A stretch of DNA of 62,483 nucleotides, filler included, from Bipalium vagum (taxonomy: Eukaryota): the NCBI GenBank assembly GCA_037834085.1. It is 3 parts of 3 records of this genome, joined end to end, with 100 filler letters (N's around TTAATTAATTAA, not from the genome) between each part and the next. Parts side by side here need not be neighbours in the genome. Positions count along the whole stretch, not along the records: positions 1 to 19,543 come from JBBMKC010000335.1; 2 more parts are not named here. One strand, given 5' to 3'. The position numbers and the translations under genes were made by a program. Under the pieces are notes generated by a model. The model saw only the letters and a program-made list of their open reading frames with translations, had not been told where the DNA came from and made no database searches. Below, one piece after another: positions 1 to 62,483 of this stretch; within the stretch, counting starts at the first letter, position 1; each line of letters starts with the position of its first letter.

Positions 1-1135
1 TAGTTGGTGAGCCCAGTTCTAACCTATATCAATAGAGTTAGCATTTTTGTAATTTCGAGATTAGATCTCGCAGTAAGCGTCGAACCAAGTAAAAACCCAT
101 ACATTTTGGTGAACCCTTACACATACGCAAAATGTATAAAGCTACAATAACAAGTTAAGCAAGAAAATAAAAAAAGATCGTCAAGGAATAGATGAAGACA
201 TGAGAAGATTTTATCAGTGAATTTATGTTCTTAGACTAGTTCAAAGAAAATTCATTTAATGAAATACTGTTATTGTTAAAATTTAACAAATCTTTGGTTT
301 AATTAATTTATCATTCATTTTATGAAAAATTAATTTGTCAGTGTTGTGTTAATTTGTCCAAAAATTTGGGGTTGTAAAATTAAATTGGTTGTCTAACGAG
401 GTTGTCAGATTAGTTAACTTAGTTTAATGCCCTCAGCAATTTTTCAGATAGCAGTTATGTAAACTGTGAAAAATAAAAAGACGAAAATGGAAGAAAAATA
501 CAATTTTATTTAATTCTCGAAAAAGGTTTGAGCACTTATTTGTTGGGTTAGTCAAGGACACATCCATGTTAACCATTATAAAAATTATATGTTAAGGACC
601 GCAAAAAAGTCAGAAGTAAAATAATAATAATAACAATACTAAAAATACTAAATAAATAATAATAATGAATTAAAATTGCAAACTTAATTAAAACAAAAAA
701 GACAATTTATTATTTCCTAAAAAAGATCAAATCTTGACAACGGCGAAGCTCAATTGCCAAGATTAGATCAGCGTCCTTATTCCCCATTGTTAAAACTGGT
801 CTACGATTGATTAATCATCTGTCCAGAATAGTATTTCAAGAGTTGGAAACCGTAGTGGATTGTCATAAAATTTTTCTAGAGGAACCGCATCAGAAGATTA
901 TAAGAAATTTCGTCAGAAGAAAATAGGAAATTTTTTTCAGAAGACTACGAAATACTGCATCTAGTAAATAATTCTTTATGCCATCTATGCTACAGGAGCT
1001 TACGACGGGTCCTATGTTGTTAGGAGGTTTCTAGGCGAACTGGATTGGGGTCAGAAAACCACTCTTTGGATTTGTCGTCGACACAATTGGTAAGGCTATC
1101 GTTATTTATTTTGTTTTTTATAATTTAATTATTTA

Positions 1136-1378
1136 CAGTACCTGGCCATTGAAATAGACTCAAGTATTATTTTACAAACAGTGGTATAACCATAAAGTGA
1201 TAACCATGATAAAGAAGAGACTAGTTTGGGGAGTGAAATACAAACAATAGGGAGACCCATTTTGGTCAAAAGTAAATAAAAATTTATTTCTACAAAATGG
1301 TTTTCATTAAATCGGTTTAATTTCTTACGTCAAAAAACAATATTTTTTTTATGAGTCTATTTCAATGGCCAGGTACTG
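1136..1378. mobile_element. Tc1/mariner-type MITE (243 bp)
   Basis: Perfect 27-bp terminal inverted repeats (CAGTACCTGGCCATTGAAATAGACTCA ... TGAGTCTATTTCAATGGCCAGGTACTG), flanked by TA on both sides, no ORF. Confidence 0.9.
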
Positions 1379-3032
1379 TAATTGACTATTATTTATCAAG
1401 ACATTTGACTTTTTGTATGATCGATTATTGAAACATTTGATTTTGTGATTGAAGACATTTTTATTTATTATTTGAGACATTGTGTTTGTATTTGTTACTT
1501 AATTAATAAAGTGTTTTTCGTATTTGTTTTAATTCATTCATTTGCGTACACGTTTTGAAAAAAGTGAAGGGGTCAGTAAACTTTGTGAGCTAAGTGTTAA
1601 GACAGCATTCATAGCAAAATAATAGCGTAACATATTTATAAGGACTTATGAATAATATTACTAAGTCAATCGGTAGAGATAACTTGATAGTTTATAATTC
1701 AATTTGAAATATAAAATTAAACTTCTGTTACGATAATCGCACAGAGTTTTACAATTTAAAAAGAAATTCCTTACTATGTTAATTTGAAATTATTGTTTGA
1801 CCACAGCGTTTTCTCATCTAAGTTTTCTTGCGTGACTCGTTCTGATTGCTCTTAAAACGTTCTCATATGTATGTCTCTTTGTGAGCATTTTTTGTGTGAC
1901 TTTTAATTAATTCTTGTTAGTTTATAAATATAAATTTCCTGGACTGTTATTATTATCATCTACATATAATTTCTTTTTTTAGAAACATTATTTTATTTAC
2001 ATTAGTTTCTATTTATAGTAACTTCTAATTTCCATATTTATTTTATGTACAAATTCTTTATTTATTTGCTAATTTTATATTGATAATACAATAATTAATA
2101 AAATAATAATTGTATTAATCTTTAATTTGATGATCCCAAATTTATAATTTTTCAACATGTTACATAAATCACATTATGAAGTGCAATATTTTGATTATAA
2201 GACTTTAAAAAAACATTCTAAAGAAACATTGTCATACTTTTCAAATTGCCAAATGTAAGAACAACACAACTAAGCTTTGTAATGCTTGTCAAAAACCCTT
2301 ATATGGTAAAAGTGATACAAAACATGTCCCAAATGTTTCATATAATCAACTGTTTAAATATGTAAATAAAAAATTTGGAAATACGCGTCTTTAGTACTTT
2401 TTATAATATTATGTCAATTGACGTAATTGATCCTTATCGATATCTTGCTTTTTTGGTCTTTCTAGTGTTAAAAGTGCTAAAGCTTCTTTCATAAAATACT
2501 TTAACCTATTCCCTGAAGATATTTTAATATAAATATTATTAGCATTTACTTTATATAAAGATTAAAACATAATGAGTTCTTAAATATTTTATTTTTGTGA
2601 GATGAATATTATCCTCAAATTATTTTTTTTAAGGTGAATAAAATATTTTTTGTCTTAAAAACGATCTTTGATCTCTAATCAGCATATAAATAATGCTTGG
2701 TAATAATTATGGAGAACAGACAATATTAACACTCACGTTAGTTAGATGTGAACTTTTCAATAACAATGAAAAAATCTCCAGGTTTGACAATTTATTTGTT
2801 ATAAAACACTGATTTATGTCTCTTGTTATTGGTATTTAATTTCTTTGTGAGGTTTAATAGATTTTGTTATTAAGAGGATATTATATGGCACCTGCCAATA
2901 TGTTGACAATTTCGCTAAGTAAAAATGAGTCCATTCCACGATCTCCCAGAAGACATTGGGCAAATAATTTAACCTATTTGTCCTTAGTTATATGGACGAC
3001 TAATAATAATAAATAGATTTGTTGGTTGCAAA

Positions 3033-6000
3033 ATGAATAACAAAATGAACTTGTTCATTATATTTATTCTTATTATTATTATATCAGGTAAGCTTTTATT
3101 CCAATTTGTTATTCAGATAATTGTAAAAGGAGTGAATTTTTCATATTAAAAATTTTTTTCAGTCAAGCATGGTAAGGAGAAGTTGCTCACAATATTTCTT
3201 TGAACCCTTAATTGAATCCAATTTTTTGAGTGATGAGTGAATAAAATCAACTTTGATTACCTTTGATTTGAAGATATTTTTGAGTGATCTTACTACTTAT
3301 AATTTTTCAATATTTATATGACCATAATATTATTATGAATATTCGCTTATTTGTTGAAAAAAGATTGACTTATTTTACTGAAAACCATTTCCAGAACATG
3401 TTAACATGACAGGAGAAAAAAGACTCATTAGAACTTTGATGACAAATTATAAAAGTAAAGGTAAAATTGGAAGGCCAGTAAAAAATGTTCACGATATTGT
3501 CGTGGTCAAATACGGATTGGCGTTGATCCAGATCATGTCTCTTGATGAGAAAAATCAGATCCTCAGTGTCAACGTTTGGGCTAAATATGTGAGTTATGAT
3601 TTCCAACGGTTGAACAATTTTGATCAATATACCTAGACGTGGGTCGACGAAATGTTACAGTGGGATCGGAAAAAATTCTCAAACATTGAAGAGGTGAAAA
3701 TACCACCAGACAATATATGGACCCCAGATATTGTTCTTTTTAACTAGTGAGTTTTCTTTAATAAAATCTGCTTGATCCATATCCTATGAATTTAAAGATA
3801 ACATTTTACATATATTCAATCGTAGTGCTGACGAAAGGTTAGTGGAAAAGAGAGACGTGATGTTATCAGTCGATTACAGAGGAAATATTATTTGGATGCC
3901 TCCGGCCATTTTCAAGAGCAATTGTCAAATTGATATATCAAACTTTCCATTTGACTACCAAACTTGTTACTTGAAATTCGGCTCGTGGACCTATAAAAGC
4001 GATAAACTTGACATTCAGTTGTATGAGAATTCTTCGGAGATCGACATTGTGGATTATACGGAAAGCAACGAATGGCTAATCTTGCACAGACCGGCTCGCA
4101 GGTTTGTCATGTATTATAAGAAGGACAACACCAGCCAGCCAGATTTAACATTTTTCTTAATGTTAGCCCTTTTCGTTAACTTTTTAATAACAGGTTTTTC
4201 AGTTTAAAATCATTTTCATGGAAAAGTGATCATTTGTCTGTGAATGACATTGATTAATTAGTACTATATTCATATTTTGATCCTCTGAGATCTTGATCAT
4301 TGTCAGTGGTAAATTTTTAACAATTTTGACTGTTGATATTAGGTTAAATAGTGAGAATAGCATACCATAAATGCAAGCATATACATTATATATAATAATA
4401 AAAATTTAAAAATATAAAATAATATCTATATTGAATACTCAAGAAAATGATATTGCGTTATTAATATTTTGAATAATAATAATGTAATATAATATATTAA
4501 AATTAATCCCAATTTAGTTTAAAGCGAAATTCTGCATATCATGCATATCTACTGGTTGTCCCATGTGTTCTGCTATCAATTCTGACTCTTTGCATATTTT
4601 GGTTACCTCCAGAATCCCCAGCCAAAATGATTCTTGGTTAGTTGGAAATTTAATCTAACCTTTTAATTTCATTATTTCAGATACATTATATAATACATGT
4701 CATAAAAATATAATATTTTTGAAATACTTTAATAAATATTGAATTAACAACTTTATTAATAACTAATGTCGTTCTTAAAGATATTTATTTATTTATAGTA
4801 TTTTCTATGCATTTATAATTTGAGACAAATTTTATATTAAGTTCATGTTGGGTTACTAGGGAATTTGGAATGAAATAAACTTTCAAACGCTTCAAGGTCA
4901 AAGCTTAATATGCAAGTCTTACAACTATTATTTAATAAATTTAACCATGAAACCTATAAATCCAACATTGGTCTTCGTAGTTACCATCAGAATAGTATTT
5001 CCCATTTATTAAACTGATTCTTTTTGCTTTTATTTTCAACGGGAATGCAAAATACTCAATGTCCAATAGAGAAAGAAATCATAAGCATGTTTGGATAAAA
5101 TCTTCGAAGCTTAAATTAAAATTACAGTTTTGGGTACAAATTATACTCTTTTTTACATTTTTGATTATATGGCTATTTTGAAGGTTATGCCTTAGATTAT
5201 CACTGAACCATCTTATTAAATTACCGTATTTGCCGGACTATAAGCCACACCCAAAAAACTGAAATGTATTATAATTTAGGTATTACGGCTTATAGTTTAT
5301 ACGTTAATTTTGTATTCTGTGGAAAACTGTCAGAGTGCGGTTTATAATCCGGCGCGGCTTATAGTCCGGTAAATATGGTAAGTTATTAATAAAACAATAT
5401 TAATTATTGTTTGACAATACAAATCTTATTTTAACTTTCTTCCAGATTTATGGAAAATGTGATTAAATATTTATAATGGTGTGACAATCGAATTCCAGGA
5501 CCTTAGTTGTACAAAATCAAAGGTACATAAAACAACAGTAAATCATATTTCATTACTCAAAATTGTCACCATTGACTTGAGTACACTTAGTACATCTTTT
5601 ATACAAAGCTTCAAAACTTTTGTTAAAGTTCTCTTTTGGAATACCCCTCAGTTCGCTTGTAACATTTGTCTGAATATCCTCAATATCTTGAAACGTTCTT
5701 CCTTTAAGTATGGCTTTCAGTTTTGGGAATAGCATGAAATCTATTGGAGCAAAATCCGATGAATATGGAAGATGGTTGATAACCATAACTCATTTTTCAG
5801 CCAGAAAACTCTACAATTATTGAGTTATGAGAAAATGCATTATCATTCAGTAAACTCCAACTTCCTTTAGTACTGTAGGTCTAATTCTGCAAAATCAGAC
5901 ATCACTTCATTGCAATAAACAGCATGAGTTTTTTTATCAGAAGGTAGAAATTCTTTGTGAATGACTCCATCAGAATCAAAAAACGTGATCAAAGGGTTTT

Positions 6001-7376
6001 ATTCTTTGATTTTTTGCAGCCGTAACTTTTTTAGTTTTGGAGAGCCCTGTGTTGAACAAATAGGTAGTTGAAATAAAATATTCAGAATTTTCAATGAACG
6101 ATATCATGTGCTGCCATCATAAACAAAATTTATTTTACAACTGTATAATTAACGTTAAAATAATAGAACTGGAACTTTATTTTCACATCATGTACATTAG
6201 AATATGTTGACATTTTTTAACAATTAAAGTTCTTATTCACCTCAATTTTTTGAATTAATAATAATAAGAATAATAATAATAATACAATAACAACAACAAT
6301 AATAATAATACAGTAATAATAATAATAATTTTTAAACCATTAATTATTAAATAATTATCTGGAAACTTAAAAATATTAAAAATATACTTTTATGTTTGTT
6401 AAAGTAATTTGTTTTCTTCATTTTGACTTATAATTATATTATAATATAAAATGAATTAGGCATGAATATTTTTGTTGCCTTTTCTCTTTTACTTCGATTG
6501 CTAGCTGAAACCACTCCGTCTGCGTCTACGAGTGTACCATATCTTGGTAAATAAATATTATTATCTAATATTATTAATTTAATTAACATAGGCTGTTATT
6601 ATTGTTTGAACATGATTCTTATTACACTCAGCACCTTTCTTTCAATTATTGTCATTAATCTTTATTTTCGATGTGATAGAAAGAAAGATCTGCCAGATTG
6701 GTTAAGAAAAGTCAGTTCAATAAAGTAGTTTGAAAGAATTTTAATAATTTTTTAGGTTGTAAATGCCGCATCCAGTTTCCTCAGTACGAAACACGTAATT
6801 CTCTCCTCAAGTTCAGAAAAGCTACATTTAATTAAATGGGAAATCAAAAAATTAAATGTTTATGTAAATATGCAAGAAAAAGGAATTAACACATCTCAAA
6901 AAACACTTAATACTCCAACCTTTAATAGATTAAAACAAAAGAACTCAAATATGGTAGAAGAAACAGCTCTTTCAGGAAAACGTTCAACTGATTTAAGTAA
7001 TTCTATTGAAATGGGTGAACGGAAAAGTATGTTTAATCCTAGACGTTGTTCTGATAATCCCTTTACGAACCACACTACATTTTCAAGCCAAGCCAATCAA
7101 CCGAAACGAAGCAGCCATTCTGCAATTCTTTTGGAAAAAAATCTGAGCGAAATAAGAAATGCTCTAAAAAATTTAATGATGAAAATAACAGAAAAAGATC
7201 GTGGTAACAGAATCGCAAGGGAATGGAGAATTGTTGCCATAATTCTTGATCGTTTTTTCTTTTGGCTATATTTTTTTACAATCGTACTTTCTGGCTTAAC
7301 TCTCTTGGTACCCCGAGGCCTTCCTAAAAGTATGGAGCTAATTCTTGAAGAATATTCAAAAATGTACGAAAAGTAG
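3033..7376 (+). CDS. Cys-loop ligand-gated ion channel, nAChR-family non-alpha subunit, predicted anion-selective (ACh-gated chloride channel-like)
   Basis: Phase-consistent GT-AG exons 3033-3087, 3395-3588, 3637-3746, 3826-4161, 4518-4636, 6460-6546, 6592-6710, 6756-7376. Signal peptide MNNKMNLFIIFILIIIIS; WTPDIVLFNYAD; Cys-loop CQIDISNFPFDYQTC; FGSWTY; M1 YLLVVPCVLLS; PPESPAKMILGMNIFVAF (M2); M3 YYCLNMILI; M4 EWRIVAIILDRFFF. Confidence 0.95.
5224..5378. mobile_element. Tc2/pogo-like MITE in nAChR intron 5
   Basis: Inverted ends CCGTATTTGCCGGACTATAAGCC / GGCTTATAGTCCGGTAAATATGG (2 mismatches) with TA flanks; ~155 bp. Confidence 0.8.
5475..6192 (-). mobile_element. Internally deleted mariner element in nAChR intron 5
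   Basis: Minus-strand HLPYSSDFAPIDFMLFPKLK...RCTKC..NGDNFE (mariner C-terminus); further frameshifted transposase pieces upstream; degenerate TIRs (ATGGTGTGACAATCGAATTCCAG vs ATGATGTGAAAATAAAGTTCCAG). Confidence 0.85.
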
Positions 7377-8046
7377 AGTTCCACTTTTCTTAATGTTTAT
7401 TGTGTTTTTCTGTTATTAAATATATGTTTCAAATATTGTCAACAATTATTATTGATTAAATTAGTCAGATAAAAAAATTAAGACTATACTCTTTTTTTTG
7501 ACAGAAGGACCCTAAGAGACTTTCGGATAACCCTGGAATGTTTAAATTACTAATTTGAAAAAGTATTATAAATTATGTAAAATATATAATATGATTTCAA
7601 AAAACAATAATAAATTTCTAAAATTAGACGTCAATATTATCATCTCCACACCACTTTTATTAAAGTAATTCACTCCCAAAAAGACACTGAGCCAAATTCA
7701 ATTAAAGGCATACCTATTTTTTCCGTCATGCTTTTGTTATTATTTTTCTTTTAGTACAAATTGAATAAAAATTGTATTATAATAATGAAACATAATGTAT
7801 GACTGTTGCACCCATGATCAAATATTGTTCATCCGTTATAAAAAAATAATAACAAAAGCAAATTGTGTTTAAAATGAATTCAAATGCGAATTTCAATTAA
7901 AGGAACTTTGAATTTTTGTATTTTATTTAAAAATTTCAACAGACAAGTTCAAACAATTTTATTTATTTAACAAATTTTACTTGACAGGATTTCTTAATTT
8001 CTTTATTGTGCACTAAAAGTGAGGAAAAGATAAATTTTAACCAATA

Positions 8047-8360
8047 ATGAAACTTCAAAAAAATGCGTACCAGGATATAGGTAATTCAAATCGCAAAATA
8101 GCACGAAAATTAAATAGATCGGAAACAGCTATTTATAAGGCTGTGAAATGAAATAAAAGATATGTAACAAAACGTTACCAGACAAATGATAAAAAAATTA
8201 CAGATCAACAAAAATACTATATCAGAAGTGCACTCAATAGACGATCAACATAAAGAAAAATAGTGTTCAAATTGAGCCTACCAATTGGTAAACGATTATC
8301 CAACAAATCTTATTCAGAAGCAATCGGTTAAAATAGCAAAAAATGAAAAAAAATGGGTTG
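8047..8360 (+). mobile_element. Degenerate Tc1/Tc3-like transposase N-terminal (HTH) remnant
   Basis: SNRKIARKLNRSETAIYKAVK followed by stops and frameshifts. Confidence 0.45.
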
Positions 8361-9121
8361 TCCTGAAAGTTCGTCAGATTTTTAATATACATAATTAAAA
8401 CAATTTTTATTATAATAGATAGATAGAAAACATAGCATATATATGTATATTACACCTAATATAAAAATTCTTATTTTTCTTTTTTTGTCTCAATATCATT
8501 TTTATCTTTACAAAAGTAAAGCAAAGGTATAATTTGACTATTAACCTCTCTCATCCAACATTTCGAAGCTTTTTTAGTAATTTTTAAAAAAATTTGACAT
8601 ACTCTTTTAAAATAAAATTAAACTTAAAAAAGATTTCTGTTAATAATCACTTCAAAATAATAAGTATAATTTTAATGCGAAAGTCAAACAATAAAAATAT
8701 TATAAATTAACCAATAATAATTAAAAATTAAAAAATATATTTTATCATTATTAAAATTTTTTTTTAAAATTAAAAAAAATTATGAAAAAGGGAATTAAAA
8801 AACAAAATAATCAATCTTTTCTATTGAGTGCTCAACTTTTCAAAAATAAGTTTTCTAAAATATTTGATTTAGATTTAAAAAAAAATCAAAATCAAAATAT
8901 AATAAAATAAGAAAATAAAATATGTTTTGACTATATTTTTTTATAATAATTTATTTATTTTTATTGTTCATTAATACAAATGAACCATATCAAAGACCGG
9001 ACCAATGGTTAATAAACTGTTCAAAAATCAATGCTAATATCACAATATGAGTAGGCATGGAGCTTAGTAAGCATTTAGTGAGCAAAAGTGAGCATTAAAT
9101 TATAGTGAATTTTGAAAATAA

Positions 9122-12100
9122 ATGAAAAAAGTCGACTTAGAATACTTCAAAAAGGAATGTCTATGGGCCCATAATGAGTAAGTATCATAAGATTCAATAT
9201 TTTTTACTTTTTATTATTTAGGTTAAGAAGAGCTCATGGGGTCAAGCCGCTTAGTTATGACGACAATTTATCCATTGAGGCACAGGAATATGCCAATATA
9301 TTGAAAGAAAGAAAATCCTTTCACCGGAACAACAGTGATGAGAGGCTCGATATTGGAGAAAATGTGTCTCAGAGTTCAAAAGACTTTATAAATTATGTCT
9401 TTTCAGGTATCTTAACTTTTCAATTAGGTGATAGAGTTCATAAAACTTTAACCAGGCCTTGCAGCAACAGTTCTTTGGTACTCAGAAATAAAAGACTATA
9501 ACTTTAATAAAGAAGTCCAAGACTCAAGATTTAATACAGGTTACCTGAGGAAAATTAATAGAATATTAAATTTTAAATAGGAAATTTTACCCAAATGATT
9601 TGGAAAGACACTGAAAAGGTGGGATTTGGTAGAGCTCAAAATTCCATTACGAAAACTTGGTTCATTGTGGCAAGATATTATCCAGCTGGAAATGTGAAAA
9701 ACAAATTTAAAGAAAATGTTCTTCCGTTGATAAATAATCGTATGATTTGTCCAATATGCTAAATTATTAACGCGTTCTATTCAACAGCGAGGTGGGATAA
9801 GCTTAACGTTGTTGAAACATATTTGGAAGAATTGAAGTCGTGGGAATATACCAATGGAAGGAAAAGCATATTGGATTCATATTCCTTTTCCATACAGACA
9901 GCCAAAGATAACAAAGAGTTTCTTGTAAAGGAAAACTTCAAGCCACCTGACAAAGATGTTTATCACGAATCGCAGATCTTCAAAATTGATGTTACAAAAG
10001 AAGTAACGTGAGAAGAGAAAAATATTAATTAATTTATCAAAATTATTTATAAAAGAAATAATTTTGTGTTATATATAACAATAGACATCGAATTCGAGAT
10101 CAAGAACGTGAAGTTTGTTCACTGTTGATGAATTATATGGAATGGAAATTTTTAATATTAAATATTGTACTAATTAATATGATAATTTTATTTATTTATA
10201 TTATCTGTAAGAAATATATTTGTCATTAACTTGTCAACATCTTTAATATTGATTGAAGTCTAAATTCTAAGATGGCATTAAATCAAATTATTAGGCTTAT
10301 TATTTATAATGATCTCTTGAAGTTGTCTGGCATTGAAACATTTGGATTAATATAATATTTAAATATTTTAATGAAAATTAATTAAAGAAATAAATTTACA
10401 AATTTTAAAAAATTTTCAAAAAATTGATAGTTTTTGCCATATTAGGGATATATTTTTGGATGAAAAATCAATTTCTTAATTATCTCAAAAATTATTTTAA
10501 TAATTTTATATTTTACAGCCGCGCCCTCTTTTTGTAAATAAGGCAATACCACATAAAAGAGAAAAGGAATTCGAAGAAAAGCACGTGTCGCATCCGATTA
10601 ATTTTCGTAATGGTGAGATTTTCTTTATATTTGTAAGGCGCCTGGTAACATATTCGAATAATGAGAATTAAGTTTTGTAAAGAAAGTTAATCATACAATT
10701 TATTTAACATTACAATATGGAAACATCAGTATTTTATTTCATTCAATCCAGTTTCCCCTAGCGTCATTTAAATGGGGCAGTCTTTAAACAGGATCGCAAA
10801 CAGTAAAGATATTGATTACAAGATCTAAAGATATCAAATTTTGCAATCTGAATATTACTACAGAAAGACTCCGTGTTGTAGTGGCAGCATTTGTAATTAA
10901 AACTATGGATTTTCTAGAGATGATAATCGGTGGCTAAATGCTTAGCTAAATATAGATATCTGAACATGCAAAAAAAATATTTATTTTATATTGTTCTATA
11001 GATTAGAAAATCCATATTTTATAGATCAGAAAATATTTTTTATGTTATCATTTGATAAATTACGAAAAAAGTCGATCTTCGCAGACGTATCTATGATTTG
11101 ATTGGACAAATGAAGAAAACCGAATTGATAAAATATTTTCCAATGGAAAAGGTTCCACGTGCAACGATCTATCGAATTATCAGAAAAAAAAACAAGCATC
11201 ACTTAACCTTCATTGGAGGCAGTAATTAATACATGCATCAAAAGACAATAGAATCTTTGAACCTCTGCATTTTATTCGGAATTCTTTAGAAACCAATAAG
11301 TCTTCAAATAAATCATAAGAAAAATACACTTTTGAGTTTAACAATCTTTTTGAAAACTGAAATTGAGATTTGGTTAAATGACCCTTTTATTGTTTTTTGA
11401 CCTTTAAAGTGTAACCTGCGATTCCCATTTACATTACAACTGAAATTTGTTTAAGAAGCGTTGATTATACTCTAATCAAACTGAAAAGTTTTATTATATG
11501 ATCTCAGTTCCAACTTCACTATTGACAGAAATCATTGTCAATCACAAAGAACCTTGTCGAATTTGATGTCTTATCATATTAACCATACTCTCCTGCCTGA
11601 TTTTCCTTTTTTAAATTTAAATCATTTTTGCTCGCTATCAAAATTTTTCTCAATAAAAATGTAAAGATCTTGGTCACAATTCTTGAATTCAAGTCCCCGG
11701 AATACAAGCCTAACATCGATTTATTTATTACAATAATACTACTTATCAAAGTTTTTATTGTATTTTTATGATAGTATTAGTGCTATAAGATTTTTATTGA
11801 TTCAAGTTATATTTTGACTCAACTAAAAACATCACTTCAGCTTTTATTTATTTTCCTTTTCAAACCTCAGGGCTCAGCGACGGTGATGAAGACATCGAAA
11901 GCTTTGCAGACTGCCTGGTTGCCCGTCATAATCTGTATAGGAAAAATTATGGAGTGGAAAAACTTGTTTTTGATTATGTAAGATTAGCTATCTTTCCTTT
12001 TCCTAATGGAATAAATCTATATAATAATACTTATATGTAATATAATATTAATACACTTATATTATAAATATTATTACAAAATATTAAGCCTTGATAATAG

Positions 12101-15100
12101 AGAAGAATTATGAGCTCTCCTTTTAAAGTAGATATAAAGATTTGAAATGGAAAAAATATATAAGGACTCTTAACATTTTATTTTAAAGCAAAAAAATCCA
12201 CTTTATTATATTTTATTTTTCATAAAAATATATCTTTTACTCAATAAAAGATTTCTTTTCCTTAAATATCTTTTCTCATATGTTTCTTTTGAAATTATTA
12301 TTTCAAAAAGAAAATTTCTTTTCAGAATCTGAACTGAGATAAGAATAAATATCACTATCAAAACAAAGTTCCAAATATTCTCAACAGATGTTCTCTGGTC
12401 TAATTTCGTTATTTTCATTATGTGGAGGCTAATCAGACCTGAGGATTTTTAAAATTATTTATTATTGTAACTATTTTAAGAAAGTAACTATTAGAATTGA
12501 AACGTATTTCTTGGTTATTTTATAAATTATACTCAAGCCTCTTCACTGTAGGTTTCTATAATTCCCTCTAATCGAAGAAAGACACAATAATATTTTCTTC
12601 AAAAATTACTTCGAAGAAATGATTATTTAAAGTTGTTATAATCTGTCATAGAAAATACCTCATTCTCAATTTTCTTATTATGAATTTCATTTTTCTTATT
12701 ACAGAGATTCTTAAGACTTCATTGTACATCGACGTATTGTATGACTTAAGGAAAGAATATCACTTATGACAAGGGTTGCAATTGAACAGAAATGTCGAAG
12801 AATGCTGTCTTTTAAAACCAAGAAAATGGCATTTTTAGGGTGTTATCAAAAACTGAAAGTTAAAGTTACAATTGGTATTTCAATAATACCATTGCAAATA
12901 ATAGACCATTCTTTTACCTTTTTTATTATAGAAATTAACCGTCTATGATTTACGTCGTACACCGACTTTTGAACTTTGTAATTGTCAGTCACAAGTTCTT
13001 AATTAAACGTATATCTATTATATTTTTCGACATCTTTGACCCAGTTTAAAAATGAATGGAAAAATCTCAAATGGTTTGTTAACTTTAAGAAAAATTTTTT
13101 TTTCATCAAAAAAATTAGAACCATTCACAATGTGCATTGATTTTCACAAGAATGCTTCTCAATAAATAAATATAATCGATAATAATTGTCATTCTAAAAA
13201 ATATTAAAGTTTCATTTTTATAACTGGAAAAATAACACGAAAAAATTCCCATGTTAGTAACATAAAAAAAATGTTTTTTGAACCTGTTTTGGTAGACAAG
13301 AATAGATATTTTATACATACTCACTCACTTTTTTGTAATAGTAATTTATAAATTGAATCATAATTATATTTATTTATTTCCAAAACAAGAGGTTATTCAA
13401 AGAATAATATATTACATAAAACTGACTTGTGAAACATTTTTAGTTAAAAGCATACACACAGAAAATGCATACCAATATTATAATTTGTATACATTTCAAG
13501 ATTAATTTCTTAAAATAAAATTCTTGTGCTACCACAGGCTTTTACTTAAGATTCTTATCTGACACTATCTGACTTAAGTATACTGTTGTAAGCTGTGGCA
13601 ACCATTTAGCAATTAAACGCTTTCAGTTCAATTATAATTATAAATTAATTAAAATGAATTAATTTGATATAAGACGAATGGTTTTAGTTTAAAAGATCAC
13701 AAAAATCTAATTAAAATGTTATTATTTTCTAAAATTGATTCAGTTATAATTATCTTATCTTTAATGCAAAAGGCACTGTAGTATGTAAATAAATAAATAA
13801 ACTTTTAGCCAAAAAATATTTTAAAATTCTGCGATCTTTCAAAATTCCATAAGTTGTTAATCTCGTTAATCAATTAACACTACTTATATATTTAATCAAT
13901 ACAATAAGAATCAGTCAGAATTTGAATGAAAAATTAATGAACAATAAATTTTATATAATGGAGACCTCATTACAAAATTAAATACTTTATCACAAAAGTT
14001 TTCAGAAAATACACCCTCCATTCCAAAAATAACCGAACTTTAAAAAAAAAGCAACCAATATTTATTTTGAAAAAAATAATTTTTATTAATCAATGTAATC
14101 GCCTTCTGCATTGATACACAAATTTGCACGCACTAACAAGTTTTCAAACGACTTCTCTATGTCCTTTTTAGTAATGGTCTTTAGGACATCGGTCACCGTA
14201 CTTTTGATGGCCTCAACCGACTCGTAAAGCTTTCCTTTGATCGTCAAATGAAGATTGGGGAACAGATAGTAGTCGCACGGAGCGAGATCAGATGAATAGG
14301 GTGAATGTTGCAAAGCAATAATCTGATTTTTGTATTATAAAATTAAAAAGTGAAATATTATTTTCAAATTTCACCTTCCATTAATATCGGATCAAAATTT
14401 TTATTATGAATTTATTTTTCATTTTTTAATTCTTTATTCGATATACTTCTATATCGTATAACATTAAAGAAAATATAAATTATTATAAAAACTACCAATT
14501 TAAAAGTTCTATTAAATGAAAAAAAATATTTAACTCCTGGATCCTTTATAATAAACGAAATATATAAATTAATTGAAAACGAATGTGTAATATGACTTTA
14601 GAACCTTTAAGATAATGAATTTTACATAAAATTAAACAAAGTAAATTTTCTGTAAATTGTATATAATAATAAAGAAAAGGTTGTGAAGTCATATTTTCAT
14701 AAGAAAATTAGCTAGTTATCGTATAGAAAACGAATCTACAGAAGGTTTATAAAAGGGTATTGAACTTATTCACAAATATTTTAAGATTCAAAACAAGTTA
14801 ATATTTCAAATACAAATATGTAATATTGAATAATATTTTAAATATTGAATAATGTTTAAGGTGAATATTACAACAGATAAAGAAAAAAATCTAATATTTG
14901 ATTTTATATTAATACAGTTAAAAAGGATTAGAATTATTGAAAGACCTAAATTTCCTTACAATTTGGCAGTAATTGTAAGAAATCAAATTTTAAATAATTT
15001 ATTATAATAGGGAATTTGTAGATTTTAATAATGAACACTTTAGTTTCAGCATTTATTTAAGCAGCATTAAATAATATTTTATTTTTACAATAAGAATGAC

Positions 15101-18100
15101 TTTTTATTACATTTATGATAATAATATGAAATTTAATCGTCCTAAAACTTACCACATAGATTTAAAATGTTAGTTATTGGTCCTTCTGGAGCAGGAAAAT
15201 CTTGCTTATTTTATAAAATATTAGGGTCCTAAAATGGACTATGATAATTTAAATAACTTTTCTAAGTCGTTCAACTGGAATTTAAATTTATAAGACCATT
15301 TTGATTCAAGATAAATATAGAAAGGTTTCAATAAAGAATCATTCAACAAAAACAATGTAATGAAAAAGATTATGAATTTAAAAAAAAACAATAGCTAGAT
15401 TAAGTAATAAAAATAAAGAAATTTCTTCACCAGATAAATTAATAAAATTTTTTTTTGATGAAATAATAAATGAAAAAATCAATATGTAATATGAAAATGT
15501 ATTTAATAGAGAAGTACATAATAAATGTCAGTTAAACTTATTTACCAAGTTTTAAGAAATTAATAAAACAATGAAGTGATTATTTATATTTTCGAAATAT
15601 TTCAAAATTGGAAGATTATTAGAAATATTATATAAAAGAAAATTTTCATAATAAATCAATTTTTTAAAATAATAATTATTTTATTTAATATATGAGAACT
15701 TTAAAATCGTATTACTCAATATATTATACAACATAACAAGCTACTTGTTTATATTTTACACGATGGCGTAAATGGTTGATGAATGTAAAAAATAATAATG
15801 GATTTTTAAGAATACACTATTTTTAATAAAAAAAAAATAATGTTAATAATAATAAATTAAATCTTATATTTTTTAAATTTTAAGATTTAAGCTTAAAATT
15901 TCAATAACAATTCAGAATCTAAGTAATTTTGCACAGAAATGGGCGGAAACACTTGCAAATGGTCATTTTCTGGGATTTAGCAATTATACATATAAGGATT
16001 CTCAGATTGGAGAAAATATTGCCATGAAAAACGATGAATTGACGTACCTTTCGTGTAAGTTAGATTGTTATAAAGAAAAAAATAAAATTGAGCAATTTAC
16101 AAAAGTTAGGATTTGCTATTTCCAAAATCTACATTTCTTGATTATATTTTAAAGAAATAAAATTTTTTAAATGCTGCCGACTTATTATTTCCAATGGCAT
16201 AATAAAAATTTTCTTAAAAATTAATTAACCGGTGGCCAATAAAGAATGATAAATTGTTTAAATACATTATTTTTAAACTAAAAAAAATCTAAATTTGAAT
16301 TATTAATTGATTTAATTTATGTCAAGATTTTTAATATCTTGCAAAATAAACATACGTTATTTTTAGCCATATTTTCTTTTAGATATTGATGTATGAGAGC
16401 TGTGTAAGAAATTTGATAAAAACCCATTATAAAAATGGGAAAACACCGGAAGAAATTTATGAAGCTGTAGCAAAAACGGTACAAAAGTCCACTATTTATA
16501 GATGGCCTAAACTAATAAAAGAGGAAAAATTACTTGCTCGAAATTCCCCTGGACGTCCAAGAACCGTAAGAACGAAAAAATTTATCAAAAAAATTAACAG
16601 AAACCTTACAACAAACAAAAAAAATCAGCTAGAAAGTTAGCTTTAGATTTTAAATCTTCAAGAGGAACTATTGAAAATATTATACATAATGACTTGGGAT
16701 TTAAGTGCTAAAGGAAAATAAAACTTCCTTCTCTATCTTCTCAATAGACGAAACACGTGCTCATATTGGTTAAGAAAAATATTTAGTAAACAGGCAGTGA
16801 ACAAAATTGTTTAGTGATGAAAAATCTTTTGATGCAGATAGTCAGCTTAATTCACACAACGACGTCGTTTATACTGTGTCTAGAAAAGATTTAAATTTAA
16901 AAGGTGGACTTTTCCAAACAGAAAATATTCTTTGAAAGTGATGGTATGGGTTGGACTGACATATCAGGGTCCGACGAAATTTGTATTCTTACCAACAAAA
17001 ACATCTTTTGATACAAGATTTTATATATCAAATGTACTTCCAATCGTTGCAAAATATGGAAGGGAGCTCATTGGAAGCGATTTCATATATCAGCAGGATG
17101 GTGCTAGCTGTCACAAAAACAAAGAAACGATTGCGGCATTCAAAAAGACTGGTATTTCAGTAATAGCTCCAAATCATTGGCCACCAAATTCACCAGATCT
17201 TAGTCCTCTTGATTATTTCTTTTGGGATGAAGTATCAAAGAGACTGAAAACAAAAAAATTGAAAATCGTACAAAACTGATTGAAAAAATTAAAGAAACAA
17301 TTGCAGAAGTTCCATTATATATCAATTCGCCAAGCCATTGATTCCTTTCGACAAACAGTTTTGGCCATAGACAGGCCTAAAGGAAGTTTAATAATAAACT
17401 GTTTTAATTAAATAAATTTTGGTTTTATTCTTTATTAAATACTTTTAATTGAATTAATTTAACATTATGCTGTCTATGTCAAACGTCGTTCAAAGAATTA
17501 TCATTCTTTATTGGCCACCGTTATTAATAACGAAATTGGTGTTGAACATCGAATAATTTGATTCGATATTAAACTAAAGAATTTTTTGATATACTGATTT
17601 AATATTATTTTTGATTTTGACGTAACATAACATGTTTTCATTTAAAATTTATGTCACAATCACAATAAATTGTAGGTTGGATTGTAATGATTTTAAAAAA
17701 TTAAAAAAATTAAATTATTATATTATAAATTAATGATTCAACTATAGATCTGTATGCTTACCTATATTTTTAAAATTATATCTGAAGTGTCACATGTGTT
17801 TGTATGCGACCATTTTTTTTTGGTATACACTCTTTAATATATTCTATAACTATATTTTCATAAAGGTAATCAGCTTGTGGATAACTGGTACAATGAAAAC
17901 AGATTTTATTTCTATGAAAATGAACATGGGGATATAAGGGAATTTGGTTGGTTTTTTCTCCTTCATTTTTGGTACTTTTTTCATTTATATATTATGACAA
18001 GATTCTTTTGTTTAACGTCAGAAAAGCGTGTTAAATTCATTATTTATAAAATATAATTGAATAAAAGTCACCAATCCATATATTAAAATAAAATCTGACG

Positions 18101-19304
18101 GAACAACTTCACCGTAATAATATTTTTTCAGCTTTTTCGATGTTTCTTTAGCCGTTTTCCCTTTTAGAAAGTAGTGCTTAATAACTACACGAAATTCATG
18201 TTTCTCCATTTTTCATAAATTAAAAAAATTCTTAACTTCAAATGATTGAAACAAATAAACTAACACGTGTATCAATATATAAATTTGATCTTATTTATTT
18301 AGATGTTTGTACTTTTTAATAATATGGTTGATTTTATTTTTGTAACCAGGCTAGTTGGTTAGATAGCTTACTTATCAATCTACTCTCGTATTTACTGAAA
18401 TAAAATATTATTTTAAAATATTATTATTCACAAAATATTATATTATTCAAAATAGTTAATTTGACTGTTTTCTTATTTCATTTTTAAAAATTTATCCACC
18501 GCTTTTAATCTTTAAAGAAATTTTATAATCAAAGCTTCTCCAAACCGAAAATGTAATAAATCTTAAGTGCAATGTGTTTAAAGTTAATCTTAAAGATGTC
18601 AAACTATGAACAAAAACCATTTGTTTCTACCATTGTTATTATTTGAAAACTTAAAATAAACTATTGATAAAGCTATAAGTTATTTCTGTAAGTAAATTGC
18701 TGAACGAGCTCCATCCAAAGTCTTCACCTCAAAGGATTTAAACATTAAAATTGTGATACAAAATATGAAGAGGACACAGGGGGTTCAAAATATGTAGAAT
18801 TAATTTAGATTGACCAGAGGTACTACGCAAACACAACAAAGTATCAAAATCTGCATCATATTTGAAGGTTACTTGTCGAAGGACATTGAATGAGAAACTC
18901 TAAAGATTGAACCTCTGAAATCTTAATTGAAAGACAAGAAAGAATGTGTTTGATGTATTTCTTGGTTGCCGGTGACAACAAGTAGATTTACTTAAACATT
19001 GAAAGAAGCCATTTCTTGAAAAATCAACCTTTTGGGATTTAATACCTTATATAAATTAATTGAATTTTTAATTGTAATATTAAATATATCTTCTTTATCT
19101 ATAAGTTTGTATTAAATAACAGAATTTTGTTAATAAAAGAAAATTTCAGGACATTTTACTCAAATTGTTTGGAGAAGTACAAGAAAAATTGGTATTGGGA
19201 TATCAAAAACCCCGTCCGGACTTAGCTTTATTGTTTGCTTTTATTATCCTGCTGGAAACGTCAAAGATGAATTTTGTGAAATGGTTCCTCGTCTTATAAT
19301 ATAA
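9122..19304 (+). CDS. Tandem double CAP/SCP-domain protein (GAPR-1/GLIPR2-like, group-2 venom allergen-like), no signal peptide
   Basis: Exons 9122-9177, 9222-9406, 9456-9539, 9581-9739, 9788-10007, (10085-10112), 10519-10612, 11871-11977, 15916-16054, 17866-17946, 19150-19304, all phase-compatible. Domain 1: AHNELRRAHGVKPL, IGENVS, WYSEIKDY, GNFTQMIWK, VARYYPAGN. Domain 2: RHNLYRKNYGV, AQKWAETLA, IGENIA, WYNE, GHFTQIVWR, VCFYYPAGN. Confidence 0.9.
11060..11190 (+). mobile_element. Tc1/mariner-superfamily transposase HTH remnant
   Basis: DLRRRIYDLIGQMKKTELIKYF..KVPRATIYRIIRK resembles Tc1/maT N-termini; truncated. Confidence 0.4.
14012..14330 (-). mobile_element. Mariner 3' end fragment
   Basis: QHSPYSSDLAPCDYYLFPNL...CINAEGDYID plus a TIR-like end after TA at 14010-14011. 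Confidence 0.85.
14436..15075 (+). pseudogene. Decayed Polinton/adintovirus-like minor capsid (penton) gene
   Basis: Frameshifted pieces YTSISYNIKENINYY, LTPGSFIINEIYKLI, RIIERPKFPYNLAV and EFVDFNNEHFSFSIYL* follow the recalled penton pattern (NI..NN; PGSY.I..I; I.E.P..P; DF.GE...LHL). Confidence 0.6.
15115..15700 (+). pseudogene. Decayed Polinton-type A32/FtsK-like packaging ATPase
   Basis: LPHRFKMLVIGPSGAGKSCLFYKIL (Walker A), MDYDNLNNFSKS, IFFDEIINEK (Walker B), ENVFNREVHNK (RGRH-like), with frameshifts. Confidence 0.7.
16230..17520 (+). mobile_element. DD37D (maT) Tc1/mariner-superfamily transposon, near full length, inactivated
   Basis: TIRs CGGTGGCCAATAAAGAATGATAA; HTH ORF 16386-16640; SDEKSF; VMVWVG; QQDGASCH...WPPNSPDLSPLD with 37 residues between the last two catalytic Asp; frameshifts and stops. 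Lies in a CAP-gene intron. Confidence 0.92.
18018..18388 (-). mobile_element. Mariner 5' end fragment (Himar/irritans-like N-terminus)
   Basis: MEKHEFRVVIKHYFLKGKTAKE; TIR-like TACGAGAGTAGATTGATAAGTAAG at the right end. Confidence 0.8.
18800..18990 (+). mobile_element. Degenerate CR1/L2-like LINE C-terminal remnant
   Basis: QRYYA...NEKL*RLNL/KSLIERQER resembles the VQRR.TK...Y.ERL..LNL.SL..RR motif; heavily decayed. Confidence 0.3.
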
Positions 19305-19470
19305 AAAAAACAATTAGTGCTGGGCTTGATATTTTTTTTATTTAAAAAAGAAGTTTAATAATAAAATATTCTTATTTATTTTGGTTGTAAATATTATCTA
19401 AAATTAAAAAGCAAATAATTTTTAATTAAAGTGAAATGAATATTTTGGTAAAATATAATTTTTTATTCAA

Positions 19471-19473
<3 letters not shown>

Positions 19474-19543
<70 letters not shown>
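19474..19543. repeat. (ATT)n microsatellite running into an assembly gap
   Basis: About 23 perfect ATT units directly before the N run. Confidence 0.95.
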
Positions 19544-19643
19544 NNNNNNNNNNNNNNNNNNNNNNNNNNNNNNNNNNNNNNNNNNNNTTAATTAATTAAN
19601 NNNNNNNNNNNNNNNNNNNNNNNNNNNNNNNNNNNNNNNNNNN
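19544..19643. other. 100-bp scaffold gap with artificial TTAATTAATTAA linker
   Basis: 44 N + TTAATTAATTAA (stops in all six frames) + 44 N. Confidence 0.95.
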
Positions 19644-19952
19644 TCATTCCAATTCTTTTCATGTGCCTTTGAATAGTTGAAACAGAAATACTCAAATCAC
19701 ATTCATTTTTCAATTTCGTTACATTTACCTTCTTCTTGCTTTCTTTTACTTTTCCTATTGTTCTTTTAATAAGTAATTTCTCTCCTTTACTTATTGTAAA
19801 TTTGGGTCCACGTTTCTTGCAGACATCCTTCTTAAGGTACATAAATTAATTGAGGAATTTCTTGATATCTTCATAATTTTCACAATTTGACCGTAACTGA
19901 AACCGTCTTCTTTCAAAGCCAAGGCTTGTGTTTTTTCAGGCAAACTTTTCAT
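19644..19952 (-). mobile_element. Tc1-like transposase N-terminal fragment
   Basis: LALKEDGFSYGQIVKIMKISRNS / KRGPKFTIS...LSISVSTIQRHMKRIG; truncated by the gap. Confidence 0.75.
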
Positions 19953-21019
19953 TTAATTACTAAAATTTAAAAACAGAAATTTAATTTCTAAATTTAAATA
20001 TAGAAATAATTTAAAGCAAAAAACTAGAAAAGGAAAACATTAAATCTAAAATTAAAAATGATCTAAAATATAGCATATATAAGGTCAAGTATATTTGGAA
20101 AGAAGCACAACAAAAACATCAACAAAATTTGAGAAGAGATAATCGAATTCAAAAACGTAGACGCTCAACGTCAATTTTGTCTACAGAAATTGGATACTAT
20201 CAACAAGTGGTTCAACTATTTAAGATCGCGAGCTATTGAAAACAAAAACTTTCAACATTCGATTTAAATTCAAATCATCAAACTAGATACAAGGAAGTCA
20301 TTGCAACTCCAAGATAGCAAATCAACACGAAATATTCTGTAAAGCGAGACCGGAAGCAAACTTTTTCTACGAACCAACGTATATGCTCCATTGATACCAG
20401 TAAATTTATTTAATCATTTATTATTACTATTATTATTATTATTATTAATTAACTATTTTATCTGGTAAATTATTATAATTTACAAAGATTATTTAAAATT
20501 CAAATCAAGTAAAATACTCTTCCGATAATCACTATTTCATAGGATTATCTATATTTTTTGGTTTACATTTTCCATTTTTCTTTTTTTGTTTAGGGTTTGC
20601 ACAACAGTCAGGGTTGGCAAATCTTCTTAGGACCTTACCACAAGTTACAGGATAACTGTGTAAGGATTTAAAGATTCTCATTTAAAATCACTGTAAATTC
20701 ATATTTTTACAAATAAAAATATTTGTGTTGGAGTCTTGGTTGTTTTCATTTGTTTTATACTTGTTCCGAATTACAGGCCATAAATTCTTCTGATATTTAA
20801 ATGGTTCATGTTAAGTAACCCTTACGTTTTTTGCCGATTTGTTAAAATTTGAATTAAGTCACTTACTTCACTTAAACTTAACAAAATATATATTACTTTG
20901 AAGTAATATACAATACACTTGACCTAGATATTATACTTTAATAAAATTATTTAACATGAATGTAAATAATTATGTGGTGTTAAAAAAAATTATGACGATC
21001 AGTGTAGTACTTTTGGTCG

Positions 21020-21680
21020 TTGCAAGACAAGACGATAATACAGTCGTCGATGTTCCGAAATAACTGGATCCTAAAGTTTGGTGCTCCAAAAGAGATACAT
21101 GCTGATAGCGGGAAATGTTTTGAGTCCCAAGAATTTAAAAATCTGGCAGTAGACATAGGAGCAGACTTGATCTTCTCTAGCCCGTACCACCATAATACAA
21201 ATGGAGTCGTTGAACGACAATTTCGTACCTTTACAGAGTTATAAAAGCAACTTTAAAAGATAGAAAGAAAACCGATTGGGCAGAAAGTTTGACCAGAAAT
21301 CGAGTATTCTTTAAACGCATCTGTACAGAAGACAACACGCATGATTCCGGCGGAGTTAGTTTGGGCCGGAGAATAAATAAAGAAAGATGGTTCAGTAGGA
21401 ATCAAAAAGCTAGAGATGAGGCCATTCAGAAAATCAGACAAGAATCACGGTTGTTGGGAAATCAAGAAACCACAAGGAACTTTACAGTCGGAGATGAAGT
21501 CATGATTCAAAAAGAAATTAGAACCAAAGATCGAGATCGATACGAGGGGCCATACGAAATTAAAAAGAAAATCCGTTTCGAAAAATCTGTTACGAAATGA
21601 CAGATACGAATGGGAAGAAAGTGGTGAGAAACATTGAAAAGATCAAGAAATTCTTTCAAAAAAGAATGGATTTGAGGATT
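21020..21680 (+). mobile_element. Ty3/Gypsy integrase fragment
   Basis: WILKFGAPKEIHADSGKCFES...SSPYHHNTNGVVERQFRT (D,D35E core) and FTVGDEVM...RYEGPYEI (GPY/F motif); frameshifted. Confidence 0.9.
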
Positions 21681-22029
21681 AAAAAGTTTTAAATAATTTT
21701 AATTTGTTTAAATTAATTAATTAATTTGTTTGAATAATTGTTATATTACAATATATAATTTCTAATTGACTCTTGATAACTTATCAACTGATATAAATGT
21801 AACTAACAACCATTAAGATGAATAGGAAATAATACAAATGTTTTAATTTTATTTGAAATTTCTAAAAATGATAAGTCACAAGTTTATTCGAAAATGTTAT
21901 CTTATTTTATTGAAAAATAAGAATTTGATTATTTATTTAATTTTAATATAAATCAAAAATATAATCATATTTTTATCAATTTAGAAAGTAAATAGATAAT
22001 GTCATCAGCATTTCAATAAAAAAATTTTA

Positions 22030-22330
22030 TTTTTTTTTAAATGAAAAAATTAAACTTTGATAAAAACTATTATTATCGAAATACAACATGTGAAAAAATT
22101 GATTATTATGAAGTATGTCTAGATCCAGAAACAATTACAATGGAAATTTAATATAATATTATAATAATGGAAATTTAACATTTACAATAACACTAAAAAC
22201 CAATCCTTTTGATTTATTTGAAGCATATTTTATTTATGAAATTGAGATAGCAGGTATTAAACCATAAGATAATATTACTTTACAAAATAACTTTTTTCCT
22301 TATTTTCAAATGCAACTTTAAAATTAGAAT
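22030..22330 (+). pseudogene. Decayed Polinton/adintovirus-like major capsid protein N-terminus
   Basis: KIDYYEVCLDPET..NNGNLTFTITLKTNPFDLFEAYFIYEIEI...DNITLQNNFFPYF resembles the recalled MCP start (E..EY.P...LN..G.I.I...SYL...L.NN...LF). Confidence 0.5.
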
Positions 22331-22829
22331 ATGAGCTTTTTGTGTGATACGCCTCACCTCCTTTATTAAAAAAGAGAAGAAAAAGAATAAAAAATTAATT
22401 AATTTAATTATATTTACTTTTTTTAAAAAAAATTTTACACTCAAATATGATACATACTATAACAATCACAAAACATTCCATTAAACATTAAAAAAAATAT
22501 TCCTCTGTTCCGCAAGTCTTCATCCTCGGACACGGTTCCAAAATCTATGTTTATCTATGACTTGATAACGGGTGGATTTCTCTTGAAAGTTTGAAACTCA
22601 ATAACTTTTTCATTTTCCTCTTCATTATTACTCTTCGTTCCCTTCTCCAGCGTTTTCTAATGTGGCAAAACAATCGTCCTGTAGACATACTAAACAGTGC
22701 TCCTCCACAAGCTCCTGCGGCAGTAACCAAATTTGCCATTTTCTCGACTGCCATTTTTTCTAACTTTCTTTTTCTCCAACTCCATTTTCCCTTTTTGCTC
22801 CATTTTGTGAAAATTACTGGTATCTTTCT

Positions 22830-23640
22830 CTTGATCATTTTCCAGACATCTTCCACTATGTTCAGATCTGGACTGTAGATGGCCACTGAAAAGTCTGTAT
22901 ATTTTAATATTTTAGATAATCTTGTACGAATCTTGAAGAATGTACTCTACAACTGTCTTGTTAAAAGAAAAGTTTCCTTTTGAAATTTAACTTTATAGTT
23001 AGTACAATGTACTTCTGCAACATATTTACAAAATCATTTGAAGTAAATTTAGCAATTATGGAATGGAAAGACAGGAGACAATTCGAAAAAATCATAAATA
23101 AGCATTAAACCATTACCATGAAATTGCCTTCTCTGGCGGACGTATTTTGATTTTTTGCCACATATGTCATTCAGTGTTCTGGCCCGTCAAGCGTATACCT
23201 TTTTCGTCAGTAAATATAGTATTTTCGCGTGGGTAATTACTTGAAACCCAACGGGAAATTACATCTAATCTTAGCTGATTATGCTTCTTTGAAAGAATTA
23301 TTTAGTTTGAGCTTTTCTTGTATTTATAATCCATTTTTGTTAATTGTCCTTTGTGAGAAATTAAGATCTAAATTTCTGATAAATTTGGTTGAATTCACCT
23401 TCTCATGGTAGTGAGTTAAATGAACTATTTCACATTTTATAGACAAACTTGATCTATTTTTAATTTTATTTTTGGGGCCAACTTTCTTTTTATGATCATT
23501 CAATCTATAAATAATCAAGCTTCCAGCTGAAAACCGCGTTATTCCTAAGTTTCACTATGTGATCATAATTATTCCCTTCTTTGTTCAACCGATGCGCAAT
23601 CTGATTTCATATTTTGTCACTAAAATGTAAGATTCACATT
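22830..23640 (-). mobile_element. Decayed Tc1 (DD34E) element
   Basis: KKVGPKNKI...NFSQRTI; FTDEK..TLDGP; QDSCRVH; YSPDLNIVEDVWKMIK. Similar family to the fragment at 19644-19952. Confidence 0.8.
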
Positions 23641-23819
23641 ATCAAATCAACTAATAATTATATTTAATTAAGTATCTTGTTTTCATAAATACAAAAATAT
23701 TTATCTGTGCAAAACAATTTATCAATTTTAAAAATGTTGAAATTTCTTATCACGATTTATATTATTCAAACAATTAGTTAAATATTAAGTTTACATTAAC
23801 ATAACATTTTTTGAAGTTT

Positions 23820-24489
23820 ACCATTTATTATAGAAAGTTTCATTTCTCTAACTAATATTAAAATTTTACAGGTACAAATATCATGCACAAGTGGGATAAT
23901 TGTGAATAAAATACAAGAGTCAATCACAAGTAGAGGCTGTACACGCTGGCTTCATCGCTGATGGTTGTACTGTTGGTTGTGTTGTTGGTTTTGGTCCGGG
24001 TTGTAGTCCTCGTAGTCTCCACAAATTAATCATTCTGAAATCTAACTAATAAATAAATAAATATTGCCCACAATTAATATGCGATAGGCTTTGTCAAGCA
24101 AAAGCACTACATCGAAAAGATTTCATCAGTTATTAAATTCAAAACTAATTGCAAAATTGGCCACTCTAAAATAGGTGGATAAAATATAATTTCGGTTCAA
24201 ATTCGGAAGTTCATGATGACATCTATGTCGAGATCTAACTGGAAAAGTTGGAATTGCAAATAGTGATTCTCGTTATGGGCAGCGTAGAATTCTGTAGATT
24301 AAAATCATTAAGTTAATTATGGAGTAAGTTTTTCCCTAACCTAATAAGCAGGTTTTTCTCAAAGGTTCCGATAGACATAGAGACATTCTCGGTTGATGAT
24401 TATCTGTTGTTATTGTCATGAGGATTCCAAACGTTACAGTTGTAAAGAATAACGTATGACGACGTTACTGACGTCTTTACTAACGCCAT
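23820..24489 (-). other. Candidate small spliced transcript of unknown coding status, divergent from the ERK5 gene
   Basis: GC/CpG-enriched blocks separated by AT-rich GT..AG segments (minus-strand acceptors ~24293, ~24167, ~24036); AAAATGGCG and TGACGT motifs at 24457-24493; AATAAA at ~23824-23829. Confidence 0.35.
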
Positions 24490-25403
24490 TTTAAACGTTA
24501 TAGTGGTGATGGAATTTATTTTTTTTGTAAAGATATTTCCATTTTTATTTTTCCCTTTTTTAATTAGAAAAAATAAGTATTTAATAAAAATCTAGTCCAT
24601 ATTTTTCTAATTTTTATTATAGTTTTTACAGGTAATTAAATGATGATGATGATAACACCAGGTATTTTAGCTGATAAATAGGTTGAACTTCGATGTCATT
24701 GCAGGTCTTTAATCAAGATTAATTTAATATTTCTTATGTTATACAATTTTTTTAGAATCCAGACTTTTTAATTAGTGGAGCATTTTATGGGAGCCCGGTG
24801 ACCTTAACAACGATCAATTTCATTAAATTTTAATGATTACAAAACTAAAGGTAATAGTTACAAAAGTAAAACTAAATATCAATTTGAAATTAAATTAGTC
24901 ATTTAAAACAAAAACAACAGGTAGCTATTTCGAATAATATCAGATACATGTTTCCTTAGTTATAAATTAATCGTGAATGTTTTATAAAGTTTATAACTTT
25001 TCCTGATTTTTGTTTTTATTATATAGATTTTGAATGAATTTATATTTATTTATTAATTAATGAGATTAATTTTTTTCCAAAATATTAACATCTGTGAAAG
25101 ACTCGATAAACATTTTTGAATTTTATTATTGTATTTAAAAAATATAATGATAGCAAACTCTCTTTATGAAACTCTATTTTTCAGTTGTAAGGTGGTTTAG
25201 ATTGAGTGAAAAAATTAAACATAAATTCGATAAGAGGTTGGTATTTTTTTATATGATATTTTTAAAAAATATTTTGATTTAATTGCAAACTTACAAAAAC
25301 AATCTTTTAATAATTACTTATTTTGAAGCGAACATTCAAATAAAGTTTTATAATTTTGATTTTGTCATTTTAAAATCATAATATATATAAAGTAGAAAGA
25401 CGT

Positions 25404-30286
<4,883 letters not shown>

Positions 30287-30558
30287 TAAATATATTCTTT
30301 AAGAAATAAATATTTCTTGTTTTGTTTTTCGTTGGCAATTTTATTTTTCTTAATTCCTGAGAAATTAATTGTTTTAATACAGTTTAAACAATTGATTTGT
30401 CTCTCGACAGAATCTACTCAAAGCAAATATATTTGTTTAATATGTTGTTTTCTAATACAGTTAACCATGACAACGAAATAGAAATTTTTTTCATGTTGTG
30501 TAAATAAATAAAGACGGTTTTGCCTTATATTTCTATTTAAAAATTGCTTTTCTCACAA

Positions 30559-31767
30559 ATGAATGTCATTGATTATCCAAAATGGTCAGATATTTTTTAC
30601 GGTACACTCAGTGGAGTTTTTCTCTTTGGCAGCATCTTTATCCATGTTTTAACTCTCATAGTAATTACTCGTAGCCGAAGATTGCAATCAACAACGAATT
30701 ATTTCTTAATCAATTTGTCAGTATTGGGAATCTTGAGCTCTCTTCCAATGGTATTTGTTATCGTTAATAGTATTTGGAAATTCTTGGAAATCCCTTCAGT
30801 TTTGTGTAAAATTGTTCCGACATTTTCCGAAATGATTATGTGTGACAACCAAGTAGTCTTAGTATCAATTTCTATTGATCGATATTATACCTTAACTCAA
30901 CCCTTGAATTTCAAAATTACGAAATTTCAAACTAAGAAGATGATTGTGTTGGGGATTTTATTTTCCGTTGTCATAAGTTTTCCTTTTGTGTATTTATTTG
31001 ACACAAAAATTACGTTCTATGATTCGATTTGTATCTGCATGGTAAATGTAACGAAAATCGAAACCCATAAGCCCATTTGGATTTATTTATCCGTTGACAT
31101 TTTGCTAAATTTTGTGATTCCTTTCATAATTATAATTGCAGCTTATATTAGGATTTGTACATATACTTGGACTTTTGGAAGACAAGGAATCGGCGCTCGA
31201 TTTCTGCAAAGAACATCGAATAATATCCAGAGATCGAAGGTGAAAGTATTAAAAATCTTGGTTTTGATCTCTGTTGTAGATTTATTTTCAATGATGATAA
31301 TAACTATTCTCAAACTGTTACACTTTCTTTCCTTGGACAAAAAATGGAATGCTATTAACATTTTTATTAACATTTTATTTTACTCTTTGCTAATTAATCC
31401 TGTGCTTTATATTACTCTTAACACAACTTTTCGGAGGGGGTTTAAAGAAATACTCTGTTGGTCAAAAAGACATTACTATAGAACTCAAGCCTATTCCGTC
31501 ACCACCATCACAGCTATTGCAAAGCGCAATTATATCAGTAATTATGATATTGAGGAAATTGGAAATTTTAAGCAAAGACCGAAAAATAACCTATTCGAAG
31601 TTCCAAATGAAAGTGAAAACAAAAATAAATTTAAAAATGATTTTGAATATTCATATGAAAATAATTACTTCGATAATATTATTTGTTCTGACAATGATTT
31701 AAAGCTTCTCAAAACTCCAATCTCCAATTCGTCTTCAATGGACAGATCAAATTTTATTAAATATTAA
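30559..31767 (+). CDS. GPR19: Intronless rhodopsin-class GPCR, GPR19-like
   Basis: Seven hydrophobic segments; RSRRLQSTTNYF, SIDRYYTLTQPLNFK, RSKVKVLK, NPVLY, FRRGFKEILC..YRTQAYSVTT...KRNYI match GPR19 signature stretches. First ATG at 30559. Confidence 0.88.
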   Translation: MNVIDYPKWSDIFYGTLSGVFLFGSIFIHVLTLIVITRSRRLQSTTNYFLINLSVLGILSSLPMVFVIVNSIWKFLEIPSVLCKIVPTFSEMIMCDNQVVLVSISIDRYYTLTQPLNFKITKFQTKKMIVLGILFSVVISFPFVYLFDTKITFYDSICICMVNVTKIETHKPIWIYLSVDILLNFVIPFIIIIAAYIRICTYTWTFGRQGIGARFLQRTSNNIQRSKVKVLKILVLISVVDLFSMMIITILKLLHFLSLDKKWNAINIFINILFYSLLINPVLYITLNTTFRRGFKEILCWSKRHYYRTQAYSVTTITAIAKRNYISNYDIEEIGNFKQRPKNNLFEVPNESENKNKFKNDFEYSYENNYFDNIICSDNDLKLLKTPISNSSSMDRSNFIKY

Positions 31768-32639
31768 TTTTTTTATTTATTTCTGTACTAGATTTATGGT
31801 TTTCGTGATTCAATTAAAATTTATTTCTTAACGACAAAATATTTTATCACTACTTATATTTTATTATTATTTTTAAGCAAATAATATAATATAAATATGT
31901 ATAAATAAGAGATTTTATTTTATAATTTCATTAAAGTTTATTCTCTTAAATTTCTTTGATTTAAAGAATATTAAAATTAACTTATTTCTATTAAGATTTT
32001 TTTCTGTAATTAAATACTAAAATTTATGTTAAATAAATGAAAAATAATTTTGAAAGAAATACTTCGTGCAGAATAACTTTTTATAATGAAAATATTTTAA
32101 TTTCAAATAGAATTTTCTATAATGTTAATAAAGGATATAATTTCTATACATACATTTTTATAATTGTTAGTAGTAATTAGTTGATTCTAATAATACTACA
32201 ATTAATAATATTTTTAAAAATTGAAATATTGTGTACGCTCGACTAATTCTAATAATAATTGTTATCTTATTATAAAAATTTTCTTTAATAATATTATTGT
32301 CATGGATTTAGTACAGTTTGATCATATTATTTATATTAATATAATATTGAAATTGAGAAATAAAAAACAAATTTGATTAATTTTTTATTATATATGTTAA
32401 TAAGACAAGAAACAATTTGAAAATGTGTTGAAAAATTAAAAAGATAAGCATAAAATTAAAATAACTTTTAAGACTTAAAATTCATATATAGGTAATTATA
32501 AATTATGAAAACATTGAATAAATAAAAAAAGTGAAATTATTAAATTACAATAATATTAATACTACTATTACGACGACGACTACTACTACTAATATTAATA
32601 ATAATATCTTTTTGAAAAAATTTTTACTTTTATTAAAGT

Positions 32640-33200
32640 TATTAATTAATTCGCTTATGGATTCTTTATCTGAAATGAAAAAAGGAAAGCTGCTTCTTTC
32701 ATTTGGCAGCTAATGTTTCCTATCATCAATACTGATTGCCTCCATAATTCTATCGTCACAGTAGTTCTGTTCGGTCCTATTGGCGCTAGCTCAAAAACAG
32801 TCTGTTGAAATAAAAATTGTTGATTCAAACGAACTAGTAGGTGTAAGATTACATGATTTTTTTAGGCCGTGATCCTTGGAAATTAACTAAACCAAATCGA
32901 ACAGAAAAAGAGCTTTTTATTATTATCGTCATTAATGTTTGACTGGAGTATTGAATGAAATAGTCTGGCATGTAGACGAGAAACAGTGATAGTCAAACTG
33001 GAGTGTTGATATGTGGTGAGTGCAACGCACAGGCGTTTCTATTGTTGATAAGGAGGTGTTCTGCGACAAAATTGACAATTCCTGTGATTTTATGTTGGAG
33101 TTTAATAAATTTGATGTTGTCATACCTTGTTTTACTCATAGGATTACAATACAGCCTAACTGTAATAACAGAGTCGGACATAGTGTGTTTGTTAATATTA
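32640..33200 (-). mobile_element. Decayed Penelope-like element, GIY-YIG endonuclease region
   Basis: TVRLYCNPM, TTSNLLNSN, QFDYHCFSSTC, QYSSQTL (YIGQT-like), ISKDH, DRIMEAISI..LPNER in the expected order, with stops and frameshifts. Confidence 0.45.
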
Positions 33201-34399
33201 AAATATTAACATTAAATAGATTTTCATTTAATAATTGATTTTTCTTGTATATTTGATTGTAAAAAAATCGATACCTGATATCTTTTTGCAAAGGTCTTCT
33301 GAATGAATACAAAAATTGAATGAATGAAAATATAATTTTAAGTATCAAATAAATGAAGTTTATATTGATTATACAACTGAGATTAAAAGATTTATATAGT
33401 ACAAACCATTATAATGTTAAAATAATTAAAAGCAAAGGCCGTTCTAATAAGTTTTCGAAAAATCATTTTAAAAGAAATATTTAAAAGTTCTGGACAGGTG
33501 TCTGTGTATTTATAAAATCTTTTTTATAAAATTATTTTATTCAGAATCAAAAATCAAACTTGTTAATAATCTTTTTAGTTCAAACGTTCGACAAAAGGCT
33601 CAAAATATGAATCTGACTAAAAATAATTAATTTGAATGAATATTGAGATAAATTCTAGATCTTTTAAAATTGAAATTTGGTGATGAGTATCAAAATTCTT
33701 AAAGGGATTCAGATGTGGCATTCTGTGTGATTAAAATACAATGGACTTAAGATATCACTTAAAATCTGTCAAACTTCAATACATTACATTGTGTACCAAT
33801 ACCTAAATATGAGAAATCAAATAATCTAATATTTTCTCGAAAATAATCTTATGCTACGTTTAAAATAATAATCCATTTGAAACCCATACAAATCTGACAT
33901 TCGTGATGATGTATCATGGATTTCTTAAAAAGAGGCCGAAAAATGAGTCTTCTTTCCTATCACAAATCTACTATTGGATCCATTTTCAGTTACTTGTTGC
34001 ATTTTCTCACAATATTCTAACGACCAGGAGATGTTACCCATTGTAGATCAATAAAAACATGGTTCGAGTGAGTGGTGGGTCTAATAAGACTATTGATATA
34101 GAAGTACACAGTCTAAAATCAATGATAACTGGATTTCCTATTCCTTATAGAAGTAACATCACCTTCGACAACTCCAGTCTCAATGATCTGACCCGGCTGT
34201 CCAAGGTACCAAAAGCCACAGAATCAATAGGAGTATCAGGATATATTCTTATGGTCTTGACAGGTTGCAATAGTATGACTTTATGGTGGAGAGCCAAAGT
34301 TTAAAGATTTTCAGAATTTAAAAAATTATACATGCGACAGTTAAATAAATTTTCAACCAAAATATGTTTAATAACTTTGCCATAGATAATAATTATTCT

Positions 34400-34620
34400 T
34401 CTAGAAAATTATCTTTTAGTTCCTTTGGGGTTTATATGTCACCGTATTTTCCAAGCTTTTCAATAAATGGATAAAAATACGTATAATTATTCTTCAATAT
34501 GTTAAGGCAACTGATCATACAGGTTAAAAAGTAATAGATTGATTGGCCAGTAAAACGATCAAAATAATGGATCACCTTTTTCGTGGCTCTATTTTAATAT
34601 CCAATAACAAATCCTCTACA
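34400..34620 (-). mobile_element. Degenerate LINE reverse-transcriptase remnant
   Basis: IEPRKGDP...YWPINLL resembles K.GD...YRPISLL. Confidence 0.3.
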
Positions 34621-36266
34621 TGAAAAATAAGTTGAGTGCTTAACAATCTTTATTTCCTGAAGTTGGTGAAGAGAAATTAAGATCACAGCTTTTTGGAATG
34701 AATTAAAAACTTTAAGGATTTGAGAGAATAAAAATGTATATGTTATCATGGTAATTTTGAAAGGCAATTATCTCATTTAATTTTTTGAATATTTTTATTC
34801 TTTTGTTAAAACATTTCACTCCAAATTGAATATCTAGATAATAGGATAATTTGTGAGTGAATTAAATATAGAATGAAAACCTTAATAAAAAGAAAAGTCT
34901 GATAACAATAATTTTATAATCGACATTGGAAATTTAGAAGCATGTATGATACATGTATCGAACAGAAAACTACAGAAATGCAAATGTATTATATATAATA
35001 TTATATGTTAATCGTGATAAGAATTGAAGTATTCAAGATTTATAAATATTCTAGTAATAGAAGTGCAAGACAATAATTAGATCCCTAAGTAAAACAATAG
35101 TTTTTCCATTAAGAAATAATTTAAGTAAGGAATTATTTCAATTCTCAATATTTTAATGAAAAATTGCCCAAAAAAGCGGAAATTTAGAATAGATATTTGA
35201 AATTTCATGTAAATTATCACCAAGTTCATTATAAAAGGCCATCAAAATGAATTTCACCACTTAAATCCTTGTAAAATGAAATTTATTTTTTCCATACCAT
35301 TTCACATGATGCAGAAGCATTCCAGAAAATTTATTTTTCTGAATATAAAATGTACAACAATAATGTTTTTAAATTTAGGATCAGTTTTCTTAAGTTACCA
35401 TGAAGACAACTACAAATTATGGAGAATTATATTTTTATTTGTTTAATTTGTTGAATACAAAAGTATTCTCGTTAAAATACATTTCTTTCCTGACAATTTT
35501 ATCTTGAAAATCAAAACTTCATCATATGAAGTAATAATACATTGAAGCATCTGTGAATCTTTTCTTATTCATTTAAATTTAATATGTACGTTTCAAAAAT
35601 TGATGATATGAAGTAATAAGATAGAAATAAAAATAGTGATGATCATGTATTGTTATGTAACTAGAACAAATTTGGAATAGTTTTCGAAAGAATCTGAATT
35701 ACAGTTAAAAGTTAAATATATCTTATTTATATTACTAAAATTAATATTCATTTTTTGAATCCCTTTATAAATAAGATTGACCAGGTAGATACGATTATCT
35801 GATCAATTATTAATTTAATTAACTTAATCTCACTCATTTTAAAATAAGGTTTAATTTCGGATCAAATATAATTTCTAACACCAATTAGAATTATAATTTA
35901 TTTAAATAATTTTAAGTTTAATGTACGTAATAATAAATATTTCAAAATTTGAGAATATACGTTAACAATTATTATATATTTTTAATTAGATCTGTTTAAT
36001 GATAATTTAAATGATGACAAAATCTGAAATTTTAATTAAAATCTTCGACATACACAATTGTCAAGCACATATTAAATTATCCAAAAATCTTCACCCCGCA
36101 CATAATTTTAAGCGTCCTATCAAAATTACATCAAAGCAACCAATAAGATTGTCGATATTAATTTGTATGCCAATTTTAAAACTGATTTAATGATTTGGCA
36201 CACAGGGAACAATCATATATATACATTAATTTTCCCTACTCAGACATCAGAAAAATTACCCATACA

Positions 36267-39200
36267 ATGAAAGAAATTATTTGGTACTTAATGGATTTAA
36301 TTTTATTAAATAATTTAACTTCTTTCATTTTTAAGGTCTTTGCTAGTGATTTTCGTCATCAATACAAATTCCGTTAGTTATTTTTCAAGAATTTAATTTA
36401 TTAAGTAAATTTTAGCAATGGACTGGTCGGAAAAATTGTAATGAAATATGCGATGTGAATGTGTGCAAATGTGTTGGAATAGTTGGACCAAAAGTAATAA
36501 TTTTTATAATTAGTATAATTAATAAAATAATTTGTCTACAGGGTGACTACGGAAGAATAGGAAATCCTGGATTAAAAGGACCGAAAGGTTATGCTGGTAG
36601 CATGGGAGAAATTGGCATGCGTGGCCCAATAGGAGATTCTGGCTCTAATGGTCAGAATGGAAATCCAGGAGATAGAGTAAAGAATATGTTTTAAAAGGAT
36701 ATTAAATTGAATATAATTATAGGGAGAACCCGGTGATTACGGTATTCCTGGTATTCATGGAGACCCCGTAAGAAAATTATATTTATTATTAAAGAATTAT
36801 TATATTTAAAATCATTAGGGAGATGTTGGGTTATATGGAGATAGAGGTGATGTCGGTCTGCCAGGATGTAATGGGACAGATGGAGATAGGGGGAACAACG
36901 GTTTGCCTGGTATTGGGGGAATTTCTGGAGATAAAGGTATAAAAGGTGATAATGGTGATACCGGTGAACCTGGTCTACCATTTCAAGCGAGAAAAGGAGA
37001 AAAAGTATTCTGTTGATTTGTAAATAATTTTATTAAAAATTAATAAGGGAAAATCCGGAGATAAAGGAATGTCTGGTGAAAAAGGAGAAAAGGGATTTGA
37101 TGGAAAGAGAGGTATTGAAGGAGAAAAGGGTGATAAAGGATTTCAGGTACGATTTATTATTTTTATATTTTTATTAAAAATAAGTGTAAAGTTATTATAA
37201 ATATTAAAATAATCTTAATAGGGTGATGATGGAGATCAAGGACCAGTTGGTTATCCAGGTGAACCAGGAGATCGACCAGCTGGTTTTGCACAAAAGGGTG
37301 AAAAAGGTTTACCTGGTCATAAAGGAGATGCAGGAATGGATTGTAAATTGGTAATTTTAAAAGGAATTATACCACCTGATCAAAAGGGTGAAAGTGGTGA
37401 TAAAGGAGAATCAGGAGTTAAAGGGAAGCCTGGTCTAATTGGTAATCAGGGTGATAAAGTAAACATTTATTATAAATGTTTGTAATCTTTTAAATATAAA
37501 TATATAGGGTGTAACTGGCGATGTTGGAACGCCTGGTCTTAAAGGAAGTAACGGAGATCAAGGAAATAGAGTACATTCTATATTATTGTTCTACATAATA
37601 GTTCTATATAATTATTTTAAAGGGAGATCAAGGACTAAAAGGGCATCCGGGTAATAAAGGAGCAAAAGTAAATTTAAAAAGAAATTTAAAAAAAGGTTAA
37701 TAAATGGTTATAGGGCATTCGAGGTATAGATGGAACTATTGGTTCTAAAGGTGTAAAAGGACCAAAAGGCTTACCTGGTAAACAAGGGATCGATGGAAGT
37801 AGAGGTTACAAAGGAGAAATTGGTGAACCTGGGGTAGTTGTTTTTACTATTGTCAACTTTTAATTATTAATGATCTACACAAAGGGAAATGGAAAATGTG
37901 TTGGTAATATACAAGGTCCTCAAGGGCCTACTGGAGAAAAGGGTGAAAAGGGAGACCAATGTTCTGCAGGCTTACAAGGTGATCAAGGAGATTTTGGTGA
38001 TAAAGGATCGCAAGGACCTGATGGTCCTGTGGGGGATATTGGAGATTCTTGTGCACCTGGTGAGAAAGGAGATACTGGTGAGAAAGGAGAAAATGGTAAT
38101 CTTATTATAATTAAGTTATAATTAAAATTGTATTAATTAAGGTGAAACTGGTGTTATTGGAGCCAGAGGGGATTTTGGGTTTAAAGGAGAGAGTGGAGAT
38201 GAAGGAGAAATGGGAGAGGAAGGAAAATCTATTAAGGGTATTAAAGGCGATGAAGGAGATGAAGGTGTTATAGGCGATAAAGGTTTAATTTATGAAGTTT
38301 AATTCATGAGATTCATACATAAATATAAAAAGGTTCGAAGGGGTCTAAAGGTGTTAAAGGAGAAAGAGGATTATCCGGAAGACCAACAACAGGTGTAGTT
38401 GGTCCTAAAGGAAAAAAAGGAGAAAAAGGTCTCAATGGCCTTGATGGTAAACGAGGTAAAAGAGGACCTAAGGGCATGAAAGGCATAATGGGGTCAGCCT
38501 GTAAATTATGTCAGAAGGGTGAAATTGGTATTAAGGGAATGAAAGGTATTCAAGGGAAAAAAGGCAATGATGGACCTAATGGAAGAGATGGAAATCCCGG
38601 TTCTCGAGGAGACAGAGGCAGACCTGGAAGTGATGGTGCAATTGGGGCTGACGGCTCTTATGTAATTTTTTTTTAAATAAATAAAAAATTTAAAATAAAT
38701 TTTTTACAATATCCCACAGGGAGATGTTGGAGAAAGAGGCCTTTTGGGCGATAAAGGAATAAAAGGTGAAAAAGGTGATTCTCATGAAGAGAAGATTGCT
38801 TCTATCAAAGGAGATAAAGGTGAGAAGGGATATGATGGACAGGTAGGTCCAAAGGGAATTAAAGGATCTCCTGGCCCCAATGGACAACAAGGTATACGTG
38901 GTGATGATGGAGAACAGGTTTGTACTTTATAGTATAAGTAATAAAATAACACTATGTTATAGGGTGTAACTGGGGATATTGGGGATGTCGGAATGAAAGG
39001 TTATAAAGGAGAAACTGGCAATAAAGGAGTTAATGGAAATGATGCCGGACCTGTTCAAGGAGAAAAGGGTGATTCTGGTGAAAAAGGAACTAGAGCATTT
39101 GACGGAGAAAAGGGTGAAAAGGGAGAACCTGGAAGTTGTACAATTGCATATGTTGGACATATTAATGCAACTGGTCTTATTTTTTAATTTACTCGAAGTA

Positions 39201-42200
39201 TTATTTTTTTTAAATATACAGAAAATGGTGACATGGGAGACGATGGAGATCAAGGTGAAAAGGGCTCGGTTGGTAAAATAGGAATTAAGGGTGAAAAAGG
39301 TGAAAAGGGCTTTGACGGGGAATTAGGTAATAAAGGAGAAGTTGGAAATAAAGGATTGAAAGGAATTAAAGGAATACCAGGACTTAAAGGTAGTAAATAT
39401 ATTTTTTATTTCTTTTTGCACAGTTTTTTATAATTATTGTATATTAGGAGTTGCCGGTTTATCCTGTGACATTGGACCAAAAGGTCATGATGGAGAAAAG
39501 GGAGAAAAAGGTTATAAAGGTTTAAAGGGAAGTATTGGTGACAATGGAGAGAAAGGTTACTTCATATTAATAATAAGTATATATTAATATAATTTAGGAG
39601 ATAAAGGTGAACCCGGAAAAGTTGGAATGTCTGGTATTGGAATTAAAGGTGAAAAGGGAATCAATGGTGAGCCCGGTGCTACTGGTGTAGATGGTGATAT
39701 GGGTGTTCAAGGTGATATTGGTAGACAAGGTCCAACAGGTAAAATATTTAATGCTAGAATATTTTAAAACGATTTCATTTCAATGTAGGTCAAAACGGAA
39801 TTGATGGACAAATCGGAAATAAAGGTATTAAGGGATTAAAAGGAATGGTAGGAGAACAAGGTCCTATTGGTAATAAAACAATAAAAGGATCAAAGGGTGA
39901 TAAAGGTAAAATGGGAGTCACTGGATTGAAAGGATTGAAAGGAATGACTGGAGAGAAAGGTGAATGTGATGGAGTAGGTCTCGTTGGAGAGATAGGAGGT
40001 ATTGGTCAAAAAGGAGAAGAGGGAGAAAAAGGTGAAAAAGGTATATCTGGCAATAAGGGCCAAACTGGATCTATTGGAGAAATCGGAAGAAATGGTATGT
40101 ATTATCATAAATTATCACTGAATTAATTATTCTTTGTAGGTGATAAAGGGAATGTTGGATTTAATGGAGAAAAAGGAGAAATTGGAGATATTGGAAAAAA
40201 AGGCGAACCTGGACAAGATGGAGTTCAAGGGGACATTGGGCGTGCTGGCGAAAAAGGTTTTAAAGGAAGAAAAGGAGCAGAAGGTTCACAAAATAATAAT
40301 TTATATCATTTCTCAACATAAATATTAGGTAATATTGGAGTAAAAGGAAATCAAGGTGCAAAAGGAACCAAAGGGAATAAAGGTCTTAGTGTTAAAGGAT
40401 CTAAAGGAGATAATGGAGTTTTGGGAACCATCGGCCAAAAAGGTAGAAAAGGTATAAAGGGATCTTCCGGAGAAAAAGGCGAAAATGGTCAAGAAGGAGA
40501 AACTACTGTCGGAAATAAGGGAATAAAAGGAAATCAAGGAGATATGGGAGATGGTGGAAATATTGGAGAGCTTGGTAGTGAAGGAGATATAGGTGCAGTT
40601 GGTTCACATGGTCTTGATGGAATTAAAGGAATAAAGGTTAATTATTTTAATTTATAAACTAACTCAACTAATTTTAAGGGTGAAATTGGTGAAATTGGAG
40701 ACAAAGGTATTGTTGGAAGGAAAGGTAAAATTGGTCCAAGAGGTCCAAAGGGAGAGAGAGGTGACATTGGACAAAAAGGCAAAAAGGGAAATATTGGTGT
40801 TGATGGTGATAAGGGAATGCGTGGATCTCCTATAAAAGGAATTCAAGGATACATTGGTGAAAATGGCTCTATTGGTGATATTGGTTTGGTAGGAGAACCC
40901 GGAGAAAAGGGAGATAAGGGATTTGGAGGTCTCCAAGGTGTTAAGGGTGATATGGGAAGAAATGGAAATATTGGTGAACGGGGTGAGACTGGACCAATTG
41001 GTATTAATGGATCACAAGGATATCAAGGTTTTATAATTTTCATATTAGCCCTACTTATATTCTTTTAGGACCAAGTGGAGATTCGGGTGATAAAGGAGAA
41101 ACCGGTCCAAAAGGAAATATAGGAAATGTTGGTGATATTGGTGATATTGGGCTGAAAGGAAAGAAAGGATCGATTGGTATTTGCACTCAAGGAGAGCAGG
41201 GTCTTAAAGGAAAGATTGGTGAGCCAGGTAAAGATGGATTTATAGGGCAGAAAGGCTTTGAAGGTATGCAAGGAAGGATTGGAAAAAATGGTGAAAAGGG
41301 TTTATCAGGTATTGGAATAGATGGAGTAAGTGGTGATGCTGGAGATAGAGGTGAAGATGGAAAACAAGGTATGAATATTATAATTTTAAAATCAATTATA
41401 ATAAGTATATATTAATAGGTATAAGTGGAGAAATTGGAGAAATTGGTGATTCTGGAGAGCCGGGTGTACAAGGTCCAAAAGGTCAAAAAGGTAAAAGTGG
41501 TGATCAAGGAGAATGTGGGATAACAGGAATTGATGGTGAGAAAGGAGATAAAGGTAACAGTGGTATTAAAGGAATTAAAGGAGAAAAGGGTCTTCGTGGT
41601 GATAAGGGTTTGGAAGGTATTAAGGGCATAAAAGGAATAAAAGGTGTTAACGGTGAAATTGGAAAGACTGGTGATAAAGGGGTGGAAGGAGCTAAAGGTA
41701 AGAAAGGAATAAAGGGCTCGAAAGGCAGAATTGGAAATACTGTTATTGGAGAAAATGGAGAAATTGGTGATAAGGGTATGATGGGTAATGTGGGTATGAA
41801 AGGAAATAGTGGACAACCGGGTTTTAGAGGTCCAAAGGGTTTAAAAGGAAGACAGGGTTCAAAAGGATTTATTGGAATTGAGTCAGGCCCTATTGGTGAT
41901 AAGGGTGAATTAGGACCAGAAGGTGAGAGGGGTATTTCTGGTCAAAAAGGTGATTCAGGTCCTAGAGGCCCTAAAGGTTTGACTGGGGAGGAAGGTCGAA
42001 CTGGCGATGCATTGGAAAGTACATACTTATTTACAAAACATTTCCAAAATAGGAATGAAAAAATAGAATGTCCTGCTGGTTCTTTAAAAATATTTGATGG
42101 TTACAGTTTTGTAATGGCAAGTGGAAATCATGAAGTAAATGTCATGAATCTTGGATCACATAGCTCTTGCTTGAAATATTTTAATATCATGCCTTTCCAA

Positions 42201-42770
42201 CAGTGTGCAAGAGATGGAAGCTGTAAGCAAAAGATCAGAGCGGATAAATCTTACTGGCTTGCTTCATTGGCTCCCATAACTGGTAATATGATTGAAGTAC
42301 AAAATATCGAAAAATATTTATCAAAATGTGTGACGTGTGAAAGTGCAGCAGAACCCTTTGCATTCCACTCTCAAACAAATAAATTGAGTGATGTAATATG
42401 CCCAAGTGGATGGACTGAATTGTGGAATGGATATAGCTTTGTTATGGTTAGCAGAGTTTTTTAAAATTAAAAATCATTAATTTTGTTTTAGCATAGTGCA
42501 GCAGGTAATGGAGGGGGTCAGAGTCTGTCTTCTCCTGGAAGCTGTTTGTCATATTTTAGGTTTTCTCCTTTAGTGGAATGTAACAATGGTATGGATAGAT
42601 GCAATCATTGGCATGATGCAAGAGCTTATTTCTTGAGACATGTTGACAAAGAATTCGAAAATCCTAAAGGGAAATACATTAAAGCAGATGAGGATTACCA
42701 GAATGTTTATGATGAACTGAGTCGATGCAGAGTTTGCATAAAAAAGACTTCACAGTCGTTTTATAAATGA
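36267..42770 (+). CDS. Collagen type IV alpha chain (alpha2-like NC1), ~26 exons, roughly 1750 aa
   Basis: Signal peptide [18 protein letters not shown] (36267-36283 + 36336-36372); Cys-rich 7S ([13 protein letters not shown]); long interrupted Gly-X-Y over short-intron exons; NC1 in 41419-42447 and 42492-42770 ([47 protein letters not shown]). Confidence 0.96.
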
Positions 42771-43239
42771 ATAAATTTTGAATAATTATTTTCGATTTTC
42801 TGAATCTAACCGCATAATTTTAAACATTTAAATAATGATATTTTTATTAAATTATAGATGAATAATTAATGACTTTTTCCAAGGTGAGGTGAAGATATCA
42901 CTAGATAGATATTTTCTCATTATATAAATCTAAATATTTATTATCATTTACATCTTTTTAACTGGTATTGGTTGAAATAATTTAATTTGTGGAGTTTTAA
43001 ATTAAGATTCCACATTTTGGTCTAAAATGTTGATTATTGTTAAGTATAGAGGAAAGATGAAAACTATGCAAAGCATCTAGAACATGATGTTCATATTATA
43101 AAAAGATCGTTTAATTTTATCTATTATGTTTTAGAAATAAAATACTATGGGAAAATTAGAATATTTTAATTGTTAACAATCAGCATTTAGTTTGAGAAAA
43201 AACATTTATTTTTTAAAAATAAGTCGATAAATTTTAATC

Positions 43240-43485
43240 ATCATTCTAGTTTACTAAAAATATTTAGAATTTTAATTATTGATCCTTCTAGTTCTGGTAA
43301 AACAAAATTATCATGTGTTGCAAGAAAATTACGTTGATTATAATCTCTTTATTATTTTTTCTAAGATTGCTTTGCTTCAATCTAAATTTAAATATATAAA
43401 AGATTGTTTTGATTTTGGTCTAAAAAATTATGTCTTCAGAAAATTATTAGATCTATATTTTATATCTAAAATCTTTATATTATAA
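43240..43485 (+). pseudogene. Second decayed Polinton-type packaging ATPase fragment
   Basis: HSSLLKIFRILIIDPSSSGKTKL (decayed Walker A), then after a frameshift ENYVDYNLFIIFSK..LQSKFKYIKDCFDFGL. Confidence 0.6.
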
Positions 43486-43870
43486 TGATTAATACATTGA
43501 ATTTGCATAAAGATTGCTTGCATTAATATAAAATAAATAATCTTTTTAACTATTTATTATTTTTGGTAATTATAGTTTATCATTTATAGTTTACATTGGT
43601 GTTGGTTAAAGCTGAAAAACGAAATGAAATTACCCTAAGAATCCCTTTTTTTTAAAAATTAGACCATGGAAAATTCAGTATAAAAATATTGTTGTCTAAA
43701 TTAATTCATGAAAGTACTAATGAAAAAACAACAAATGAAATTTTAAATATCCAAGAAAAATTACCAAATCTTTTCCTATCTAAAGTCTCAAATAACAAAC
43801 AACAAATTTTTTAATAAATTTACAACAGGAAAATATACAAGTGAATCACATTTAAAATCTTTAAAACCTT

Positions 43871-44686
43871 TTAAGAAAAAAACTTTAAAAAATTCCTAAT
43901 TATTTGCTCCATTTTAGGCCAAAAATATTTCCGTGATATTCTTGATAAAATTTTTCTAGCTGATAAATGTCCTTCTAACGCTCCATCGTGGTACTGTATC
44001 ATTATTGGTTCTCGATCCTTACTAGGTACTACGTAACATGGGTCTTGATTTTTACTAAAATATAATATGCCTTTCTTTATTTTAAATTTGTCCTTTAACT
44101 TATCCCAATTCTTTTCCCAATCCTCTGGAATATTTCCTTCCATGCACTTCTTTATTAGTTCTATTTCCTCGTCTGCCTTCTGATCGTTTTCTCTTGAGTC
44201 CACCATATTCACAAGTCTGATTGTTGCTAACACCGTCTCATCTTCTTCGCCCAATTGAGCATCTTCTCTGGATAATTCCCCTTGTCTCATCCGGGATAGA
44301 GTATCGGCGTCTGCATTGGCCTTTCCTTTTCGATACCGAATTTTTATATCGCACTCTTGTAATATTAAGGCTCATCGGATGAGTCTACTCGCCGTATCCC
44401 TGTTTTTCAATAGCCATTGTAAAGAACTGTGGTCTGTAAATAAGATAGTTTTCCGTCCCCACAAATAGTGTCTGAACTTCTTCACTGCAAACATTATCGC
44501 CAAGGCTTCTTTCTCGATCGTCGCGTAATTAAGCTCGTGTTTCTTCGATCCTCTAATGGCGTAGGCTATGACATGATCTTTTTCACCTTCTGCCTGTTGC
44601 GCTAGCACGGCTCCAACTGCATAACCACTAGCGTCCGTCATTAGCAGAAAAGGTTTCGTCATGTCTGGATACCGCAATACTGGTTC
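43871..44686 (-). mobile_element. Ty3/Gypsy pol fragment (RNase H and integrase zinc-finger start)
   Basis: PFLLMTDASGYAVGAVLAQ, NYATIEKEALAI, FTDHSSL, RKGKANADAD, YHDGALEGHLS...KYFWPKM; in-frame stop; cut by the gap. Confidence 0.93.
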
Positions 44687-44785
44687 NNNNNNNNNNNNNN
44701 NNNNNNNNNNNNNNNNNNNNNNNNNNNNNNTTAATTAATTAANNNNNNNNNNNNNNNNNNNNNNNNNNNNNNNNNNNNNNNNNNN
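44687..44785. other. ~100-bp scaffold gap with artificial TTAATTAATTAA linker
   Basis: N run + TTAATTAATTAA + N run, same design as 19544-19643. Confidence 0.95.
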
Positions 44786-45815
44786 NTATTTTTTTATTCT
44801 GTCATTTTGTTTTTAAAAACTAGTTTAAGTGTCCGGATATTGATTGGTTCACTATTTAGTTAAAATCTACTAAAATCAAATCTCAAATAACATAACAAAT
44901 ATTGAGAATGATAGAAAATATTTTTATTTATTTATATATATTATTTATATGTAATATAAAAATCTTCTATACAATTGTATGAGAAGCTGTGACTTTAAAA
45001 AACTTTTCGTCATACCAATCTAAAATGGTTTTATTTTTTTCATTTTCCGTTTAACTTTTGTGGAAATATATTTTACCATATTTTTCATCCCAGAGACAAT
45101 ATGATTCAGAATATATTCGTATTAACTTGCTAAATATTATTTTCCTTACTTCCATTAACTAACATAAAAATTAATTTTTTATTAATTTCCAACTTTAGTT
45201 GATGATATATGACATTACTTTTTCCCAAAAGGCCAATTATGATATTTCCTGGAAGAGATTTTTGCGAACGTTAAGATTAATAAATAATAATGGGAAATGA
45301 ACAACAATTATTTGGATACTAAAGTGAGTCCAAAAATTAATTTCGATCTCTATACTTATACATTAATATGAACTCATTTTTTCGATATATATTCACCGAA
45401 GAATCATTTCTCTAACTTTTGAAGAATGACTGTAGCTGAAAAAATAAGTCACAGAAGTCTCAGTTTTATAACTCCTGGAATATTTTCATTTTTGAAGAAT
45501 AATCGAAAAGAATTTATTATGAATAATTTTTATCACACCTCAGACTCAAAAATAATGAGAACTGTAAATGTTGTGTTAAAATAAAAAATTCTCATTACTT
45601 TTGAAACAGAGGTATATAGTGCTAACTTTCGAAACGTTTTAAAAATCATTTCTATAGAAATAAAAACTTGGTAAGTTTAAAATAAATAATATTATCTTTT
45701 TCTGTCAGGAAAACATTCCTTAAGTAATTTTGAAAGAAATTTCTGTGTTTTCGTCAAGTGTACATTATTTGGATAAGTTATAAAAATTATAAGATATCAT
45801 AAAAAAAGATTTTAC

Positions 45816-48800
45816 TTTCAATTTCTCTGAATAAATAAGTGCCTATCAAAGACATTATCAGAACTGCCAATGGCAAGGCAAAATCAGTGAGCATTTCTCT
45901 TTTGGCATTGTTTATAAATGGTCTAAAAATTATTGATTTAATAAAATATCACAACAGTTATCATATTTTATATAAATGTATTATCCCATACAATCTCCAT
46001 TAAATAGTGGACGAAAGATTTCGAGAAATTTATTAATATTTCTTCTTTTGTATTTCTTGACAAATTTGCTGATGAAATTAAGCCAGAATTAAAATTTTAG
46101 TTTATTGAAAAAATTATAAAATTTCCATTTATTTAAAATACTAATTAATTAATAACTTAAATTAAATTAATAAGAATAAAAGCTGAAAAAATCTAATTTA
46201 ATAATAAATCGGCATTTAATCAAAATTTGACACGAAAAGTATCATTTTATAGAGAAGAGTAATATTGATAAATATGATTATGAAATAATTTTTTCTTGTT
46301 CTTCAAAAATATTGTTTTTTTTAATAATTATAATTGATAATAATTAATTTGATCAAAAATTGAAAAAATCAAAGAATAACTGTTACTTTTTTAATTAATT
46401 AATTAAATGTTAAGTAAATGGATCATAGATATTGATAATACAATTGTACAATAAATCGAATTAAAATATGAAAAAGGAATTTTTTTAATCATTGATTAAT
46501 TCCTATTTTAGAAACAAATTTTAAAGTACGTTAGATTGAGAGATAATTTTAATAATTAATTTCGAAAAATATCCAAATTTCCTATCATTCTGAGATCTCT
46601 TCATGCATATTTTTATATTTTCCAAATCTTAAGTTATTCTTCAATTAAAAAATAATATATATAGTAATATAATAATATATTTTATATTCAGGATGATAGA
46701 ATATTAAGTTGACAAAATGAGACATCACACCATTCTAAAAATAGCTTTATATAAAAAAAGTAAAAGTATTCTTAAAGTACATTCTTAAATTTTTCAATAT
46801 AAAATATTTAATATTATTGATTATTTTCTTCATAGATGTCGAAATTCAGATCTGCAATTATATCATTATATCTGGCGGGAAAATGGCAATGTGACATTGC
46901 AAAATCAATTAATGCATCATACCACTTGATATCGAAGACCATTAAATGATTTAAGGAGCTTGAACATGATGGCAATCGCACATCAAGGGAAAGAAAACGA
47001 AAAGTAAACATTACTATGACCCAGGAAATCATCAAAATTCATATATAGAGAAATCCAAGGTTTTCCATGAGAAAATTAGAACGAGACTTGAATTCATACG
47101 TTGTATAGTAAAACAGAAGCTTGGACTCGGGCCATACAAAAACTACAAAGCTCAACTATACAAAATGGATTTCAACTATACTTATGGGTCGTACTGTAGA
47201 TGGACTTATGGAGAAAATATTCTTCTCTGATGAGTAAATTTTTACGATTGAAGAAAGTCATAATCGACAAAATGATAGGATATGGCCTGAAGAATCTCCT
47301 AAGCAGGCTGCCATTATCGAACATACTCAAAATCCAGAATCTATTATGGTCTGGGGGGTATTTGTTCAGCAGACAAAACACCCCTCGTTTTTTTGGAAAA
47401 TGGGATATCAACGGGATATTTTATAATCCATAGTGATGTCATGAGCTCAACAGCATTACGGGAAATAATATTGGATATTCCAACAGGACTCTGCACCGGC
47501 ACATAGAGCTAAGTCAATAAAGCATTTTTGCAAGAAGAATTTCTCGGATTTTATCTTTTCAACTAAATGGCCTCTATACTCCGGGATCTTAACCCCATGG
47601 ATTACGGTGTTTGGTCTATTTTAGAGACATGAACATGTTCTAAGAACCACAGAATTTTAACTTCACTCAAGGCCTTCTTATTGAGAGAATGGAACAAAAT
47701 ATCAACAAAAGAGCTGCGGTGGGTTGTTATGAATTTTCAGAAGTGCTTACAGCCCTGTGTGCATTTCAAAGATGGCCACTTTTAACATTTTTGATTAATA
47801 TTTAAATAAGGACCTTTAATTTTATTTAATCTTTCATTTTCCAAAAATTTTAAATCTTCTTAAAAATATAGCTAATTGTGTTTGTCAACATAATTTTCTG
47901 TCATCCTGTAATAATATAAAAATATATACGCACCGTCAAAAATCCTAGACAGGTTAAATTTATTAATCAAAAATCAACAATTTTACAAAACTTTTTCACA
48001 AGTATTGCTAATAACATGCTTTGAATGTGCATTCATTGACCCTTTTCGGCTTCGACTTAATTTAACACGAACATTCCTCATGAGTTAGTTCATTCCATTG
48101 TTCATTGAATTGTCAAAGTTGTTGTACAATTGCTGGTGGATAGTCATATGTTGAAGACACTCGCCTGTTCAGGATATCTTACACATGTTCTATTAGGTTC
48201 AAATCTGGATATCTTGGAGGTCATGGAAGCATTACAATACCGGCTTTATGGCCTCCTTTTTTCGAGATAATTGCGATATGTGGTCTTGCAATATAGTGCA
48301 TTAGCACCAAGACTAGTTTTTCGTTAAATGTTTCTGCAGATAATGGAACTGGAAAATTCGCTGTAACATGTTTGATTTTTATCGTATTTAATTTATAATA
48401 ATTACCTAACAATCTGTATAGGACAAAACGATTGTTTTTTATTGTTCTGACAAACATGCGATTATCTCTATTCCTTATTAATCACGGTCTACCTAATTTG
48501 GGAAGGTTTTCACATGCATGTGTCTCTTTCCATTTTTTCCAAATACAATGGACGGCACATCTGGATCGTCCAATGTTGTGCTACCTAAACCTGCGACAAA
48601 CCTGCTTATAATAACCCAACAATACGACCTCTCTCAAATTGACATGTTTCGCGTCTGGCGCTCATTGTAAACTTTTAAATTAATTATCATGATGAATTAA
48701 AACACGAAATATATATTTCAAATATATTTGTTATATTCATGTACTTAACAAATATTATTTGAAATCATCATATTTTCTTTAATAAATTTCTTCTGCCTAA

Positions 48801-51800
48801 GACTTTTGACGATGAGTATGTAATATAAAGTATATATATATAGTATTATAGAAGTTAACAGAGATAACTTGATAATGCAACAATTCGTTCATCAAGGTAG
48901 ACCAAAAGTTGTCTTGCTGCAAGTTTAGAAAATTAAACAGATTTTTCTTTCTTTTCTTGAAACTTTTAAAACATTTTTGAAGTTATTGAAAGAATGAAAC
49001 TGCATAAAAATAAATACCGATCACTTTTTTGGAATTTGTGTTACCTAAAATGTCGAAATTTATTAATGAAATTTTGTAAAAAGCATGTGATATTTTTTCC
49101 ATTGCGCCCTGTTCACTCTAAATAAAGAATTTTCATTGAATAAAATATCTTATAAAGTTTCAAATTTTTATCAAATCATGTAATACTACATACCAAACAT
49201 TTGCCATTATCATCTATAGTCTATATCTTACGTTTTAGTTGAGGTGAACAACTGCACGGCAAGCCACACTGTTCCTGCTACGAGAAAAAGGTAAAGGATA
49301 GAAACCTCCCTATGGCATGAATTCGAAGATGATAAAGATAAATTTACAGGCGATTGGGTTTCGCTGGAAACATTTGACAAAATATTTGATGCCATTCTTT
49401 TAATCCGATTGACCCGGTGGTTATCCATTGAATTATTATTAGATGAATAACAAGAAAAATAGTGTTTTGAAAAATCTAAAAAATATAATATAAATAATTT
49501 TTATTGTGATTTCCATAATAGTAAAAATCAGTATATTTTTGTTTAAATTTCAATATGCAAAAATACACTGACGTTTAATATTTATGAAAAAAAAGCTTTT
49601 TTAAAAAAAATTGTAAAATAGTTTTTATATTTCCTCTCGTTATTATGAAGTATTTTTTACCATATATGGAAAAAATATTGTAACTCAAAATAAATGGAAA
49701 AGAAATTAATTGGAAAACATATTTTTTGTAGAATTTATAGACTATTTTCAAGTCACCATCTTTGTTAAAATCTGAAAAACATTTCTAAAAAAATGCTGAT
49801 TGAATGATTAGTGTCTATAATAAAACAACATATTTTTATAATCCAAGTGTAAATCATGTGAAAATGTAATTTTTTTAATATATATTTTAGATATTGCTTC
49901 TCAAGCAATACATATTTTTTCTGTCAGGAAATCTGAATAAATGGGATTCTTTACAATAGAATTTGAGAAGGAAAATGAAAGTACAGAGTAATTTATTTTG
50001 TGATTTTTGATAATCGTTAATTTGAGGTTATTATCGATCATTTCCTCAAAGCTTTCCTTCTGGACCAGAACAATATTATCCACCGTTTTCATTTCAGATT
50101 TCACCGGAACCAAAAAACCAAGATTTCTATAAAACTGGAATTTATGAAATTGAGTCTTAATGACAGATATTGTTAATTGTGCTGGTGATTATTTTCGTCA
50201 TTTAAAATCTATAAAATAAAGTTTTGTGAATATATTCTAGAAATCAGACATTTTATCAGGTGCAACCTAATTATAAAGTTAATGTAATGCACAGGTAATG
50301 ATCTTAAAATGCTTTTAGTGGGTAGCTAAAATATCTTTAGGTTTACTGATCAAAGTCTTGTTCTGACTAAACATTTTTTTTCTTTGATTTTTCTGATACG
50401 AATAAATTTCTGGATTATCTTAAATTTTTTATAAATTCGTTCAAATTCAACATTAATATCAAAGTGAGTAAAAAGAAAATTGCAAATCTTCCTACACTTT
50501 TCGGCCGTATTTTTACCCGTTTTTTGAATTGAAATTGAAAAGCGACTCGCAAAACATATTTTCGATCAATCTAAATAAATTCAAATATTTCTACAACATA
50601 TGTAATTAAAACAAATTTCAATCAATTTATATTTTAATATAACCACGGAATATAATTTTTAATCAATACATCATTTTCAAAAAAAAGAATTCAAATACAC
50701 TTATTTTCTTTGCCGAAATCTCTTTTCACTCGTCTCATAAATTATTTGAGGTAATTAAAAAGTAAAATAAAAAAAAATTAAATTAGGATGAGAGAATGAT
50801 TATATTTCCATTAATGTTTGATATCATATGATAACCAATAATAAAGCTTACTTTCAATTTAACAAGTTATACCATTTCAAAACATTATTTATTCTCCATA
50901 ATTCCTAATCGAGCATCAATTCTCTGTAATGTGTCTCCGACATGATTTTTTAGAGCTTTTAATTCATGTTTTAAAGTCAATAATAATAAATGTTGACTGT
51001 CAACATTTTCTATACATATTTCTGTTTATAACACCAAAAAATTTCGAACACTTATCTCAGGAGTCTGGGAAAATTTTTATTTTTTGCAAGAAAATTATTA
51101 ATATTATTTTTATAAATATAATTTTTTATTATTCATATTCATTTAATTATTGAAAAAATTTCTAATTAAAAATTAAAGTTTTATTATTTATTGTCAAATT
51201 AAAACAAAATTTTTCTACATTTTATATTAATGTTAATTAAAAATTAAAAGATTTTGCATATTTACTTAAAGCAAGATGAAATATTTTATTTAAATATAAT
51301 TACAAACAAAACATTTTTAAAAATCTTTATATATTATTTAATCAAGATTTTTCTTTATAACTGTTTTAATTCTTTCAACTAATTATAGTATTATTAAAAT
51401 AATTAATATTTCAATATATATTTAAAACAACTACAATTAGTTTATTAAACAACATCAAATAATTAAGTAAAATTAATTCAACTATTATAAATATTATTAA
51501 AATTAGGACCACTTAATAAAACGTTTTTATTGGACGAAACCCAAGATATATTTATTATTCTTAATATATTAATATCGAAAATATAAAACTGGAGGGAATA
51601 AATTTCAATATCTAAAAAATTATTAATCAGAAAAGTCCTGCTACAACTGCTGCCATGATAGATCATTTTTAATAAAAGTGCCTTTAGTCAAACGTCATTG
51701 AAAACAATTAATTTCTGAACTATTTTTCCGAAAGTATTGATTTAATTAAAGTTTTTTTAAACAAAAATTTATCATGTTTATTTATTTTTGAATAAAAGGA

Positions 51801-54800
51801 ACTCACACAGTAATAAATATATATAGGAAATATTAATTAAAATATTATGAAATGATAAAGTATTAATTTTCCCCTCGAGTGTTAATAGTCTTCCAAAAAC
51901 CCTACTCGTAATGATGCTGTATTTTAATATCATATATATCTACTATTATTATAACCCGTTTTACCCATATGGTAGCAGCCACAATTGAAAGTGTCTTGTC
52001 TTAATGGTGGGATTTAAATAACTACTGAAGCCATTAGGATCGATATAATCCCATTCCTTGTGTTATAAAACTTGACATTTTAAGATCTGAGACCCCAGGT
52101 GCTATCCTCACCAGATGTGCTTTATATGATTATAACTGTTTTCCGTTCATAACCTACGGTATATAAGAGCAGAGCTTCATGAATTGTAAAAATATCATGT
52201 ATACTTAATGTTGGAACAATCAGCACGTACTTTGGAAATATTATGCTTACTTAAACGAAAGGATGTACAGCTGACCGGGTTAAAAGATTTTGGATAAAAA
52301 GGAACAATCTTTGATTAGATTTTTTTAAGACGGAAAATAACTAATAATACATAAATTTTTCACAATTTTGGTAACACCGAATAAAAATTCGAATATACTT
52401 TAAATATAAAATAAAAAATAATTTTATTGTTCAACAACATTATGGTCCAATAGAAATGAATTATAAAATATATGTTAATTGATTTATAATTTATAATTTA
52501 TTAATTTATATTATTTATCTTTCATTAAAGTATTATACAAAAGTTCTATTTAAAAATTATGCCACCATAAAATATCTTCACTGATCCATTGTTCGTGACC
52601 ATCCTATTATTATTTTTCGATGTTAGATATAAATAACAATATTTTTAAGGTTATGGTTTCAATTATTTATTTTCTCGGATATTTCAATCTCAGTCCAAAG
52701 TGATAAATTAACCTGCAATATAAATTATATATAAATAACTTGAGATTATTTATCTTGAGTCACTTTTATACTTCTGAAGTGAGTTTGTAGTGTACCTTAA
52801 AAGAGACAATTCAGTTCATTTATGAATTTATAATTATAGAACAATAACAGAAATGATTTATGATAATTACCTATATAAAAATTTATAAAAAGAAAATAGT
52901 TTTTAATTAATCTAAATTAAAAATTAATGTAACTAATTATTTAGTAGGATATCTGACACAGAATTTAATATATAACGATCTCTTGGAAAATATGTTTTTG
53001 TTTTACTTTTAACAATTTATTAGGTAACCAAGAAAGTTCGTGCGCATTGTGTATATACATAAAATAACGACATAGAAAATGAATATATAAAGAATTTTAA
53101 ATAAAGGTATTATTTCTTAAAGACATTTTATATTGCATTATTATAGATTTTGTTTAAATCTATCAATTTCTATATATCTGTGATTGGTTTTTAAAATAAA
53201 GAAATGTCGATTGATTCTAAAATTGTCAGATCATGTATGTTCTACGAGTACAAATTGAGGTCATATTATTCATAAAAGTGTAATTTAAAAATATTGATTA
53301 ATTTTGTTCATTTTACTTTAAATATTACAGTTCCAAAATAAGTGATTAACGATTTAATAAATAAATAATTATTAAAAGATGATTTTTTATTATACATTTT
53401 CCAAAAAATTAAAAAAAAAGAATTTCAATTTAAAAATTTTTTGTGATCTTTCCAATATAACAAGTTTAAACTTTCAAGTATTTGTTTTAATTGTCCTAAA
53501 TAAATTAAACCCCCAAAATGATCATAATTTTAAAATTATCAAAAAAGCCACATAAAATTTTCGCCAGAATAAAACAAACAAATTCAGCATCAATTATGCA
53601 TGCATAAAATGAAAAGATCCCATAAATTTAATGTTTAATATGGGAAGATGAATTTAGACCCAAAATTTCCCTAATGTATAATATGTTTTTAGTAATAAAA
53701 ATAAAACTCTGCACGAGCGGAAATCAGATATCTCTAGAAATAATGGAATACGTTTTGAATTTTTCGAAAAGAAAATTTTTTAAATTGAGAACAATATTTT
53801 GTTAAAAATCCTGAAAGATAATAATATCACTGAAATGATTTTTATGATTGCAAAATAAAAAATAATTGTCGACGACTTTTTGAAAAAAATAAGTCAAAGA
53901 GAAAACAATAATCAAAAGAGACAGATACTTTTTTTCATTACACATTTAATAATTTTACAAATCATTTCAAAGAATTCCCCCTAATAATTCTTTAATTATA
54001 TTTCAATATATATTACTTGAGGAATCTTTCCTGGGCTTATGTCAGGAAATTTTATTGTGATATATGATTGCATGCTACTCTGGATTTGAGAATAGATTGT
54101 CTTTTAATCATTCAGCTTGAAATCTCAATCTGATTTATCATTTACGTTATCTGTATGCGTAAAATTCTGACATTNNNNNNNNNNNNNNNNNNNNNNNNNN
54201 NNNNNNNNNNNNNNNNNNNNNNNNNNNNNNNNNNNNNNNNNNNNNNNNNNNNNNNNNNNNNNNNNNNNNNNNNNNNNNNNNNNNNNNNNNNNNNNNNNNN
54301 NNNNNNNNNNNNNNNTTTAAAAATATCTAAAAAGTAACAATGAAAATTTAAAAATAAACTTATTTGGATCATCTTTTTTTTTGAAATACTTGATACGATT
54401 GACCGGTCAAAAAACAGATTTGAAACGAATCACAAAAAATAACAAAAGTAAATAATTTTCTTTTTACAAATTTATTAAATAAAATTGAATCGCAGTTTCT
54501 CGATTAATTATTTTAATGCCACATTCATTCATTTAGATATAATTTCAACAGATCACCATAGTTTTCCCCAAATCGATTTATTTTGCGTGTGAGCATCAGT
54601 CTCCATATCAACAAAATTCATCTTGTGGTTGACAGTTCGATGAACATAAATTTCATCTTTAAACAGTTAAGAACATGGGTTCTCCAAATTTTTATTGGAT
54701 TTTCAAGAAAAAATCTCTCATTTCTTCCGCATTTCTGCATAGAAATTAACGAAAGATTTTGAAATACTCGTGTCTTCAGGAATTGACTATTATGATCTGC

Positions 54801-57514
54801 CCAGAGCTCATCCCTCCTAGCTTCACAGCTTTGACCCAGAGCGTAAAAAATTATCTTTATTTTTATAAAATCGAAAGAACAATAAAGGGTCAATAAGTAA
54901 CCCACAATGAATGAATCAATGAATTATATCCTGACTCATTCGTTTATCTACACGGCAATATCCCTGGAGTCGTAAAGTAATATAGCAGTGGGATTATTTT
55001 TGTACTGATGTGTTAAGGGAGTTGTGAATTCTTCATTCTAGACACAGATAAGTCTTAGTTTTCCTTTTATGTCTGTGAATGATGAGTATGTGTTGTATTC
55101 TGCGCTGCCCAAGATTGATGAAAAAGAAAGAAATAAACTAAGTGAAGATCAAAAAGAAATATGAAAAAAAGATGGTGCACAAGTGTTGCTTTTTTTAATG
55201 AGCACATCCATTTAGAAGTACTTTGAATTTCTCCAAAAATGATTTTCTTCTAATAGAAAAATATCTATTGTAATTTATGCAATTCTTTGTCTAGCAGCGC
55301 CATAAAATACAATCAGTAATAATTATAGTAATAACAGACTGTTTTCCCTTAAAACATAATTGCATGCTGATTATTGATTTAATATTCATTTCTTTAATAC
55401 CAACATGAAAAAATTGAGATCGATCCAAAAAGAGACTGGTCATTTTGGTAAAAAAACATGATCGACTTATTTTTAAAATTTAATATAAAAGAATTTTCTA
55501 GGTCTGAGAAAATTTGATTTAAATATTAATTTTTTTATCACTTAATAATTTTTTTCAAAAAATGACCTGTAGTTTTGATTGTAAACCGATTGATATTAAC
55601 AATAATTATTGATTTTATTGTAGATAATAATAATATTATTATTGACAGTAATTGTATTTACAATAAGTATAAGAATCTCAATATTAAAATATAATAAAAT
55701 CATTAATATTAGATATCAGTAAAATAATCATAATCGAAAACAGGTTCTAAACATTGTGTTCTGATACCATTCATAAAAATGTATTGTTTGAATTAAATAT
55801 TTATAATAAATGTTTATTTATATTTCTCTCAGAAATTAATCACAAGGGACAGAAAATAAAATTGAGCCGAAATTATATTTTAAATTTATTTGTTTTAATT
55901 CATGAATTAAGAATTAATGGAATATTTATTGTGAAAAATAAAATTAAAATACATTATAATTAAGTCAATCGAATTTGCAGAGGAAAATATTGACATTCAT
56001 CAAGAGTATTTATTTCAATTTTAACTTCTTTTTAGTTATTAAATGTTGATCGGAGAAAATCTAGACTGGATATTGAAATATTTATTTGAAATCCCATTTA
56101 ATTGATTAATTTCTAATTAATTTGTGAATATATTTATATTTCAAAAATTTTCACTTCATCACATTTATGAGTTAAAATTAAATATAATTGGGAATAAAAT
56201 TTGTTTAATTACTTCATTTAAAATGGCTAAATTATCATTTAAATTAGATAAATAATGAAAAATTATTTTTTTTATTAAATAATAATTAAATTGAGTTTTT
56301 AGAAAATTTATTACTTTATGTTTTCTTAGAAGTCTGAATTCATTTAAAAGTTTTGATTCTTTTGATTATAATAACAACTTAAACCATTTTATTATATCCA
56401 ATATAACAATAACCACTTTGTGAATATACCGTGTACTTAAGGTTTAAATCTTCAAATGTAAAAAAATCTATGTAAAAAGTGGACACCCAAATTTAGATTT
56501 CATGTTGGTTTTAAATTTCTTTCTCACCAAAAAATTCTGCATTGACCGGAACAAATATTGTAGTAGGATAATCCAATGTCTGCAATGTATGATGGATGAG
56601 AAAGAATTTGAAACTTCAATTCCTCAAATTGCTTTTGAGAGACTTTTGCAGTGTAAGGCCTGATGGATACTTATTTGCAACGGTTCATCTTTCCAATTTT
56701 TGTGCAAGTGATTAGCAATGATTGAATGATTACATCCGAACATATCCGCAAGTTCTCTTGTAGTTTGCGTTGGATCCAATTCGACATAATCCTTAAGTAC
56801 CTAAGTATCAACAATTTCCGGATGTTTCCCATGCACTTCGTCTTCCAGGATTTCATAACCATTTTTGAAGCACTGAAAATAACGCTGGCACTGTCGAAAT
56901 GATGGAACATAATTACCGAATAATTATATTGGGATTCAGATGGATGTTTTCCTAATTTGAAATCATACAACAGGCAAGTACGTATACAATTTTTATCATT
57001 CATGTTTGACTTAAGATATTTTAAAAATCAAAATATATATAAAACTTTAAATAAAAAATTGGTTTAAAATAAATACAAATAAATCAGATAAACAAATTAT
57101 TTTAACAAAGCAATTTACAATTTTTATAAACGAAATTTCTATACCTGATATATTGGTATACTGATTGGCTAGTAAATTCAAAAATATTAAAATCCGAATT
57201 TCTATTATAATAAAAAATAAATATTTTTATCTCAAAATAATATTTTTTCAAATTTTTGTATAATAATATGAAAGACATTTTAAAAAATTTCAAATTCTTA
57301 GAAGAAAAACAGAAATGAAAAATAAAACAACCAATGTTAAATAATGTAATATTTTAATCATAAGACCTCTCTTTATTATTTGTAAAAAATCAATATAAAC
57401 CATAATACTGAAATATTTTTTTGAAAAAAAGTTAACAAACCTTTGTAAATATCTTTAACTGCATCTACAACAAAAGAAATTGCCACAAAAAGAGCGAAAA
57501 TTTCCTCTGAAGAC
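45816..57514 (-). CDS. SLC4A11: SLC4 family transporter, SLC4A11/BTR1-like; three internal exons (TM5-TM7), partial
   Basis: Minus exons 57441-57514 (RSSEEIFALFVAISFVVDAVKDIYK), 49232-49475 (DFSKHYFSCY...CHREVSILYLFLVAGTVWLAVQLFTSTK) and 45816-45922 (TPFINNAKREMLTDFALPLAVLIMSLIGTYLFREIE) splice in frame via GT-AG. They match SLC4A11 RSTEEII.LF / GTLWL / RE.L.D.ALP.AV..FREIE. Confidence 0.85.
46689..47908 (+). mobile_element. Second DD37D (maT) element, decayed
   Basis: Imperfect TIRs CAGGATGAYAGAAWATTAWGTTGACAAA; SDE..FTIEESHNRQND; IMVWG; FQQDSAPAH...DLNPMDY with ~37 spacing across a frameshift. Confidence 0.85.
47929..48816 (-). mobile_element. Internally deleted Tc1 element
   Basis: Imperfect TIRs (CGCACCGTCAAAA.. 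/ CTCATCGTCAAAA..) with TA flanks; IARPH and PPRYPDLNLIEHV motifs. Confidence 0.8.
53020..53260 (+). mobile_element. Mariner 5' end remnant
   Basis: TA-TTAGGTAACCAAGAAAGTTC TIR-like start and MSIDSKIVRSCMFYEYKL. Confidence 0.55.
54175..54315. other. Assembly gap (no linker)
   Basis: Run of N. Confidence 0.95.
54540..54700 (-). mobile_element. Merlin (IS1595-like) transposase remnant
   Basis: EIYVHRTVNHKMNFVDMETDAHTQN..IWG matches the HxTVNHxxxFVDPxTGAHTQxIE.W signature. Confidence 0.7.
56560..57003 (-). mobile_element. Deleted/decayed mariner (cecropia-like)
   Basis: MNDKNCIRTCLLYDFKLG N-terminus joined to a RPYTAK...LSHPSY C-terminal piece. Confidence 0.7.
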
Positions 57515-59097
57515 CTGTATAAACAAGAAAAAACATTATGGAAAAGTAAAATAATTTAATTTTTCATATTATAATACGAAAAATGTTCCAATTTGAGCAA
57601 TTATTTTTAAGCATATTTATAATATTGCTAAAAATATATTCGAAAAAAGAATAAAATTTTTCATTATCAATAATACTCACATTCAGTAATGCATGTAGAC
57701 ATTTTTGTGGGTGTATTTCATAATATTTTATTTCTCATACATTTTCCTTAGGAGAGATATGTGAATAAATGTATTATATTTAATATATAAACTAAAAATA
57801 TATAAATGTATAAAATAAAAGATTGAAAATACGAAATTTGCTTCACTTTTAAACTATTATTTTATTTTTGTTCTTGATCTCATTTCGTCTTTACAAGACC
57901 ATTTTCGATATTATTTAACTTTGTAAATAAATATTTTCATTATTAAAATTATCCTAATACAACAATTTCCAGAAAATATTGAAACATACAAGTTAAAATG
58001 GGTTTAAATGGCTTCAAGAAAAGAAATATCTAATAATTGGAAGATTTAATTTTACGAATTAATAAAGGACCATTATTTTAAAACATTGATTTATTCTAGA
58101 AAATATATAAGAAAAATGACCAATTAAAAGAAAATTTGGAAGCCACATGAAATATTCCTTTGGTATCTGAGGAAAAGATTGCAGACATTTCTTTGAATGC
58201 TTACAAAGAGCTCTGAGAATTCCATAATTCTGCCTGTCACGTGACGCAAAAATTATTTTCATAATTTCAACAAACTACAATTGTGATTTCGTAATTTTAT
58301 TGATAAATAAAGTAAATATTTAAATATAAATAAATAAAAAATTTCCTACGTATATATTTTCTATATATAATTCTTATTGTGGTAATTACTTTTGATTATC
58401 TAATTTAGGATAATCTTCCCTTTCGCATATTTTATTTCTTATACTCGTTATAACATGTTTGAAGAAAAATATATCATGTACGGCAGTATATACAGCCTCT
58501 TTCATTTTTATTGAACACTTTGCAATTTAATTGAATACATATTTCAAATTTATTGAATACATTTCATTTTTATAATAAGTTTAATTATTAATATAAATGA
58601 CAAAATAATTCTCAGAATCGAAAAACAAGAAAATCAGTTAGCAGAGAAAAGTTAACCGTGTTTAAATTTTTATTGGAAACCGAAATAAAAGAAAATTGAA
58701 GTAATGCACTGATATGCATCTCCAAAAGCACTTATCAAAGTCTTCGTATCAAATATGAAAATGGAGATTTAAATGACTTATCTTCATTTAAATATTTTGC
58801 AGAATTAAAAAGAAATAAAGAAGGACAAGTGATTATTCAAAGAAAATATTTCTCTCATTATTGATTCTTGCTCCAATACGACATTATGAGACATATCCAA
58901 GAACGCACAAACATCAATGTCAACAATTTCAAGAAATACGAAGAAGATGGGTTATTATAGGAAAGTGATAACTATGACAAGTTAAATGCCATATAAACGC
59001 CATATTTTGCATTATTACAATTTTAACATGGCTCTAAGGAATTTATAATTTGTTTTAATAATAATAAATTTTATACAATTTTTAAAAATTCTATATA

Positions 59098-60226
59098 ATG
59101 TCTAAAACTAAAAAGATTGATAAAGAATTACTTATATAGTATGTAAAGATTTATGATAATGGATTTGTGTATCATTCTCAAGACAATTTATATTGTAAAA
59201 TTTGTGATACCTTTGTTAAGCATGATAAGAACTATCATGTGGATGATCATCGAAAATGTAAGAGGTAGTATACGTATATTGATTTTTGACATCTTTTATA
59301 AAGGTAAGACGAATGGTCTATATATTAAAAAAACTTGAAACACAAATGATTAAAAAGGTTGAGCAAAGCTTTATAACAGGAGCTTATGATCAATATGTTA
59401 AGGTGGTCGTTTAAGCATTGACATCTTCCAATATTTCCTTGTATAGCTTAAATAATCCAGAAATAATTAAAATATTTCGATATCTTGGTAAACCGCCCAT
59501 TTCCGAAACAAAGGCAAGATTATATATCTTACAAAGTTTGAAGAACGAAAATAAGTCAAAATTAATTAATTATTTTAAAGATGACAAGATATTTATCGAA
59601 GTCGACGAAACTGAAATTAGATGTAATAAATATGTAAATATATCTGCTGGTACCATAATAAATCCCAGTAATATATTTGTATTAAACTTAATTGACGTGG
59701 TAAATGTTTCAATTGACAATGAGCTTTTTTTGAATTATCTAGATGTAACATTAAATCTCTTCAATATAAAACTGAGCTAGCTTATTTTAATAATTACGGA
59801 CGCAACCAAATATATGATAAAAGGTTTTAAAGTATTAAATAATCAAAACAATTCCATTTTTCATATAGTTTGCCTTGCATATTTAATCAATAATTGTACC
59901 ATGAGAAAAAAGTCAAGCTATATTAATGTTGATAATTGTATAGCTAGAATTTAATTAATCAAATTAAATCAGACATAGTAAAGCCTCCAGAAAATATTAT
60001 TACTAGAAGGTCAACATGGCTGAAAGCAGTATTTTATTATTTAAAGAATTTGCCAGTTATTAAAAAAATTATTAACTCTTTCAAAGATGAAGGGATATTA
60101 ATTAAACGTAATAAAGAGGCTTTGGATAATGAAAATTTAATTATTAATTAATAATTAATGGAAATAATAGAAATTTATAGCGGCCTTATTGATATTTTAG
60201 ATAAATTGAGGACAGGCTATTATATC
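59098..60226 (+). mobile_element. Decayed hAT transposase of the CGGBP1-like group
   Basis: LYCKICD..HVDDH (BED-like), SNISLYSLNNP, IFIEVDET, ITDATKYM, FHIVCLAY, PPENIITR.STWLKAV; multiple stops. Confidence 0.75.
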
Positions 60227-60228
60227 TA

Positions 60229-61489
60229 TTAGGTTGTCCAGTATGAAATTGCGGATTTTCAATATTATTTTTAAAAAGTCAAAAATAGCTTGTAAATAAA
60301 TTTTATTAATTAAAATATTTCTCATCGCTTTTGACACACTGTTACCATCGGGATAATAACTGTTTAATTCCTTTTTGGTAAAACTCCAAACTTCTTGAAT
60401 CGAAAAATTGAGCGATGTCCTTTTCGATAGCACCTGGGTCCTGGAAAATTTTATTAGCCAGAAATGAATCCATATGCTTGAACAGGTGGTAACCTGTAGG
60501 TGACAGATCTTGGGAATAAGCTGGATGAGGCAAAACTTCGTACTGTAAGCCATGTAATTTTTGTAAGGTCACTTTAGAAACATGTGGTCTTGCATTATTC
60601 TGAAACAAGATCGGTCCCTTTCGGTTTACAAGACCTAGTTGTTTTTGAATCAGCTTTGTGTGCATAGTCTTATTTTCTTGACAGTATTACTGTGCGGTAA
60701 TCGTTTTACCTGATTTCAAGAAGTTGTAATGTATTAAGCCATCCTCAGACCAACACGCAGTTATCATAGTCTTCTTGAGGTGAAGGCTTGGTTTAGACAT
60801 GGTTTTCGACTTCGCATCAGAATTTAACCATTGCGCTGATCATCTACGATTGTTGTATACAATCCACATTTATCGCATGTTATAATACGAGACAAAAAGG
60901 GATCAATTTGGTTCCGATTTATTAATGACGAACAGATTTAAAATCGATATTTTTGTTGATTTTCTGTTAAATCATGGGGAATTCATGAATAAAGCTTGTT
61001 AACCTTACAAATCTCTTTTATATGGGTGGAAATTGATGATTTGGACTCATTGAGAACTTGAGTAAGTTCTCTCACATTTGTTTGAATATTTTCTTCGACA
61101 GTTGACTTCAATTGGGTTTCATTTAAGAGGCATTGGAGACTTAGGTTCCCGTCTCGAAATTTTTTGAACCATATCTGTGTTGTTCTTTCGCTTATACTAC
61201 CTTCACCCCATTTAGCATTAATGTTTCGAGTTGCTTCTGATGCATTGTGGTTAAGTTAGAACTCGTATAATATGCATACTCGAATCTGTTGATCAACCAT
61301 GCCTAGTAAAGAACGATCAAGAAAACTTTTACTTTAAATTAATATGCTTACTTTTATATTTATATTAAAGTTTGAAAGTTACTCTTTAATTTGGTATATA
61401 TAAACAAACAATTTATTGTTAACGTTTTTGATTAACTTTAATTTGAAAATTAATATAAGAAATCTGCAATTTCATACTGGACAACCTAA
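60229..61489 (-). mobile_element. Full-length mariner (cecropia/Hsmar1-like), inactivated transposase 61300-60342
   Basis: 30-bp TIRs TTAGGTTGTCCAGTATGAAATTGCRGATTT (1 mismatch), TA flanks, 1261 bp; MVDQQIRVCILYEF..., QNNARPH, HPAYSQDLSPTGY; stops and frameshifts. Confidence 0.95.
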
Positions 61490-62483
61490 TAAATGAGAGA
61501 ATTTGTACCAAAGGGAAGAAATTCTGAAGTTTTTATTTAACATTTTATTTATAAATTACATTTTTATATTAATGTATATACTTAAATGTAATAAATATTT
61601 AATATGCATTTTTTCTTTTATATTTAATGACAACTTTGTAATGATGAAAAATTTCAATAAAAATGTAATTGGAAAAAGTTTAAAATTAATTAAAATGCAA
61701 AATGAGTTCCATAAAAATGAAAAGGGCTGCAAGAATATATAATGTAAACTAATCATTATTTATATTTTTTGGATTATATTGTTATCACCAAGCTTTCATA
61801 CTTTGTGATATTAACATTTTATATTAATATTATTATTTTATGGAATCTGAAGAATTGGTTAGTTTTCAAATCAATATTTTTGAAGTCAGCATTCTAGGTT
61901 CAGAATTGAGAAAAGGATCATATGAAGGTTATGGGTTTCTGATCTTCAAATTTTATCTTGATACGGTGACAGGAAATTGTTTTAATCTCCGCTATTACTA
62001 AATATATGTAATTGGAAACAATCTCAAGCAAAATTATCAAAAAACAACAAAATTTGAAGATCACATTTATCCATAGCAAAAAAGATTTTTATATAAATAC
62101 AAATTCTGTCCGATAACGTATAAAAATATAATTATAAAAAGAAATTCTAATATTCGTTTTATCAATAGATTATAGTCAACAGGAAGCGTGGAATGTCGAA
62201 ATCTTTAGAAAAATGAAGTGGTTCCAAGTGACAACGAATTTGAAAAGAAAAATTTTTGATTACCACAATCTGATTTTCTTTATATTATAAAGTTATTTTA
62301 ACAAAATAGTAATTTTGAAAAGTGTTAAGAGTTGTAACCGATTTTTCAAGAACTGATATATTGTAACAGAGAAATGCATACATTGACAAAAGAAATACAT
62401 TGTGTATTTTTCATTTCACATCAAATTAGACTGTGTGAATAATGTACGTATCAGATTTTGAAGCTCAACAATATATATATATA

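Follow-up and report, generated by a model that had tools for sequence, protein, structure and literature searches.

A decayed Polinton-type packaging ATPase in an intron of a CAP-domain gene of Bipalium vagum

The window, that is, the whole stretch of Bipalium vagum DNA that was analysed (62,483 nucleotides, filler included), contains a multi-CAP host gene of the GAPR-1/GLIPR2-like type. Its first CAP domain (9178-9498) matches PF00188 above the cut-off and also matches GAPR-1, and its second is divided by an intron with the donor after 11977 (GTAAG) and the acceptor before 15916 (TTCAG). This is a phase-0 GT-AG intron of 3,938 nt, in agreement with an earlier note on this DNA which had placed a decayed virus-like element in a 3.9-kb intron of a CAP gene. 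All nine peptide motifs quoted in that note were located on the + strand, in order and inside the intron, with two small corrections: the Walker B piece is present but reads KFFFDEII rather than IFFDEII, and the stop codon of the upstream stretch is also present but lies four codons after SIYL. Positions 14303-16200 are covered with zero differences by one contig of sequencing run X1 (depth about 20), a run that may itself be the source of the window sequence; because this contig agrees without differences, the breaks in the fossil are not peculiar to this assembly. No Rfam family was found in the window, and therefore no group I intron at the gathering score. The features of the intron are the following.

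11978..15915, + strand: intron dividing the second CAP domain of the host gene and containing the fossil
14009..14407, - strand: one-ended fragment, presumably mariner-like from a sequence motif, with a transposase C-terminus at 14086-14334; borders the fossil's 5' edge
14430..15074, + strand: decayed coding-like stretch, probably a penton (minor capsid) gene from its motif spacing and a marginal whole-length profile fit, its identity not being established
14457-14486, + strand, frame 3: YNIKENINYY
14530-14562, + strand, frame 1: LTPGSFIINEI
14933-14956, + strand, frame 2: IIERPKFP
15018-15059, + strand, frame 3: VDFNNEHFSFSIYL
15096..15620, + strand: decayed A32-type (FtsK-HerA) packaging ATPase of a Polinton, from profile, shuffle controls and tree; N-terminus also present
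15158-15202, + strand, frame 2: RFKMLVIGPSGAGKS, with Walker A at 15179-15202
15237-15251, + strand, frame 3: DYDNL
15258-15269, + strand, frame 3: FSKS
15448-15462, + strand: Walker B region
15451-15468, + strand, frame 1: FFDEII
15502-15522, + strand, frame 1: FNREVHN, arginine-finger remnant

The ATPase probably starts at the ATG at 15096 (alternatively at 15126). At least three frame changes (near 15145, 15224 and 15381) interrupt it, together with six stops in the motif-bearing frames. No intact frame joins the Walker A, Walker B and arginine-finger motifs, those downstream being degenerate, and the C-terminal quarter was not found at the fossil. A profile built from 107 A32-type relatives, the majority of them with PF04665, nevertheless matches the stretch twice in hmmsearch (15137-15241, iE = 5.4e-8; 15286-15555, iE = 0.0015). 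The frameshift-aware score of 55.6 compares with a maximum of 19.5 among 300 DNA shuffles, none of which reached it, and against profile-column shuffles the score is 128.5 for a mean of 50.0 (0/500). Searches that used isolated pieces were less informative: single-frame pieces gave generic P-loop matches alone in Pfam (with Pox_A32 at E = 0.2) and in PHROGs, none of 35 candidates from a search with the Walker B frame was a homologue, and HMMER with the frame-2 reading found no match among 1.84 billion representatives. At the DNA level, the strictest pattern had no match in viral contigs and a loose one recovered at least 120 loci, many of them virophage-like; other patterns yielded one viral and 24 metagenome loci, two further pattern loci were discarded as unrelated phage, and no match occurred in prokaryote genomes. 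The sequence comparisons confirm the stretch at about 15096-15620 as a broken packaging ATPase of the A32 type.

The affiliation of this ATPase was studied in a tree of 55 rows with a midpoint root only. The three ATPase pieces of the window (two more are described below) group with P0057 and P0058 (support 96/92), two ENA metagenome proteins with PF04665 (Pox_A32) that are their nearest sequences. The identity is 44% over 128 columns for the 15096-15620 copy, 62% over 65 columns (to P0057) for the piece at 21810-22016 and 50% over 68 for that at 43197-43452; unlike the fossil, both metagenome proteins are intact, and they are carried on contigs of 982 and 3,977 nt. This group sits within a clade of 43 rows (99/99) containing the ATPases of the contigs L136, L146, L147, L148 and L156, of which L148 encodes integrase, ATPase, penton, DJR capsid (PF21738), polymerase and protease (its penton model matches the mavirus penton with E = 1.5e-8). 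The virophage-like rows lie on the opposite side of a branch supported by 94/84. The 15096-15620 row, which has a long branch (1.38) and half of its columns filled, groups with Polinton ATPases and not with those of virophages.

Two other origins of the ATPase have to be weighed at this point. The earlier note had itself named a pseudogene of a cellular NTPase as the competing reading. The P-loop would then come from an ABC, AAA or GTPase gene, and the remainder of the match would be due to chance. For the 28-residue Walker A piece taken alone, the top-scoring families are indeed generic P-loop ones (AAA_29, E = 0.0023; ABC_tran, E = 0.0048). Yet the family similarity runs on colinearly past the P-loop, as in A32-type proteins, the Walker B part by itself (24.1, shuffle maximum 18.6) beats all of 1000 shuffles, and the C-terminal columns exceed all of 500 profile shuffles; together with the tree, these results largely refute a cellular pseudogene, which is hardly credible. 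The fact that the nearest relatives are metagenome proteins without a host could instead point to a virophage, a protist Polinton-like virus or contamination. This seems very unlikely, since the virophage-like ATPases are separate in the tree, a contig at single-copy depth runs without a break from the fossil into the host exon at 15916, and three copies lie among host genes. What the earlier note had proposed, the A32-type ATPase of a Polinton-type element decayed in the CAP-gene intron, is thus supported by profile, shuffles and tree.

The stretch upstream of the ATPase is more difficult to interpret. It closes at the TAA at 15072-15074, 21 nt before the likely start of the ATPase, and contains at least three frame changes and at least eight stops. 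Counted in codons back from the stop, its four motifs stand at 204, 179, 48 and 15, compared with 197, 172, 51 and 14 in the penton profile. When the whole length was aligned to pentons, the score was reached by 1-8 of 300 DNA shuffles at the two higher settings and by 42-95 of 300 at the lowest, and profile shuffles reached it in 9-66 of 500 cases over the full length, 5-16 of 500 over the C-terminal part and 13-120 of 500 over the N-terminal part. These permissive tests correspond to p values of about 0.01-0.13, the better of which were obtained by varying settings and column ranges over a grid picked with the hypothesis in mind. At one setting the penton profile fitted better than the five other Polinton gene profiles compared (47-54/500 shuffles, versus 27-178/200 for the others). 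Local comparisons gave no such indication: hmmsearch and tblastn with pentons found no match in 14430-15074, the local frameshift-aware score (11.4, for a null mean of about 12) was equalled or exceeded by 198/300 and 235-378/500 shuffles, and a broad penton profile was without signal (235-468/500). A 52-residue piece had no relatives among 35 viral stretches, and the penton alignment had no match below E = 0.5 among PDB sequences. The only tblastn penton matches in the window, at about 36830, fall in a collagen region and were rejected as chance.

The upstream motifs exceed chance only marginally, and the penton that the earlier note had read in them, whose motifs are present and whose whole-length support is marginal, is plausible from sequence but not established. 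There is a substantial, if lesser, chance that the ATPase is a Polinton fossil preceded by another lineage-specific Polinton gene, or by AT-rich debris that resembles a penton fortuitously. The absence of any local match to 118 Polinton pentons and the silent broad profile are in line with this, as is the fact that at least 12 of 164 control tiles had z values of 2.9 or more at a setting where 14430-15074 scored 2.2 against DNA shuffles. In addition, the penton lies directly upstream of the ATPase in none of the six distinct Polinton-type contigs that carry both genes, and in the closer contigs L136 and L144 that place is taken by a pX-like gene. On the other hand, the order and spacing of the motifs are penton-like within 7 codons over about 200, few profile shuffles equal the C-terminal third, and at another setting a single control tile out of 82 reached the z of 2.4 obtained for 14430-15074. 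Polinton pentons are, moreover, highly divergent from each other (PMC4028283 Fig. S2).

The other parts of an element were sought around the fossil. No polymerase, integrase or major capsid gene was found at the locus, the capsid being tested with a shallow profile of 5 sequences and the window scan being scored with a local background, since an AT-rich one inflates GC-rich regions. None of 144 ORFs from 17 Polinton-type loci, each used singly, matched the flanks convincingly. No convincing inverted repeats surround the fossil and no target-site duplication was found; AGTAGT and ACTACT each occur a single time in the intron, the former within the mariner-like piece and the latter at 13879, an order that is wrong for element ends. 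The lack of the protein-primed polymerase gene is expected of a fragment, and the claim is therefore limited to derivation from a Polinton. Likewise, integration by the element's own integrase can only be inferred, because element genes, terminal repeats and target-site duplication are missing at the locus. The window's only integrase match (21083-21373) probably belongs to an LTR retrotransposon. As for the mariner-like fragment, it has no transposase match in Pfam and no second end in the window within 7 mismatches, and it behaves as a high-copy repeat in run X1 (deep contigs, with loose ends at 14009 and 14407).

Two more ATPase fossils lie elsewhere in the window.

21810..22016, + strand: second fossil, C-terminal part of an ATPase of the same clade, a separate insertion (hmmsearch iE = 5.4e-12; 0/300 shuffles)
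22077..22318, + strand: possible, weakly matching N-terminal piece of a major capsid gene, immediately after the second fossil (5-11/500 profile shuffles reach its score)
43197..43452, + strand: third fossil, N-terminal part of an ATPase of the same clade with a degenerate Walker A (profile search; 0/300 shuffles; tree)

The possible capsid fragment has no Pfam DJR match in any of its three frames, and the polymerase trace beside the third fossil is limited to a 16-codon motif (43542-43495). No colinear DNA similarity or common ends were detected among the three ATPase fossils. That the same clade has left two more fossils within the 62-kb window suggests a high-copy, expanded Polinton family in this genome, of which the 15096-15620 copy would be one member; the summed contig depth over the Walker A stretch, about 500 times single-copy, only hints at many copies. 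A bolder proposal, which we regard as doubtful, is that of a high-copy Polinton lineage otherwise represented in metagenomes alone, with its own gene order (penton, ATPase, major capsid), a penton beyond the reach of current profiles and a young, nearly identical subfamily of perhaps hundreds of copies.

The ATPase homology, its position among Polinton ATPases, its breaks and its intronic location are demonstrated. This broken gene is likely to be what is left of an integrated Polinton/Maverick, now dead, and is possibly preceded by the decayed penton gene of that element. As far as can be judged from the family, a complete element with protein-primed polymerase, integrase, capsid module and terminal inverted repeats would have been put into the intron by its own integrase and tolerated there because it was spliced out. 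Deletions, and later insertions of which the adjoining mariner-like piece is an example, would then have cost it most of its length, and stops and frame changes would have built up meanwhile. In a living element the ATPase would fill a jelly-roll capsid with DNA by pumping, the penton forming the vertices of that capsid; the fossil now makes no such protein. Alternatively, a fragment rather than a whole Polinton could have been carried into the intron by a non-autonomous element, together with the mariner-like piece or during break repair. Only about 1.2 kb without element ends is present, it adjoins a one-ended fragment, and the other two fossils are likewise short and lie beside other transposon debris. 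Nevertheless, a single carrier would tend to give the three fossils the shared similarity or ends that they lack, and among the run X1 contigs listed none links the mariner-like piece with the fossil at another site, so that such a transfer appears improbable.

Polintons are virus-like jumping elements that are common in animals. Decayed ones are common in animal genomes too, and the fossil itself matters little: the locus is an ordinary Polinton/Maverick fossil, a known kind of element. Among vertebrate Maverick loci, 96% are described as eroded (PMC8097293). The fossil shares its ATPase clade with the Polintons/Mavericks (Polintoviricetes; called "adintoviruses" by Starrett et al. 2021, PMC8502044), represented by L136, L144, L146-L148 and L156, and like them it has an intronless and compact layout, its decay resembling that of the human chromosome 7 relic described in PMC8502044. 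Unlike them, it amounts to about 1.2 kb and is devoid of polymerase, integrase, protease, major capsid, terminal repeats and target-site duplication. If the upstream stretch is a penton, its order relative to the ATPase would differ from all six reference contigs and from the vertebrate Maverick layout (PMC8097293). A PLA2-like domain on the related contigs L144 (PF08398) and L136 may point indirectly to the Alpha virion module of adintoviruses, whose Alpha and Beta classes are distinguished in section 3.2 of PMC8502044 by PolB class and by PLA2X versus GasderminX accessory genes.

The "possibly uncharacterised polintovirus family" of the earlier note is not supported: the ATPase falls among those of Polintons, sharing 44% identity with a metagenome protein, and planarian Polintons with penton and ATPase have already been published (compared here by description). 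Four of these, Polinton1_SM, Polinton-1_SM, Polinton2_SM and Polinton-2_SM, are from Schmidtea mediterranea, each with both genes (PMC4028283 Table S1). Planarian Polintons are also documented as piRNA targets (PMC8532177), and a DNA/Maverick expansion in Dugesia is described in bioRxiv 10.64898/2025.12.11.693146. The density of the fossils is a useful lead, as three from the same clade in 62 kb mark the genome as Polinton-rich, and P0057/P0058 would be good baits for the copy number, age and gene order of the family. Set beside the Polintons of Schmidtea and Dugesia by description only, the three fossils fit the high copy number of those elements.

The window carries the remains of three ATPase genes, the first of them in a CAP-gene intron, all found with the same 107-protein profile:

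15096-15620, +, main fossil, a decayed A32-type packaging ATPase preceded by an upstream stretch at 14430-15074
21810-22016, +, second ATPase fossil, C-terminal part
43197-43452, +, third ATPase fossil, N-terminal part

Single-frame searches with pieces of the main fossil recovered no relatives. A degenerate pattern for its Walker A stretch led to 24 metagenome loci, and the top matches were the ATPases of three reference loci (L144, L127 and L136), two of which sit in an integrase-bearing gene row. The ATPase family seeded with L144 comprises 107 proteins among 451 candidates, the majority carrying PF04665; 20 of the 107 were aligned and searched, which gave eight viral loci among 189 stretches, including near-complete Polinton-type elements. 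The gene content of the reference contig L148 comprises an integrase, an ATPase, a penton, a pX-like protein, a DJR major capsid, a polymerase and a protease, the polymerase, protease and penton being named via motif, profile and fold, not Pfam. A PLA2-like domain shares one frame with the integrase in the metagenome Polinton contigs L144 (2434-3840, -) and L136 (242-1609, +); in L146, L148 and L156 the two are separate ORFs or the integrase is absent from the available stretch. Extra unannotated genes lie beside the core module of the Polinton-type contigs L146 (988-1752, +) and L148 (1586-2218, -).

The 107-protein profile matches the main fossil at 15137-15241 (iE 5.4e-8) and 15286-15555 (iE 0.0015). 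This fossil is the best window match for 48 of the 98 proteins that have any; for the other top-ranked proteins among the matches listed, the best fit lies on one or other sister fossil. In frameshift-aware alignment, with each break written as X, the score was 48.1 in the strict form (shuffle maximum 18.7; 0/300) and 55.6 in the permissive form (shuffle maximum 19.5; 0/300), which bears out the A32-type packaging ATPase proposed by the earlier note. Since the Walker B part by itself (24.1 versus a shuffle maximum of 18.6; 0/1000) and the whole ATPase stretch against column-shuffled profiles (128.5 versus a mean of 50.0; 0/500) both beat their controls, the signal exceeds that of a generic P-loop. 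The motifs originally quoted are all present on the + strand, in position and order. The reading frame shifts near 15145, 15224 and 15381, six stops fall within the motif-bearing frames, and alignment to the profile stops near 15616 without reaching the C-terminal quarter: the ATPase gene is dead. One contig of the sequencing run X1 spans 14303-16200 at a depth of about 20 with zero differences, so the breaks exist in the DNA of X1, possibly the very run from which the window derives.

Removal of near-duplicates reduced 157 ATPases to 52, which were combined with the three window pieces in a 55-row maximum-likelihood tree (midpoint root). The window pieces group with two unnamed ENA proteins, P0057 and P0058 (support 96/92). 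This group and the ATPases of the Polinton-type contigs L136, L146, L147, L148 and L156 fall in one 43-row clade (99/99), and the seven virophage-like rows are separated by a 94/84 branch. The row of the main fossil sits on a long terminal branch (1.38) and is filled in half of the columns. A Polinton-type origin of the ATPase fossil, as first suggested, is supported by this sequence-based placement. Polymerase, integrase, protease and major capsid were not found at the main fossil locus, a weak negative given shallow profiles (4-8 sequences). Neither terminal repeats nor suitably arranged end motifs turned up. On these grounds the locus is described as Polinton-derived and does not qualify as an element of that kind.

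The three fossils show no colinear DNA similarity. Since host exons lie between the main and second fossils, and the main and third cover overlapping portions of the protein, they represent separate copies. A major-capsid-like stretch 3' of the second fossil, reaching 22318 (+), is weak (5-11/500 profile shuffles) and has no Pfam match. A 16-codon polymerase-B motif beside the third (43542-43495, -) gave 0/200 shuffles, in a test made after it was noticed. The surroundings also contain an LTR-retrotransposon-like integrase piece (21019-21600) just before the second fossil and, near the third, a short, non-significant protease-like HWCW motif at 43594 and an RNase H/integrase retrotransposon piece (43874-44734, -). 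In run X1, the summed contig depth of bin 15152-15198, which differs from copy number, may include other organisms and could reflect other genes attracted by a short P-loop match, is 10,677 versus about 20 in unique DNA. Fifteen X1 contigs end loose at 15199. This depth is at most a hint of a high-copy family.

The other half of the proposed virion module, a penton in the upstream stretch, is harder to assess. The penton profile was built from 118 of the best 120 among 2,278 proteins found (4,832 candidates). Because the predicted model of the L148 penton (pLDDT 61) matches the mavirus penton (E 1.5e-8) and next adenovirus penton bases, this protein family is, as judged from the model, a true penton. 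Local searches of the upstream stretch with this profile gave no match (11.4, null mean about 12). Whole-length alignment was exceeded by 1-8/300 DNA shuffles at the two higher settings and 42-95/300 at the lowest; yet 12 or more of the 164 control tiles outscored the stretch at the matched setting, so this test mainly picks up coding-like DNA. Shuffling the profile instead gave 9-66/500 for the full length, 5-16/500 for the C-terminal third and 13-120/500 for the N-terminal part. At a shared setting, five other Polinton gene profiles fit less well than the penton, and the upstream stretch's z of 2.4 was attained by one of 82 control tiles. Four motifs, chosen by eye, lie 204, 179, 48 and 15 codons before the stop (197, 172, 51 and 14 codons for the profile). 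No signal came from a broader profile that combined 7 Polinton with 14 virophage-like pentons (235-468/500), and in none of six distinct Polinton-type contigs carrying both genes does the penton lie directly 5' of the ATPase. Taken together, the results, with a modest whole-length fit among them, leave it somewhat more likely than not that 14430-15074 is a penton; of the module, the ATPase stands and the evidence for its neighbour is mixed.

The window is AT-rich animal DNA, with host genes such as:

3776-7373, nicotinic-receptor-type channel
25552-27218, kinase
30541-31767 (about), single-exon rhodopsin-type GPCR

Just 5' of the GPCR lies a 191-codon open frame without Pfam match (29711-30286, +). 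A long collagen IV gene (36400-42770, +; collagen IV match 41355-42461) has a G-over-C skew of up to 0.6 and a terminal C4 domain. A GAPR-1-like gene (9178-19300, +) has at least two CAP domains. The first, at 9178-9498, is above the Pfam cut-off (PF00188, E 8.9e-5) and also matches GAPR-1; the exons of the second lie near 11891-11977, 15916-16047 and about 19150-19300, their introns being full of transposon debris. This second repeat is interrupted after 11977 (GTAAG), and its next exon opens at 15916 behind a TTCAG, the intron phase being 0; its spliced exons align to the first with a score of 60 (shuffle maximum 54; 0/1000), which confirms the reported 3.9-kb intron, 3,938 nt long. A one-ended fragment in this intron (~14009-14407, -), which we take to be mariner-like, adjoins the fossil. 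The next intron of the gene holds a Tc1-like transposon (16230-17520, +). Its inverted ends are 39 nt long and 82% complementary, and its DDE transposase is broken.

A limited literature search found no published name for the locus or its ATPase clade, and supplementary data may contain a matching family. Adintoviruses were defined in a study that also gives an account of a human chromosome 7 relic (PMC8502044), and flatworms do not figure in its main text. Of the vertebrate loci, 96% are described as eroded (PMC8097293). In planarians, a clear DNA/Maverick expansion is reported in Dugesia (bioRxiv 10.64898/2025.12.11.693146) and Polintons are silenced by piRNA (PMC8532177). The possibly uncharacterised polintovirus family of the earlier note is not supported, since Polintons with penton and ATPase are already published from Schmidtea mediterranea, where both genes are tabulated in four of four elements and the major capsid in three (PMC4028283).
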